DNA of 38,239 nt from a virus. The notes below the pieces were generated by a model. The model was not told where the DNA came from, made no database searches, and worked only from the letters and a program-made list of their open reading frames with translations. A program made the position numbers and the translations under genes. This document shows positions 1 through 38,239 of this stretch, piece by piece. The stretch is taken from the IMG/VR virus record IMGVR_UViG_3300029932_000004; one strand, given 5' to 3'. How positions within the stretch are numbered: position 1 is the first letter of the stretch; every line of letters starts with the position of its first letter.

Positions 1-77
1 GGTGCAACGCTTCGCGCCAATCGCCGCGAGATATTCGAGCTCAGTTTCAGCATCCATCACAAACATCAGACCCATAT
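1..77. repeat. Terminal direct repeat, copy 1 (identical to 38163..38239); circular-closure overlap
   Basis: The first 77 nt (ggtgcaacgcttcgcg...atcagacccatat) recur exactly as the last 77 nt of the window. A minus-strand gene and its Shine-Dalgarno (SD) sequence read straight across the junction. Confidence 0.95.
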
Positions 78-85
78 ATCACCTC

Positions 86-307
86 CTAGAATGGAATGTA
101 GTCGTCAATCTGGTTGCACTCGCAGCGAGCCTCTTCCTGAGAGAGAGCACCGCCGGGAATAATACATTCATCGTACACAGTGACCCAGCCCGTACCCTGG
201 CAGATATCGCAGGAGTCGGTAGGGGTCGGGTAGAAACGCTCGGCATCAATCCACTCGTTAAACTGCGCCTGTTCACTCTTTGGCAAGTCGTCAATTCCGT
301 TGATCAT
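86..307 (-). CDS. Small zinc-finger protein (CxxCxGxG DnaJ-type motif), first gene of the leftward operon
   Basis: This is ORF-track frame 86..373. I moved the start to ATG 307..305, which is preceded by GGAGAGAG (revcomp of 313..320); the longer version would run into the promoter. The product is 73 aa with the pattern CDICQGTG-x7-C-x13-CEC. Confidence 0.7.
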   Translation of the reverse strand: MINGIDDLPKSEQAQFNEWIDAERFYPTPTDSCDICQGTGWVTVYDECIIPGGALSQEEARCECNQIDDYIPF

Positions 308-357
308 TGTGGCTCTCTCCGGTTCATCGGCGGCTCCATTGCCGCTTCGATGGTTGG

Positions 358-386
358 ATATTACAGTTATCACTCTTATTTGTCAA
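358..386 (-). promoter_or_regulatory. Leftward sigma70-type promoter
   Basis: On the minus strand: -35 TTGACA (revcomp of 381..386), a 17-nt spacer, and -10 TAATAT (revcomp of 358..363). It lies about 45 nt upstream of the 307 start. Confidence 0.7.
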
Positions 387-389
387 TAA

Positions 390-416
390 GAAAATATCGA
401 ATAATAAAATATTTTC
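390..416. promoter_or_regulatory. Operator-like inverted repeat between the divergent promoters
   Basis: GAAAATAT (390..397) and ATATTTTC (409..416) form a perfect 8-bp inverted repeat with an 11-nt AT-rich spacer. It sits exactly between the two -35 boxes. Confidence 0.5.
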
Positions 417-419
417 CAT

Positions 420-448
420 TTGACAGTTTCCCTGTTCCCGTCTATAGT
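420..448 (+). promoter_or_regulatory. Rightward sigma70-type promoter
   Basis: TTGACA (420..425), a 17-nt spacer, and TATAGT (443..448). This is close to consensus. Confidence 0.75.
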
Positions 449-455
449 CTGGCCC

Positions 456-755
456 GTGAACACGCAGAATGAACAAATTGGGGTGACGGAGGCGGCGTTG
501 CTGAAAGGCGTTCGCCGCCAGACCGTCTTGCACTGGATCCGCTCTGGACGACTCCGAGCGGTACGCGTTGGCCGTGCCTGGTCGATTGATCCATATGACC
601 TCGAGATCGTCTACAGGCAACGAACGCGCAACAAAGTCGCCGTAGCAGTGCCGCAGTATCTACAAAATAGATACGAGACGAGCACGCAGGCACACGACAT
701 CGATACACCGGCACAGGTCTCACCCGCAGACCTCGACAGCCTAACGGCTGCATAG
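456..755 (+). CDS. Excisionase/MerR-type helix-turn-helix DNA-binding protein in the Cro position
   Basis: This is ORF-track frame 420..755. The segment IGVTEAALLKGVRRQTVLHWIRSGRLRAVRVGRAWSIDPYDLE matches the HTH_17/excisionase-family pattern. The TTG at 420 is the -35 box itself, so the start is more likely GTG 456 (near-leaderless) or GTG 483. The start is uncertain. Confidence 0.65.
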   Translation: MNTQNEQIGVTEAALLKGVRRQTVLHWIRSGRLRAVRVGRAWSIDPYDLEIVYRQRTRNKVAVAVPQYLQNRYETSTQAHDIDTPAQVSPADLDSLTAA

Positions 756-815
756 TGCCGGGATCCTCCCGAGGTTTGTCTACACACCTGCCCCCGGGAG
801 TCCTCTTTGATGGGT

Positions 816-897
816 CGGATGATCTTTGACACTCTGGAGAGAGACCAGAGTGGATATACCCACATTGTGAACGACAGAAGCGGAGATCCCGCGACCG
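816..897 (+). repeat. Non-coding repeat unit 1 (CGGATGATCTTT ... GATCCCGCGACCG)
   Basis: The 5' end CGGATGATCTTT (816..827) and the 3' end GATCCCGCGACCG (885..897) are both repeated in unit 2. GGATGAT (818..824) can pair with ATCATCC (902..908). Confidence 0.6.
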
Positions 898-948
898 GCC
901 CATCATCCACCTCTGCAAGCGCAGAGATCCATGGCTCTATTCCGACTG

Positions 949-980
949 TGGGAGGAGGGTCTGCAACTCCTCCCATTTAT
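949..980 (+). terminator. Rho-independent terminator-like hairpin
   Basis: GGGAGGAG (949..956), a 9-nt loop, and CTCCTCCC (966..973), followed by ATTTATT. Confidence 0.55.
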
Positions 981-1075
981 TGAGCCTCTCGCGCTGCAAC
1001 CAATCTCTCCAGGCGGAGAGCTGTTCTGTGTGTCCTCGATGGCATCTAGACCACCAGAGCAGTCACGACAGGTCA

Positions 1076-1141
1076 CGGATGATCTTTTGCGTAATAAGTT
1101 TCGTGACAAATCGAGAAGCGATAGCGGTGATCCCGCGACCG
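1076..1141 (+). repeat. Non-coding repeat unit 2 (CGGATGATCTTT ... GATCCCGCGACCG)
   Basis: CGGATGATCTTT lies at 1076..1087 and GATCCCGCGACCG at 1129..1141. The unit is enclosed by GGTCACGG (1071..1078) and CCGTGACC (1139..1146), followed by a T6 run (1149..1154). Confidence 0.6.
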
Positions 1142-1158
1142 TGACCTGTTTTTTATCA

Positions 1159-1186
1159 TTGACAAATAAGGGAAATCGTGAATAAT
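1159..1186 (+). promoter_or_regulatory. sigma70-type promoter upstream of the replication genes
   Basis: TTGACA (1159..1164), a 16-nt spacer, and AATAAT (1181..1186) with TG immediately upstream. The -35 context TTGACAAATAAG is shared with the leftward promoter at 375..386. Confidence 0.6.
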
Positions 1187-1351
1187 AACGATCGTGGTTT
1201 CGGAGTGACGCCCGACGAGACAAGGCCACACATGATAAGCGCAAACAATCACGAGCCTTCAGTGAAGGCGGGTCAGGCAACGGAGACTGTCACTCTCCAC
1301 GCGCTTATCACCTGCCCGTTTTCACTGAGGGCTTTTTCTATTGGAGCACCA

Positions 1352-2206
1352 ATGGCAAATTCACAGATATATGATGAATGGGGATCATTTGCGGCGATTC
1401 CGCACCAGTTCATTGATGCGGCTGGGCAATATTCGGATCATGCGCGGTGGCTATTCGTGCTGCTGCGCCGCTACACCAATGGCGAGAGCGGTAAGGCATT
1501 TCCATCGTATGTTTTGATCGAAGAGCATACCGGGTGGAGTCCTAAGACTATCGCAAAAGCTATTCGAGAACTTGAAGCAGGTGGTTGGATTATTCGAAAA
1601 AAGCAATTCTCCGGCCCAACGATTTACAAGCTGGTCAGACCACAGAACTTCCCAGAGGGAAGTAATGACAGTACTTCCCCTAGGGAAGTATCGTACTTCC
1701 CAGAGGGAAGTAATGCACTTCCCTACGGGAAGTCTAAAAAGACTGATAATAAAAAGACTAATAGTAAAAAGACTGAGTGTGGTGATTCGAGCCGGGCCAT
1801 CCCCGCCAGACCGCACACACCACAGACTGATCAGGATGCTGTATCAATCGCTCTGTCCATCTTCCCGACGTTGGGAATATGGCAGCAGGAGGTGATAGCC
1901 AATGGCGACATCAAGCAATTTCACCTTTGGCGGAAAGCTCTGGAGGACTGGCGAGACAACCGCTACAGTCTCCGGAACATCACCGGGCTGATCGACAGTT
2001 ACTATCGGCTCGAGAAAATGGACAACAGAGACAAGGAGTATCGGAACAATGGAACGAATAGGCCAGTACGCGAATCACACAATGAGCGAGCAATCAGAGA
2101 GACAGTCGAATACATCGGCCGTCTCACCGGAACGCCAATCAGCGATAGCAACACTCATTCAGCAGACACGATCTTTAAGCTCCCTCCCGCTTTCGGTGGG
2201 GAATGA
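1352..2206 (+). CDS. Replication initiator, lambda-O-like (N-terminal winged-helix DNA-binding domain, origin embedded in the gene)
   Basis: This is ORF-track frame 1178..2206. I chose ATG 1352 because GGAG (1343..1346) precedes it. The N-terminus (FAAIPHQFIDA...LFVLLRRYTNGESGKAFPSYVLIEEHTGWSPKTIAKAIRELEAGGWI) looks like the HTH/winged-helix phage replication-protein type. Four iterons and an AT-rich tract lie mid-gene. Confidence 0.7.
   Translation: MANSQIYDEWGSFAAIPHQFIDAAGQYSDHARWLFVLLRRYTNGESGKAFPSYVLIEEHTGWSPKTIAKAIRELEAGGWIIRKKQFSGPTIYKLVRPQNFPEGSNDSTSPREVSYFPEGSNALPYGKSKKTDNKKTNSKKTECGDSSRAIPARPHTPQTDQDAVSIALSIFPTLGIWQQEVIANGDIKQFHLWRKALEDWRDNRYSLRNITGLIDSYYRLEKMDNRDKEYRNNGTNRPVRESHNERAIRETVEYIGRLTGTPISDSNTHSADTIFKLPPAFGGE
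1647..1733. repeat. Origin iterons: four 17-bp dyad-symmetric repeats ACTTCCC-N3-GGGAAGT
   Basis: The copies lie at 1647..1663, 1673..1689, 1695..1711 and 1717..1733. Start-to-start spacing is 26, 22 and 22 bp. Confidence 0.8.
1736..1774. repeat. AT-rich tandem repeat (3 x AAAAAGACT at 15-bp period); candidate DNA-unwinding element
   Basis: AAAAAGACT occurs at 1736, 1751 and 1766, immediately after the iterons. Confidence 0.7.
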
Positions 2207-2207
2207 G

Positions 2208-2654
2208 TTGGCATTTGCCGTGCAGACCTGGACGACGGCTCTCGAGGATATTCCTGATCATATGCTTGGACCCAGCTGGAAGAGGGCAACTAAAGATCAT
2301 GACTGGTCCAAACCATTTCCAGCTCACGCACTGTTGCCAGCATATAAGGCTCTCCTGCTCGAGGATCGGGACAAACGCCAATCACTCGGTGGTCGTCGCC
2401 AGGACGACACGACCCGGTGCCGCTGGTGTGATGATACCGGGTACGTCCCGATCGCAACCTACTGCCCGACGGGTCAGGAGTGGTATTACCCTGTCTATGG
2501 TTGCGAATGCGCGGCCACTCCAATCAATCAGCGGTCGACGGTTCCCGTTCACCCACTCTGGAGCCGAGACGATTACGGGCGTTGGGTTCCGCCGAGTGCC
2601 GATGCCTCGCCCAAGTGCCGCTGCGGGTTCTGCCGCAATAAGGGGTCCTGGTAA
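2208..2654 (+). CDS. Replication-module protein with a Cys-rich C-terminal domain (possible helicase-loader-like N-terminus)
   Basis: This is ORF-track frame 2049..2654. ATG 2049 and ATG 2082 would overlap the initiator gene by more than 120 nt. TTG 2208 follows GGTGGGG (2196..2201) and sits 2 nt after the initiator stop. The C-terminus carries CRWCDDTG, C-x2-YGCEC and CRCGFC. The start is uncertain. Confidence 0.55.
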   Translation: MAFAVQTWTTALEDIPDHMLGPSWKRATKDHDWSKPFPAHALLPAYKALLLEDRDKRQSLGGRRQDDTTRCRWCDDTGYVPIATYCPTGQEWYYPVYGCECAATPINQRSTVPVHPLWSRDDYGRWVPPSADASPKCRCGFCRNKGSW

Positions 2655-3094
2655 TGGCTGCATATCGCTGGAAGTCCAACAGGAAGACGGGCCGTACCAT
2701 CCCATCAGAGCACGCCGAGCAGGTGGCCCTGATGATCTGGGCGGAGATGTCCGAAGGTTCGTACCCGCTTCTCTCGATGCTCTACGCCGTGCCGAATGGT
2801 GGCTACAGGCATCCCTCAGTAGCCGCCAGAATGAAGGCGGAAGGGGTCAAGCCTGGTGTGCCTGACCTCTGCTTACCCGTGGCCCGGTGTGGGCTTCACG
2901 GGCTCTACATCGAGATGAAAGCCAAAGATGGCCGACTCTCCAAACACCAGCAGCGATGGCGCGATCTCCTGATCGCTCAGGGCTACGGGGTGGCCGTGGT
3001 CTATGGTTTCGATGAGGCAAGAACTGTCCTCATCGAGTATCTCAACGATAGATGGAGCCTGACCGAGCATATCAGGCAGGAAGGTCTACAATGA
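2654..3094 (+). CDS. VRR-NUC domain nuclease
   Basis: The motifs SEHAEQVALMIW...AVPNGG...GVKPGVPDL...GLYIEMKAKDGRLSKHQQRW...GYGVAVVYGFDEA follow the VRR-NUC (PD-(D/E)xK) pattern. Confidence 0.8.
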   Translation: MAAYRWKSNRKTGRTIPSEHAEQVALMIWAEMSEGSYPLLSMLYAVPNGGYRHPSVAARMKAEGVKPGVPDLCLPVARCGLHGLYIEMKAKDGRLSKHQQRWRDLLIAQGYGVAVVYGFDEARTVLIEYLNDRWSLTEHIRQEGLQ

Positions 3095-3420
3095 TCAACA
3101 CAATCGAAACAGTCGAAACAATCGCACTCGCAGAGACGACTCTGATATTTCACCTGATCACGCTGGTTGCCAATAATGCGGCCAACGATGTTGCCTTGTT
3201 CCCAGACTCAAGCGCAGTGCGTGAAGAGTACGCCGGACTACTCGAGGCTGCCAATAGTGCGCAGATCGCACTCGAGAAGGCACGCCGCCAGGTGATGGCC
3301 TATTTCAGCGTGATGGCTATGGACGAGCTTGAGGCGGTCGCACTCCGCAACAGGATCGATATGAAGCCCGATCAGCTCTTGTCAGTACTGATTGAAGCAA
3401 AGAAGGAGATGGCACGATGA
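3091..3420 (+). CDS. Hypothetical protein
   Basis: This is ORF-track frame 3052..3420. ATG 3091 is preceded by GGAAGG and forms an ATGA overlap with the VRR-NUC stop. Confidence 0.6.
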   Translation: MINTIETVETIALAETTLIFHLITLVANNAANDVALFPDSSAVREEYAGLLEAANSAQIALEKARRQVMAYFSVMAMDELEAVALRNRIDMKPDQLLSVLIEAKKEMAR

Positions 3421-5249
3421 GCAGACTTTTCACAAAAACTCAAAAGCGAGCATTGATTGTAGACGCCGAAAAAGAAGGCGAGGCGGATCACATTATTCCT
3501 TACAGTCGAGGAGGGCAGACCGACGTTGTAAATGGTCAAATTCTAACGTCAACTGAAAATAGAAAAAAAGCAGCTACACAATTTAAGCCTCGGGAATGGC
3601 AACAAAGAATGTTGCAGTCTTGGATTAATCGGCCCATAGACAGTAAAGGATATTTAGCCGTGTGTGCGCCTGGAAGTGGCAAAACTTCTGCTGCGTTAAT
3701 GATAGTGCGACGATGGTTAAATGGTGCCAGGGATCGTAAAGTAATCATTGTTGTACCATCAAAAAATTTGCAATTATCGTGGCGCGATATCGCAAATAAG
3801 TTTTTTCAAATCAACTTAGAAACTGAAGATTGCAGTTCTAACAAACACGGATTTCATGGCAGTGTCACTACCTATCAAGGCGTCAGTAGTGCGCATGAGT
3901 ATATCCGTAAAAGAGTATCTCAATCAGACACGATGGTGATTTTTGATGAAGTACATCATTGCAGTGATCGAAACGATTGGGGAGGGAAACTTAATAATGC
4001 GTTTGGTTATGCATGTGAAGTTCTAATGTTGTCTGGTACGCCTTGGCGTACAGATAAACACCCTATCAGCTTTGCAACGTACGGATCTGATGGATTAGTA
4101 AAAGCAGATTTTACTTTTACCTATCCTGAGGCGCGGCAAGCCGGTCACATCAGACGACCCAGCTTTTCATTTGAAGCTGGTAAAGTGACAGAAGTAGTTC
4201 AAAACAGATCGTATGTAGTTTCTTTAGATGTGCCAGAAGATGATCAAACGGATTTTAGATTGACGCCGCTTGTAGCCACAGATGATGGTTATATACGTCG
4301 ATTGATTGAAAAGGGTCATAATGCGTTAAAACAAGCACGACAACAGCGACCGCAGGCGGGGGGTATTATAATGTGCATTGATATACCCCATGCTCAACGA
4401 GTTGCAGCACTGGTTAAAAAGATTACTGGTGATGAAGCTGTCATTATTTGTTCAGATCCTGAAATTGAAAACAGCACAGTAGATCAATTTAGAAAAAGCG
4501 ATGCACCATGGTTGGTCACTGTAAAGAAGGTCAGCGAAGGTACTGACATACCAAGACTGGAAGTGCTTGTCTGGCTGACCAATGTAGTATCTGGAACATT
4601 TTTCCATCAAGCCGTTGGGCGCGTTATACGAAAACAATCAACAAACGATGATATAGCGCAAGTGATTCTCCCGGCATTTGCAACCTACGAGCAATATGCC
4701 AAGAATATGGATTCTGAATTTGGCCCTGCTATTGAAGTGGACAAGACTGCATGTCTTGACGAACGTGGTGATATAGAAAGACAACTCAATCAGGCGATTT
4801 ATCAGACGTTTTATTTAGGCACTGAAATGATATGCGTTGACGGTATATCTATTTCTCCAGAAACGTTTGAAAAAGCTAAACAAATATCTGACTTGGCTAA
4901 CATTCCTGTTGAAACAGGTGTGCGTATAATGATCGAATACAATCCCAATTTAGTCTTAACAAATGCACAAATTGAAACCGCTGTTCATGATGAAGTGAAT
5001 ATGCCCTTAGAAGATAAGTTAAAGTATTTGCGTCGAAAGATACAAAACGAAGCAATCTCTTTAGCACGTAAAATCAGAGAAAAGATTTTGACCGATCGTG
5101 ATTTGTCATGGCACATATCTCGGATTCACTATTACTTGAATGACGGGATTAAACAAGAGGAGATGTCTGAGTCACAATTAGAACGCAAGTTACGGGATGT
5201 CATGTATTACCACAACAACCCGGACATGTGGAGAAGCATATATGAATAG
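3417..5249 (+). CDS. HNH endonuclease domain fused to an SF2 (DEAH/ResIII-type) helicase
   Basis: The N-terminus carries an HNH motif, DHIIPYSRGGQTDVVNGQILTSTENRKK. Helicase motifs follow: APGSGKT (I), IFDEVHH (II), LSGTPWRTD (III) and QAVGRVIRK (VI). The gene is visibly AT-rich relative to its flanks. Confidence 0.8.
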   Translation: MSRLFTKTQKRALIVDAEKEGEADHIIPYSRGGQTDVVNGQILTSTENRKKAATQFKPREWQQRMLQSWINRPIDSKGYLAVCAPGSGKTSAALMIVRRWLNGARDRKVIIVVPSKNLQLSWRDIANKFFQINLETEDCSSNKHGFHGSVTTYQGVSSAHEYIRKRVSQSDTMVIFDEVHHCSDRNDWGGKLNNAFGYACEVLMLSGTPWRTDKHPISFATYGSDGLVKADFTFTYPEARQAGHIRRPSFSFEAGKVTEVVQNRSYVVSLDVPEDDQTDFRLTPLVATDDGYIRRLIEKGHNALKQARQQRPQAGGIIMCIDIPHAQRVAALVKKITGDEAVIICSDPEIENSTVDQFRKSDAPWLVTVKKVSEGTDIPRLEVLVWLTNVVSGTFFHQAVGRVIRKQSTNDDIAQVILPAFATYEQYAKNMDSEFGPAIEVDKTACLDERGDIERQLNQAIYQTFYLGTEMICVDGISISPETFEKAKQISDLANIPVETGVRIMIEYNPNLVLTNAQIETAVHDEVNMPLEDKLKYLRRKIQNEAISLARKIREKILTDRDLSWHISRIHYYLNDGIKQEEMSESQLERKLRDVMYYHNNPDMWRSIYE

Positions 5250-5260
5250 GAGATGGCACA

Positions 5261-5911
5261 ATGATTCTCAATGACATTCAGATTGCAAAGCTGGCAAGGG
5301 ACGGGATGATCACGCCATTTGTCGGTCAGCAGGTGCGAGAGGATGAGAACGCGTATACATCATACAAGGTAATCAGCTATGGGCAATCGTCGTATGGGTA
5401 TGATATCAGGCTGGCGGATACGGGATTGCAGAGAATGGTTGATCCACTGATAGATCATGCCTCAATATGGTCAGATAGTTGGCGTGATACAGCAGAACCG
5501 CTTGTGCTGCCAACAGTCGACCCAAAAAGCTTTGATGCGACCAAATGTATGGCCAGTCTTTCTATGGAGCGAGATGAAACTGGCACGTTTTACACGCTCC
5601 CACCCCATGCCTATGCGCTGGGTGTCAGCATCGAGACATTTGATCTCCCCCGGAATATCCTTGGGATCTGCTATTGCAAATCCACCTATGCCAGGTGTGG
5701 CCTGATGGTCAACACTACTCCACTCGAACCCGGTTGGCGTGGTCAGTTGGTAATCGAGCTGGCCAACCTGACCGATCTACCAATGAAGGTCTACGCGGGG
5801 GAGGGTATCGCGCAGGTTGTTTTCTTTGAAGGCGACCAACCCTCGATCACCTATGCTGACAGGGCTGGGAAATACCAGGATCAGCGCGGCATTGTTACGG
5901 CGAGGATATGA
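5261..5911 (+). CDS. dcd: dCTP deaminase
   Basis: The motifs ISYGQSSYGYDIRL, VDPKSFD, CKSTYARCGLMVNTTPLEPGWRGQLVIELAN, GEGIAQVVFFE and YADRAGKYQDQRG match the bacterial Dcd family as I remember it. There seems to be an insertion of about 20 aa (MVDPLIDHASIWSDSWRDTAEPLVLPT) before the VDPK motif. Confidence 0.88.
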   Translation: MILNDIQIAKLARDGMITPFVGQQVREDENAYTSYKVISYGQSSYGYDIRLADTGLQRMVDPLIDHASIWSDSWRDTAEPLVLPTVDPKSFDATKCMASLSMERDETGTFYTLPPHAYALGVSIETFDLPRNILGICYCKSTYARCGLMVNTTPLEPGWRGQLVIELANLTDLPMKVYAGEGIAQVVFFEGDQPSITYADRAGKYQDQRGIVTARI

Positions 5912-6222
5912 TGAGAAAGGAGCTTTATGACAACTTTGTGCAGCGCGTCGAGCTTGACCCTCGATCAGGATGCTGGAACTGGACAGGGCGACGTGACGAG
6001 AAGGGCTATGGGCGCATTTCCCACAATGGCGGCTGGATCAATGCTCATCGTTGGGCCTACGAGTTTTTTGTGGCGGCCATTCCACACGGTTACCACGTCG
6101 ACCATCTCTGTCACAACACCCGCTGTCAGAACCCCTTACATCTGGACGCTGTCACCCCGGCAGAAAATCGACGGCGACAGACAGAGCGCAGCAGACAACA
6201 ACGCAAAATGAGCAAGGTCTAA
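5908..6222 (+). CDS. HNH homing-type endonuclease
   Basis: The motifs GCWNWTG...KGYGRI...AHRWAYE...VDHLCHNTRCQNPLHLDAVTPAEN follow the HNH_3 pattern. Confidence 0.88.
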   Translation: MMRKELYDNFVQRVELDPRSGCWNWTGRRDEKGYGRISHNGGWINAHRWAYEFFVAAIPHGYHVDHLCHNTRCQNPLHLDAVTPAENRRRQTERSRQQRKMSKV

Positions 6223-6241
6223 TCTTTACCGGAGGAACACA

Positions 6242-6907
6242 ATGAACAACCAGAACGATATCACCTCAGAATATCGCACCTCTTTTGACTGGATCATGTT
6301 TCTGATGATCCACTTGGTTCTCATCGGTGGCATTGCCTACGCCGGGTTCCGTATCTACGGGGCTCGGCTGGGTGTGTGGGTCGCAGCATCGGCGTTTATC
6401 GCAGGTGTGACCAGCTCATATCTCTTCGCGAAGATCGTCCCCGGCGAGACGATCATGAAGATCCTTCTCGGCCTATCAGTGGCGGCAAACGCCGGATACC
6501 TGGTTCACAATGGCGCGCAGGCCATTGGAGTCGAGGCCTACAACGCGGCACAGATCCGGAAATACGAGATTGGTATGGCAGCTGCTGCCGGAGCCACCAC
6601 TCGATCCATCGCCCGTGCCCTCGGTGCAAGCGCAAAGGACGCATCCGGGCTGGATATGGCATTTTCTGATCATGTGTCCACAATCGCTGCCATACTCGCG
6701 TTTATTGAGCTGGCACTTGCCATCATCATCTTCTCCATCGCATCGAAGCGCACCAACGCACAGAGACGACTTGCCACGGGTGGAGGATTGCCACAGAGTG
6801 CGCCTCAACCCCTGTCACAGAGCTACAGCACGCCTTCTCCACGTGTGGGGTTCGGTGGCAACTATGCACCAGCACAGAGCAACGGTGACCAGCACCCAAA
6901 AGCCTAA
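6242..6907 (+). CDS. Multi-pass membrane protein, function unknown
   Basis: GGAGGA precedes the ATG. There are several hydrophobic segments (IMFLMIHLVLIGGIAYAGF, VWVAASAFIAGVTSSYLFA, ILLGLSVAANAGYL, TIAAILAFIELALAIIIFSIA) and a Pro/Gln/Ser-rich tail. Confidence 0.7.
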   Translation: MNNQNDITSEYRTSFDWIMFLMIHLVLIGGIAYAGFRIYGARLGVWVAASAFIAGVTSSYLFAKIVPGETIMKILLGLSVAANAGYLVHNGAQAIGVEAYNAAQIRKYEIGMAAAAGATTRSIARALGASAKDASGLDMAFSDHVSTIAAILAFIELALAIIIFSIASKRTNAQRRLATGGGLPQSAPQPLSQSYSTPSPRVGFGGNYAPAQSNGDQHPKA

Positions 6908-7047
6908 CCCCGGTGGCAATAGTCTCCGGGGGTGCACGATCACCGCATACTCTGCCACGTGTGGCGCGGATCCCTGATCCCGTCGATGATGTCGACTGGC
7001 CCGACTCTCTCGAGCCAATTGCCACAGGTGGCAAAGAAGAATGCCAT

Positions 7048-7314
7048 ATGCTTCAACCTGCTGAAAACAAAGAAGTTGACGATGTGGCAAGCCAGATTCC
7101 AAAAGGCGTCAGACTGTCTGTGGATCACGTCCGGGTGAGCGAAAACACATACGCCTTCCGGATCAGATGGAGCAATCCAGATGGCGTCACACCCAAACGA
7201 CCGGCCATCTATTACCAGTGGATCCACGCGGACGTCTTCAAAATGATTACGGAGGATAAAAACCAATATGGCAGCTACAAAGCAAGCATCATCGCCCAAT
7301 TCGAAACCAGCTAG
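7048..7314 (+). CDS. Hypothetical protein
   Basis: This is ORF-track frame 6913..7314. GTG 6913 has no SD sequence. ATG 7048 lies 14 nt after the palindrome TTGCCACAGGTGGCAA. The start is uncertain and 6913 remains possible. Confidence 0.5.
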   Translation: MLQPAENKEVDDVASQIPKGVRLSVDHVRVSENTYAFRIRWSNPDGVTPKRPAIYYQWIHADVFKMITEDKNQYGSYKASIIAQFETS

Positions 7315-7513
7315 ACCACCATACGCGCCAATCTCCCACACGTGGGAAATACCCGCTGCACTATATGAGATCAAGGCTCTGGCACAACAGAATCGAAACA
7401 ATGAATTGATCGCCCTGGTTGATTCGGTCATAATGGTCTCTGGAGCCGACCCCCACACGTGGCAAAAGCTCAACCAACCCGAGGCCGTCCCCGCCTCTCT
7501 CACAGGAGGGTGA
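7268..7513 (+). CDS. Hypothetical protein
   Basis: This is an 81-aa ORF with GGAGGA upstream. It contains two of the CCACACGTGG motifs, each coding HTW. Confidence 0.5.
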   Translation: MAATKQASSPNSKPARPPYAPISHTWEIPAALYEIKALAQQNRNNELIALVDSVIMVSGADPHTWQKLNQPEAVPASLTGG

Positions 7514-7516
7514 TAC

Positions 7517-8329
7517 GTGGCCGATCTCTCGACAATCTCAGTCAATCTTATCCACGCTGGTTTTGGACTGGTGGATGACCTGCCAGTCTTCACCGGGTCA
7601 GCGTGGGAAGAGCATGTTCAATCGTGGATGGATGCAGAAAGTGAAGTGACTGTGCACAGGTGGCGACAGGCTGCCATATGCGCCTCGATCACCACCCACT
7701 ATGGTGAGTCTTCTGTGGAGAGGTTCGCCCAATCTGTAGGGTGCCATCCACGGCGGATCTACGAATACCGAGCCGCCTATCAACTCGCCCGCGCATTTTG
7801 CGAGCGACCGCAAAATCTGGAGTTCAGCCATTTTGTCATTGCCTCAGCCGCTCCCGATCCGGTCGCTGCACTCGAGGCAGCAGCAGATCAGACAATGACG
7901 ACCCGACAGCTCAAGGCACACATCGCCGAGCAAGCGGCTCCGCCAGTCGACGCCAGTCTCCCGGCAATCGTCGAGGATCGGGCGGTCCTGAAAGCATTTG
8001 AGGAGTTCGTCCAGGCTGGTCGGAATCTTGCCTATCGTGCACCCATCACCGGCGCAGCCGTGGCCTACGCCATTGAAGAAATCAAATACTCTCTCGAGCT
8101 TCCGGCGCAGTCAGTAGCAGATCGAATCATCCACGTTATCAGCGAAATGGGAATCAACGAGCTTGACCCGATCGCCAACACACTCGGCCAGCACCGGGAC
8201 AGGGTAAAGGTCTGGCTTAATCGAATGGTGGAGGGTGGAAGGCTTGCTCTCCGTAAACAGGAACTGGACGAGCGGACTCCGGGAGGACGGGGGCCAGCTC
8301 GCACTTACTATGAGGTCACAACGTCATGA
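7517..8329 (+). CDS. Putative DNA-binding protein (HTH core, winged-helix-like C-terminus); candidate regulator
   Basis: The GTG start follows GGAGGGTGAT. The segment YGESSVERFAQSVGCHPRRIYEYRAAYQLARAF...LEFSHFVIAS resembles ParB/DUF3102-like plasmid or phage HTH proteins. The assignment is from memory only. Confidence 0.45.
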   Translation: MADLSTISVNLIHAGFGLVDDLPVFTGSAWEEHVQSWMDAESEVTVHRWRQAAICASITTHYGESSVERFAQSVGCHPRRIYEYRAAYQLARAFCERPQNLEFSHFVIASAAPDPVAALEAAADQTMTTRQLKAHIAEQAAPPVDASLPAIVEDRAVLKAFEEFVQAGRNLAYRAPITGAAVAYAIEEIKYSLELPAQSVADRIIHVISEMGINELDPIANTLGQHRDRVKVWLNRMVEGGRLALRKQELDERTPGGRGPARTYYEVTTS

Positions 8330-8886
8330 CATACGAAGAATTGAGACTACTCTTTCCGCGGTCAAGCGCAAAGAGAATGAAGATCTGGGGAGAGCAGCTT
8401 GAGTACTACTGCTCGATCTTTGAAATTGACACGCCAGTTCGCAAAGCTGCATTTATTGCACAGATCGGCCACGAGTCAATGAACCTGATGCTGGTCAGTG
8501 AGCTATGGGGGCCAACCAGGCAACAGCAGAAATACGAACCGCCCCATCCACTCGCGGCCACGCTCGGCAATACTCAACCTGGCGATGGATTCAAATTTCG
8601 TGGCCGTGGTCTGATTCAGATTACTGGCCGCTCCAATTATGAGCAGGTCAGTCACGTTTTGGGCGATCAAGTCAACTTGCTAAAAAATCCGGATCTGCTC
8701 ACGACTCCTCAGTATGCGGTCAAGTCCGCTTGCTGGTGGTGGCAGTCTCGAGGCCTCAATCAAATTGCTGACGAGAACACCGAAGAGAGCTTTGAGAAGA
8801 TCACGCGCATCATCAATGGTGGCCTGACTGGTTGGGACGACAGACTCGACAGATGGATTCACGCGAAAAAAATATTACGTGCGTGA
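8326..8886 (+). CDS. Endolysin, glycoside hydrolase family 19 (chitinase-like)
   Basis: The motifs AAFIAQIGHESMNLMLVSE, GDGFKFRGRGLIQITGRSNY, AVKSACWWW and ITRIINGGLTGWDDR match the GH19 signature pattern. Confidence 0.88.
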   Translation: MTYEELRLLFPRSSAKRMKIWGEQLEYYCSIFEIDTPVRKAAFIAQIGHESMNLMLVSELWGPTRQQQKYEPPHPLAATLGNTQPGDGFKFRGRGLIQITGRSNYEQVSHVLGDQVNLLKNPDLLTTPQYAVKSACWWWQSRGLNQIADENTEESFEKITRIINGGLTGWDDRLDRWIHAKKILRA

Positions 8887-8926
8887 TAGTGTAGGGGGGT
8901 ATCATTGTGACGTTCCTTTCTTGGCT

Positions 8927-8957
8927 GGGGGAGACAGTGATGTCTCTCCCTTTTTTT
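8927..8957 (+). terminator. Rho-independent terminator
   Basis: GGGGGAGACA (8927..8936), loop GTGA, and TGTCTCTCCC (8941..8950) form a 10-bp stem with one G-U pair. A T7 run follows (8951..8957). Confidence 0.8.
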
Positions 8958-8971
8958 ATGGAGGATTGAAA

Positions 8972-9172
8972 ATGAACTGGAATGTGTGGATCAAAGGGCT
9001 GGTGGCGGCTATCGTTGGTGGCGTTGCAAACTCGACCACTATGATGATCGTCGACCCGGCAACGTTCAACATCTATGAGGGCGGCTCGAAGCTGGTGACC
9101 CTTGCCGTCACGTCTGCCGTATTCTCGGCAGCCTTCTACCTCGCCAAATCACCACTCCCGGAGAGCAACTAA
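8972..9172 (+). CDS. Holin-like small membrane protein
   Basis: This is ORF-track frame 8879..9172. ATG 8972 follows GGAGGA. The product is 66 aa with two hydrophobic helices (IKGLVAAIVGGVANSTTMMIV and LVTLAVTSAVFSAAFYLA). The call rests on position next to the endolysin. Confidence 0.55.
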   Translation: MNWNVWIKGLVAAIVGGVANSTTMMIVDPATFNIYEGGSKLVTLAVTSAVFSAAFYLAKSPLPESN

Positions 9173-9648
9173 TGCGAAATATTTTTCTTGCACTGATCGT
9201 CCTCATCGGTCTCTCGTCGGTTGCGTGCTCTGACAAGGGCAAGCAGTTTGCCGCATCAACTGACCGGATCGCCGGATATGTCGGCGTCGGTCTGATCATC
9301 GTCGACCAGCAGACCTCCACGGGTCAGATGTCGCCTGAAACTGGCGTGGCCATTGTCACGGCACTCCGCCAGGTGAATACCCTGAATGGCCAGCTTGTGA
9401 CCGAGGCCAAGAAGTTTATTGACGCTGACGGCAACCTAGCATTGACTGGAGATGGACAGCAAGACCTTCTCAACATCCTTGCCAGCTCCAACAACATCAT
9501 CAACACACTGGTCAATGATCCTCGAGTCCTGAACCTGTCCGAACCAAAACGAAACGAGATCATTGCCGTGGCAGCCAACCTGTCCGCAACCATCGCCAGC
9601 ATTGGCGAGTTAATCAAAACAACCAAGACCATCAAGGGGGGCAAATGA
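9172..9648 (+). CDS. Lipoprotein (lysis-cassette position)
   Basis: The N-terminus MRNIFLALIVLIGLSSVAC has a lipobox-like SVAC. The rest of the protein is hydrophilic. Confidence 0.6.
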   Translation: MRNIFLALIVLIGLSSVACSDKGKQFAASTDRIAGYVGVGLIIVDQQTSTGQMSPETGVAIVTALRQVNTLNGQLVTEAKKFIDADGNLALTGDGQQDLLNILASSNNIINTLVNDPRVLNLSEPKRNEIIAVAANLSATIASIGELIKTTKTIKGGK

Positions 9649-9827
9649 ACATTATTGACCTGCTCTCAACTCTTCCGTCCTTCCTTCTCCTGATCACCAA
9701 TGAGCTGATCAAAGAGTCTGCCCGTACCGGCAAGACTCCGGCGCAGCTCCTCGAGGATGCTGGCCTCAAGATCGATGCCAACGAGGAGAAGGCAGTCGAG
9801 CTGCTCGCCAAGCTCAAAGGGCAGTAG
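9645..9827 (+). CDS. Small protein with an N-terminal hydrophobic segment
   Basis: The start forms an ATGA overlap with the upstream stop. The N-terminus reads IIDLLSTLPSFLLLI. Confidence 0.5.
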   Translation: MNIIDLLSTLPSFLLLITNELIKESARTGKTPAQLLEDAGLKIDANEEKAVELLAKLKGQ

Positions 9828-9927
9828 ACTTCCCTACCCCGGCATACGGGCCAGCACCCTCGGGGGCGTATAGCCTCACGCCGGGGAACTGAGGGATACG
9901 CTGGCCCACCAACTATAGGCACAACCA

Positions 9928-10173
9928 ATGATCCCCGTGGAAGAGAGACAAATGGACAAGGACTATATCGACGTTACAGTATCGAGTATCATTGCGCTGG
10001 CCTTTGGCTGGTTGGTCAAGTCGTTTACATCCGCCAGTCGAAAAGAGGTTGACGAGATCCGGCAGGAGATGCGGCACTTTGTCACGACTCGATCATTCGA
10101 CAAGGAACTGCAGGGTATTCAAAACCGTCTTGATCGGATCGAGGACAAGATTGATAAGCTAGTTGACAAATAA
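9928..10173 (+). CDS. Type-II membrane protein with a coiled coil (i-spanin-like)
   Basis: The transmembrane segment VTVSSIIALAFGWLV is followed by a heptad-rich tail (EIRQEM...LQGIQNRLDRIEDKIDKLVDK). An alternative start is ATG 9952. Confidence 0.5.
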   Translation: MIPVEERQMDKDYIDVTVSSIIALAFGWLVKSFTSASRKEVDEIRQEMRHFVTTRSFDKELQGIQNRLDRIEDKIDKLVDK

Positions 10174-10178
10174 CAAGT

Positions 10179-10586
10179 ATGACAATCAAAAAGAAGGCTA
10201 CCAAAATGAAGGCCAGCAAGCGTCAATCCCCGGCGCGGCCATCGACACATCGCATTGACGATAACGAGCTGGCTCAAGCTCTGCAAAACTCCAACGGCAA
10301 TATAAGCCACGCTGCCCGGTCAATGGGTATCTCACGTTTTGCCATTCACTCCCACATCAACGCAAGCCCCGAACTACAACAGATCCTGGACGACGCTCGA
10401 CAGACAATGCTCGACGAGGCCGAGAACGCCTTGCTTGCCGCAGTCAGGAATCAGCAAGGTTGGGCGGTCTGCTTCACGCTCAAGACAATCGGCCAAGAGC
10501 GCGGATATATTGAGCGAGCAGATCAGAGTCACTCGGGGTCAGTCGAGGTGGTGATCAGGCGTGAAGACCGCAAGCAAACAAATTGA
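10179..10586 (+). CDS. terS: Terminase small subunit (HTH type)
   Basis: The gene lies immediately upstream of TerL. It has a basic N-terminus, an HTH (GNISHAARSMGISRFAIHSHI), and the motif AVCFTLKTIGQERGY typical of small terminases. Confidence 0.6.
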   Translation: MTIKKKATKMKASKRQSPARPSTHRIDDNELAQALQNSNGNISHAARSMGISRFAIHSHINASPELQQILDDARQTMLDEAENALLAAVRNQQGWAVCFTLKTIGQERGYIERADQSHSGSVEVVIRREDRKQTN

Positions 10587-11775
10587 ACTGATCCTGCCTG
10601 TCCTTCATCCCGGACAACAGCAAATAGTTGATGAGGCTCGGCGGTTCAACGTGCTCGCCTGCGGTCGACGTTTCGGCAAGACGAAGCTGGGTATTGATCT
10701 GGTAATTGACAGGGCATTGGACGGATACCCGGTCGGCTGGTTCTCTCCAACATATCGAATGCTTGGCGAGGTCTGGAAAGAGATCGTCGAGACGACAAAG
10801 CCAATTCAAACGAGAGTCGCGAAGCAGGAGCATCGGATCGAGCTGCTGACCGGTGGCGTCATTGACTGCTGGTCATTGGACGCTGCCGATTCCGTGCGCG
10901 GTCGCAAATACGCACGAGTGATCATTGACGAAGCGGCAATGGTCCCGGATCTTGGTGACAGCTGGCAAGCGGCCATTCGTCCGACGCTGACCGACTACAC
11001 CGGTGACGCCTTCCTGCTGAGTACGCCTAAGGGCGTTAACTTCTTCCACGAGTGTTACAGCAGGGGAGTCGACCCGGCACAACCTGACTGGAATGGATGG
11101 CACGCACCAACCACGGCCAATCCATACATCGACCCGGCTGAAGTCGAGGCCGCTCGACTCGAGCTGCCTGAGCAGATATTCAGGCAAGAATACCTGGCCG
11201 AGTTTCTCCAGAACGAGGGCGCAGTCTTCCGCAACATCGATGCATGTCTGCACGCCGACAATCAGACCGATCATCGAGGGCACAGCTTAATGGCCGGGGT
11301 CGACTGGGGTCAGCAGAATGATTTCACCGTCATATCCGTTGTCTGTGCGACGTGTCGGCAGGAGGTCGAGCTTGACCGCTTCAACAAGATTGAGTGGGCA
11401 TTTCAACGGGCACGGCTCAAGACCATCATTGAGCGGCACGGGTGCATTGCCGTGATGGTCGAAACCAACTCCATCGGCGGTCCGAACCTCGAGGCTCTCC
11501 AGCGCGAGGGTCTACCCGTCCGGGGTTTCGAGACTACCGGCACGTCTAAACCACCATTGATTCAGTCATTGGCATTGGCACTCGAGCGGGTCGAGCTGCA
11601 GTGGTTGCCGGATCCGGTCGGGCGGACTGAGCTGCTGGCATATGAGAGCAGGCGCAATGCCACAACAGGCCGGATCTCATACTCTGCACCTTCTGGCGGA
11701 CACGATGATACGGTGATGGCTCGAGCATTGGCATTAAACGCGCTTCATCGTGGCAGTGTCGGTACAGCATACTGA
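10561..11775 (+). CDS. terL: Terminase large subunit
   Basis: The GTG start follows GAGGTGGTGA. It has a Walker A motif (ACGRRFGKT), a Walker B motif (VIIDEAA) and a C-terminal RNase-H-like nuclease region (GVDWGQQNDFTV ... GGHDDTVMA). Confidence 0.88.
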   Translation: MKTASKQIELILPVLHPGQQQIVDEARRFNVLACGRRFGKTKLGIDLVIDRALDGYPVGWFSPTYRMLGEVWKEIVETTKPIQTRVAKQEHRIELLTGGVIDCWSLDAADSVRGRKYARVIIDEAAMVPDLGDSWQAAIRPTLTDYTGDAFLLSTPKGVNFFHECYSRGVDPAQPDWNGWHAPTTANPYIDPAEVEAARLELPEQIFRQEYLAEFLQNEGAVFRNIDACLHADNQTDHRGHSLMAGVDWGQQNDFTVISVVCATCRQEVELDRFNKIEWAFQRARLKTIIERHGCIAVMVETNSIGGPNLEALQREGLPVRGFETTGTSKPPLIQSLALALERVELQWLPDPVGRTELLAYESRRNATTGRISYSAPSGGHDDTVMARALALNALHRGSVGTAY

Positions 11776-13073
11776 TGGCATATAAGCCTTTAAGCAATGA
11801 GGAGATCATCGACTTAATCCGCGTATATATCAGCACGGATTACAACCAACTGCGGACTCATCGTGAAAGCGGCATTTCTTATAACGCTGTCCTCAAATAT
11901 GTCCACAAATGGCGCAGTGGACAATTGGCACACCTGGATCTGCCAAATTATGAAGAGTTACCAGGTGGCAAAAATCCTCGATCACAGAGTAATCCGGAAG
12001 AGAGCTTTACCACAAAAGATTATCGACGGCAGATTACAGCAATCAAACGTGAGCGGGATGAGATCCTCAAGGAACGTGACGAGCTTATTCAGGGCGCAGA
12101 GTTTGCCAAGCTGGTCAGAGAGGTTAAACACGAGGTGCCAAGATGGATTGAACGCAAGCCATCGAAAGGCTCTCGAGCCGCTATTCCGACGGCATTTCTC
12201 TCTGACCTGCATCTGGACGAGGTGGTCTATCCGGATCAGGTGAATTATGTCAACGCATACAATCGAGAGATCGCAGAAAAGCGGTTGCGCTTATTCTTTG
12301 ATCATGTTGTCGAGCTATCCCGTGATTATCTGCACGGGTTGACCTATGAGGGCATCGTCCTACCACTTGGTGGAGATCTTTTTTCCGGCATCATTCACGA
12401 GGAACTCGTTGAAACAAACGTTGGCACGATATTTGAATCATTGCTCTACTGGGCAGAGCCAATGGCCGCCGGGATTCGCCATCTGTCCGATGTCTTTGGC
12501 CGTGTCTTCCTGCCGTGCGTGGTCGGGAATCACGGGAGACGACAACGCAAGCCTCACGCCAAGAATCGAGCACAAGATAATTTTGACTGGTTCTTTGCTC
12601 ATCTGCTGGCCAAGTTGTTGACAGGCCAGAAGGGCATCAGCTTTGCGATCTCACCATCCGCCGATCAACCATATACCGTCTACTCTACCAGGTACCTCCT
12701 GACACACGGCGATCAATTCCGCGGTGGATCCGGAATTGCTGGCATGCTCTCGCCGCTGATGATCGGTGATGCCAGGAAGCGCGAACGAGAGAACGCTGTC
12801 CGTCGACCATATGACTATATGATCATGGGACACTGGCATCAGCTGGCATTTCTTCGAGGGCTGATCGTCAATGGTTCCCTCAAGGGGTATGACGAGTACG
12901 CCTTCATTTCCAATTTTCGGTATGAGCCGCCACGTCAAGCATTTTGGATCACTGACGCCAAGCACGGGGTGACAATTCAAGCACCTATTCATGTGACTGG
13001 AGTTGACGAGCAATATACATCGGCCAGCGGAGATCAAGCCGTGGTGGTTATGGGCAGCTTGGAAAAGAAATAA
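11775..13073 (+). CDS. Calcineurin-like metallophosphoesterase with an N-terminal HTH-like and coiled-coil extension
   Basis: Five ordered metallophosphoesterase motifs are present: SDLHLDE, GGDLFSG, VVGNHG, LTHGDQ and MGHWH. Confidence 0.75.
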   Translation: MAYKPLSNEEIIDLIRVYISTDYNQLRTHRESGISYNAVLKYVHKWRSGQLAHLDLPNYEELPGGKNPRSQSNPEESFTTKDYRRQITAIKRERDEILKERDELIQGAEFAKLVREVKHEVPRWIERKPSKGSRAAIPTAFLSDLHLDEVVYPDQVNYVNAYNREIAEKRLRLFFDHVVELSRDYLHGLTYEGIVLPLGGDLFSGIIHEELVETNVGTIFESLLYWAEPMAAGIRHLSDVFGRVFLPCVVGNHGRRQRKPHAKNRAQDNFDWFFAHLLAKLLTGQKGISFAISPSADQPYTVYSTRYLLTHGDQFRGGSGIAGMLSPLMIGDARKRERENAVRRPYDYMIMGHWHQLAFLRGLIVNGSLKGYDEYAFISNFRYEPPRQAFWITDAKHGVTIQAPIHVTGVDEQYTSASGDQAVVVMGSLEKK

Positions 13074-13076
13074 TTT

Positions 13077-13250
13077 ATGGCCGATCTTGCCGAAGAGATG
13101 GAGAAGCGGTATCAGCTGGCGAAGAAGTATAATCCGTGGATGGCAATCGGCTATCTGGAATTCGTGGTTGACCAACTGAGACAAAAAGTGACAGAGTTGG
13201 AGACGGAGAATGAGCAGCTCCAACAAAAATTAAACGCGGAAAAAGTGTAA
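13077..13250 (+). CDS. Small coiled-coil protein (57 aa, below the ORF-track cut-off)
   Basis: An open frame runs from ATG 13077 to TAA 13248..13250. The product MADLAEEMEKRYQLAKKYNPWMAIGYLEFVVDQLRQKVTELETENEQLQQKLNAEKV fills the gap between two genes. Confidence 0.5.
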   Translation: MADLAEEMEKRYQLAKKYNPWMAIGYLEFVVDQLRQKVTELETENEQLQQKLNAEKV

Positions 13251-13262
13251 CGGTAAACACGT

Positions 13263-15728
13263 ATGGGAATCTTTGACCGAGTAAAAGCAGCGTCCATGGC
13301 CTTCCGCTATCCGTCCAACCTGACGCATCGGGGCGGATCGTTCCTGTCAATGGCTCCTCGAACCTTCCCATACGAGAACACCGACCCCATTGCCAACTCA
13401 GCAGTAATCAATACGCTTGCTTGGATTCAGCGGAATTTTAATCAAGCGGACTTTGGCGTCTATCAGAAAGACCGTGATGGCAACAAGACTGAGCTTGCCG
13501 ACCATCCGTTGACCAAGCTGATGTATACGCCCAACGCTGGCTATGGTGCGGCGTCGATGTGGGCGGCAACGCTCCTGTCATACCATTTGGACGGCAACGC
13601 ATATTGGGTGAAGGAGCGCAACGCTCGAGGGTTCGGCGTCCCTACGGCCATCTGGTATGAGCCGCACTGGTCGATCAAGCCGCACTGGCCCGATGATGGA
13701 TCGGCGTATATCGATTATTACGAGCGGCGCATAAATGGCAGTATTGAGCGCATACCGGTTGAGAATGTCGTCCACTTTCGCAATGGCCTAAATCCGGCCA
13801 ACCCTCGGTATGGGCTGGCCCCTCTCAAGGCCTCTCTGCTGCAAGTTTTCACTGACACCGAGGTCTCACTGTGGGTCGCCGCTCTCTGCCGCAATATGGC
13901 CATTCCTGGTGTCATTGTCAGCCCTCAAGAGTCGATCGGGATGACCGCCGAGAAGGCCGAGCAGATCAAGCAGACTTGGAAACGAAAATTTGGTGGTGAC
14001 AATCGGGGTGAGCCGTTGATCCTCGACTTCCAGGCGTCCATCGATACGCTTGGCTACGATCCGAAGACAATGGAGTTCGGAGCGATCACCAATCTGGCCG
14101 AGTCACGGATCTCTGGCGCAATGGGTATCCCGGCGATCGTCGCGGGGTTGTCTGCGGGGCTGGACAGCAGCACCTACAACAACCTTGCCAACCTGAAGAA
14201 GTCGGCCTTTGAAGAGTGCTTGCTTCCGACCTATGACATTTTCGCCCAGACGATCACCAGGCAACTACTTGTCGACTTCGAGCGGGATCTCCAGACACGG
14301 AAGATCAAGGCGTACTTCGATACGTCCGAGATCAGAGCATTACAGGAGAACCAGAGCGAGAAAGAGGCTCGAGCAATTGCCGCGTATTCAGCAGGAGTCG
14401 CAACCCTCAATGAGACACGGGCACAGTTTGGCTATGATCCGGAACCTGATGGCGATTTCTATTTGTTGCCAAGCAACGTGCAGCCCGTCACTCTTGACGT
14501 CGTGATGGATCAGATCAGCGATCCACCATCACCACCAGTTCTGCCGACGGACACGCTACCTCCGGGACCGGCAGCAGGGGAGACCGGAGAAGACTCCGCA
14601 AAGTCCATGTCTCCCCACTTCTTCACCAAGTCGGTCGACTGGAATGGGCTGACCCTTCGCCGCCAGCCGACCGAGCTTGAGGCGCGGATGTTGAAAGCTC
14701 TCGATGATGCCTACCAACAGGGCAAGACCTCCATGGAAGGTACCCTGCTTGCGCTACGTTCGCGCTACATCGATCAGATGGCCGAGGAGCTGGGTGACCT
14801 AGACCCCTCCGCCTATTACCTCGCCACGGTCAATACAACTGACAAAGACCGTGGCACGATATACGCACTCCTCTCTGCTCTCTTCCTCCGGGGGGCTGGA
14901 TTGATCGTTGAGGAGCTGCGGAATCAGGGCGCGTCGATCGGTGACCAGTCGGCGCGTCCTGATGAAACATCTATGCGATCGATGGCTGGTGCGATCGTGA
15001 GCAGGATTGCGAATGACGTCCAAGCACGGGCAACAGGTGCGGCGATCACCGCTTCCCTGCTGGGTCAAGCGGTAGTCGATACTGTCCGCGAGACGATGGG
15101 GGCAGGCTCAACAGCATACACGACACGATCAGCGAGTGAAGCGACCAACTGGGCACTCTCGCAGGGCCGGGACGCTGAGATCGAAGAGAAGGCCGATCAG
15201 ATTGAATATCTGGTCTACTCAGCCGTCCTCGACAACAACACCTGCTCACCGTGTGGTGATTCGGATGGTATGGGTGGACAGCTGGGTGAGATACCCGCCG
15301 TCCCAAATCCGTCGTGTGAAGGTGGGGCGCAGTGTCGATGTGTACATATCCCGGTAATGGCGCAGGAGTTCAAGGCACAGTATCGAGGAGTTGAAGTCGA
15401 CCTGACCCCGACAAGCGGAATGAAGGCCGAGGCCAAGCGCGGTCTCGAGTGGCGTCGTGAGTTCAACCGTGGTGGCACTGCGGTTGGCGTAGCTCGTGCG
15501 CGTGATATCAGCAACGGCAAGGAGTTGTCTCCACAGACGGTCAAACGGATGTATAGCTTCTTCTCCCGTCACGAGGTCGACAAGCAGGGGCAAGGCTTCT
15601 CACCAGGTGAGGACGGGTATCCGTCAGCTGGGCGCATTGCGTGGGCATTGTGGGGCGGGGATCCCGGGTATACTTGGGCCAAGGCCAAAGTGAAGCGGTT
15701 CGAGAACATCGATGAGGACAAGGGATGA
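13263..15728 (+). CDS. Portal protein fused to a MuF/SPP1-gp7-like head-morphogenesis domain and an extra C-terminal domain
   Basis: The N-terminal ~415 aa are portal-like (LADHPLTKLMYTPN...GNAYWVKE). A Pro-rich linker follows, then the MuF-type Cys motif NTCSPCGDSDG...NPSCEGGAQCRCVH. The last ~120 aa (AEAKRGLEWRREFNRGGTAVGVARARDI...RMYSFFSRHEVD...WALWGGDPG) form a separate conserved-looking domain. Confidence 0.8.
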   Translation: MGIFDRVKAASMAFRYPSNLTHRGGSFLSMAPRTFPYENTDPIANSAVINTLAWIQRNFNQADFGVYQKDRDGNKTELADHPLTKLMYTPNAGYGAASMWAATLLSYHLDGNAYWVKERNARGFGVPTAIWYEPHWSIKPHWPDDGSAYIDYYERRINGSIERIPVENVVHFRNGLNPANPRYGLAPLKASLLQVFTDTEVSLWVAALCRNMAIPGVIVSPQESIGMTAEKAEQIKQTWKRKFGGDNRGEPLILDFQASIDTLGYDPKTMEFGAITNLAESRISGAMGIPAIVAGLSAGLDSSTYNNLANLKKSAFEECLLPTYDIFAQTITRQLLVDFERDLQTRKIKAYFDTSEIRALQENQSEKEARAIAAYSAGVATLNETRAQFGYDPEPDGDFYLLPSNVQPVTLDVVMDQISDPPSPPVLPTDTLPPGPAAGETGEDSAKSMSPHFFTKSVDWNGLTLRRQPTELEARMLKALDDAYQQGKTSMEGTLLALRSRYIDQMAEELGDLDPSAYYLATVNTTDKDRGTIYALLSALFLRGAGLIVEELRNQGASIGDQSARPDETSMRSMAGAIVSRIANDVQARATGAAITASLLGQAVVDTVRETMGAGSTAYTTRSASEATNWALSQGRDAEIEEKADQIEYLVYSAVLDNNTCSPCGDSDGMGGQLGEIPAVPNPSCEGGAQCRCVHIPVMAQEFKAQYRGVEVDLTPTSGMKAEAKRGLEWRREFNRGGTAVGVARARDISNGKELSPQTVKRMYSFFSRHEVDKQGQGFSPGEDGYPSAGRIAWALWGGDPGYTWAKAKVKRFENIDEDKG

Positions 15729-16621
15729 ACGAGAAGAGATTCGACGACATTCAACGCAAGACGCTATCCTTCGAGGTCAAGCAGGCTGAGATGATGGACG
15801 ATGGCCAGTTTGCTGGCGAGTTCGTCGGCTATGCTGCCGGGATCCTCAACATCGACTCGACTGGTGACATGATCCTGCCGGGCGCGTTCACGTCCGACAT
15901 CCCCCGCTTTCTCTCTGATGGTGTGGTCTGCTGGCAACACGACTGGATGACGCCCATTGGCATACCACTTGAGGCCAAAGAGGACGGATATGGTCTGCTG
16001 ACCCGTTCGCGGATCAGTCGCACGGCCAAAGGGCTTGATGCTATGACCCTGATTCGCGATGGTGTCGTCAAGCGTCTCTCCATCGGATATCAGGTGCTGG
16101 ATTATGATGTCGTCGACCGGGCCGGGCTAGCCAACACCATCGCCGCGTATGGGCTGCCAGTCGACAAGCAAATGCAGATCTTGGCAAAGTTTGACGACGA
16201 TGGGCGGGATGTTGTCTATCTGCTCAAAAAATTGAAATTATACGAGTATTCCCCGGTCACAGTACCGGCAAACGAAAAGGCAATCATTATGGACGCAAAA
16301 TCGCTGACTGGTTTGACGTTCGCTGAACACTCTCAGGCCGTGCTTACTGCGGTTGAGGGACTCGAAACACGCATCAAGGAGATATCCGAGCTGCGTAAAT
16401 CGCAAGGCAGAAAGGGATCTCCCACGCATGGAGCCATGTGTGCGGAGATGGCCGATGACCTCGAAAAGGCGTGTGGACGACTTCGCAAAATGGCCGATGA
16501 GCTTGGCAACAAGCCCAAGGACGACGGCGAAGAGGAAGAGCCGAACAAGCCAGAGATGGAGTATGGGGACAACGCCAAATCTCTCTATGCTGAATTTCTC
16601 AAACTGCAAGCAGGTATTTAG
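15725..16621 (+). CDS. Prohead protease (HK97/S78 type) with a scaffold-like acidic C-terminus
   Basis: The motifs FVGYAAGILNIDSTGDMILPGAF and CWQHDW..PIG match the HK97-family protease pattern. The gene sits between the portal and capsid genes. Confidence 0.8.
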   Translation: MNEKRFDDIQRKTLSFEVKQAEMMDDGQFAGEFVGYAAGILNIDSTGDMILPGAFTSDIPRFLSDGVVCWQHDWMTPIGIPLEAKEDGYGLLTRSRISRTAKGLDAMTLIRDGVVKRLSIGYQVLDYDVVDRAGLANTIAAYGLPVDKQMQILAKFDDDGRDVVYLLKKLKLYEYSPVTVPANEKAIIMDAKSLTGLTFAEHSQAVLTAVEGLETRIKEISELRKSQGRKGSPTHGAMCAEMADDLEKACGRLRKMADELGNKPKDDGEEEEPNKPEMEYGDNAKSLYAEFLKLQAGI

Positions 16622-16628
16622 GAGACCT

Positions 16629-17969
16629 ATGACCAAACTACAGGAAAAGATTCTTGAGTTGGACGGGCTGAAGGCAACGCAGAAAGCGGCGTTCGATGCT
16701 CATCCGGATGTTGCGACGATCCCGGCGGACAAGCTGACCGAGATCAAGTCGCGTAACGAAGAGATCGCTACCCTCCAGTCGGAGGTCAAGCAGCTCGAGG
16801 AGATCGAAGCGATGAAGGCATCAAGCGTGACCTACTCGCACAGCGGCGGAGTCTCGACGAAGGACAACGGCAACGTTGCTCCATCCATTGAGTTCAGCCG
16901 TGTGAGCCGGGTCAAGAATTTCAAGGGTACGGTCAACGGCAAGTCGGCTGACGAGCGTGCCTATCGGTTCGGCAAGTGGTTCAAGGGTGCAGTCGTTGGC
17001 GACACTGCCAGCAAGCAGTGGTGCGATCAGAACGGCATCCAGACCAAGGCACTGTCCGAGGGCACGAACTACCTCGGCGGATACCTGGTTCCACCAGAGT
17101 TCTCGACCGACATCATCGACCTCCGCGAGCAGTATGGTGTAGCCCGTCAGGTTTCGCGAGTCGTTGCGATGGCCAGTGACACCCTGACCATTCCTCGTCG
17201 TGTCGGTGGGCTGACTGCCTATTTCGTCGGTGAGGCGTCGGCAATCACGGCCAGCGACAAGACATGGGATCAGGTCAACCTGGTGGCCAAGAAGCTCGCG
17301 GCTCTGACCCTCTGGTCGTCCGAGCTGAATGAGGATTCGATGATCTCGATCGGCGACGACCTCGCGGGTGAGATTGCCTATGCGTTCAGCAACAAGGAAG
17401 ACGAGTGCTTCTTCAATGGAGATGGCACGTCAACCTACGGCGGCATCGTTGGTGTCCGCTCCAAGCTCCGCAATGTTGACAGCACGATCGCCAACATCAA
17501 GGGACTCCAGGTGGCCACGGGCAATGCCTACAGTGAGATCGTGCTCAGCGACTTCCACGGCGTCCTCGGTCGTCTCCCACTCTTCGCCCGTGCGGGCGCG
17601 GTGTGGGTGATGTCGGCCACGTTCTTCGACACGGTTGCTCACAAGCTGCAGACTGCGGCGGGGGGCAACACCGTTGTCGACATCGCCAATGGTGGAGTGC
17701 CACGCTTCCTCGGCTACCCGGTGACCCTCTCGCAGGTGATGCCGACCACCGAGGCCAACAGCCAGATCTGTGCGCTGCTCGGCAACTTCCGCCAGGGTTC
17801 AACCTTCGGCGATCGTCGGCTCCTCTCGCTGGCTCTCTCGAGTGAATACAAGTTCGCTGAGGATCAGCTGGCGATTCGCGGAACCGAGCGGTTCGACATC
17901 AACGTCCACGACGTCGGCAACACTACTGCTGCCGGTCCAATCGTCGGACTCATCACGGCGGCCGCCTAA
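16629..17969 (+). CDS. Major capsid protein, HK97 fold
   Basis: This is ORF-track frame 16353..17969. ATG 16629 follows TAGGAGACC. An N-terminal coiled-coil delta-like region is followed by LSEGTNYLGGYLVPPEFSTDIIDL, which is typical of HK97-family capsids. Confidence 0.88.
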   Translation: MTKLQEKILELDGLKATQKAAFDAHPDVATIPADKLTEIKSRNEEIATLQSEVKQLEEIEAMKASSVTYSHSGGVSTKDNGNVAPSIEFSRVSRVKNFKGTVNGKSADERAYRFGKWFKGAVVGDTASKQWCDQNGIQTKALSEGTNYLGGYLVPPEFSTDIIDLREQYGVARQVSRVVAMASDTLTIPRRVGGLTAYFVGEASAITASDKTWDQVNLVAKKLAALTLWSSELNEDSMISIGDDLAGEIAYAFSNKEDECFFNGDGTSTYGGIVGVRSKLRNVDSTIANIKGLQVATGNAYSEIVLSDFHGVLGRLPLFARAGAVWVMSATFFDTVAHKLQTAAGGNTVVDIANGGVPRFLGYPVTLSQVMPTTEANSQICALLGNFRQGSTFGDRRLLSLALSSEYKFAEDQLAIRGTERFDINVHDVGNTTAAGPIVGLITAAA

Positions 17970-17983
17970 TAGGAGGTGATCCA

Positions 17984-18424
17984 TTGAACAATCAGAAAAC
18001 ACTCAAATCAACTGTCATGCTGGTGCCAGCTACCGTCACACACGGAGCCACGGCAACGGCCAACCTCGACTGTCTCGGAGCTGGATCGGCAGAGATCATC
18101 GTGTCTCTCGGTGCTTTGGCCGGAGCTGGCACGGCTCCAAGTTCAATCAAGATCTACGAGTCGGATGACACCGTTGCCACCAACTTTGCAGAGATCACTG
18201 CTCTGTCAACTGGTGCGGCTGCGGTCGCTGCGTCAGAGTCGGTCAGATTTTTTGTGGACCGCTCAAACGGTACTCGCAAGCGGTATCTGCGGGTTGCGGT
18301 GACTGTTCCATCAGGCTCGACCAATTCCAACATCCCGGTTGCGGCTATCGGCTACCTTGACAGGCTGGCCGAGGACGCGAGCGGCACTTCCGAGTACGGC
18401 TCCAACGTCGTCAAGGAGGTCTAG
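17984..18424 (+). CDS. Hypothetical head-module protein (possible decoration protein)
   Basis: The TTG start follows AGGAGGTGAT. The protein is Ala/Gly/Thr-rich and beta-type. The call rests on position only. Confidence 0.4.
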   Translation: MNNQKTLKSTVMLVPATVTHGATATANLDCLGAGSAEIIVSLGALAGAGTAPSSIKIYESDDTVATNFAEITALSTGAAAVAASESVRFFVDRSNGTRKRYLRVAVTVPSGSTNSNIPVAAIGYLDRLAEDASGTSEYGSNVVKEV

Positions 18425-18427
18425 TCA

Positions 18428-19606
18428 ATGAAGCTGAATCTCGGTGGAGGCTTGCAAAAAATACCGGGTTTCACGACTCTCGATCGTCAGTCTGGTCAGG
18501 AAGTTTTCCCGCTTCCTGGCTATGCTGACGGATCAGTCGACGAGGTGAGGGCATCTCACATCCTCGAGCATTTCGGTCACCGTGAGGCGGTCGACGTGCT
18601 CAAGGAGTGGGTAAGAGTGCTCAAGCCCGGCGGGGTGCTGCGGATCGCAGTGCCAGACCTGAAGAAGATCATTGAAAAGGTTGATGACCCATCTGCACCC
18701 GTTGAGGGCTGGCTGATGGGCGGCCAGACGGATGACAACGATTACCACAAGGCAGTCTATACCGAGAGCAAGCTCCGGGATATGCTGCGATATGTTGGCC
18801 TGACTGAGATCACGACGTGGCAATCTGAGATCAATGATTGCGCGGCGTTGCCGATCAGTCTCAATCTGCAGGGCGTTAAGCGTACTGACGCAACCCAGCT
18901 CGAGGGCCGGATCGAGGTGTCCGCAAAGGTGGCCGCTCTGATGTCGGTACCTCGACTTGGTTGGAATGACACATGGGGCGCGGCGTGGACGGCGTTCAGG
19001 TCAAAAGATTTCAACATCCCGCTCTACAAACACGGCGGTGCATTTTGGGAACAGGGCGTGAGCCGTGGCCTAAAGATGCTTATCGACAATGGCATTGAGT
19101 GGGCCATCATCGTCGACTATGACACGCTATTCGATGCCGATGACGTCAAGGAGCTGCTGACCCTCGCGGCGCAGTATCCGGAAGCTGAGGCAATTGTCCC
19201 GGTTCAGGTGAGAAGGAACAACGAACAATTCCTTTTCACGATGAAGGATACCTTCGGCAATTCTCGAGGCTCTGCTGACGCGTCAGAGTTTGAGAGCGAC
19301 CTGACAGAGATCCATACCGGGCACTTCGGATTGACGTTAATCAAGCTGAAGGCTCTGGCCGATGTTCCGAAGCCGTGGTTGTGGTCTCAACCTGGTTCAT
19401 CCGGTGACTGGGACGACGAACGGCAGGATGCGGACATCTACTTCTGGGTCAATTGGAAAAAGGCTAGCAAGAAGATCTATCAGGCCAACCACATCAAGCT
19501 GGGCCATCTGCAACTGGTGGTGAGTTGGCCGACAAACGACTGGCAGATCAAACACCAGTATGTGAACGAATGGCAGGATCAGGGCAAGCCGGAGGAGTGC
19601 AAATGA
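18428..19606 (+). CDS. Class-I SAM methyltransferase domain fused to a GT-A-like glycosyltransferase domain
   Basis: The N-terminus (LNLGGG...VDEVRASHILEH...LKEWVRVLKPGGVLRIAVPDL) follows the Methyltransf_11-like pattern. The C-terminal ~230 aa carry a DxD-type IVDYD and HTGHFGLTLIK, and look like a nucleotide-sugar transferase. The C-terminal call is the weaker one. Confidence 0.6.
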   Translation: MKLNLGGGLQKIPGFTTLDRQSGQEVFPLPGYADGSVDEVRASHILEHFGHREAVDVLKEWVRVLKPGGVLRIAVPDLKKIIEKVDDPSAPVEGWLMGGQTDDNDYHKAVYTESKLRDMLRYVGLTEITTWQSEINDCAALPISLNLQGVKRTDATQLEGRIEVSAKVAALMSVPRLGWNDTWGAAWTAFRSKDFNIPLYKHGGAFWEQGVSRGLKMLIDNGIEWAIIVDYDTLFDADDVKELLTLAAQYPEAEAIVPVQVRRNNEQFLFTMKDTFGNSRGSADASEFESDLTEIHTGHFGLTLIKLKALADVPKPWLWSQPGSSGDWDDERQDADIYFWVNWKKASKKIYQANHIKLGHLQLVVSWPTNDWQIKHQYVNEWQDQGKPEECK

Positions 19607-19818
19607 AAATCAAACTGCTCAAACCATACGGAATGGCCAGTGCTGGCGATATCCTCAACCCTCCGCCGGGCGTGGCTCACCTGCTGATTCAGCGTGGTAT
19701 TGCAGAGATCTACAACGGCGACGAGGAGGGCAACCGTGGCGCGTGGAATAAGCGCATCGCATATCCACCAACCTCGCCAGTAGTCCAGAAGCAAGGGGGG
19801 CAACGTGTCCGCAAGTGA
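19603..19818 (+). CDS. Hypothetical protein
   Basis: This is ORF-track frame 19525..19818. ATG 19603 forms an ATGA overlap with the upstream stop. Confidence 0.5.
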   Translation: MKIKLLKPYGMASAGDILNPPPGVAHLLIQRGIAEIYNGDEEGNRGAWNKRIAYPPTSPVVQKQGGQRVRK

Positions 19819-20476
19819 TTATGTGACAATGGATCAGGTCAGGGCCTATGTCTACCAGTCGCAGGATGCCGACGAAGATCTCTTGATCAAGATCATTCCT
19901 CGAGCGGCGCGGATCTTTGACATGGCCTGTTCTCTGCCTGATGGATATTTCGCTGCAGGATTGACCGCACAGACGGCCAGTATTCGCTATTTCTGGGGAG
20001 ATGGTACGGACTATCTTAGGCTGGATCCGTACCTCTCCAGCACTGCGCCCGTCGTCACAATGCCGAGCGGCTTTGCCGAGCTTAACTGGATTGAGGTCAA
20101 TGCCAACAAGAATGCGAGACAGAACACGCCGGGTGAGTTCTACTTGGTGCGTCGGTATGGTGACGATTACTCGAGCTTTCAGGCACTCAACGAGCGGCGT
20201 GATTTTTTCTTTGCTGAGTTCAGCAACCAAGTTGATTACGTCGGCTGGCCTAACGGCATCCGGGTCGGAGTGACGGCCAAATGGGGATGGGACTCGACGC
20301 CTCAAGAGGTTCAAGAGGCTGTCCTCGAGACGGTGGCCAATGTCTGGCGGTCGAAGGATCAGGGATTCGCTCGAGCAGTGGCGGTTGATGGTATTGCAGT
20401 AATCAACCAGCCACTTCCACCGAGGGCGCAATTGATCGCTGATAGCTTCAAGGCAGGAAGGGCGATGTTCGCATGA
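19805..20476 (+). CDS. Head-tail connector (gp6-like) protein
   Basis: The N-terminus DYVTMDQVRAYVYQSQDADEDLLIKIIPRAARI follows the gp6-like connector pattern. The call also rests on position. Confidence 0.5.
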   Translation: MSASDYVTMDQVRAYVYQSQDADEDLLIKIIPRAARIFDMACSLPDGYFAAGLTAQTASIRYFWGDGTDYLRLDPYLSSTAPVVTMPSGFAELNWIEVNANKNARQNTPGEFYLVRRYGDDYSSFQALNERRDFFFAEFSNQVDYVGWPNGIRVGVTAKWGWDSTPQEVQEAVLETVANVWRSKDQGFARAVAVDGIAVINQPLPPRAQLIADSFKAGRAMFA

Positions 20477-20991
20477 AGTTTTCTGTAGAAATAGACGGAC
20501 GAGAGCGAACGACACGGGCCTTTCAAACGGTCAACGAAACGATCCGTGACTTTCGACCAGCTTGGCCAGAGATCCATATGTATTTCCTCCGGGCAAGCGT
20601 GGAACATTTCGAGAGTCAGGGTTCTCGAGGTGGCGCACGGTGGCAGCCGTTGAGCAGTGGCTATGCCAAATGGAAGGCCAAGAAATACCCGGGCAAGCCG
20701 ATCCTGTCGGCAACGGAGCGATTGAAACGGTCCTTTACTCTGGCCGGACAGAAAGGCGGCGATCAGGTCTATGAAGAGACACCGCTGAGCCTGACAATGG
20801 GCACGGCGGTTCCTTATGCAATCTTCCATCAGCGCGGAACGAAGAGGATGCCAGCAAGGCCAATCCTCCAGCCAACGCAGAGAGACATTGATCGAATAGT
20901 GTCCCGGCTCTATCGTTTCGTTGAACGTGGGGCGCGTGATGCCGGTTTCCAGACGACCAGCCGAGCAAGGCTGACCCCGGGGGCTAACTAA
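20473..20991 (+). CDS. Virion morphogenesis / head-closure-type protein
   Basis: The segment HFESQGSRGGARWQPLSSGYAKWKAKKYPGKPILSATERLKRSF resembles the phage virion-morphogenesis (gpG/HK97 gp10-like) pattern. Confidence 0.5.
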   Translation: MKFSVEIDGRERTTRAFQTVNETIRDFRPAWPEIHMYFLRASVEHFESQGSRGGARWQPLSSGYAKWKAKKYPGKPILSATERLKRSFTLAGQKGGDQVYEETPLSLTMGTAVPYAIFHQRGTKRMPARPILQPTQRDIDRIVSRLYRFVERGARDAGFQTTSRARLTPGAN

Positions 20992-21488
20992 TGGCATACA
21001 CGACAACCAGGTATCAGGCGCAGTGGGCATTGAGGTTGATTGACAACCTCCAGACATATATCGAGGCCTCAAGCGCAACGGCACTTGCGGAGATCGACGC
21101 AACCCTGGCCGACTTTACCGACTACCGAACACCGACGCCGATTGTGCTCAACTTCCCAGCTCTGTTCATCTCGACCAGCAATGAGCAGATGGAGCAGTCG
21201 GACGACGACTCGCATATCAGGGGCCGGGTTGAGTTTTACATCGACATTGCCATTGATGGAGTCGATGCCTACGCGCTGCAGCGGAAGATCCTGAAATATG
21301 TCATTGCGGTCGACCGCATAATTCGGACGATGAGCGTGTCCGATCTGATAGGCGGCGCAACGACGTCATATGTCAGTGAGCCTGTCTGGGAGGTGACCGA
21401 GCATCAGTTCGGGATACTCAGGCAAAACGACACAATTTACCGGATGGACGCACGTATTATTATGACCGTTCAAACTTTGGAGAGGTGA
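20991..21488 (+). CDS. Hypothetical neck/tail-completion protein
   Basis: The start forms a TAATG junction with the upstream gene. The call rests on position between the connector and tube genes. Confidence 0.4.
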   Translation: MAYTTTRYQAQWALRLIDNLQTYIEASSATALAEIDATLADFTDYRTPTPIVLNFPALFISTSNEQMEQSDDDSHIRGRVEFYIDIAIDGVDAYALQRKILKYVIAVDRIIRTMSVSDLIGGATTSYVSEPVWEVTEHQFGILRQNDTIYRMDARIIMTVQTLER

Positions 21489-21492
21489 GACG

Positions 21493-21690
21493 ATGAACTA
21501 TGTTGAAAAAGCCAAATCGATGACGCTTCCCCCGTTGCCGTGGACTCACGAGAAACTCGGCGAAGAGAAGTACTGTGAAATCGCCAAGGAGCTCGGATAT
21601 TTTGACCCGACGAAGGAGCGAGTTGATTATCGACCCGCTCTTGATCCAACTCCATTTCTATCACTGTTAAAGACCAACAAGGAGAAGTAA
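21493..21690 (+). CDS. Hypothetical protein
   Basis: This is a 65-aa ORF with GGAGAGG upstream. Confidence 0.45.
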   Translation: MNYVEKAKSMTLPPLPWTHEKLGEEKYCEIAKELGYFDPTKERVDYRPALDPTPFLSLLKTNKEK

Positions 21691-21693
21691 TCA

Positions 21694-22311
21694 ATGGCCG
21701 GAACCTCGAAAAACTACGATGCGAATGAGATCGTACTCGGGCCGTCGGATCTGTGGCTGAACGTCGCGGTTCCGTCTGCTGGCAATAGACTGACGCTGGA
21801 TGCCGATGGCACACCTGATGGCACAGCCAACCCGAATGCCGTTCACCTCGGTATGACCTCGGGCGGTGTGACGTTTGCGTATAAGCCCGAGATTCAGGAC
21901 TTCGGCTCTGATGAGCTGACCGCCCCGCACCTCTCACGCATTATCAGTGAGACGTGTACTCTGTCAGGTGAGTTTCTGCAGGTGTTCAACTGGGATCTGC
22001 TCGAGAAGATGACCGTGGGCGGAACAAAGGCCGTCAACACCAACACCTCGACCGGATATGAGGAGCTGAAGATCGGCGGACTGTCGACGATCTCAACTTA
22101 CTCTGTCGCATTGATTGGACCGGACATCAGCGGTACAAATCAATGGTGGGTGATCCAGTTGTATAAGACATTCAACAAGGCCGGGTTCAACTTCACGGTG
22201 ACCCGTAAGGACCAGTCGAAAGCGTCCTTCGAGTTCAATGGCCTTGCCATCACGTCACGTGCTGCTGGTGATCAGATCGCCAACTTCTGGCACCAGGGCG
22301 CGGCCAACTAA
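21694..22311 (+). CDS. Major tail (tube) protein
   Basis: AAGGAGAAG lies upstream. The protein is 205 aa, beta-rich, and sits immediately before the chaperone and tape-measure genes. Confidence 0.6.
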   Translation: MAGTSKNYDANEIVLGPSDLWLNVAVPSAGNRLTLDADGTPDGTANPNAVHLGMTSGGVTFAYKPEIQDFGSDELTAPHLSRIISETCTLSGEFLQVFNWDLLEKMTVGGTKAVNTNTSTGYEELKIGGLSTISTYSVALIGPDISGTNQWWVIQLYKTFNKAGFNFTVTRKDQSKASFEFNGLAITSRAAGDQIANFWHQGAAN

Positions 22312-22335
22312 ATCGGCAATCATTGAGGGGCTACA

Positions 22336-22851
22336 ATGAAAGCAGAGAGCTACAGACAGAAGCGGCAGGGGGTAGAGTTGACCGGCAAGATCACTCTACC
22401 CTCTGGCGCAGAGTTCGTCATGAGGCGTCCACCGCTTGATCTGTGGATGGCGGCAGGGCGCATACCACAGACGTTTCTACGGGCAATGCTCGAGGCACAG
22501 CAGGGCGGCAGTAATGCCAATGTCCAATTCTCGCCAGAAGAGACTATGGACGGTCTGGCATTCCTGACAGAAGCGGTCATTTATTCGTGTGTTGAACCGC
22601 GAGTAGCACTGACGAGCGATGATCCGGACGTGCTGAGACTGGATGAGCTGGATCCGGAGGACTTCAGATTCCTGACTGGCTGGGTACAGGCCGGATCTCC
22701 GGGAGTGCCAGTGAAAACTCAGAACGGGGAGGTCCAGCCCGAGAAGCTGGCCCGGTTTCGTCAAAAGCGACCGGGGGGAGGCTCTGCTGGCATTGGCAAT
22801 GACAGCGCAGAAGTTCTCGACCCGTCCGAGCAAGCTGCTGCAATTGGATGA
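22336..22851 (+). CDS. Tail assembly chaperone (gpG-like)
   Basis: The call rests on position before the tape-measure gene, an acidic protein, and an overlapping extension frame (next feature). Confidence 0.6.
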   Translation: MKAESYRQKRQGVELTGKITLPSGAEFVMRRPPLDLWMAAGRIPQTFLRAMLEAQQGGSNANVQFSPEETMDGLAFLTEAVIYSCVEPRVALTSDDPDVLRLDELDPEDFRFLTGWVQAGSPGVPVKTQNGEVQPEKLARFRQKRPGGGSAGIGNDSAEVLDPSEQAAAIG

Positions 22852-22972
22852 TCCCGGCGTAGCCTGGGATTTCGACAACTGTGCCGCCGTCAAACTCCAG
22901 CAATGGGAAGACGAACGACAAGCGGCGATGTGGGGTGGCGGAGAGAAACAGGTAATACTCGATGGCCCTTGA
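22799..22972 (+). CDS. Tail chaperone extension frame (gpT-like): probably made by a frameshift from 22336..22851 rather than as an independent gene
   Basis: The +1 frame is open from 22714 to TGA 22970..22972 and overlaps the chaperone 3' end. It has no SD before its only ATG (22799). A G6 run lies at 22773..22778. Confidence 0.4.
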   Translation: MTAQKFSTRPSKLLQLDDPGVAWDFDNCAAVKLQQWEDERQAAMWGGGEKQVILDGP

Positions 22973-25268
22973 TAGAGATCAAGTTGGATTGCTCTTCAAA
23001 GTCAACGCGGACACGACTGACGCCATTCAGTCGATGCAGCTATTTCGTGGCGTCGTTGAGGGCATGGCGGCGGAGACCTCGGAGCAGCTGACCCGGCTGG
23101 GCTCGCGCTTCTCTGCTGTCGGATCTCAGGTACAGAAGACTGGCCAGCAGTTTGCCAGTTCGTTCGGTGATACCGCACGAGGACAACTTGCCGGTTACGT
23201 CTCACAGTTTGGGTTGCTGGGTGATGCTGCGGCAAGCATGATCCCGAGCTTATCGGGTAGTGCGGCGGGATTGTTGGCAGTATCAGGTGCAGCGGTGGCG
23301 GCTGGTGCTGCATTAGTGGGCGCAGCAACTCACGCCATGGAATATACCGGTCAGATAGACGATCTTGCCAAGACTACCGGGATCACTACAGAGACCATTC
23401 AATCATTACGACTTGCGGCCACGTTATCAGGTCAATCTTTTGAGGAAGTGTCACAGACAGCGGTGATCTTCCAGAAGCGTATTGAAGAGGCCAAAGATGG
23501 CAATGCTGATTTGGCTGACACGTTTCAGCAGCTCGGCGTTGATCTTAATGGGCCTGTTGATCAGGCTTTTCGCAAGACCCTCGAGAGTCTGGGCCGAGTA
23601 GAAGACGGATCCACTAAAACAGCAACGACGTTGGACTTGTTCGGTCGATCCGGGGCAAAGCTGCTACCAGTCATGGGTGAGGTTGGAGGATCGTTTGACG
23701 ATCTGACAGCGAGAGCTCGAGAGCTTGGCATTGTGATTGATCAGGAAACAATCGCCAAGACGAATGAGCTGGCCGACAAGTGGGATATTCTAAAGCTCCA
23801 GCTATCCAGCATTACCGTTGATATCGGCATTGGTGTCATTGGCTTTTTCTCAGACTTGGCCAAGTCTATTGAGTTGGCCGGTCGAGCTGTTCGAGCATTG
23901 ATTGTCGACACAAGCAAGTTGAAGCTGCTGCCTCAGCTGATTAAGGAATTTGTCTCAGGATATAACGAGGCAGGTGTGATCGGTGGAGGATTGAGGGTAA
24001 CGACCATGCTGGGTCAGCTTGGATTGTTGCCTGATATGGGCGGTGAGACTGGTTTTCAGGGTCCAGGTATTGACGAGAATACTGGTCTACCATTGCGGAC
24101 TTTACGAGGGGGAGGTAAGACGGGCAAAGGCGGGAAGTCGGCCACAGGAGCGGCACGACAGGAAGAGTCCTTCCAGTCACGATTGCGACGTGAGCAACTG
24201 GACGAGGAGCGGCGGCTGATCGCTGAGTCCGCACGACTCCGGCTCGAGGCAATGCAGGACGAGGAAGACAAAGTCATTGCCGCAATGCAGCGGATTGAGG
24301 ACGAGAAACTACGCGTCCGTCTGCAGATGGCGCAACAGACCGAGGACTTTGTTGCACAGCGGATCTTGGGCCTGAAGCTCCAGAACCTCGAGACTGAAGG
24401 CACCATAACCAACCGCAAGCTGCTTGACCTCCAGAACGAACGAGCCGCACAAGAAGAGGCGTATGACGCCGAGCGGCTCGAGAATGTCCGCAAGTTTGAG
24501 GAAGCCAAGAGAGCAGAAGCGGAAAAGACCTACCAGAACGAGCTACGCCTCAACCAGGCATTGAACGCAATGTTCGAGGAAGGCAAGCGGCAACGGATGG
24601 AGTCGTTGGCAAAGGATCCGTCCAGCCCGTTGTCAATTTTCGGCCCGGAAGGACAGAAGGCAGCGGATCAGGGCAAGGGTATATTCGAGCAACTTGGGGC
24701 AAGTGCAACATCAGCGATCAGCACAGTGTCACAGCAAATCGGCAATTTTTCGACGATAATGGTTGACGCTTTTGGAGCGGTGGCCAATGGACTGCAAAAC
24801 ATTATCACGAATTTTATTATGACTGGTCGCATAGGTGGGCAGGCATTCAAGGCGTTGGCGGCACAAGTAATTGCAGCAGTTACAGCACAGGCAGCCATCA
24901 AAGCAATCTTTGAAATTGCTGAAGGATTCGCGGCCAATGCAGTTGGCAACTTTTATTCAGCGTCTCAGCATTTTACCGCAGCCAAATTCTACGGCACGGT
25001 GGCAGGGATAGGCGCAGCGGCTGCTGTTGGACTTGCAGCCATCGGTGGCGGTGGTGGCGGTCAGGGAGATACCATGTTCCTCGGACAGGATCGGCGGTCA
25101 GGATCGGCAACCATCGAGCAGGGCTATCGTCGACGAGGTGAGCCGCAGGTGATCATCATCCGGGCGGAAACGGAACCGGGAGTGATGGTCAGTAAATTTG
25201 TTCAGGATTATCGATCAAATGGTGAGGCGCGTTCAGCCCTTCGCCGGGACATTTTAGGAGAATTTTGA
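22962..25268 (+). CDS. Tape measure protein
   Basis: The protein is 768 aa with long coiled-coil stretches (EERRLIAESARLRLEAMQDEEDK...), hydrophobic Gly/Ala-rich segments, and the expected position. Confidence 0.88.
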   Translation: MALDRDQVGLLFKVNADTTDAIQSMQLFRGVVEGMAAETSEQLTRLGSRFSAVGSQVQKTGQQFASSFGDTARGQLAGYVSQFGLLGDAAASMIPSLSGSAAGLLAVSGAAVAAGAALVGAATHAMEYTGQIDDLAKTTGITTETIQSLRLAATLSGQSFEEVSQTAVIFQKRIEEAKDGNADLADTFQQLGVDLNGPVDQAFRKTLESLGRVEDGSTKTATTLDLFGRSGAKLLPVMGEVGGSFDDLTARARELGIVIDQETIAKTNELADKWDILKLQLSSITVDIGIGVIGFFSDLAKSIELAGRAVRALIVDTSKLKLLPQLIKEFVSGYNEAGVIGGGLRVTTMLGQLGLLPDMGGETGFQGPGIDENTGLPLRTLRGGGKTGKGGKSATGAARQEESFQSRLRREQLDEERRLIAESARLRLEAMQDEEDKVIAAMQRIEDEKLRVRLQMAQQTEDFVAQRILGLKLQNLETEGTITNRKLLDLQNERAAQEEAYDAERLENVRKFEEAKRAEAEKTYQNELRLNQALNAMFEEGKRQRMESLAKDPSSPLSIFGPEGQKAADQGKGIFEQLGASATSAISTVSQQIGNFSTIMVDAFGAVANGLQNIITNFIMTGRIGGQAFKALAAQVIAAVTAQAAIKAIFEIAEGFAANAVGNFYSASQHFTAAKFYGTVAGIGAAAAVGLAAIGGGGGGQGDTMFLGQDRRSGSATIEQGYRRRGEPQVIIIRAETEPGVMVSKFVQDYRSNGEARSALRRDILGEF

Positions 25269-25269
25269 T

Positions 25270-25707
25270 ATGGCATCAAGAATGTATGGTTTAGCCAAGC
25301 AGAGTCTACTTAGTCAATCGCCTTCTATCGATCTTGACACAGACACAATCAAGATCGCTCTGGTAGGGTCTGGGTACGCTCCAAACACGGCCACGAATGG
25401 TGATCAGTATTATTCAGTGATCGGTACGCACGCACAGGGCACGCCACAGACGTTGGGTAGTAAAACAGTCACGGGCGGTACATTTGATGCGGCAGACGTG
25501 ACGTTCACGGCGGTCGCAACTAACGCCAATCAGATTACGCAGCTGGTGATCTTCAAAGAAATTGCCACTGCGGCGAATAGCACGTGGCCATTGATCTGCG
25601 TGATTGATTCGGCCTCAGCAGGGTTGCCTATTACTCCAAACGGTGGCGATATCACCGTCTCCTTCGACAACGGAACCAACAAGATCTTCAGACTTGCTGA
25701 CGTGTAA
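25270..25707 (+). CDS. Hypothetical tail-module protein
   Basis: This is a 145-aa ORF with TAGGAGAAT upstream. It is beta-rich. Confidence 0.45.
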   Translation: MASRMYGLAKQSLLSQSPSIDLDTDTIKIALVGSGYAPNTATNGDQYYSVIGTHAQGTPQTLGSKTVTGGTFDAADVTFTAVATNANQITQLVIFKEIATAANSTWPLICVIDSASAGLPITPNGGDITVSFDNGTNKIFRLADV

Positions 25708-27452
25708 TGGATCAAGATCGTCCTCAGCATTGGCGTGCATTTGATGCAGCGTGGTTTGATCGACATCAGGCCACGCTTTGCCGCATTGCCAACGCGCCAG
25801 TCATTGGCCGGGTATTTCGTCACGCTCTCAAACTGGACAGTAGTTTACCGCTCGAAAAGCTCACGCCTGATGCCGTTCATTTGCGTCAGGATGGCCAGCA
25901 TTGCGTTGGAAGGTTCTATACCTACCCACGATATAGCAAGCTCATCTACAACGCATTTAAGCCGCTCTGGTGGGTGATGCACTGGTGGGACGAGATCTTT
26001 GCCGATCGCTATCAACCAGAATGGTCATTCGGTTTCGACTCGCTCACGTCCTATGCGGATCCGTCGAATGTGGTAGAGGTCCAAAACTTTGACGGGATGA
26101 TCAGTTCTGATGGTACGAGCTTTTCAATCGCTCGTGCAGGCTCCGGGACTTTGACCCCTAGCGTGATAAATTCAACGCTTGTTGTTGGGACGTCACAATA
26201 TGGGGCAAGCGATTGGAACGTTTCGCGAACATATCTCAAGTTTAATCTGGCCAGTTTGCCGGTGAATAACGTCGTCACTATTGCAGCGTTAAAGATTCGA
26301 TGCATTGCCAAGCAGAATCCAACATGGAATCTTGAGATCCATCCGGCATACATGGCCGACAGTGCGACCAGTCTGACCTATGATGACTGGGTGGCGACCA
26401 CTTCACAAGAATCAGCATATGCCTTTCATGCGTCTTCACTTTCTGCGCTTGGCACAAAGGATTATTCAATACTGACGCTCAACTCAACTGGCCGGGCATG
26501 GTTGCAAGGTGATGCGGGCGGATATACACCAATCGTCCTTCGGTACTATCGAGACGTGGCGGGACTGGCAGTGACCACCATTCAGTATGGCCAGTTTGCC
26601 GCATCAGAGAGCACGGTAGATCAACCGCCATTCCTTGAGATTACCTACGCTCGAGCGATCCTGCCAAATGGCTTTCAAGTCCCGGTCACATTTGGCTATT
26701 CGACGATCACCCAGACCAATCCGATTGTCAGACCGTACGGTATAGAGATCCCCGTCACGTTCGGCCAGCCTCGAGTCTATGGGCCAGAGTCGGCCATTAC
26801 GCTAAATGGCTTTGCGGTCAATGTTACATTTGGTCAACCTCAGATCAACAGGATTCAGCCGACTGGCCTACAGATCAATGTGGTATTTGGCCAGCCTCAG
26901 ATTAATGTCATTCGGCCAAATGGGTTACAGATCAATGTGACATTTGGATTGCCAGTGGTTGGCCGTGGCCGAGTAGTTCAGCTTGATGGGCTGGCGGTCA
27001 ATGTCACGTTTGGGCAACCAACAGTAACGGCAACGATCAGAACGATATCACCAACCGGAATTGAGATACCGATACAGTTTGGTTTCGTCAAGTTGTCCAC
27101 GCCATACCCTGACGGGGTGCAGTATGCCGGGCCGTATATCTCACGACTGGTTGACCAGCCGATTGAATACGGTGTGACGACGTATGAATTTGAAGATGGC
27201 GGCGTGGCCGTCAACGTCCAGCCCTGCGGGATCCGTCGCTGGGTTCTGGACTATGACGGACTCAGCCAGGATGAGATCAACACGCTTGTCAGGCACTACA
27301 ACGCAATGCGCGGGCGGTCGTCCACTTTTGAATTTTACCATCGCCGTGATGCCGTGCTTTATGCAAATGTTCGATACGTATCGATGACTTTGCCGACCAG
27401 GACGAAGGCGTGGAGCAATCAGGCACAAGTGACCCTGGAGAAACTGGACTGA
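25707..27452 (+). CDS. Minor tail protein: N-terminal DNRLRE-like/carbohydrate-binding-like region, seven VTFGQP repeats, and a lambda-gpM-like C-terminal domain
   Basis: The segment SRTYLKFNLASLPVNNVVTIAALKI is DNRLRE-like. Tandem peptide repeats span about 26665-27110. The C-terminus (WVLDYDGLSQDEINTLVRHYNAMRGRSSTFEF...VRYVS) resembles lambda gpM as I recall it. Confidence 0.5.
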   Translation: MDQDRPQHWRAFDAAWFDRHQATLCRIANAPVIGRVFRHALKLDSSLPLEKLTPDAVHLRQDGQHCVGRFYTYPRYSKLIYNAFKPLWWVMHWWDEIFADRYQPEWSFGFDSLTSYADPSNVVEVQNFDGMISSDGTSFSIARAGSGTLTPSVINSTLVVGTSQYGASDWNVSRTYLKFNLASLPVNNVVTIAALKIRCIAKQNPTWNLEIHPAYMADSATSLTYDDWVATTSQESAYAFHASSLSALGTKDYSILTLNSTGRAWLQGDAGGYTPIVLRYYRDVAGLAVTTIQYGQFAASESTVDQPPFLEITYARAILPNGFQVPVTFGYSTITQTNPIVRPYGIEIPVTFGQPRVYGPESAITLNGFAVNVTFGQPQINRIQPTGLQINVVFGQPQINVIRPNGLQINVTFGLPVVGRGRVVQLDGLAVNVTFGQPTVTATIRTISPTGIEIPIQFGFVKLSTPYPDGVQYAGPYISRLVDQPIEYGVTTYEFEDGGVAVNVQPCGIRRWVLDYDGLSQDEINTLVRHYNAMRGRSSTFEFYHRRDAVLYANVRYVSMTLPTRTKAWSNQAQVTLEKLD

Positions 27453-28525
27453 TGGCAATTGAAAATTCAGCATGGATCGCATATAGCAACGTCGCTGTCA
27501 GCGGGTACACGATCACGAACACCAACGCGGGGATCAATGGGTGCTATTCTGGCGCAATGGGTATGGGTGATGCACTCGCATACACGCTTAATGGTTTCGC
27601 CAATCTGGTCGATGAGGACTGGGAGGTGACGTTTCAGTTATCCGGTCGCAATCCAAATGGGCGGGCATACTTGGGTCTATGCTCTGCAGAGGTTGCAGTT
27701 GGCGCGGACGTTGAGAATTACGTGAACTGGACTCACTGCCTATATCTCAGCACAGAGACCAATACGGGCGCAGCACCGCCACACCCAGCAGGAACGGTGT
27801 ATATTTATGAAAAATCGGCTACTCCCAAAATCTGGTTTGACGGGATCTGGCAAAGCAGCGGCGCGGTCGTGTCGATCCGCTGTCTGGGTGGTGTGATCAC
27901 GTATCTGGTCGGTGACCGGATTCTGTATCGATCAATTACTGCTCCTGTCTATCCGCTCGAGGCGGTCGTTGCCATGGCTTGTCACGATATGGTCGTCACG
28001 GCTCAAATCGTGTCAGGGCCAAATGTTGGAGTAGGATCCGGACAGATTGCCGAGGGGACATCAACCGGCACTGGTTGCGCGGCAACGTGGACCTTCCCAG
28101 CTCCGTCTGCTCTCCCACAACCTCCAACGGCCAACGCTCCTATCCCTGTCAGGTTCCAGGAGACGATCAACCAGTGGCAGGAATACAATCAGGAGTTCGC
28201 CAATAAAGCCAGCGTCAGTAATACCAAGTTGAAGACGCCTGTCAGGATGTTTGAGGTCGAGTGGGACGGACTATCTGCAGAGCAAGCGGCAATGCTTGAT
28301 GCACACTATGATTCGACATCAGGCGGGATATATTTTGCGATGACCAACCCGCACACTAATGAGGAATTATTATTCTGTCGTTATGCGTCATATTCTCGCA
28401 CGGCGCACACTCGTTACTGGTCGCAGTCGAGACAGGCAACCATCATCAAATACGTGACGCCGGAAGGCGCGGTTGAAGGCGAGAACGCACTACTTATTCA
28501 GATAGCACGTCCACCAATTGGATAA
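27452..28525 (+). CDS. Minor tail protein, second gpM-like C-terminal domain paralogue
   Basis: This is ORF-track frame 27410..28525. ATG 27452 overlaps the upstream TGA. The C-terminus (FEVEWDGLSAEQAAMLDAHYDSTSGGIYFAMTNP...CRYASYS) parallels the C-terminus of the preceding protein. Confidence 0.5.
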   Translation: MAIENSAWIAYSNVAVSGYTITNTNAGINGCYSGAMGMGDALAYTLNGFANLVDEDWEVTFQLSGRNPNGRAYLGLCSAEVAVGADVENYVNWTHCLYLSTETNTGAAPPHPAGTVYIYEKSATPKIWFDGIWQSSGAVVSIRCLGGVITYLVGDRILYRSITAPVYPLEAVVAMACHDMVVTAQIVSGPNVGVGSGQIAEGTSTGTGCAATWTFPAPSALPQPPTANAPIPVRFQETINQWQEYNQEFANKASVSNTKLKTPVRMFEVEWDGLSAEQAAMLDAHYDSTSGGIYFAMTNPHTNEELLFCRYASYSRTAHTRYWSQSRQATIIKYVTPEGAVEGENALLIQIARPPIG

Positions 28526-28527
28526 TT

Positions 28528-31500
28528 ATGCAGACAGTTTCACCGACACTCTATCAGATATTGTTATCGTCCGAGCGTGACCTGACGCCGGTTGACCTGT
28601 TCGAGTTTTACCCGCCGACAGTCACCGATCTGATACCGGCCAATGCCGAGCGCAGATTCGCGTCAACGTCGCTGGTCTGGTTTGGGTGGGAGTATCAGCA
28701 GCAGGCAATCAGTCGGTCAGACATCAGCCGGTATATGACCGAGAAATTCAACTCAGTCAATATCACGCTGTCAAACGTCGATAAGACGGTCAGTACCTGG
28801 TTGAACGGTATATCACTTGAGGGCTACCGGGTGCTGGTGCGTACCGTGAGCCGCAGATATTCGACTGATTCGCTCGTCCTCTTCGTTGGTCGGTGTGAGA
28901 AGCCGGGCGACATTGACAACGCGTCAGTGACGATCACGGCAAAGCAAGACCTCGGAACGATTGAAAATGAATTACCCTTCGGCAAGTATGACCTGAAGTG
29001 CCCATTGAAATTTAAGGGCACAGACTGCCTTGCCGGGCAGACTCTTGCACAGAAGCCGCAAGCGTACAAAGAGGCATCGACGTGTAATAAGTCGTGGTCT
29101 CAGTGCGTGGGCTATGGGAACCAGAAAGCATTTCAAGGGTTCAGGTACAAGGCAGTCATTGGTTCGTTCAAGGTAAACACACGACCCGCCGGGATGGGTG
29201 CGATCTTCGGCTCACGACGGGCGACGAAGCAATGGACCAGCACAGACAATTTTCCGATAGGCCAGTCAATCCCGCTTGGACTTGGGCGGACTCAGATCGA
29301 TCTCCAGCCCGTGCTTTATGCCGACACGGGCGAATATCTTTATGGGCATTTTGTAGCAGGTGAAGGGCCGATTACTGAATTTGCGGACGTGCGCAATACG
29401 ACGGCAGGATGGGCCACAACATTCCAGACACTTTACAAGCACAACGGCCAATATGGGTACAATGCCGATCAGGAGACGGACAGCGCGCTGCTTGGATTGG
29501 AATACTACAGCAGCCGGGCATATGTCGAGGCGACGATCAAAGGCAACAACCCAGACGCGGGTGATCCCGCTCCAACGCTGGCGGCGTTGGTGCTCTGGAA
29601 CAAGATCCCGTCGATAGGATATGCCGGTTTCGATACGACTGATTTTTCCGACAACCCGGTTGAGCACGTGCGATATCTGCTTACCGATCCTCGAGCCCTC
29701 AACTATCCGACCACGTGGATTGATGACGAGGTGAGCTATCAGACGGCGGAGTATTGCAATGAGCCACTACAGGATGATTCAGGTTGTGAAGAGTTCTGGT
29801 ATGACCAGAATCAGGGGACGGCGGGGACTGACTGGAAAAGATACCGATCAACTGGTGTGCTCGATTCGGCTTATTACAAATATCAACTGACCCCGACTGA
29901 CGCCAACAGACCGCAGAAGATCGCCGCAGAATATAACGCATATGATCCGGAGAACCCTCCAGAGAATCCAATCCCGACGACGTATTACCGGAAACGCTAC
30001 ACATCCAACTGGCATTTGAAAGAGCCGGTCAAGGTTGCGGATTTCTTGTTCAAGCATCTGCTTCCCTCTTTCCGTGGATACCTGGTGACGGGTGCTGATG
30101 GCAAGCTGCAGATCAAGAGTGAGCGTCCGGCGATTACTTCATATTTGCGTGGCAATGCAAATTATGAGCAAACTTCCATAAGCGTGCAAGACGTCACCAC
30201 GTTGTTAAAGCTGCAGCTCAATCAGCTTTATGTGGTGGTTGGTGCGGGAACCGATACGAGCGAAACCAAGCGTGTCAGATCAATTATTTACAATGACTTG
30301 GGAAACTATTTCACGCTTAGTGTCACACAGGGTGCAACGCGATATTCGCCCACGTTTGTTGGAGGATCTTCAAATCTTTTCACGTCAGCTCCAGCATGGA
30401 ATTATCTGACCATTCAGTCTGGTGGCTTGCCTGTTATTGTCAACGTCAACGGCGAGACGATCACGGCCAGCGCAATTGACGCAACAGGCGCAACGGCGAC
30501 AGATGGGGCAATTGCTGGCGAGATCGCAGCAAAGATCAATGCTCACGCCACTTTAAGCCAGTATATTGAAGCTGTCTGGAATAAAGACAATCCAACCATT
30601 GTGTTGATGCGAAGCAAAACTGGATATGTGTATTTTGACACAGGTTTAGTATATGCGCATCAGGATGGCGAAGCGGTTGTCCACGTTAACGGCGTGTTCG
30701 GGGATCAAGCGTTTGGTGTCCTCACTCGGTCAAACATAATCCGGGATTCGTTCAAGTGGCCACTCGGACAACGGCAGACGTCCTACAATCAATTTGCCAT
30801 CACCTACACTGACAGCACGCAAGACTTTCAGCAGACCGAGCTACGTGAGAATGACTATGATCATCAGGACAAGGTCAACAAAATCAACAAGCTCGAGATC
30901 TCTGGCGCGTGCGTCGACAACTATCATCAGGCCGATCGACTCGTTCAGGCGGCACGGTACAAATACCGAGACGGTGATTACTTCTGCTCGTTCCAGGCGG
31001 CTGGATCCGCTCTACTCCTCGAGGAGGGAGACATCATTTGCGTCAATCACGCGAATATGTCCGGGCGTCGCAATGAACTATTCAGGATCGAGGAGCTGAG
31101 AGTCACCCAGGATCACCGCGTCAATATCGTGGCGCGGTTGTATGCAGAGCAACAGTTCCCATCTGCTGCGACGGTTCGGACGGTGGGGCTCAATACGGGG
31201 TCAGTATGGATTGCTGGCACTCCTCCAGCCGTCACAGGTGTCACAGTCACCTATTCGACGATTGACTCCGGGCGGGTCAATTTTGACTTTGGCGATTTTG
31301 TTGGAGGCCAGACGGCTCGAGTCGAAATTAAGAGGCCGGGTGATGCTGACTGGATCCCGACAGGATACGAGGTGACACCGGACAGTTTGGGACGTGGAGC
31401 GGCAGAGCTGCCGGGGTTGAAGGTCAATACATTGATCCGGATCACGCCTATCAGTTCGACAGGGGTCGAGGGTACGCCCTCACAGGTCACAGTGACCAGC

Positions 31501-33435
31501 CCTCTCTATCAGTGGCCCGGATCCTACCCGTCAGCGAGTGGATACGTTCTCTCCTCAACAACGGCAGGCGTGTTGTCCTGGGTGGCGCAGTCTGGCGGTG
31601 GTGGCACTCCCGGCGGGTCGACAACGCAAGTCCAGTTCAACGATGCTGGGTCATTTGGTGGCGACGCTGGGTTGACGTATGACAAGACGACTGATGCGTT
31701 GACGGTGGTTGGCCCAACTCAGATGTCGGAGCTGCGACTGAAAGAGACTGGTGGCGGCTCTGATTATGTCGGGTTCAAGGCTCCGGCCAGCGTAACGAGT
31801 AATAAGATCTGGACGTTGCCGGACGGTGATGGGAACAATGGCCAGGTATTGACTACCAACGGTTCAGGTACCCTTCAATGGCGCAATGGGCGTGATACGT
31901 TGACGGGAGATCGGACTTATTACGTCGGATTTGCTTTAACAAATAATTGCACTTTTACAAATGGATCTGCGGCTATTGGCTGCACGTCGCACGGGTTATC
32001 CTTGGATGATCCGATTATTTTTACAAGCACAAGTAGCTTGCCAACCAACTTTATCGCTGGAGCAGTATATTATGTAAGAAGAGTGACAGATGCGAATACG
32101 ATTGAAGTCTCGCTAACTGTTGGCGGCACTGCTATTAGTGCGGGGTCTGCTGGCTCAGGTACGCACACGGCACGCACTGGTAACGACTCTAACGCAGGGT
32201 TTCAATATTCCAATTATCAAAACAATACGCAGGCGGCTAATAGTCGCAGCATAGCATTACTGACTATTCAGAAGGCTATTGATTTAGTATCAGCAATTGA
32301 TTTGGCAGGATACGCTGTCACGATTCAGCTTGCACCAGGCAGATATACTGACTTAGTTCAATTGAAAAGCTATGTTGGAGTCGGGCCAGTCACAATCAAA
32401 GGTGATACTGCAGCAGCGACCAGCTATAAGTTGGAGCCTTATGCTTTGGGATTAGCAATGGCCAACGCAAACAATGATTCAATTGAATTTGCAAATCATG
32501 GGCTTCTTGCTGGGACTCCAATCAGTGTTGTGATGTATCAACCCAGACCGTCAGGCTTTGACGTGAGCCTCAACACGACATATTACACATACAATGTGAC
32601 CACTCATTCCTTTCAACTTGTCACGAGTCCGACCAGTACAACTCCAGTGACATGGACGGCCAGCCCAAATTCTTCTGGTACAACAGTGTCCTCAATATCA
32701 AGCACAACGATAACCACAAGTAGCGGTCATGGCTTAGTCGTCAATCAGGCGGTAATGTTCACGGCCACGTCTTTTCCAACCAATATCAATGGAACAACGA
32801 CTTATTACGTCGCATCTGCGCCCAGTGGTACAACATTCACAATATCAACGACTCCAGGTGGCGCAGCTATCACCCCGGGAACAAGTTTTACTTCGCTCAA
32901 GGTGACGCCATCAGTGCTTTATGTCTCCGCTTGGACTGTTACGTCACCAACTGCGCCAACAGGAAAATACGTGCTTCAAGGACTGAATCCGATTGCTCCA
33001 ACTAGTGGTATCAGCATGCGACCAACAAGATCTGTGCTAGATATAGATAATTGCAATTTTGGTTCAGCAGCAGCATCATTTAATCACGTATTTGCAGAAG
33101 TCAACTGTATGGTCACGTTCAAGAATACAACGACCATCTCAGGAGGCGCATCAACGTGTGACGCTTTTTTGGCCACTGATGGCGCATACTTAACAAGCCG
33201 ACTTGGTACATTTAATGTTTCTGCTTCCATTGTTTTGTCAAATTTTTTTAGATGTCTTAGAACGGGTATTATTCTTGCAGATCAAACAACATATACAAAT
33301 GCGGCGAATGTCACTGCTGGCGCAAAATATAATGTATCAAGTAATGGGGTCATACAAGGGCCATCCGCATCTATACCTGGGCCTACTGCTGGCACATCGG
33401 GAACCACAGGCGGTCAATTCATTGATCTTGCGTAA
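28528..33435 (+). CDS. Tail tip / host-specificity protein: a gpL-like N-terminus fused to a gpJ-like central fibre, with an FN3-like domain and a C-terminal receptor-binding module
   Basis: The protein is 1635 aa. The N-terminus (VDLFEFYP...LVWFGWEYQQQAISRS...NITLSNVD...CPLKFKGTDC) is lambda-gpL-like. The middle (FAITYTD...LFRIEELRV) is gpJ-like. It also carries LPDGDGNNGQVLTTNGSGTLQW (a fibre motif) and TIQKAIDL...IQLAPGRYTD (beta-helix-like). Confidence 0.8.
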   Translation: MQTVSPTLYQILLSSERDLTPVDLFEFYPPTVTDLIPANAERRFASTSLVWFGWEYQQQAISRSDISRYMTEKFNSVNITLSNVDKTVSTWLNGISLEGYRVLVRTVSRRYSTDSLVLFVGRCEKPGDIDNASVTITAKQDLGTIENELPFGKYDLKCPLKFKGTDCLAGQTLAQKPQAYKEASTCNKSWSQCVGYGNQKAFQGFRYKAVIGSFKVNTRPAGMGAIFGSRRATKQWTSTDNFPIGQSIPLGLGRTQIDLQPVLYADTGEYLYGHFVAGEGPITEFADVRNTTAGWATTFQTLYKHNGQYGYNADQETDSALLGLEYYSSRAYVEATIKGNNPDAGDPAPTLAALVLWNKIPSIGYAGFDTTDFSDNPVEHVRYLLTDPRALNYPTTWIDDEVSYQTAEYCNEPLQDDSGCEEFWYDQNQGTAGTDWKRYRSTGVLDSAYYKYQLTPTDANRPQKIAAEYNAYDPENPPENPIPTTYYRKRYTSNWHLKEPVKVADFLFKHLLPSFRGYLVTGADGKLQIKSERPAITSYLRGNANYEQTSISVQDVTTLLKLQLNQLYVVVGAGTDTSETKRVRSIIYNDLGNYFTLSVTQGATRYSPTFVGGSSNLFTSAPAWNYLTIQSGGLPVIVNVNGETITASAIDATGATATDGAIAGEIAAKINAHATLSQYIEAVWNKDNPTIVLMRSKTGYVYFDTGLVYAHQDGEAVVHVNGVFGDQAFGVLTRSNIIRDSFKWPLGQRQTSYNQFAITYTDSTQDFQQTELRENDYDHQDKVNKINKLEISGACVDNYHQADRLVQAARYKYRDGDYFCSFQAAGSALLLEEGDIICVNHANMSGRRNELFRIEELRVTQDHRVNIVARLYAEQQFPSAATVRTVGLNTGSVWIAGTPPAVTGVTVTYSTIDSGRVNFDFGDFVGGQTARVEIKRPGDADWIPTGYEVTPDSLGRGAAELPGLKVNTLIRITPISSTGVEGTPSQVTVTSPLYQWPGSYPSASGYVLSSTTAGVLSWVAQSGGGGTPGGSTTQVQFNDAGSFGGDAGLTYDKTTDALTVVGPTQMSELRLKETGGGSDYVGFKAPASVTSNKIWTLPDGDGNNGQVLTTNGSGTLQWRNGRDTLTGDRTYYVGFALTNNCTFTNGSAAIGCTSHGLSLDDPIIFTSTSSLPTNFIAGAVYYVRRVTDANTIEVSLTVGGTAISAGSAGSGTHTARTGNDSNAGFQYSNYQNNTQAANSRSIALLTIQKAIDLVSAIDLAGYAVTIQLAPGRYTDLVQLKSYVGVGPVTIKGDTAAATSYKLEPYALGLAMANANNDSIEFANHGLLAGTPISVVMYQPRPSGFDVSLNTTYYTYNVTTHSFQLVTSPTSTTPVTWTASPNSSGTTVSSISSTTITTSSGHGLVVNQAVMFTATSFPTNINGTTTYYVASAPSGTTFTISTTPGGAAITPGTSFTSLKVTPSVLYVSAWTVTSPTAPTGKYVLQGLNPIAPTSGISMRPTRSVLDIDNCNFGSAAASFNHVFAEVNCMVTFKNTTTISGGASTCDAFLATDGAYLTSRLGTFNVSASIVLSNFFRCLRTGIILADQTTYTNAANVTAGAKYNVSSNGVIQGPSASIPGPTAGTSGTTGGQFIDLA

Positions 33436-33695
33436 TGAACAATCAATTAGAAATACTAGATATTCGTCGAACCAGTGAAACCACATGTACTGTGACCATT
33501 CGCGTGACGCATAACTACACGACATTTGTCTACGAGGTTCCGGGCGTCCCTTACGCGTATGACGAGCGTGAGAAATATATCGAAACGAATCGAGCCGCAA
33601 TAGTTGAGGCCGCTATCAATGCCAATCAGGCCGCATATTCAGAGCGCATTGCTGCATTGGAGCTGGTGACTGATATGCTCATGGATGAGGTGTAA
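33435..33695 (+). CDS. Hypothetical protein (downstream of the fibre gene)
   Basis: The start forms a TAATG junction. The ORF is 86 aa. Confidence 0.5.
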   Translation: MNNQLEILDIRRTSETTCTVTIRVTHNYTTFVYEVPGVPYAYDEREKYIETNRAAIVEAAINANQAAYSERIAALELVTDMLMDEV

Positions 33696-33926
33696 ATGGA
33701 CATCCAAGAAACTCCCATATATCGCCGCACGCTGGTTAGATGGCAGGCCGGGAAGATCACGATCAAAGAGGTTGAGCTGCTGGTCAAGACCAGCTGGTTG
33801 ACCAGAGACCAGGCAGACGAGATCTATACGTATCCCCGCGCACTGACCCCACTGGTTGAGGCTGACCCCTTCTCACCAGAGCGGGTTTATACTATTCAGG
33901 AGGAGTTGACCAATGGCGCACGATAA
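33696..33926 (+). CDS. Hypothetical protein
   Basis: GAGGTG lies upstream. The ORF is 76 aa. Confidence 0.5.
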   Translation: MDIQETPIYRRTLVRWQAGKITIKEVELLVKTSWLTRDQADEIYTYPRALTPLVEADPFSPERVYTIQEELTNGAR

Positions 33927-34353
33927 CACTCTATACGCAGATTCGCGGACGATCGCATTATCTCCCCTGACCAAGCATGGGCTGCACTTGTGGAAGCTCG
34001 TGGTGGGTGACACTTGGCACATCAACCGGACGTATACGGGACTGCAGAGCGGAACGACTATATCCAAGTGCTATTGGACGGTGAAGGCGGATCCGGCGGC
34101 GGCTGATGGGGCGGCGATCTTCCAGGTGTCTGTGACGTCGACATCGACCGCGGCAGGGCAGATCGTAGACGACACGAGCAACGGCGGACATATCGAGGTG
34201 TCAGTGATCGCAACCAAAACTCAGACGGCATTGATCACACCCGGCCAGACGTACCATTACGATATTCAGGGGATCGACAGCAACAATCAGGTCTATACGT
34301 TTGAGGTGGGAACGCTTGAAGCGCAGCAGGGCGTGACGGCGGCGACTACTTAG
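33913..34353 (+). CDS. Hypothetical beta-rich protein (last rightward gene)
   Basis: AGGAGGAG lies upstream. The ORF is 146 aa. Confidence 0.55.
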   Translation: MAHDNTLYADSRTIALSPLTKHGLHLWKLVVGDTWHINRTYTGLQSGTTISKCYWTVKADPAAADGAAIFQVSVTSTSTAAGQIVDDTSNGGHIEVSVIATKTQTALITPGQTYHYDIQGIDSNNQVYTFEVGTLEAQQGVTAATT

Positions 34354-34591
34354 GCTTGATTAGGCCACGCTCCATCAGCGTGGTGTAGGATCTGATGCGG
34401 GTCTTCGTCAGCAAGGCCTTGGGGCTGGTCGACTGCTTCAGCTGCCGCTCTCGCTGTTTGCGAGCATGAGCAGCGCGACACCTGCCGCAACGCTGAGTCC
34501 CGCCGTCCGTGTCACGCAATTGGCAATCAATACAAATGGCCGCCGCGATGAGTGATTCTCGCAGCGGCCTTTTAGTTTTGCGAACCGTCAA
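34346..34591 (-). CDS. Small basic zinc-ribbon protein (last leftward gene)
   Basis: The TTG start (34591..34589) follows AGGAGAG (revcomp of 34596..34602). The protein has CIDC-x11-CGRC and an Arg/Lys-rich tail. Confidence 0.55.
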   Translation of the reverse strand: MTVRKTKRPLRESLIAAAICIDCQLRDTDGGTQRCGRCRAAHARKQRERQLKQSTSPKALLTKTRIRSYTTLMERGLIKPK

Positions 34592-34600
34592 TGCACTCTC

Positions 34601-34726
34601 CTAGGGTATGCTTGGCGCAAATGCCAAGTAAAAGCCGCTCGCCGTGATCACGATGGCGGCGATGATGTAAAGCGTCGAGCCGCGAAAAATATCAGTTTCC
34701 CTTTTTCCATTGCTCCTCCTTATCAA
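34601..34726 (-). CDS. Micro-ORF encoding a single transmembrane helix (start unresolved)
   Basis: The frame reads ...TLYIIAAIVITASGFYLAFAPSIP and ends at a stop (34603..34601) inside the next gene's SD. The only in-frame start is TTG 34726, which has no SD. A strong SD plus ATG at 34710 lies in the +1-offset frame, upstream of an A5 run. Confidence 0.3.
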   Translation of the reverse strand: MIRRSNGKRETDIFRGSTLYIIAAIVITASGFYLAFAPSIP

Positions 34727-34749
34727 TTTCGTGATGTCACGAAATTGAT
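34722..34749. repeat. 28-bp palindrome ATCAATTTCGTGA-TG-TCACGAAATTGAT
   Basis: The two 13-bp arms are perfectly complementary and the centre is 2 nt. The palindrome lies between two micro-ORFs of the leftward operon. Confidence 0.9.
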
Positions 34750-34823
34750 CATTCGTCACCATCGAGACCAAACGCCATTATCAGGACGACTATCAGGCCA
34801 ATTACGCCAAGTATAAAGCTCAT
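34749..34823 (-). CDS. 24-aa hydrophobic micro-peptide
   Basis: ATG 34823..34821 follows GGGAGGTGGAGA and forms an ATGA overlap with the upstream stop. The product is MSFILGVIGLIVVLIMAFGLDGDE. Confidence 0.5.
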   Translation of the reverse strand: MSFILGVIGLIVVLIMAFGLDGDE

Positions 34824-35119
34824 TCTCCACCTCCCTCAATCTTGTCTAGCAGGGCGTCAATCTCCGGCACGATGGCTTTTGACTCGCATTCGCGGCAAGA
34901 CTTATCAATGTGATTGCGAGTTTTGTAAAGCAGTTCAAGCATTTCAGATGCGGCAATCATCAGGGAAGCGTAATAATTACGCTCTTTGGGAGTGTCGCCG
35001 GGAAGGTGGCAATGACGTGCTGAGCAGCAGCAAATTTCAAGAAAGCGATTGCTATCTGGGTGACTGTCTGAGTAACCTATATCACGTCCTTTTCGAAGCC
35101 CGTCAATGTTCAGTTTCAT
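34820..35119 (-). CDS. Cys/His-rich hypothetical protein
   Basis: The ATG follows GGGAGGTGGAG and forms an ATGA overlap with the upstream gene. The 99-aa product carries EICCCSARHCH and CRECES. Confidence 0.6.
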   Translation of the reverse strand: MKLNIDGLRKGRDIGYSDSHPDSNRFLEICCCSARHCHLPGDTPKERNYYASLMIAASEMLELLYKTRNHIDKSCRECESKAIVPEIDALLDKIEGGGE

Positions 35120-35661
35120 TGCTCCACCTCCCTCTTGTGGTCTGGATGCCGCTGGTAATAGGCATCAACGAATTTGGCGCGTTCCCGGTTCATCTCCTCG
35201 AGGGTACAGGGAGCCTCAGCAAGCGTCTGTGGTCGAGGTTTCGGCCACGTCTCACCACGTCGGACGATAATGTCTTGACAGTGATTGATCAACGTGATGA
35301 TCCGGTTGTGCTCGTCCTGATCTGCTATTGATGCTTCTGTGCCCTGCGGGGCTGGTGCTGGTGATGACTGCTCCTTTGGCCGGGAACAGGCCGAGAGCAT
35401 AAAGATCACGTAACAGAGAGCGATGATCAACAGGTTGGTGATGTTCTGGCGCGGGAATCTATACTTGCCGAGCAGCTGGAAACCAGCCCACAGGCCGGGC
35501 AACCAGACGATGACGTGTGCGACCTCCTTCTGTGTCTGTGAAGTGAATCCGCTGGTCGCGAAGATCCAGGCAGCAACCGCCAGAATACCCGCAATCAGGA
35601 CGGTCGACGCCCATGCTTTATTTGCTTCTCTCCACGCTTCTGCTTTTTCTTGATCGTTCAT
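35116..35661 (-). CDS. Three-pass membrane protein whose third helix ends in a lipobox-like LSAC, followed by a Pro/Ser linker
   Basis: This is ORF-track frame 35116..35748. I moved the start to ATG 35661, which follows AAGGA; the upstream 29 codons are the TATTTCGT repeat array. The transmembrane segments are VLIAGILAVAAWIFA, VIVWLPGLWAGFQLL and LLIIALCYVIFMLSAC. Confidence 0.6.
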   Translation of the reverse strand: MNDQEKAEAWREANKAWASTVLIAGILAVAAWIFATSGFTSQTQKEVAHVIVWLPGLWAGFQLLGKYRFPRQNITNLLIIALCYVIFMLSACSRPKEQSSPAPAPQGTEASIADQDEHNRIITLINHCQDIIVRRGETWPKPRPQTLAEAPCTLEEMNRERAKFVDAYYQRHPDHKREVEQ

Positions 35662-35670
35662 TGTGATGTC

Positions 35671-35720
35671 CTTTCGTTTATTTCGTTTATTTCGTGTTCT
35701 ATTTCGTGTTTTATTTCTTG
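35671..35720. repeat. Tandem TATTTCGT(G) repeat array
   Basis: Exact TATTTCGT copies start at 35679, 35688 and 35700. Degenerate copies lie at 35671..35677 and 35712..35719. The array fills the intergenic space between two leftward genes. Confidence 0.85.
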
Positions 35721-36280
35721 TATGGATGCCAGGGATTGCAGTCGGCATTGGTGCGACTCTCGACTACCTGGCGCAACCAATGGCGCATTGATGATCTGGT
35801 CTGGAGGTTGCCGCTCCACAAGAATTGCCTGACCGCCTCGTGAAGGGTGATATCAGGCACGTCTCCGACTTTGGCATCTGGGAAATAGGCCAAGATCTTG
35901 AGCCGCTTGCTCTCGTCCAGTTTGAACCGGACATAGATCGAATATTGGACAGCCGCGACCACAGCCTGTGCCTGTCGATCCGGATTGCCTGACGGCCACT
36001 CGGATCGAACAAACTCGATTGCTGGCCACGCCTGAGGCCATCCGTAGGTGGTATGGTGGATGAACACCAAGCGGCCAGCCGGGTCGGACTTCATCAGCGT
36101 CTCTGGGTGATAGAGACAGATCGACGAGTCAGGATCCGGCTTCGTTGGGTCCAGCCTGATCACGTCGACGCCAAGCGGCGTCTGTGACTGGCCGATGATC
36201 CCACACGCCACGAGAGCCATTCCAATCCATAGAGCGGCCAGAATCAGCCGTCCCGTCTCTGCTCTGTTCAATGTGTGCAT
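35711..36280 (-). CDS. Lipoprotein, function unknown
   Basis: The N-terminus MHTLNRAETGRLILAALWIGMALVAC has a canonical L-V-A-C lipobox. The mature part of about 160 aa has no motif I recognise. Confidence 0.65.
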   Translation of the reverse strand: MHTLNRAETGRLILAALWIGMALVACGIIGQSQTPLGVDVIRLDPTKPDPDSSICLYHPETLMKSDPAGRLVFIHHTTYGWPQAWPAIEFVRSEWPSGNPDRQAQAVVAAVQYSIYVRFKLDESKRLKILAYFPDAKVGDVPDITLHEAVRQFLWSGNLQTRSSMRHWLRQVVESRTNADCNPWHPYKK

Positions 36281-36297
36281 TTTGTTCTCCGTGTTAT

Positions 36298-36324
36298 GCC
36301 GCCGAGTCTCCCCGGCGGCTGGTT
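36298..36324 (-). repeat. 27-nt intercistronic hairpin element, copy 1
   Basis: The sequence is gccgccgagtctccccggcggctggtt, with stem GCCGCCG/CGGCGGC. It lies between the Gp157-like stop and the lipoprotein start. Confidence 0.8.
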
Positions 36325-36334
36325 CTTGATAACG

Positions 36335-36862
36335 CTACTTGATGCGCAGATGCGTTCCGCGCTCCTCGATCCGGCATCCCGGTACATCCTGACCTGACTC
36401 CAGATCCGTTCGGATTGCGTCAACGTCAAGGCGTATCATCCGACGGTGATACTGCTCCGGGGCTGTAGCCGCATCGTGCCGCCAGGCCTCCGGGATGACC
36501 AGCGGCGACTTCCCGCCGTTCTTGGCGATGGTCAGCCGATGCAGTGGCGTCTCGATCTTGGTAACACCCTGCTCGAGCATAAAGTTGTGCAAGGCTGTCT
36601 TGAGGCGTTTGATCGTGTTCTCGTCCGTGTCGACCAAGGCCCCGAGTCTGGCGAGCTCTTCAGTTCGCGCATTCGCCCTTGCTGTGACTGTCGCGATCAG
36701 CCGGCAGTAGTTGTCGATCTTCTGGTCGCGCTCTTCGCCAAGCTCCTTGAACCACGACTCAAGGGCTGATCCCTGCTCGTCGTCGCTGATCTCGCCACCT
36801 GCCTCAGTCAGCATATCGGCCAGCGCGTTCAGGTCTTCTGTGATACGGAATAATGTTCTCAT
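36335..36862 (-). CDS. Siphovirus Gp157-like protein
   Basis: The N-terminus (ITEDLNALADMLTEAGGEISDD...LESWFKEL...KIDNYCRLI), the C-terminus (...GCRIEERGTHLRIK) and the adjacency to an annealing protein fit the Sipho_Gp157 family as I recall it. Confidence 0.55.
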   Translation of the reverse strand: MRTLFRITEDLNALADMLTEAGGEISDDEQGSALESWFKELGEERDQKIDNYCRLIATVTARANARTEELARLGALVDTDENTIKRLKTALHNFMLEQGVTKIETPLHRLTIAKNGGKSPLVIPEAWRHDAATAPEQYHRRMIRLDVDAIRTDLESGQDVPGCRIEERGTHLRIK

Positions 36863-36882
36863 TGCGTCCTTTCTGTGATAGA

Positions 36883-36909
36883 GCCGCCAAGTCTCCCCGG
36901 CGGCTGGTT
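36883..36909 (-). repeat. 27-nt intercistronic hairpin element, copy 2
   Basis: The sequence is gccgccaagtctccccggcggctggtt, matching copy 1 at 26 of 27 positions. It occupies the same position relative to the flanking stop and start. Confidence 0.8.
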
Positions 36910-36916
36910 GTGAGTG

Positions 36917-37669
36917 TTACGCCTGATTCGTTTGTGCTTCCTTCGCCGCGTCCTGCTCCTCGAGCTTGGTATTCAGCCGGGTGATGACCGTTTCCATTTG
37001 GCTGGTGGTCAGGGTCAGCAGATCTTTCGGCTCGAGGGTCATATCGGATCGGCGCGTGATGTTGCGGATCGCCGTGGCCAACTTGTCGTCGTCAATCCCG
37101 TGGCCGTTGAGTGCGTCAAGGATATGGCCCAGGTACGTCACCTGCTCCTCAGTGGCCAGCTCCTCGACGGGTGCCACGTGTGCGCCGGGGATGGTCTCGG
37201 TCTCAGTCTCATCGAGCATCCCCAGACCGCAGATGGAGAGAGTCACCCGCCGCTTGGCCTTGGTCTCGGCCTTCATCAGAGCATTGGCCAGAGCGTCGCC
37301 TTTCAGCGATCCGACCGTCACGGCTCCAATGGACTCATCCGTCCGACCATCGGGAGTGGTGGCCCGTGCAATGACCATGTACACGTCGCCCACCTGCTCA
37401 CGACTGACGATCGTGACGGATACGCCACGAAGGCTCCGCAGCTGATCGGTCGCGTCCTTCCGGGCATACAAGGTGAGCTTGCCGTTCAGGGTGATATATT
37501 CGAAGGGTTTCGTCAGTGGATTCAGGCCGATCGACTTGCAGACGGCTCCGTAGTAGTTCGCGCGTTCAACGGGTGAGAGTTCCTTGAGGTCGCCCTTGAC
37601 GACGACGTTCTCGACGATTGCGCCAGCGTCCGGCGCGGTGGTTGCGAGTGCATTCTGTGGTGTTGCCAT
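36917..37669 (-). CDS. Single-strand annealing protein, Bet/Red-beta (RecT superfamily)-like
   Basis: The motifs YYGAVCKSIGLNPLTKPFEYI and NALMKAETKAKRRVTLSICGLGMLDETE parallel lambda Bet (QYGLNPWTKEIYAF and RMLRHKAMIQCARLAFGFAGIYDKDEAE) as I remember it. Confidence 0.65.
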   Translation of the reverse strand: MATPQNALATTAPDAGAIVENVVVKGDLKELSPVERANYYGAVCKSIGLNPLTKPFEYITLNGKLTLYARKDATDQLRSLRGVSVTIVSREQVGDVYMVIARATTPDGRTDESIGAVTVGSLKGDALANALMKAETKAKRRVTLSICGLGMLDETETETIPGAHVAPVEELATEEQVTYLGHILDALNGHGIDDDKLATAIRNITRRSDMTLEPKDLLTLTTSQMETVITRLNTKLEEQDAAKEAQTNQA

Positions 37670-37703
37670 TGTGATGTCTCCTGATTGAATTTCCGACGTG
37701 CTG

Positions 37704-37732
37704 ATTATCTACAGATCAATGATAATTGTCAA
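37704..37732 (-). promoter_or_regulatory. sigma70-type promoter for the recombination/accessory genes
   Basis: On the minus strand: TTGACA (revcomp of 37727..37732), a 17-nt spacer, and GATAAT (revcomp of 37704..37709). Confidence 0.65.
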
Positions 37733-37739
37733 TTGGTAA

Positions 37740-37961
37740 TTATCTCTGTCGATCAAAATATGCGCGTGTTTGCCGGTCGTCCTCGTCCTGAGCACGAATC
37801 ACCTGCTCGGCGCAACCGGGGCACAGTTCGCCCTCCTCAGTCTCGAGCCAATTCAGGCGGCTCATCAGTGAGCGGATCTCCTGCTCCGCGTCCTCGGTGG
37901 TCAGGATGTTCCGCTCCTCATACAGGCCGCAGTCGTGGCACTCGAGTTCAATTGTCACCAT
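37740..37961 (-). CDS. Small zinc-ribbon protein
   Basis: This is a 73-aa ORF-track entry. AGGAGG lies 6 nt upstream of the ATG. The pattern is CHDC-x35-CPGC. Confidence 0.65.
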   Translation of the reverse strand: MVTIELECHDCGLYEERNILTTEDAEQEIRSLMSRLNWLETEEGELCPGCAEQVIRAQDEDDRQTRAYFDRQR

Positions 37962-38094
37962 TGGTCTCCTCCTTCGCCTTGCAATGCAGGCAGATCGTAC
38001 GGTGTGGGAAGTGGCAAATCTTGGCGCAGTCCTGACAGATTGGATAGTCTGTCAGGTTGTCGCCGCCGCAACGTGGGCAATCAGCGTCGTTCAT
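37948..38094 (-). CDS. Small zinc-ribbon protein (48 aa, below the ORF-track cut-off)
   Basis: ATG 38094..38092 follows GAGGAG. The product is MNDADCPRCGGDNLTDYPICQDCAKICHFPHRTICLHCKAKEETNGDN. Its end overlaps the next start by 14 nt. Confidence 0.6.
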   Translation of the reverse strand: MNDADCPRCGGDNLTDYPICQDCAKICHFPHRTICLHCKAKEETNGDN

Positions 38095-38237
38095 TTTGAC
38101 TCCTCTTCTGTCTGGCAATCCCAGCAGATTGGATCGTCGTCCAGGTGCAACTCATTGCACTGGGTGCAACGCTTCGCGCCAATCGCCGCGAGATATTCGA
38201 GCTCAGTTTCAGCATCCATCACAAACATCAGACCCAT
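38091..38237 (-). CDS. Small zinc-ribbon protein (48 aa) spanning the circular junction
   Basis: The ATG at 38237..38235 is equivalent to 75..73. Its SD, AGGAGGTGAT, lies at 78..87 on the other side of the junction. The product is MGLMFVMDAETELEYLAAIGAKRCTQCNELHLDDDPICWDCQTEEESK. The stop forms an ATGA overlap with the next gene. Confidence 0.6.
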   Translation of the reverse strand: MGLMFVMDAETELEYLAAIGAKRCTQCNELHLDDDPICWDCQTEEESK

Positions 38238-38239
38238 AT
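38163..38239. repeat. Terminal direct repeat, copy 2 (identical to 1..77)
   Basis: These 77 nt are an exact copy of the window start. Confidence 0.95.

What the first reader, a model, noticed from the sequence alone, without database searches (positions are those of the whole stretch)
34346..36280. Uncharacterised envelope-directed cassette at the distal end of the early leftward operon
Six tightly coupled minus-strand genes lie downstream of the Bet-like and Gp157-like recombination genes. None has a recognisable family. They are:
- a lipoprotein with a canonical LVAC lipobox (36280..35711);
- a three-pass membrane protein whose third helix ends in a second lipobox-like LSAC, followed by a Pro/Ser-rich linker and a ~95-aa soluble domain (35661..35116);
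- a Cys/His-rich 99-aa protein (35119..34820);
- a 24-aa hydrophobic peptide (34823..34749);
- a second single-helix micro-ORF (34726..34601);
- a basic zinc-ribbon protein (34591..34346).

Junctions are ATGA overlaps or SD-in-stop arrangements, which suggests co-translation as one unit. The cassette is punctuated by a shared DNA motif, described in the separate finding on ATTTCGTG sites. Early-expressed phage lipoprotein and membrane-protein sets are the classic architecture of superinfection exclusion or receptor masking (established examples are T5 Llp, lambdoid Cor and P22 SieA). This particular combination, with micro-peptides and metal-binding partners, is not one I can assign to any described system.
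Basis: partly seen in the sequence, partly recalled or inferred. Interest (0 to 1): 0.72.

Follow-up and report, generated by a model that had tools for sequence, protein, structure and literature searches.

The report
Mosaic phage early-operon envelope genes
The six ORFs are not one machine but a recombination patchwork at the end of a phage early operon, made of two conserved but uncharacterised envelope-protein units, an inserted common cytoplasmic gene, a dead gene-fusion scar and a zinc-ribbon gene; a role in blocking superinfection is plausible but untested.

Summary
All six ORFs exist at the stated coordinates. A, B, D and F are real genes, with dN/dS of 0.05-0.15 against close relatives. 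They are not a co-conserved six-gene cassette.

- **A** belongs to a small orphan family of exported proteins with two invariant Cys. Its LVAC lipobox occurs only in near-identical relatives.
- **B** has 12 full-length homologues. All keep an internal lipoprotein-type signal (L-S-[AG]-C-S) at the end of the third hydrophobic helix. Its N-terminal part is homologous to a ~99-aa three-helix protein that follows A in other relatives.
- **D** (24 aa) directly follows B in five contig types.
- **C** lies between B and D, flanked by the only two copies of a GGAGGTGGAG linker in the window. It is a cytoplasmic protein whose relatives carry Pfam PF27050.
- **E** is a scar. A thymidylate-kinase start (SD, ATG, nine codons) is joined out of frame, at TTTTTCG, to the last 28 codons of the three-helix gene.
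- **F** is a conserved terminal zinc-ribbon gene.

The phage's lysis genes lie elsewhere (8326-10173). No homology to Llp/Cor, SieA, spanins or defence proteins was found, and the host is unknown. Superinfection exclusion remains an inference.

The parts
35711..36280 (-). Gene A (189 aa). Export signal with an LVAC lipobox at residues 23-26 and a GQS|QT signal-peptidase-I-like site at 30-34. This is followed by a ~150-aa extracytoplasmic domain with two family-invariant Cys (C55, C181).
   Evidence: ORF, hydropathy, lipobox. (relatives at 45-96% identity). (35 clusters among 1.84 billion representatives; C55 and C181 invariant). (dN/dS 0.06 against L011). (lipobox-like pattern in 3 of 35; AxA-Q-type site in 23 of 35).
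35670..35710 (-). A-B spacer. Two copies of the 12-nt unit AACACGAAATA[GA] (35710-35687), then a degenerate tail ACGAAATAAACGAAAGG that ends in B's SD.
   Evidence: Copy number varies among close relatives (L011 one, L014 two, L013 three) and the repeat is absent from divergent ones. Motif enrichment.
35116..35661 (-). Gene B (181 aa). Helix 1 covers about residues 18-39, a weaker helix 2 about 47-65, then a cytoplasmic-type loop KYRFPRQN. Helix 3 (74-92) ends in the lipobox LSAC|S (DNA 35397-35386). A Pro/Ser linker follows, then a helical domain (residues ~110-181) with conserved C128 and C152 and the tail YYxRHPDHKRE.
   Evidence: 12 full-length homologues at 61-93% identity; L89, S90, [AG]91, C92 and S93 conserved in all. 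(AF2 pLDDT 71). (hhalign 94.7%, E 6e-8: residues 1-70 homologous to the three-helix family). (dN/dS 0.08-0.13). (N-termini of lipoprotein HMMs align to residues 77-120)..
35116..35134 (-). Linker GAGGGAGGTGGAGCAATGA at the B/C junction. It holds the last codons of B, the SD, and the ATGA overlap.
   Evidence: This and the C/D linker are the only two GGAGGTGGAG in the whole window. The same linker joins B directly to D in L013.
34820..35119 (-). Gene C (99 aa). A cytoplasmic Cys/His-rich protein inserted between B and D. Its C-terminal half (…MIAASEMLELLYKTRNHIDKSCRECESKAIVPEIDALLDKIEGGGE) is a widespread phage module.
   Evidence: 31 homologues, 11 carrying PF27050. (alignment: invariant C-terminal half, variable N-terminal half). 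(phrog_1273, E 0.0015). (the gene sits at other positions in L020 and L052). (absent between B and D in L008, L011, L013, L014 and L018).
34820..34837 (-). Linker GAGGGAGGTGGAGAATGA at the C/D junction, the second copy of the portable gene-boundary sequence.
   Evidence: In L051 two genes, each ending …EGGGE*, sit between B and D. A 36-nt match to the same boundary occurs elsewhere in L004.
34749..34823 (-). Gene D (24 aa). A single hydrophobic helix with an acidic tail, and the usual partner of B.
   Evidence: directly after B by ATGA overlap in L008, L011, L013, L014 and L018; absent in L015. (L051). (dN/dS 0.05-0.15 over four sequences).
34722..34749 (-). Perfect palindrome ATCAATTTCGTGA-CA-TCACGAAATTGAT, with no T-run after it.
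   Evidence: As RNA it forms a 12-bp hairpin of -20.7 kcal/mol (z = -5.3). It is conserved between D and tmk in L013. Not called as a terminator.
34684..34721 (-). Remnant of a thymidylate kinase gene start: SD AAGGAGG, ATG at 34710 and nine codons (MEKGKLIFF). The frame then runs into unrelated sequence and stops after 20 codons (34648).
   Evidence: aligns with L013 up to the start of its 210-aa Thymidylate_kin gene, MSKGKLIFFEGVDG…. (Pfam for that gene)..
34601..34689 (-).
   Evidence: full 99-aa genes in L004-L007 end with the same sequence. (DNA homology to L005 and L006 resumes at 34687-34689). It is out of frame with the only SD-ATG. No SD precedes the in-frame TTG at 34726 or the ATG at 34762.
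34346..34591 (-). Gene F (81 aa). A basic CxxC…CxxC zinc-ribbon protein with a TTG start, the last gene of the operon. It converges on the plus-strand 146-aa gene that follows the tail-fibre gene (33913-34353).
   Evidence: homologues end the operon in L002-L007. (dN/dS about 0.1 in close pairs). (shares its N-terminal ribbon with the double-ribbon F' of L011, L013, L014 and L018; 37% over 43 aa).

Best explanation
The region is the variable accessory tail of a phage early leftward operon. It was assembled by recombination and is not a single system.

**Shown**
- The conserved backbone in relatives is A, then a ~99-aa three-helix membrane gene, then a zinc-ribbon gene.
- In this phage the three-helix gene was replaced by a module that carries a paralogous gene B, its 24-aa partner D, a palindrome and a tmk gene.
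- An illegitimate crossover at TTTTTCG deleted nearly all of tmk and the 5' two-thirds of the old three-helix gene. That left the E scar.
- C was later inserted between B and D at a portable SD-containing linker.

**Inferred**
- A is exported by Sec and folds with a disulfide. Here it may be lipid-anchored, or cleaved by signal peptidase I.
- B inserts with its C-terminus outside the cytoplasmic membrane. Its third helix then acts as a lipoprotein signal peptide. Lgt and LspA would lipidate and cut at C92, releasing a ~90-aa disulfide-stapled helical lipoprotein and leaving a small membrane fragment that associates with D.

**Conjecture (about 0.3-0.35 on its own)**
- These early-made envelope proteins act independently to change the infected cell's envelope. 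The most likely purpose is to block DNA entry or adsorption by later-arriving related phages, in the manner of P22 SieA, T4 Imm/Sp or T5 Llp.

C and F act in the cytoplasm and are not part of any envelope device.
For: **Mosaic history**
- blastn against L005 and L006 matches gene A (window 36126-35720) and then resumes only at 34687-34689, running to about 33912-33945.
- L013 matches window 35710-35116 (B) and 34835-34680 (D, palindrome, SD and the first tmk codons), then diverges.
- The linker occurs exactly twice in the window, at both ends of C.
- Five other contig types have B directly followed by D. L051 has two linker-ended genes between them.

**Real genes**
- dN/dS is 0.05-0.15 for A, B, D and F in close pairs.

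**B**
- The lipobox is kept in 13 of 13 sequences down to 61% identity. C152 is invariant and C128 nearly so.
- The +3 loop before helix 3 and the hydropathy profile fit a C-out topology.
- N-terminal signal regions of the EexN, PsbQ and YhcN lipoprotein models align to residues 77-120.
- The N-terminal 70 residues are homologous to the three-helix family.

**A**
- All 35 aligned family sequences have an N-terminal hydrophobic segment. C55 and C181 are invariant.

**Not lysis**
- A GH19 endolysin, a holin-like protein, a lipoprotein and a TM-plus-coiled-coil protein lie at 8326-10173.

**Analogy**
- P22 SieA is a 162/164-aa inner-membrane protein with three predicted TM helices that blocks DNA injection (PMC10883804).
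- T5 Llp is a small disulfide-bonded lipoprotein on the periplasmic side of the outer membrane that blocks infection through FhuA (PMC9586334).
Against: - No sequence, profile or fold similarity links A, B or D to any exclusion protein.
- The A model is unusable (pLDDT 53).
- The host is unknown, so the envelope type is inferred only from the lysis cassette.
- Early timing is inferred from position in the operon, not measured.
- B helix 2 is only marginally hydrophobic.
- Processing of an internal lipobox is unproven. B could stay intact.
- D is missing next to B in L015, and A is followed by neither B nor a three-helix gene in L020 and L053. Partnerships are therefore loose.
- No integrase or clear lysogeny module was found among the ORFs scanned. 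The prophage-type rationale for exclusion genes does not obviously apply.
Confidence: 0.5

Rival explanations
1. First reader's view. All six ORFs form one co-translated envelope system, with micro-peptides and metal-binding partners, dedicated to superinfection exclusion or receptor masking.
For: Tight junctions and overlaps in the window. Same strand and same operon.
Against: - The set is not co-conserved, and each relative has a different combination.
- E is a fusion scar, out of frame with its only SD-ATG.
- C is an insertion bounded by linker repeats, occurs elsewhere in other phages, and is cytoplasmic.
- ATGA overlaps are a property of the portable linkers, not of this gene set.
Confidence: 0.04
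2. The membrane and lipoprotein genes are lysis or lysis-timing functions. For example, B's lipoprotein part would be an o-spanin, A a periplasmic antiholin like T4 RI, and D a holin-like peptide.
For: - B's mature part begins with a Pro/Ser-rich stretch, as in Rz1-type o-spanins.
- There is a very weak phrog_1267 'Rz-like spanin' hit (E 0.22) over the signal and lipobox.
- Small hydrophobic peptides are common in lysis cassettes.
Against: - A separate lysis cassette exists 25 kb away on the other strand: endolysin, holin-like protein, lipoprotein and a TM-plus-coiled-coil protein.
- The genes sit in the early operon, behind the recombination genes.
- No i-spanin partner is adjacent.
- The PHROG hit covers only the signal peptide.
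Confidence: 0.07
3. A and B/D are envelope-directed host-takeover or fitness factors unrelated to exclusion. Possibilities include inhibition of a host transporter, of cell-wall or division machinery, or of an envelope-stress or defence sensor, or prevention of progeny loss on debris.
For: The evidence is the same as for the best explanation: exported, conserved, early position, and no homology. No clear lysogeny genes were found among the ORFs scanned, so benefits other than prophage immunity are just as natural.
Against: Nothing specific argues against it. It differs from the best explanation only in the target. Early membrane and lipoprotein sets of known function in phages are most often exclusion proteins (general knowledge).
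Confidence: 0.27
4. B's LSAC is not a processing site. B stays as one three-helix inner-membrane protein with a periplasmic C-terminal domain, similar in architecture to SieA. The conserved Cys serves packing or a disulfide.
For: - The homologous ~99-aa three-helix proteins function without any lipobox.
- Internal lipoprotein signals are rarely documented, and two literature searches found nothing relevant.
- TM3 holds a second invariant Cys, C83.
Against: - L-S-[AG]-C-S is kept in 13 of 13 sequences although neighbouring positions vary.
- A positive n-region (YRFPRQN), a hydrophobic core of about 15 residues, and a Ser at +2 followed by a Pro/Ser linker form a textbook lipoprotein signal.
- Several lipoprotein HMM N-termini align there.
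Confidence: 0.4

Closest known systems
P22 SieA (inner-membrane superinfection exclusion protein)
   Same: Similar size and plan to B: 162/164 aa with three predicted TM helices in the inner membrane, and it acts alone (PMC10883804). It is a phage accessory gene.
   Different: - No sequence or profile similarity (PHROGs and Pfam negative).
- SieA has no lipobox and is expressed from a prophage.
- B sits in the early operon of a phage with no clear lysogeny genes among the ORFs scanned.
T5 Llp / T1-phi80 Cor small lipoproteins
   Same: A small phage lipoprotein with an intramolecular disulfide that acts from the periplasmic side (PMC9586334). B's predicted mature part (~90 aa, C128/C152) and A (LVAC; C55/C181) fit that description in outline.
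   Different: - No homology.
- Llp has 61 residues and a normal N-terminal signal. B's signal is internal, behind two helices.
- A's lipobox is not conserved in its family.
- llp and cor lie next to receptor-binding genes on the same strand. Here the genes are in the convergent early operon.
T4 Imm and Sp (own knowledge, not tested)
   Same: An early-expressed pair: a small polytopic membrane protein that blocks DNA entry, plus a membrane-anchored periplasmic protein, in a virulent phage. This is the closest analogy to a three-helix protein or B together with A.
   Different: No similarity was detected in PHROGs. The T4 genes are not adjacent to each other. The function here is untested.
Two-component spanins (Rz/Rz1 type)
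   Same: A lipoprotein with a Pro-rich start, next to membrane proteins.
   Different: - Not located in the lysis cassette.
- No i-spanin partner is present.
- The only profile hit has E 0.22 and covers just the signal peptide.
Pfam PF27050 (Phage_P22_Y8K6) small phage proteins
   Same: C shares its conserved C-terminal half with proteins that carry this domain.
   Different: C itself does not reach any Pfam score. Its N-terminal Cys/His-rich half is specific to a small subgroup. The family's function is unknown.
NCBIfam NF058595 'lipo-invert putative C-terminal anchoring domain'
   Same: Nine of 13 B-family members give a weak match over helix 2, the loop, helix 3, the lipobox and the linker. 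This hints at a described class with a non-N-terminal lipobox.
   Different: Scores are 14-20 bits against a 37-bit cut-off. The hits may be driven by hydrophobic composition. No paper describing the model was found.

Membership tests
Llp/Cor superinfection-exclusion lipoproteins | N-terminal lipoprotein signal peptide with a lipobox Cys | tested here: inconclusive
   A has LVAC at residues 23-26, but only the window and near-identical relatives carry it. Only 3 of 35 family sequences match a lipobox pattern at all. B has a lipobox conserved in all 13 sequences, but it is internal, after two helices.
Llp/Cor superinfection-exclusion lipoproteins | Sequence or profile similarity to Llp or Cor | tested here: not met
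   No Pfam, PHROG, NCBIfam or PDB-sequence hit, and no Foldseek hit below E 0.1.
Llp/Cor superinfection-exclusion lipoproteins | Gene adjacent to the receptor-binding or tail-fibre gene | tested here: inconclusive
   The operon ends 0.9 kb from the end of the 1635-aa tail-fibre gene (28528-33435). However, it is on the opposite strand, as a consequence of convergent operons.
Llp/Cor superinfection-exclusion lipoproteins | Blocks infection through the phage's own receptor | not testable with these tools
   Needs expression in the host, which is unknown, followed by plating and adsorption assays.
P22 SieA family | ~160-aa inner-membrane protein with three TM helices | tested here: met
   B is 181 aa with helices at about 18-39, 47-65 (weak) and 74-92. 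This is architecture only.
P22 SieA family | Sequence or profile similarity to SieA | tested here: not met
   No PHROG or Pfam hit at E <= 1 apart from noise. tblastn against 50,697 phage genomes found nothing.
Two-component spanins | Located in the lysis cassette with the endolysin and holin | tested here: not met
   The endolysin, holin-like protein, lipoprotein and TM-plus-coiled-coil protein are at 8326-10173 on the plus strand.
Two-component spanins | Paired i-spanin (N-terminal TM plus periplasmic coiled coil) overlapping or adjacent to the o-spanin | tested here: not met
   No such ORF lies next to A or B. phrog_1267 gives E 0.22 over the signal peptide only.
Pfam PF27050 (gene C) | Match to the family profile above the gathering score | tested here: inconclusive
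   C itself has no Pfam hit at E <= 1. Eleven of 31 homologues found with C (those carrying the domain score E 1.6e-20 to 7.7e-10) carry PF27050, and they share C's invariant C-terminal half.
NCBIfam NF058595 lipo-invert anchoring domain (gene B) | Score above the curated cut-off (37 bits) | tested here: not met
   Best score is 20 bits (E 4e-4 to 7e-4) in 9 of 13 members.
Known anti-phage defence proteins (PADLOC) | Profile match | tested here: not met
   No hits for A-F, the three-helix protein or F' at E <= 0.1.
Thymidylate kinase (ORF E region) | Intact P-loop kinase ORF | tested here: not met
   Only the SD, the ATG and nine codons remain (34721-34684). The intact gene is present in L013, L008, L015 and L020.

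The most novel reading that the evidence does not exclude
B is a self-splitting precursor. One ORF would yield both a small integral membrane fragment (two helices plus the spent signal) and a lipid-anchored periplasmic protein, because its third transmembrane helix is a functional internal Lgt/LspA lipoprotein signal. This design evolved from a plain three-helix phage membrane protein by gaining a lipobox and a ~90-aa domain. With the 24-aa peptide D it would form a new type of phage envelope effector, possibly an exclusion device spanning the inner membrane and periplasm. A would define a second orphan family of exported phage effectors.
Probability: 0.3. Interest if true: 0.6.

Novelty: new variant of a known kind. 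Interest (0 to 1): 0.4.

Why it matters
- **Better experimental targets.** The work replaces an attractive but incorrect six-gene-system reading with defined units. These are two orphan, selection-constrained envelope protein families (A; B with D) that can be cloned separately and screened for exclusion or envelope phenotypes.
- **An unusual architecture.** If B's internal lipoprotein signal is processed, a phage would make a membrane protein and a lipoprotein from one ORF. That would also be a natural test case for how Lgt and LspA handle non-N-terminal signals.
- **Mechanisms of mosaicism.** The locus gives a base-level example of two routes to phage mosaicism. One is insertion of genes at a portable SD-containing linker. 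The other is illegitimate crossover at a 7-nt microhomology.
- **A caution on micro-ORFs.** A plausible hydrophobic micro-ORF can be a gene-fusion scar.

Tried and rejected
- **Family libraries.** Pfam, PHROGs, PADLOC and NCBIfam on all six products gave nothing above threshold.
- **Cultured phages.** blastn of 33400-38239 and tblastn of A and B against 50,697 phage genomes found no match. TerL is at most 35% identical to any isolate.
- **Structure.** The AF2 model of A has pLDDT 53, so its Foldseek hits are meaningless (all E > 1). The B model has pLDDT 71, but no PDB or BFVD hit falls below E 0.1. The weak SemiSWEET-like matches reflect a generic three-helix bundle.
- **PDB sequence profiles.** Searches for the A, B and C families found nothing.
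- **EexN entry-exclusion lipoprotein lead.** Rejected, because the match covers only the signal peptide and lipobox.
- **Host identification.** The A profile is absent from 185,579 species genomes. Bet-like relatives occur in MAGs of many phyla, and none of those 30 loci carries A, B, C, D or F.
- **B and C in IMG/VR.** No loci found.
- **Promoter and terminator scan of 34200-36450.** Nothing beyond chance.
- **Literature.** Searches for internal lipoboxes and for 'lipo-invert' found nothing usable.
- **Lysis-cassette reading.** Considered and rejected.

Full report
**Setting**

The window is a circularly permuted phage genome of about 38 kb. A Logan contig (L001, SRR850456) bridges the end of the window to its start. 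It shows a leftward operon running from a divergent control region through small zinc-ribbon genes, a 250-aa Bet-like gene and a Gp157-family gene into the finding.

The plus strand encodes:
- a replication initiator, helicase, dCTP deaminase and HNH endonuclease;
- a lysis cassette, made of a GH19 endolysin (8326-8886), a two-helix holin-like protein (8879-9172), a lipoprotein (9172-9648) and a TM-plus-coiled-coil protein (9928-10173);
- terminase and structural genes, ending with a 1635-aa fibre gene and three small genes. The last of these (33913-34353) converges on the finding's last gene.

No cultured phage is close. blastn finds nothing, and TerL is at most 35% identical to any isolate.

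**The observation**

All six ORFs are present at the stated coordinates.
- **A** carries a textbook LVAC lipobox at residues 23-26.
- **B** has strong hydrophobic helices at about 21-39 and 74-92 and a weaker one at 47-65. LSAC sits at 89-92, and a +3 loop (KYRFPRQN) precedes helix 3.
- **D** is a single helix.
- **F** is basic (21 K+R in 81 residues) with CxxC…CxxC.

The B/C and C/D junctions are ATGA overlaps. E's stop lies in F's SD. Against close relatives, A, B, D and F show dN/dS of 0.05-0.15, so they are genuine genes. This includes the 24-codon D, compared across four sequences.

**Synteny breaks the six-gene idea**

A has relatives of 49-53% identity in six IMG/VR contigs. In those contigs the order is A, then a three-helix membrane protein of about 80-100 aa, sometimes a micro-peptide, then an F homologue, then the convergent tail gene.

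B has 12 full-length homologues. Their contigs show these orders:
- A-B-D-F' (L011, L014, L018);
- B-D-palindrome-tmk-F' (L013);
- Zn-protein-B-D-101aa-tmk (L008);
- 89aa-B-136aa-PF27050-tmk, with no D (L015);
- Zn-protein-B-C-68aa-D (L051).

In a 36.8-kb relative (L020), C lies upstream of the Bet-like gene and an A-family gene is followed directly by tmk. A remote A-family member (P0030) is followed by a DNA methyltransferase.

- B is directly followed by D in five contig types, with one or two linker-ended genes inserted between them in the window and L051, and D absent in L015.
- Within the closer clade, A is followed by a member of the three-helix/B family.
- A zinc-ribbon gene ends the operon.

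**Base-level history**

Against L005 and L006, DNA homology covers gene A (window 36126-35720). It then resumes only at 34687-34689 and runs through F into the tail gene. Against L013, homology covers B (35710-35116, 90%) and 34835-34680. The second stretch contains D, the palindrome, the SD AAGGAGG, the ATG and the first codons of a thymidylate kinase gene (MSKGKLIFF… in L013, MEKGKLIFF in the window). After that the two sequences diverge.

The switch between the two parents lies in TTTTTCG (34689-34683). Downstream the window reads CGCGGCTCGACGC…, as in the three-helix gene of L006. The only SD-ATG (34710) reads nine tmk codons and then 11 out-of-frame codons. The hydrophobic frame (FRGSTLYIIAAIVITASGFYLAFAPSIP) is the orphaned last helix of the three-helix gene, with no SD before its possible TTG or ATG starts.

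C is bounded by GAGGGAGGTGGAGCAATGA (35134-35116) and GAGGGAGGTGGAGAATGA (34837-34820). These hold the only two GGAGGTGGAG in the window. The same linker joins B directly to D in L013. In L051, two genes that each end …EGGGE* sit between B and D. These linkers encode the C-terminal GGGE, the next gene's SD and the ATGA overlap. That explains why the junctions look co-translated.

**What the proteins are**

*A.* A profile search of 1.84 billion representatives finds only 35 clusters. All are 150-240 aa and have an N-terminal hydrophobic segment. An [AGS]-x-[AGS]-Q site follows in 23 of 35, including the window's GQS-QT. Six have a cytoplasmic CxCxxC motif ahead of the anchor. C55 and C181 are invariant. 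A lipobox pattern is matched by only 3 of 35 aligned sequences, and A's LVAC is confined to near-identical relatives, so lipid anchoring is a local variation. No Pfam or PDB relative exists, and the AF2 model is unusable.

*B.* Its first 70 residues are homologous to the three-helix family (hhalign 94.7%, E 6e-8). B is thus a paralogue of the gene it displaced. All 13 sequences keep L-S-[AG]-C-S, C152 and the tail YYxRHPDHKRE; C128 is kept in 12 of 13. AF2 (pLDDT 71) predicts three membrane helices, a disordered Pro/Ser linker and a helical hairpin domain. Signal regions of several lipoprotein HMMs (EexN, PsbQ, YhcN/YlaJ) align to residues 77-120. A sub-threshold match to NCBIfam NF058595 ('lipo-invert C-terminal anchoring domain') recurs in 9 of 13 members. 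I read helix 3 as an internal lipoprotein signal peptide. This is an inference.

*C.* It has 31 homologues, of which 11 carry PF27050. The shared part is the invariant C-terminal half, and the N-terminal halves vary. It is a common cytoplasmic phage protein of unknown function.

*F.* It shares its first zinc ribbon with the double-ribbon F'. It is most likely a nucleic-acid-binding protein.

**Mechanism**

The mosaic history is shown directly by the sequence comparisons. Export of A and a C-terminus-out topology for B follow from sequence rules: positive-inside, a lipobox, and conserved Cys pairs that suggest periplasmic disulfides. The phage's lysis cassette implies a diderm host.

The functional reading is analogy only. 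Under it, early envelope proteins block later-arriving phages, as do P22 SieA (three-TM inner-membrane protein), T5 Llp (disulfide-bonded lipoprotein on the periplasmic side of the outer membrane) or T4 Imm/Sp (own knowledge). No homology supports it, and no clear lysogeny genes were found among the ORFs scanned. A different envelope target is nearly as likely.

**Verdict**

The region holds two orphan envelope-protein units worth testing, one with an unusual internal lipoprotein signal. The six-gene cassette is an artefact of mosaic assembly. Interest is moderate.

Noticed in passing
window 35670-35710 (-); L011 1508-1536, L013 1-45, L014 400-448: The A-B spacer holds a 12-nt tandem unit, AACACGAAATA[GA]. 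Its copy number differs among otherwise ~85-90% identical relatives (one to three copies). It is absent from divergent B contexts. The function is unknown; it could be a protein-binding site or a product of slippage.
   Followed up: partly
window 34722-34749: A perfect 13+13 palindrome carries the same CACGAAAT 8-mer in both arms. As RNA it forms a 12-bp hairpin (-20.7 kcal/mol, z = -5.3) with no U-tract after it. It is conserved after gene D in L013. It could be an operator, a processing site or a stabiliser.
   Followed up: partly
window 35116-35134 and 34820-34837; L051 and L052: A portable gene-boundary linker, GAGGGAGGTGGAG(C)AATGA, encodes …GGGE*, an SD and an ATGA overlap. Several small early genes in related phages end in …EGGGE/EGGGK. 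The linker appears to act as a recombination joint for inserting single genes.
   Followed up: partly
window 8326-10173 (+): A lysis cassette: a GH19 endolysin, a two-helix holin-like protein, a 158-aa lipoprotein (…LSSVAC), a 60-aa ORF and an 81-aa TM-plus-coiled-coil protein. The lipoprotein is much larger than usual o-spanins, and the spanin assignment is unclear.
   Followed up: partly
window 37740-38237 (-) and relatives L002-L004: There is a run of small Cys-rich zinc-ribbon genes at the start of the early operon (for example …CPRCGGDNLTDYPICQDCAKICHFPHRTICLHC…). Similar genes precede B in L008 and L051. With F and F', this early operon is unusually rich in zinc-ribbon proteins.
   Followed up: no
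window 36917-37669 (-); L021-L050: The 250-aa 'Bet-like' protein has no Pfam hit. It has 54-74% identical relatives in MAG contigs from many phyla, including Gemmatimonadales, Propionibacteriaceae, Alphaproteobacteria, Anaerolineae and Leptolyngbya. It is a very widely spread recombinase-like family and gives no usable host signal.
   Followed up: partly
L013 706-1338, L008 2762-3391, L015 1651-2292, L020 7905-8462: A thymidylate kinase gene is a frequent occupant of the same variable region in relatives but has been deleted in this phage. The window still carries a dCTP deaminase (5261-5911). Nucleotide-metabolism content therefore varies within the group.
   Followed up: no
Alignment A4 (A family), N-termini of P0016, P0020, P0021, P0029, P0039 and P0045: Six of 35 A-family sequences have a cytoplasmic CxCxxC motif and an Arg-rich stretch ahead of the membrane anchor. 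The window's A instead has a short lipoprotein-type signal. The N-terminal anchoring module seems to be swapped independently of the exported domain.
   Followed up: partly
window 35748-35662 (-): The longest ORF for B starts at an upstream ATG (35748) and would read through the tandem repeat as …TRNKTRNRTRNKRNKRK…. The same holds in L014. Homologues with short spacers show that this extension is not part of the protein. Gene callers could over-extend B.
   Followed up: yes

Follow-up and report, generated by a model that had tools for sequence, protein, structure and literature searches.

A single perfect palindrome in a leftward phage operon as a possible copy of a dispersed hairpin element also embedded in dinD

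Genes and repeats at the locus

The window, that is, the whole stretch of 38,239 nucleotides analyzed here, is a closed phage genome of 38,162 bp with a 77-nt terminal overlap. No cultured phage with DNA similarity to it was found. Relatives were obtained from IMG/VR with the help of its 189-aa protein, whereas the 181-aa protein gave none. The region of interest in the leftward operon contains the following features.

34346..34591, minus strand: final gene of the leftward operon, encoding a basic protein of 81 aa whose Cys-X2-Cys pairs look zinc-ribbon-like by eye
34601..34687, minus strand: 5'-truncated remnant of a gene for a 99-aa membrane protein (last 28 codons and stop); intact in the relatives L140 and L144
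34683..34748, minus strand: 66-nt module comprising the palindrome, AAGGAGG, and an ATG followed by 9 codons; found in the window and L139 but not in L138
34708..34721, minus strand: Shine-Dalgarno sequence AAGGAGG (34715..34721) and ATG (34708..34710), directly 3' of the hairpin
34722..34749, no strand assigned: 28-bp perfect palindrome ATCAATTTCGTGA-TG-TCACGAAATTGAT, with 13-nt arms that are 100% complementary and a 2-nt center
34749..34823, minus strand: 24-codon open reading frame (ORF) encoding MSFILGVIGLIVVLIMAFGLDGDE, a hydrophobic peptide; the palindrome shares its first base with the TGA stop of this ORF (34749..34751)
35116..35661, minus strand: gene for a predicted membrane protein of 181 aa, located downstream of the spacer with the repeats; absent from the more distant L140 and L144
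35663..35710, minus strand: spacer of 48 nt separating the 189-aa gene from the 181-aa gene; its sense strand is taken up by ACACGAAATAG/AACGAAATA repeats and ends in the ribosome-binding site AAAGGA

A first-pass annotation had reported a perfect palindrome at 34722..34749, and it was indeed found there, both arms being fully complementary. No second perfect palindrome of this size was present in the window, and by our own arithmetic only about 0.003 palindromes of 13+13 nt are expected by chance per 38 kb. The same annotation had held that such a palindrome cannot fold as a stable RNA hairpin. This was wrong, since the predicted fold has a 12-bp stem and a 4-nt loop (-22.8 kcal/mol for the 91-nt context, z = -3.15). 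Scans found neither a promoter-like site nor an intrinsic (Rho-independent) terminator at the palindrome, which is not followed by a T-run on either strand. An RNase III processing site also appears unlikely, because the stem has 12 to 13 bp, whereas such sites need an RNA duplex of at least about 20 bp.

The 66-nt module spans from the stop codon of the 24-codon ORF to the Shine-Dalgarno sequence and the start of the frame behind it. Since it is found in L139 and not in L138, it marks a mosaic joint; it is also missing from L140 and L144, which are more distantly related. The center dinucleotide is inverted between the window and L139 (CA versus TG), and the nonpalindromic part of the module had 0 matches in IMG/VR. 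The 24-codon ORF is kept in both L138 and L139, with changes that are mostly silent or conservative. The ATG at 34708..34710 opens just 20 codons, and this frame is probably vestigial, because its tail differs between the window and L139. For the 81-aa protein, no family match was found, and DNA homologous to its gene occurs in L143 and L144.

Tandem Repeats Finder detected two arrays in and next to the spacer, one at 35672..35695 (period 9, 2.7 copies, 100% matches) and one at 35688..35721 (period 12, 2.8 copies, 90% matches). The starts of the TATTTCGT repeats previously given as 35679, 35688, and 35700 were borne out. The spacer in the window and L137 is 21 nt longer than that in L138 and L139.

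A dispersed family in phages and bacteria

The palindrome in the window is one member of a family with the consensus (G/T)AY-CAWTTTCGTGA-NN-TCACGAAAWTG-RT, 28 to 30 bp in length. On the sense (minus) strand, the window copy reads GAT-CAATTTCGTGA-CA-TCACGAAATTG-ATA, which fits CAWTTTCGTGA-NN-TCACGAAAWTG with the flanks AY...RT, and it represents the Q type of the dispersed element, AYCAWTTTCGTGA-NN-TCACGAAAWTGRT. In IMG/VR, the palindrome was found in 33 Q-Q contigs, at least 99 H-H contigs, and at least 119 mixed contigs, giving more than 250 unrelated phage contigs overall. A reversed control pattern had 0 matches, versus at least 250 exact phage copies. In GTDB, 23 genomes from many phyla carried the palindrome. 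Most copies were located outside dinD (130 of 153 and 118 of 119 in two sets), and the copy number was one in the closed genome of the window and in all 10 other genomes checked.

Free-standing copies often adjoin a stop codon, a Shine-Dalgarno sequence/ATG, or an intrinsic terminator, and in two contigs (L156 and L218) a terminator hairpin has the palindrome as its tip. Within the half-sites of free copies, position -2 was A in 148 of 162 (91%) and position -1 was Y in 144 of 162 (89%), although neither is complementary between the arms. The W position varies independently in each arm. We examined an apparent covariation of the H and Q types (CAT..ATG versus CAA..TTG) and rejected it, because mixed types were at least as frequent as symmetric ones. 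Among 105 dereplicated free copies, 55% had GG or CC at the center, as did about 70% of the nondereplicated H-H copies. Few imperfect copies were available for comparing G-U wobble asymmetry, as a sign of RNA versus DNA, and by our own reading they were balanced between strands. The orientation of flanking genes was compared to distinguish an operator from a 3'-end element; with crude gene calls, they were convergent in 11 cases versus divergent in 6, which is not significant (P = 0.33).

In one capsid-gene family, a pair of palindromes was present in the closest subclade alone and was kept throughout that subclade. The partner palindrome changes there by paired (compensated) substitutions, and the center dinucleotide flips. 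Homology between relatives ends at the edges of the palindrome in three cases, namely L138 versus L139, phages of P. gingivalis, and a truncated dinD in contig L043. The matched copy in the P. gingivalis phages is degenerate, and at its end, in the stretch that reads ATG in the consensus, it overlaps the start codon annotated for the following gene. Copies are also read in frame within unrelated ORFs, including a Dam-type methylase and other, unannotated ORFs. One of these alignments had a 6-residue gap and another had none, so that insertion rather than local origin is shown weakly.

The gene dinD is an SOS gene of still unclear role. In bacteria across phyla, the palindrome lies within its Bro-N-coding part, where it reads D-H/Q-F-R-x-x-T-K-M/L-V/I. 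We determined codon use in 75 dinD genes fetched without use of the motif. The codons CAT, TTT, ACG, and AAA were used in 100% of the cases and CGT in 97%, corresponding to an entropy of 0 to 0.18 bit for the five scorable codons (H, F, R, T, and K). No other conserved dinD column reached 0 to 0.18 bit, and all those for Arg (1.66 to 2.41 bit) and Thr (1.72 to 2.0 bit) varied. This lack of synonymous variation across phyla therefore indicates that the sequence of the DinD protein is constrained by a nucleic-acid signal within its gene. The third base of the Asp codon and the first base of the Val/Ile codon switched jointly about 21 times on the tree and were paired in 74 of the 75 genes. The dinD gene of Escherichia coli gave no match by DNA similarity, and the sequence from strain K-12 was taken by coordinates; its palindrome has 13 of 15 pairs and a different sequence and peptide. 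The homologue in mycobacteriophage phiGD57-1 likewise has a palindrome, CAATTTCCCGGCGCCGGGAAATTG, of different sequence and peptide. The peptides of these homologues thus differ (FRDVTK, FEEILD, and FPGAGK) while palindromy is retained. In contig L043, dinD is truncated directly after the palindrome.

When the window was searched with a DNA profile of dinD, the palindrome site was the sole match (E = 2e-6), and with nhmmer its flanks added only about 3.5 bits. A tblastn comparison of dinD with the frame running through the window palindrome gave 50% identity over 36 residues (E = 0.015), the distal part of which is the remnant of another gene. The idea of a dinD pseudogene in this frame was weakened accordingly, the similarity past the palindrome being mostly that other remnant. 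Covariance models from Rfam 15 gave no relevant match at E <= 1 for two dinD loci and one phage locus, and a literature search by sequence strings and keywords returned nothing relevant on the palindromic element. The element is apparently undescribed so far.

Explanations for the palindrome

The reading that we tentatively prefer is that the window palindrome may be a single copy of a dispersed, hairpin-forming, and recombination-prone mini-element that punctuates cistrons, and not an operator. When transcribed in this phage, it would form a 12-bp hairpin reaching from the stop codon of the 24-codon ORF to the next ribosome-binding site. Such a hairpin could serve as intercistronic punctuation by blocking 3'-to-5' decay of the mRNA and/or modulating translation further downstream, and would not work as an operator. 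Because the frame after the Shine-Dalgarno sequence is probably vestigial in the window, translational coupling may have no target here. In favor of the hairpin are the stable fold, the place between TGA and AAGGAGG, and the lack of a promoter or terminator consensus at the site. Against it, a purely structural role leaves the recurrence of one specific sequence unexplained and does not account for the conservation of the unpaired -2/-1 positions or the common mixed half-sites, which bear mismatches. In favor of a mini-element are the indel among relatives, the inverted center dinucleotide, the sequence family, the frozen dinD codons, and the compensated change in the capsid family; its single copy per genome, unlike known mobile palindromes, argues against it. 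No enzyme able to move this element was found.

It is conceivable, though we doubt it, that the palindrome is instead a DNA site of dyad symmetry, recognized in a sequence-specific way by a dimeric protein, the putative binder perhaps being a protein of the DinD/Bro-N family or a partner of it. Within dinD, the site would then serve autoregulation, and through its own copy a phage would connect to that regulator. The Bro-N domain, which holds the dinD palindrome motif, is described as nucleic-acid binding. Consistent with a protein site, the conservation in free copies goes beyond pairing and includes the noncomplementary A at -2 and Y at -1, the W position varies in each arm independently with mixed copies at least as frequent as symmetric ones, each genome has a single copy, and dinD and the palindrome always travel together. 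However, the window has no Bro-N or DinD gene, nor was one found in any of five phage contigs with a free copy, among which was a complete genome. Among five host metagenome-assembled genomes with a free copy, which may be incomplete, dinD was not found in four and one had a partial match. The flanks lacked a dinD-type gene at 132 of 134 free-copy loci, and no promoter adjoins the window palindrome. Moreover, the divergent dinD homologues change the sequence and keep the palindromy, for which structure is the simpler explanation.

We consider it rather unlikely that the palindrome is a neutral relic here, a scar left when illegitimate or short-homology recombination introduced the 66-nt module. 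In that case, only youth or template-switch (quasi-palindrome) correction would keep the palindrome perfect. Such an origin would agree with the absence of the module from L138, L140, and L144, its place next to a truncated gene remnant and the vestigial 20-codon frame, the three homology breaks at palindrome edges, and the flips of the center dinucleotide. What it does not explain is that unrelated phages have at least 250 exact copies versus 0 for the control, which argues for selection or active spread, or the retention of the element across a whole capsid-family subclade together with a partner hairpin with a compensated change.

That the palindrome is an attP core through which phages integrate into host dinD genes at their palindrome appears highly improbable. 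The identity with a host-gene sequence, including the asymmetric center (GG or CC in the 55% mentioned above), the single copy, the 11-6-11 or 13-2-13 architecture that in our own reading resembles recombinase core sites, the dinD of L043 cut off just past the palindrome, and a free copy in contig L168 lying 145 nt from a tyrosine integrase would all fit. Few free copies, however, are near an integrase, with one within 0.2 kb, and most matches adjoin dinD-embedded copies; detection was by regular expression only, which makes this a weak result. Genomes with free copies have one copy and not two, the copies lie within structural or early operons and not at prophage ends, and no integrase was seen in the annotated parts of the window. 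As a general explanation, attP was therefore rejected, integrases being rare near free copies and the core not being duplicated.

Equally remote is the proposal of the first-pass annotation that the palindrome and the TATTTCGT repeats form an operator or iteron set, a second origin, or a pac/cos site for one phage protein. It was built on a core shared by both sites, and ATTTCGTG is indeed present in both, but its frequency is within chance. It occurred 6 times in the window versus 1.68 expected (6 were reached in 2 of 100 shuffles); because the palindrome and the tandem array are each counted twice, these represent 4 independent loci, for which by our own arithmetic the Poisson P is about 0.09. 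The related 8-mer TTTCGTGA was located at 1099..1106 as reported, and its 3 occurrences versus 1.49 expected were reached in 17 of 100 shuffles. Half-sites of 13 nt with up to 2 mismatches numbered 8 versus 3.7 expected, and no further copy was closer than 2 mismatches. Conservation in related phages also failed to link the two sites. In L138 the repeat spacer is present and the palindrome is not, the repeat number differs among relatives that are 90% identical, with arrays 21 nt shorter in L138 and L139, and hundreds of phages have the palindrome without these repeats; a role of the direct repeats as iterons for the palindrome's protein is thereby refuted. The palindrome is present once with no promoter-like site, and origin iterons are likely to lie elsewhere, at 1642..1733. 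There is no operator/iteron system of this kind in this phage, and the TATTTCGT repeats are a slippage-generated variable-number tandem repeat in the A-rich leader of the 181-aa gene, unrelated to the palindrome.

Known systems and wider meaning

Palindromes of the REP/BIME type, 20 to 40 bp in length, are found just past stop codons or near terminators, some clustered with other hairpins, and mRNA stabilization and termination have been proposed as their roles (Di Nocera et al. 2013, PMC3733652). The dinD-type element resembles them in size and in its place past stop codons and near terminators. REP/BIME sequences, however, are multicopy within a genome and lineage-specific, with GTAG/CGTC tags and RAYT transposases, whereas the dinD-type element is single-copy, is found across phyla and types of phage, lacks these tags in its consensus and apparently an associated enzyme, and is embedded in a conserved protein-coding gene. 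The Rickettsia palindromic elements are 100 to 150 bp long, multicopy, and restricted to the genus. Similarly to these, the dinD-type element has a length that is a multiple of three, leaves two of three frames open on both strands, and occurs in frame within unrelated ORFs; unlike them, it has 24 to 30 bp and one copy per genome.

Intercistronic hairpins stabilize or couple phage and operon mRNAs, either as 3' stabilizers or through coupling by hairpin unfolding, and normally their structure alone is conserved and is specific to one operon. The dinD-type element shares with them a stable stem and the place between a stop codon and the next ribosome-binding site/ATG, but its identical sequence recurs in unrelated genomes. 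In the modular theory of Susskind and Botstein, short conserved linker or boundary sequences, including those of lambdoid phages, reportedly serve as recombination joints. The dinD-type element is likewise found at homology breakpoints and at modules present in one relative and absent from another. To our knowledge, however, the known phage boundary sequences are family-specific and not palindromic, whereas this element is palindromic and spans unrelated phages; a start of recombination at the element is putative.

The recurrence of the same 24 to 30 nt, once per checked genome, in hundreds of unrelated phage contigs points to a not-yet-known reader or spreading mechanism. Since the dinD gene of laboratory E. 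coli has its own version of the palindrome, the question is directly testable there, and also with synthetic oligonucleotides. In this phage, a hairpin module has been inserted where the early-left operon has a mosaic joint, and a slippage repeat lies nearby. As a speculative extension to which we give limited credence, the palindrome might be a universal, enzyme-less linker that spreads and reshuffles its neighboring genes when hairpins provoke breakage and short homologies recombine at the shared site. If so, it would double as a minimal mobile element and as a hotspot for mosaicism in phages.

The palindrome in the phage genome

The first 77 nt of the window (1..77) recurred at 38163..38239, so the window represents a whole phage chromosome (38,162 bp), either circularly closed or circularly permuted. 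The rightward genes include ones for an HTH_17 protein, an HTH_36 replication initiator, a VRR-NUC nuclease, a helicase, a dCTP deaminase, an HNH endonuclease, a GH19 endolysin, a terminase and a portal protein. Arrayed palindromic ACTTCCC-NNN-GGGAAGT units (about 3 to 4 copies, at periods of 22 and 26) and, after them, the 15-mer TAAAAAGACTGATAA in 2.8 copies occupy 1642..1776 within the HTH_36 replication-initiator ORF (1178..2206) and look like the phage origin. Where the HTH_17 gene (420..755) begins, the 17-nt inverted repeat TGTCAATAAGAAAATAT / ATATTTTCCATTTGACA (381..425) may mark the operator or promoter region of the early switch. The leftward genes were arranged as follows; their zinc-ribbon-like ORFs gave one weak, sub-threshold double-zinc-ribbon match.

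Features of the leftward operon
38239 down to 34346, minus strand: leftward operon, with small zinc-ribbon-like ORFs, a 250-aa protein and a Gp157/Gam-like protein
Distal order of the operon, minus strand: 189-aa, 181-aa and 99-aa proteins, 24-codon hydrophobic ORF, palindrome, 81-aa zinc-ribbon-like protein
34748 down to 34683, minus strand: 66-nt module made up of the palindrome, AAGGAGG and an ATG with the 9 codons after it
34601..34687: gene remnant, the last 28 codons and stop of a 99-aa membrane-protein gene, 5'-truncated

As the first-pass annotation had reported, 34722..34749 is a palindrome with perfectly complementary 13-nt arms and a 2-nt centre, ATCAATTTCGTGA-TG-TCACGAAATTGAT. It is far above chance, with an estimated expectation of ~0.003 per 38 kb. 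In the sense (minus-strand) orientation, the palindrome opens with the final base of the TGA that ends the 24-codon ORF; directly 3' of the palindrome lies AAGGAGG-N4-ATG, whose ATG starts a frame of 20 codons only. Since 34601..34687 is a truncated remnant, the 56-codon TTG frame listed there is probably no gene. The annotation had judged a stable RNA hairpin impossible, and this argument was wrong because the RNA is predicted to fold into a 12-bp stem with a 4-nt ACAU loop (91-nt context, -22.8 kcal/mol, z = -3.15). A consensus scan gave no promoter- or terminator-like site at the palindrome. The sole promoter-like match (9/12) covered the beginning of the 24-codon ORF, ~60 nt upstream of the palindrome in the sense orientation; a single match of this kind does not exceed what shuffled sequences yield.

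The palindrome had also been joined, through a common core, to the direct repeats at 35671..35720 as sites of a single protein. Sequence searches confirmed the TATTTCGT copies starting at 35679, 35688 and 35700 as well as TTTCGTGA at 1099..1106, and Tandem Repeats Finder reported 35672..35695 (period 9) and 35688..35721 (period 12). The core itself was within chance: ATTTCGTG occurred 6 times in the window versus 1.68 expected, a count reached in 2 of 100 shuffles, but four of the six came from two structures each counted twice, and correction to 4 independent loci gave P ~0.09. The 3 occurrences of TTTCGTGA (1.49 expected in the window) were unremarkable. The 13-nt half-site with at most two mismatches was likewise unremarkable, at 8 occurrences against 3.7 expected, with no other close copy in the window.

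Alignment to relatives, defined as contigs with homologues of the 189-aa protein, uncoupled the two structures. One contig (L137) was identical to the window in this corner of the genome. In L139 (~90-94% identity), the 24-codon ORF was followed by the 66 nt of the module and then by divergence, and the centre dinucleotide was inverted (window CA versus TG). In L138, of the same family, the stop codon of the 24-codon ORF was followed by 6 nt and the zinc-ribbon gene; the module was absent, and the homology stopped exactly at the palindrome edge. Two contigs with ~50% protein identity (L140 and L144) had neither the 181-aa gene nor the module and kept the 99-aa membrane-protein gene intact. The corner is thus mosaic. 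The repeat spacer read AAATAAAACACGAAATAAACGAAAGGA on the sense strand in L138 and L139 and was 21 nt longer in the window and L137, by one additional 12-mer and one additional 9-mer; it is a variable-number repeat of the slippage type, with a stop codon on one side and a ribosome-binding site on the other. The spacer is present in L138 without the palindrome. The palindrome is shown to be unrelated to the neighboring repeats and to have entered with the 66-nt module at a mosaic joint. In the more distant relatives L140 and L141 (5443..6869), a thymidylate kinase and a tyrosine integrase were found downstream of the same early-left genes; no integrase was present among the scanned window ORFs, and lifestyle may differ within this phage family.

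Distribution and the copy inside dinD

A pattern search with AATTTCGTGANNTCACGAAATT matched 33 IMG/VR contigs and 23 GTDB species genomes, the latter including Clostridia, Lentisphaerota, Verrucomicrobiota, Bacteroidota, Desulfobacterota, Cloacimonadota and one Wolfebacteria. None of the first 33 IMG/VR loci compared had DNA likeness to the window. At least 99 IMG/VR contigs had the variant CATTTTCGTGANNTCACGAAAATG; for the mixed form CATTTT...AAATTG the number was at least 119. The reversed pattern, a palindrome of the same composition used as a control, gave no match, and fewer than one match is expected for 20 to 22 specified bases from the collection sizes. No relevant Rfam family was matched in two dinD loci and one phage locus at E <= 1. 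We found no published description of its sequence, which is weak evidence of novelty as the search covered journals incompletely.

About 10 of the 23 GTDB matches lay within genes matching NCBIfam NF008573 (DNA damage-inducible protein D, Bro-N domain), where the palindrome translates to D-Q-F-R-E-V-T-K-L-I. The comparisons thus show the window palindrome as one member of a dispersed element common to dinD. At least 80 dinD loci were collected with peptide patterns outside the motif, and 75 full genes could be analyzed. The motif DNA was GAY CAT TTT CGT GAG GTC ACG AAA ATG RTN, with 12 to 15 of 15 positions paired. Codon entropy was 0 for CAT, TTT, ACG and AAA and 0.18 bit for CGT; in other conserved columns it was 1.66-2.41 bit for all Arg, 1.72-2.0 bit for all Thr, 0.86-1.0 for Lys, 0.40-0.92 for Phe and 0.93 for His, none as low as in the motif. 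The third base of Asp (C/T) and the first base of Val/Ile (G/A) underwent ~21 joint changes on a motif-free tree and were paired in 74 of the 75 genes, the exception being T/G. Under a pairing requirement, each synonymous site is tied to a partner that is non-synonymous; the frozen codons are therefore proof of selection for a dyad or hairpin, and by themselves they are no proof of sequence-specific recognition.

More distant homologues retain a palindrome at the same place with other sequence and peptide. At the homologous position, dinD of E. coli K-12 MG1655 (L149, NC_000913.3 3817760..3818584) has the 30-nt near-palindrome GACCATTTCGAGGAGATCCTCGATATGGTC (13/15 pairs; peptide DHFEEILDMV). 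The mycobacteriophage phiGD57-1 antirepressor has CAATTTCCCGGCGCCGGGAAATTG (peptide QFPGAGKL), and a Streptococcus satellite prophage homologue has TTGTTGACGTCAACAA. The DinD proteins of the GTDB loci (L057..L136) were 64-78% identical to one query across Lentisphaerota, Bacillota, Bacteroidota, Pseudomonadota, Planctomycetota, Synergistota and Spirochaetota, and this unusually high identity suggests frequent horizontal transfer of dinD. A Cloacimonadota MAG (L053, 3023) has a full-length dinD with a second, free-standing copy of the CAA..TTG type directly after its stop codon.

Free-standing copies

Among the matches listed, 130 of 153 copies and 118 of 119 mixed-type copies had no dinD similarity around them, and a dinD gene was near only 2 of 134 free-copy loci. 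The settings varied, from directly after intrinsic terminators to directly before a Shine-Dalgarno sequence and ATG. In two phage contigs (L156 and L218) the palindrome was the tip of a terminator hairpin, and in two others (L016 and L198) further 24-nt palindromes built to its codon-phased plan lay in tandem with it. Such gut-phage arrays (L016 2650..2760; L198/L371, upstream of the capsid gene) follow the design CAT/CAA ... GAC|GTC ... ATG/TTG, as in CATCTCGGTGACGTCACCGAGATG and CATTTTGTTGACATTAACAAAATG, and from one relative to another the arms differ by compensated substitutions. By crude gene calls, about one-third of the free copies lay directly against the stop of an ORF at least 50 codons long; as in the window, the TGA often overlapped the conserved GAY flank. 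The upstream genes, judged by eye from their C termini, were mutually unrelated (methylase-like, dCTP-deaminase-like and others), the dCTP-deaminase-like one paralleling a tblastn match. In-frame copies occurred within unrelated ORFs; one was a Dam-type methylase, for which the site coincided with a gap of 6 residues in one structural homologue and with no gap in another. A degenerate copy was matched at the corresponding position in six P. gingivalis prophage genomes; in the two inspected, it filled a 22-nt gap between two early genes, and the homology of these two genomes broke at its edge. The centre of the free copies was GG or CC, matching dinD (GAGGTC), in 58 of 105 dereplicated copies (55%) and in ~70% of non-dereplicated copies with both arm ends of the CAT..ATG type.

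Pattern searches detect perfect cores only and give a biased view of free-copy conservation, and a capsid-gene family was taken as an unbiased sample. A pair of palindromes between the scaffold and capsid genes was found in nearly all members of the closest group (~85-100% identity) and was absent in most relatives below ~88% identity; the boundary was not sharp, since the pair was missing as well from two sequences at 81-88% identity. In this subclade the dinD-type palindrome was invariant save for centre flips and one mismatch in one outlier, and its partner showed compensated substitutions (GTTGAC/GTCAAC, GGTGAC/GTCACC).

Readings of the palindrome

We tentatively rank first the reading that the palindrome would be a hairpin-forming, recombination-prone mini-element punctuating cistrons, because palindromy outlasts sequence turnover in dinD homologues and partner hairpins, because copies occupy the borders between cistrons and can form the tips of terminators, and because copies are gained or lost among close relatives, where breakpoints fall at the palindrome edges and the centre is flipped. 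Ranked second, and possible at best, is a dyad protein-binding site. Both the sequence and unpaired flank positions are conserved: in 81 dereplicated copies, position -2 was A (91%) and -1 was Y (89%), and positions -1 and +1 were not complementary (commonest combinations, C/A and T/G). Against this reading, no co-occurring binder was found; a Bro-N protein was present in none of five phage contigs with a free copy, and four of five such MAGs showed no dinD, in sets that may be incomplete. A functionless scar in the window phage, ranked third, is rather unlikely. The operator-plus-iteron model of the first-pass annotation is contradicted and highly improbable, as is an attP core; a regex-based search found integrases seldom near free copies.

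REP/BIME elements are among the closest known kinds (PMC3733652); unlike these, the palindrome occurred once in every genome checked (5 phage contigs and 5 MAGs), keeps an identical sequence in different phyla and phage types, and is located in a conserved gene. Its single-copy state, cross-phylum identity and embedding in a conserved gene likewise set it apart from the other closest kinds, namely in-frame palindromic elements such as RPE, intercistronic stabilizer or coupling hairpins and phage boundary sequences. The mini-element, binding-site, scar, operator/iteron and attP readings are compatible with each other at the family level, and the near-palindrome in E. coli dinD provides a handle on the phenomenon in a laboratory strain.

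Follow-up and report, generated by a model that had tools for sequence, protein, structure and literature searches.

The window analysed here, a 38,239-nucleotide stretch of viral DNA (IMG/VR record IMGVR_UViG_3300029932_000004), is an assembly of circular type whose two ends share a 77-bp direct repeat. Comparison of the window ends shows that positions 1..77 are identical to 38163..38239, a repeat that arose in assembling a circular or circularly permuted genome. Read leftward through this junction, the minus strand encodes four small Cys-containing proteins, g1 to g4. The first of these, g1 (86..307, 73 aa), consists of an N-terminal helix-like region, one Cys4 site, and a C-terminal DDYIPF. 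It is followed by g2 (38091..38237, 48 aa), a CxxC-x10-CxxC ribbon that, because of the repeat, is complete at 38237..38091 and is also seen at the opposite end of the window, as 75..1 plus the wrap. g3 (37948..38094, 48 aa) has three CxxC knuckles, and g4 (37740..37961, 73 aa) has a helical insert between two CxxC knuckles, followed by a basic C-terminal helix. A fifth mini-protein, g5 (34346..34591, minus strand, 81 aa, TTG start), has a CxDC-x11-CxxC motif followed by a basic tail. As noted previously, it closes the leftward arm, no further gene coming after it there. All five ORFs are present in the sequence with the coordinates, lengths, and Cys motifs given in a preliminary description of this DNA.

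The four genes are closely packed. Ten nucleotides separate g1 from g2, with an AGGAGG overlapping the g1 stop codon, and the two overlaps reported previously are both found: an ATGA overlap between g2 and g3, and a 14-nt overlap between g3 and g4. Each gene had also been credited with its own Shine-Dalgarno site of the AGGAGG or GAGGAG type. This holds for g2 (AGGAGGTGA), g3 (GAGGAG), and g4 (AGGAGGAG), but g1 has the weaker GGAGAGAG, located 5 nt before its ATG. Three of the genes were thought to be invisible to a 60-aa ORF cut-off, but only g2 and g3, at 48 aa each, fall below it, while g1 and g4 are both 73 aa long. The largest ORF at g3 is 56 aa, and the maximal ORF holding g1 is 95 aa. 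Rfam and tRNA scans of the whole window returned no matches.

A sigma-70-like promoter, TTGACA-17-TAATAT (358..386, minus strand), precedes g1 and agrees with the consensus at 10 of 12 positions. It forms a divergent pair with a promoter-like site at 420..448 (plus strand), and the region 327..428 retains 75-82% identity in the otherwise diverged loci L001-L004. The g1 promoter had been regarded as the strongest-looking early promoter, but three other sites match 11 of 12 positions each: the divergent site at 420..448, a further plus-strand site at 1159..1186, and a second sigma-70-like promoter, TTGACA-17-GATAAT (37704..37732, minus strand). The last of these lies 8 nt past the g4 stop codon and before the gene for a 250-aa protein. 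With a better-consensus promoter directly after g4, it would be too simple to describe the block as the opening genes of an operon read from its strongest promoter.

The cassette heads a recombination arm, preceding the genes for the 250-aa protein and Gp157. The 250-aa protein (36917..37669, minus strand) is the conserved anchor of the arm, being present in 485 viral contigs and 137 genome loci, and it has no Pfam, PHROG, NCBIfam, or PDB-sequence match. Its 14 best Foldseek matches, obtained with a low-confidence AlphaFold2 model (pLDDT 46), are all related to RAD52, Mgm101, or Red-beta (probability 0.54-0.99, mostly at least 0.9; E 1e-3 to 5e-2; TM 0.2-0.6), suggesting that it is probably a Rad52-like single-strand annealing protein. 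The neighbouring gene (36335..36862, minus strand) has a family match to Sipho_Gp157 / Mu Gam-like proteins, which are common neighbours of phage annealing-protein genes. Gp157 genes adjoin erf/sak4-ssb modules (PMC8093625).

g1-g4 are real, co-oriented, and tightly coupled early-region genes under purifying selection. An identical set of 73-, 48-, 48-, and 73-aa proteins is predicted by independent gene callers in nine metagenome contigs. Ratios of nonsynonymous to synonymous change are ~0.07-0.16 for g1, g3, g4, and g5, at nearly saturated synonymous sites (pN/pS of 0.13 for g1 and 0.07-0.16 for g4; dN/dS of 0.13-0.14 for g3 and 0.16 for g5), and the reading frames are kept in relatives, including across in-frame indels. 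The preliminary description, which had proposed small translationally coupled genes, named disrupted frames and unconserved Cys in related genomes as grounds for doubt. Relatives instead have intact frames, dN/dS of ~0.1, and invariant paired Cys, and these support the proposal. The window also contains seven ORFs of at least 40 aa with at least two CxxC motifs, compared with 1.1 +/- 1.0 in 200 shuffles, and three of the seven are contiguous; this clustering is not due to chance. The ORFs are short and without a database family, which would fit a reading in which they are not genes at all and their Cys patterns arose by chance in a non-coding leader. The chance that this is correct is negligible, and the comparative data already refute it: low dN/dS at saturated synonymous sites, conserved frames, Shine-Dalgarno sites, agreement between independent callers, and a seven-fold enrichment over shuffles all contradict it.

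The best-conserved residues of g1-g4 are the paired Cys, together with some His, and the proteins are most simply interpreted as zinc-stabilised mini-domains. In an alignment of seven g1-like proteins, C33, C36, C62, and C64 are invariant. The invariant positions of g2 are C24, C27, H31, C38, and C41, and those of g3 are C6, C9, C20, C23, and C38, with C35 kept in four of five relatives and positions H28/H31 mostly conserved. Relatives do not keep two of the Cys listed previously, C47 in g1 and C27 in g3. In g4, the 35-residue helical insert between the knuckles carries W38 and G44. All four Cys of g5 are conserved in L001-L005, and g4 and g5 both have basic C-terminal helices. An AlphaFold2 model of g3 had a pLDDT of 50.6 and was unusable for a fold search. 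The same Cys pattern as in the g1 zinc module is found, in a post hoc comparison, in the C-terminal domain (CRWCDDTGYV-x5-C-x12-CEC) of a 148-aa protein encoded after the replication initiator (2208..2654, plus strand); with an hhalign E of 3e-3 and a probability of 10%, kinship between the two is a statistically weak lead.

The mini-proteins had been suggested to be members of one family. Profile comparisons among g2, g3, and g4 speak against this for g4, which shows no relation to g2 or g3. A pairwise likeness does exist between g2 and the N-terminal ribbon of g3 (hhalign probability 62%, E 7e-5; Cys-fixed shuffle p 0.017), and this weak resemblance indicates that the two are possibly paralogous. 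The Cys spacings of g1 and g5 differ from those of the other mini-proteins.

No family had been recognised for any of the mini-proteins, and this is borne out by searches of Pfam, PHROGs, and NCBIfam, in which the five proteins and ten relatives have nothing above threshold. PDB sequence searches with g1, g3, and g4 found nothing significant. A word-indexed search of 5.8 billion proteins returned only near relatives of g1, g3, and g4, and HMMER with g1 against 1.84 billion representatives returned only its own cluster and spurious repeat proteins. Generic zinc ribbons (DZR/DZR_2, Zn_ribbon_8, zf-ChsH2/DUF35_N, and Nop10) share with the mini-proteins the CxxC-x10-11-CxxC spacing and, in g3 residues 20-38, an 'hFPxR' hairpin, but the scores are 15-18 bits against family cut-offs of 27-34. 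Two specific assignments were rejected. For g3, matches to the double zinc ribbon (PF12773 / PF18912) reach 18.3 and 17.5 bits (E 2e-3 and 4.5e-3) against a cut-off of ~27, and g3 has only three CxxC knuckles versus the two consecutive CxxC…CxxC ribbons of that domain. For g4, an N-terminal 'xIELECxxCG' resembles the start of Zn_ribbon_8 / FmdB (PF09723), but the match reaches 15.1 bits over residues 1-22 against 34.4 needed, and 35 residues lie between the g4 knuckles, compared with CxxC-x(~14-20)-CxxC.

g1 had previously been described as carrying a DnaJ-type finger. It could accordingly be a DnaJ-type co-chaperone-like module or an anti-TRAP-like inhibitor, with the array serving folding or chaperone hijack. 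The CDICQGTG of g1 is a CxxCxGxG motif, and proteins in L010, L071, and L033 have several CxxCxGxG repeats with sub-threshold matches to DnaJ_CXXCXGXG and Anti-TRAP. However, the motif occurs once in g1 and the second knuckle is a CxC, whereas the DnaJ central domain (PF00684), rejected for g1, has four repeats binding two zinc; g1 has no Pfam match of any kind even at E <= 10, the DnaJ_CXXCXGXG profile included. The GxG part of the motif is also unconserved in g1-like relatives, with CPHCDDTG in L176 and C-x4-C-x-N-G in L003, the latter lying outside the alignment. These features make a chaperone-related role very improbable. The likeness to Anti-TRAP and DnaJ, which have two to four repeats versus the single motif of g1, is an analogy of mechanism: a small CxxCxGxG zinc knuckle used for protein binding or inhibition.

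The mini-proteins might alternatively be small zinc-ribbon transcription regulators comparable to Ogr/Delta or TraR/Orf73, binding RNA polymerase or DNA early in infection to switch transcription of host or phage. At 48-81 aa and with C4 motifs, they resemble Ogr/Delta, TraR, and lambda Orf73 (PMC9239242), the basic C-terminal helices of g4 and g5 are compatible with such a role, and g3 has weak sub-threshold matches to the Spt4 and RPA12 zinc ribbons, which are tied to the transcription machinery. The hallmarks of TraR-type proteins are CxxC-x17-CxxC, an N-terminal DxxDxA helix, and a C-terminal helix (PMC8614690, PMC9239242). The spacings in the mini-proteins are x10 (g2), x10/x11 (g3), x35 (g4), and x11 (g5) instead of x17, and none of the proteins has a DxxDxA N-terminal helix or a zf-dskA_traR Pfam match at E <= 10, arguing against a TraR/DksA C4 finger (PF01258). 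Ogr/Delta (PF04606), which has the motif CxxC-x22-CxxxxC, was likewise rejected, as none of the five has a match to this Pfam family at E <= 10 and the spacing differs. The genome also already encodes separate HTH regulators at the divergent promoter. We consider a regulatory function of this kind improbable.

Judging from the collections searched, the mini-gene families are tiny orphans confined to a single clade of uncultured phages. Few additional members came from scanning viral, genome, and metagenome collections, and no mini-gene homologues were found among 80 prophage-type genome loci. No DNA-level similarity to cultured phages was found; protein-level matches to cultured or environmental phages involve the 250-aa gene only; the matching proteins, annotated as hypothetical in every case, belong to two Campylobacter phages and one environmental phage. 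Contig L151 is likewise unrelated to the window except for the 250-aa gene.

In its gene content, the block behaves as a modular accessory cassette. Some relatives have an extra 76-aa gene ahead of g1, and g2 is missing from loci L087-L089 and is thus dispensable. The g3/g4 overlap also occurs in L001, L173, and L174. More distant relatives have different Cys-rich mini-ORFs at the same position (L002/L003/L005, L007, L010, L015, and others). Across 70 related viral loci, paired-CxxC mini-ORFs in the 2.5 kb ahead of the 250-aa gene number 37 on the sense strand versus 5 on the antisense strand.

In a phage early region, a Cys-rich block of four genes is nothing unusual; the exception here is the SSB-like tail of g1. 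The acidic DDYIPF at the g1 C-terminus resembles the C-terminal tip of SSB, whose conserved docking hexapeptide is DDDIPF (PMC5872125), and RecT proteins recognise SSB by its last 7 residues (bioRxiv 10.1101/2020.04.14.041095). Like bacterial and phage SSB tips, the g1 tail runs from acidic residues through a hydrophobic one and Pro to an aromatic residue, which ends the protein; the comparison is with the general bacterial DDDIPF, and the SSB tip of the phage's own host may differ. Unlike SSB, g1 lacks an OB fold, with no Pfam match to PF00436, and is not itself an SSB; its tail sits on a Cys4 module of ~30 residues. T7 gp2.5 and gp4 have acidic, Phe-ending tails in common, and the g1 tail can be likened to these. 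The presence of an SSB-docking-like tail suggests a candidate function for g1.

Within the g1 cluster, which has 26 members, DD[YC][IV]PF is kept in all 16 sequences read, and it persists in two members with a 5-aa insertion immediately before the tail. An acidic stretch with [IV]P[FY] also forms the last residues of g1 relatives in L173, L176/L006, and L002/L003/L005, with tails such as …EEEVPF, …TEVPF, and …NDEVPY. These relatives are only ~25% identical to g1, or alignable only across the Cys-containing region, and are linked to it by position, Cys pattern, and tail (pairwise E of 4e-4 for L173 and 0.25 for L176). In L173, the acidic codons (GAAGAGGAG) also serve as the Shine-Dalgarno site of the gene that follows, and part of the acidity there could be due to this. 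A fusion protein in L004 has the variant tail EEVMPI. The tail additionally occurs on unrelated zinc mini-proteins near the 250-aa gene, for example in L132 from Herpetosiphon (…DDELPF) and in L033, as well as on SSB-sized proteins in 28 loci and on several homologues of the 250-aa protein. Over 160 loci, SSB-tip-like tails are found 37 times on the sense strand versus 6 times on the antisense strand, for a motif singled out post hoc, after the sequences were inspected. Mutual exclusivity between zinc-tail proteins (4 loci) and SSB-sized tail proteins (28 loci) was considered and discarded, the numbers being too small for the non-overlap to carry statistical meaning. A tblastn search with 14 SSB-like proteins encoded in related loci found no SSB gene in the window, and Pfam scans of 20 early proteins detected no SSB. 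Nothing ties g2, g4, or g5 to SSB.

Based on these sequence features, we propose that the mini-proteins are zinc-stabilised adaptors or decoys acting on the host SSB interactome or on recombination, a reading that we place close to, and slightly short of, an even chance. Rather than being enzymes, they would work through protein or nucleic-acid contacts in phage recombination and replication. g1 would be a one-zinc module presenting a flexible acidic tip (…DDYIPF) that mimics the SSB DDDIPF and docks into the pockets of host SSB partners, such as RecQ, ExoI, RecJ, PriA, and RecO, or into those of phage annealing proteins. Such docking could recruit the partners to wherever the zinc modules bind, or could compete with host SSB for them. 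g3 and g4, which always overlap, probably function as a pair, together with g1. In L004, g3 is fused to a g1-like module, an arrangement that fits joint action of g3, g4, and g1.

A bolder version of this proposal, which we hold as doubtful, is that zinc-knuckle mini-proteins with an SSB-tip mimic form an undescribed class of phage factors that enter the host SSB interactome without being SSBs. Here, g1 and the co-translated g3/g4 would make up a split, non-OB 'SSB-tail adaptor' or decoy. As an adaptor, it might recruit to phage DNA the recombination and replication proteins of host or phage; as a decoy, it might block SSB-dependent host nucleases or defences. The proposed members are g1, its analogues in L173, L176/L006, and L002/L003/L005, the L004 fusion, and the proteins of Herpetosiphon L132 and L033.

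The preliminary description had favoured metal-dependent host take-over, anti-defence, or nucleic-acid-binding factors. In a general form of that idea, each ribbon would inhibit a different host protein, such as a nuclease, a defence sensor, or a division or transcription factor, without any specific tie to SSB or recombination, and the IPF tail would then be incidental. In keeping with this are the location of the genes early in the leftward direction, downstream of a consensus promoter, the high turnover and mosaicism at the cassette position and the orphan status of the families, which is typical of arms-race accessory genes; the small early proteins of the lambda exo-xis region, two of them zinc-binding, offer a precedent (PMC8614690, PMC9239242). 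Such a role would nevertheless leave unexplained why no other feature of the very diverged g1-like proteins is kept as well as the acidic-[IV]P[FY] tip, and why this tip recurs on unrelated zinc mini-proteins, SSB-sized proteins, and 250-aa homologues nearby. A dN/dS of ~0.1 within the clade is also not a fast arms-race signature. We regard generic take-over as unlikely, and the evidence points to something more specific than these broad functions, a recombination/SSB-interaction module.

Among the proteins of unknown function in phage genomes, small early proteins form the largest pool, and most of them give no experimental handle. If the g1 tail is a working SSB-tip mimic, it would provide a route by which phages without an SSB exploit or block the host SSB hub. 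The same interaction hub also governs how phage recombinases perform in new hosts, as in recombineering. If the tail is non-functional, the cassette would be another ordinary, fast-turnover accessory set at the start of a phage early operon.

The closest parallel to the block as a whole is in lambda, where the exo-xis region encodes Ea8.5, a homeodomain/zinc-finger protein, Orf73, a TraR-like C4 zinc finger, and Orf60a/61/63, and functions in modulating host and phage physiology, not in catalysis (PMC8614690, PMC9239242). Both are runs of tiny, non-essential-looking leftward early genes beside recombination genes, several of them zinc-binding, with zinc binding predicted in the case of the window. 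No sequence relationship was detected between the exo-xis proteins and g1-g5, in which the Cys spacing differs and the TraR hallmarks are absent. Unlike the exo-xis genes, those of the window lie upstream of the probable annealing-protein gene, overlap tightly, and include one with an SSB-tip-like tail.

Four consecutive small genes on the minus strand, g1 (307..86, 73 aa), g2 (38237..38091, 48 aa), g3 (38094..37948, 48 aa) and g4 (37961..37740, 73 aa), run through the junction of the window at exactly the coordinates given in the preliminary description, and a fifth, g5 (34591..34346, minus strand, 81 aa, TTG start), closes the leftward arm. That description placed three of the four below a 60-aa cut-off, which holds for two. 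The genome itself is of circular type, 38,162 bp written with a 77-bp terminal repeat, with a G+C content of 53.5% in the window; at the DNA level it resembles no cultured phage. The repeat is exact and direct (1..77 = 38163..38239), which typically marks a circular or circularly permuted genome that the assembler has closed, and it partly duplicates genes spanning the junction. Genes g2 and g3 are joined by an overlapping ATGA, the overlap between g3 and g4 is 14 nt long, and a 10-nt gap separates g1 from g2, with an AGGAGG there that overlaps the g1 stop codon. GAGGAG lies upstream of g3 and AGGAGGAG upstream of g4; g1 is preceded by GGAGAGAG, which is weaker than the sites of g3 and g4. The window contains seven ORFs with at least two CxxC motifs, three of them adjacent to each other, against 1.1 ± 1.0 in shuffled sequence, a seven-fold excess.

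The g1–g4 ORFs are genes. The same block occurs in nine metagenome contigs from several samples, where independent gene calls return the same 73-48-48-73 aa set. Comparison with relatives gives low pN/pS (0.13 for g1, 0.07–0.16 for g4) and dN/dS (0.13–0.14 for g3, 0.16 for g5), with synonymous sites close to saturation in the more distant pairs. Frames stay intact across in-frame indels, such as insertions of 4 residues ahead of the final CxxC in g3 and of 5 residues ahead of the g1 tail. The paired cysteines are largely invariant, as the zinc-ribbon proposal implies: C33, C36, C62 and C64 in g1; C24, C27, C38 and C41, with H31, in g2; C6, C9, C20, C23 and C38 in g3, where C35 is kept in four of five sequences and H28 and H31 mostly; and C11, C47 and C50 in g4, where distant relatives have C-x4-C as the first knuckle. 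All four g5 cysteines are kept in six sequences. C47 of g1 and C27 of g3 are not conserved.

The promoter-like site before g1 (386..358, minus strand; TTGACA-17-TAATAT) matches at 10 of 12 positions and is not the strongest-looking of the early region, as had been proposed, since three other sites there match at 11 of 12. An 11/12 site begins 8 nt past the g4 stop (37732..37704, minus strand) and points toward the next gene, so the mini-genes make up a short initial unit with a second promoter behind it; between the two there is no terminator-like site. Opposite the block lie an HTH gene and a promoter that reads divergently, to the right (420..448). An 11-codon upstream ORF (MEPPMNRREPQ; 304..339, minus strand) has a TGA stop codon sharing bases with the ATG of g1 (ATGA).

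Immediately downstream of the cassette lies a 250-aa protein (36917..37669, minus strand), followed by a Sipho_Gp157/Mu Gam-like protein. For the 250-aa protein, counterparts of the N-terminal domain occur at 45–74% identity in 485 viral (IMG/VR) contigs and in bacterial genomes of many phyla, and the protein has no match in Pfam, PHROG, NCBIfam or PDB sequences. Foldseek searches with its low-confidence AlphaFold2 model (pLDDT 46) place RAD52, Mgm101 and Red-beta in the top 14, and genes for Gp157 are known to lie next to annealing-protein and ssb modules (PMC8093625). On these two grounds it is treated as a probable Rad52-like annealing protein, in what looks like a widespread, unannotated family.

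The C-terminus of g1 reads …CECNQIDDYIPF, and DD[YC][IV]PF is present in 16 of 16 sequences read from its 26-member cluster. As judged from sequence, this tail bears the signature of the C-terminal tip of SSB (DDDIPF), the peptide on which many genome-maintenance proteins dock (PMC5872125); in SSB, the final seven residues are what RecT-type annealing proteins recognise (bioRxiv 10.1101/2020.04.14.041095). In diverged phages, at related loci that carry homologues of the 250-aa gene or the mini-genes, proteins at the same position keep two Cys knuckles, a similar ending and little else: …EEEVPF in L173 (collinear with g1, E 4e-4), …NDEVPY in L176/L006, …TEVPF in L002/L003/L005 and …EEVMPI in the L004 fusion. 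These distant g1 homologies are weak, and in L173 the acidic tail codons coincide with the Shine-Dalgarno site of the next gene. The leader GATGAACCGGAGA is common to g1 and the L173 g1-like gene despite 25% protein identity. Tails of the form acidic-[IVLM]P[FY], a motif spotted post hoc, number 37 sense against 6 antisense across 160 loci; their bearers are SSB-sized proteins (28 loci), several 250-aa homologues and zinc mini-proteins, including ones unrelated to g1 near the 250-aa anchor gene, such as a 75-aa Herpetosiphon prophage protein (…DDELPF). Among the 250-aa homologues, acidic-[IVLM]PF tails occur in L050 (5998..6852, …GEIPF), L052 (5998..6828, …ADEIPF), L067 (372..1169, …DAEMPF), L129 (3989..4981, …DDGDVPF) and L154 (3899..4915, …DDDDLPF); the window's own 250-aa protein has none. 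No SSB is detectable in the window, whose recognisable genes for replication and nucleotide metabolism encode an O-like initiator, an accessory protein, a VRR-NUC nuclease, an SF2 helicase, a dCTP-deaminase-like protein and an HNH endonuclease.

Read most economically, g1–g4 would encode zinc-stabilised mini-adaptors of the recombination/replication arm. The g1 protein would display an SSB-tip mimic that either brings in proteins which interact with SSB or vies for them, with g3 and g4 as co-translated partners. What the data show extends from genuine Cys-rich genes to a modular cassette beside a probable annealing-protein gene; that the proteins bind zinc, form complexes and use the tail is inferred. 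The broader proposal of a host take-over or anti-defence role still competes with this reading. Lacking the hallmarks of TraR and Ogr, the proteins are less likely to be transcription factors. Among known systems, the one nearest in kind to this cassette is the lambda exo-xis region, where small early proteins run beside recombination genes and two, Ea8.5 and the TraR-like Orf73, bind zinc (PMC8614690, PMC9239242); these proteins share no sequence relationship with those described here. The cassette is a real feature of an ordinary type, an orphan accessory set of small zinc proteins, with one unusual, testable twist in the SSB-tip-like tail on zinc knuckles.

That no family was recognised from sequence inspection is borne out: Pfam, PHROGs and NCBIfam yield nothing beyond matches to generic zinc ribbons that stay under threshold (g3 to DZR_2 scores highest, 18 bits against a cut-off of 27), and PDB sequence searches nothing significant. 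A 5.8-billion-protein index returns close relatives only, and a full HMMER pass of g1 against 1.84 billion representatives finds nothing but the g1 cluster itself and spurious repeats. None of the mini-proteins could be placed in DnaJ-CR, TraR/DksA, Ogr/Delta, DZR, Zn_ribbon_8 or, going by the OB-fold domain, SSB, the comparisons either failing or falling below threshold. Source annotations, where given, read 'hypothetical protein'; a 'RecJ-like exonuclease' label on one g1 annotation is supported by none of the searches. Paralogy among g2, g3 and g4 holds in part at most: similarity between g2 and the first ribbon of g3 is suggestive (hhalign probability 62%, E 7e-5; p = 0.017 for extra similarity with cysteines held fixed), and g4 shows no relationship to either. 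A 148-aa protein after the replication initiator (2208..2654, plus strand; CRWCDDTGYV-x5-C-x12-CEC) has the five-Cys pattern of the g1 module (CDICQGTGWV-x5-C-x13-CEC) and may be related to it, with weak statistics (hhalign E 3e-3, probability 10%); in one metagenome contig a competing gene of 220 aa is called in a different frame (2203..2865).

The small Cys-rich genes upstream of the 250-aa anchor gene differ between related phages, and paired-CxxC mini-ORFs within 2.5 kb upstream of it number 37 sense against 5 antisense (70 loci). Phages of the closer clade show a modular block, with single genes gained and lost beside the probable annealing-protein gene. An extra 73–76-aa gene (MNITTISDLINYLDCG…) sits precisely between promoter/leader and g1 in L085 (1925..2155), L087 (3386..3616), L088 (950..1180), L089 (47..277) and L086 (1..222), in its 76-aa form in L085 and L087–L089. 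L087–L089 lack g2, leaving an 82-nt gap. L001, L173 and L174 keep g3 and then an overlapping g4-like gene, and in L004 a g3-like ribbon and a module resembling g1 are fused, with a g4-like gene farther along. A different Cys-rich mini-protein (MAEPIYYTYRCGYPACH…CGRCE…), matching phrog_32948 (function unknown) at E 2e-7, lies directly upstream of the 250-aa gene in L002 (5679..5927), L003 (5475..5927, M at about 5680) and L005 (709..1035).

On the rightward side, 756..1350 holds two direct repeats (879/1123 and 816/1076) and no convincing ORF. Behind a promoter-like site (1159..1186, plus strand), and shortly upstream of the probable replication-initiator start, lie a long stem-loop (1253..1334, −50.4 kcal/mol, z −3.4) and a U-run. 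The block 1159..1345 (plus strand), which has no Rfam match, may act as a leader/attenuator or encode a small RNA; 1202..1337 is 85% identical to L002 and L003, with unalignable flanks.
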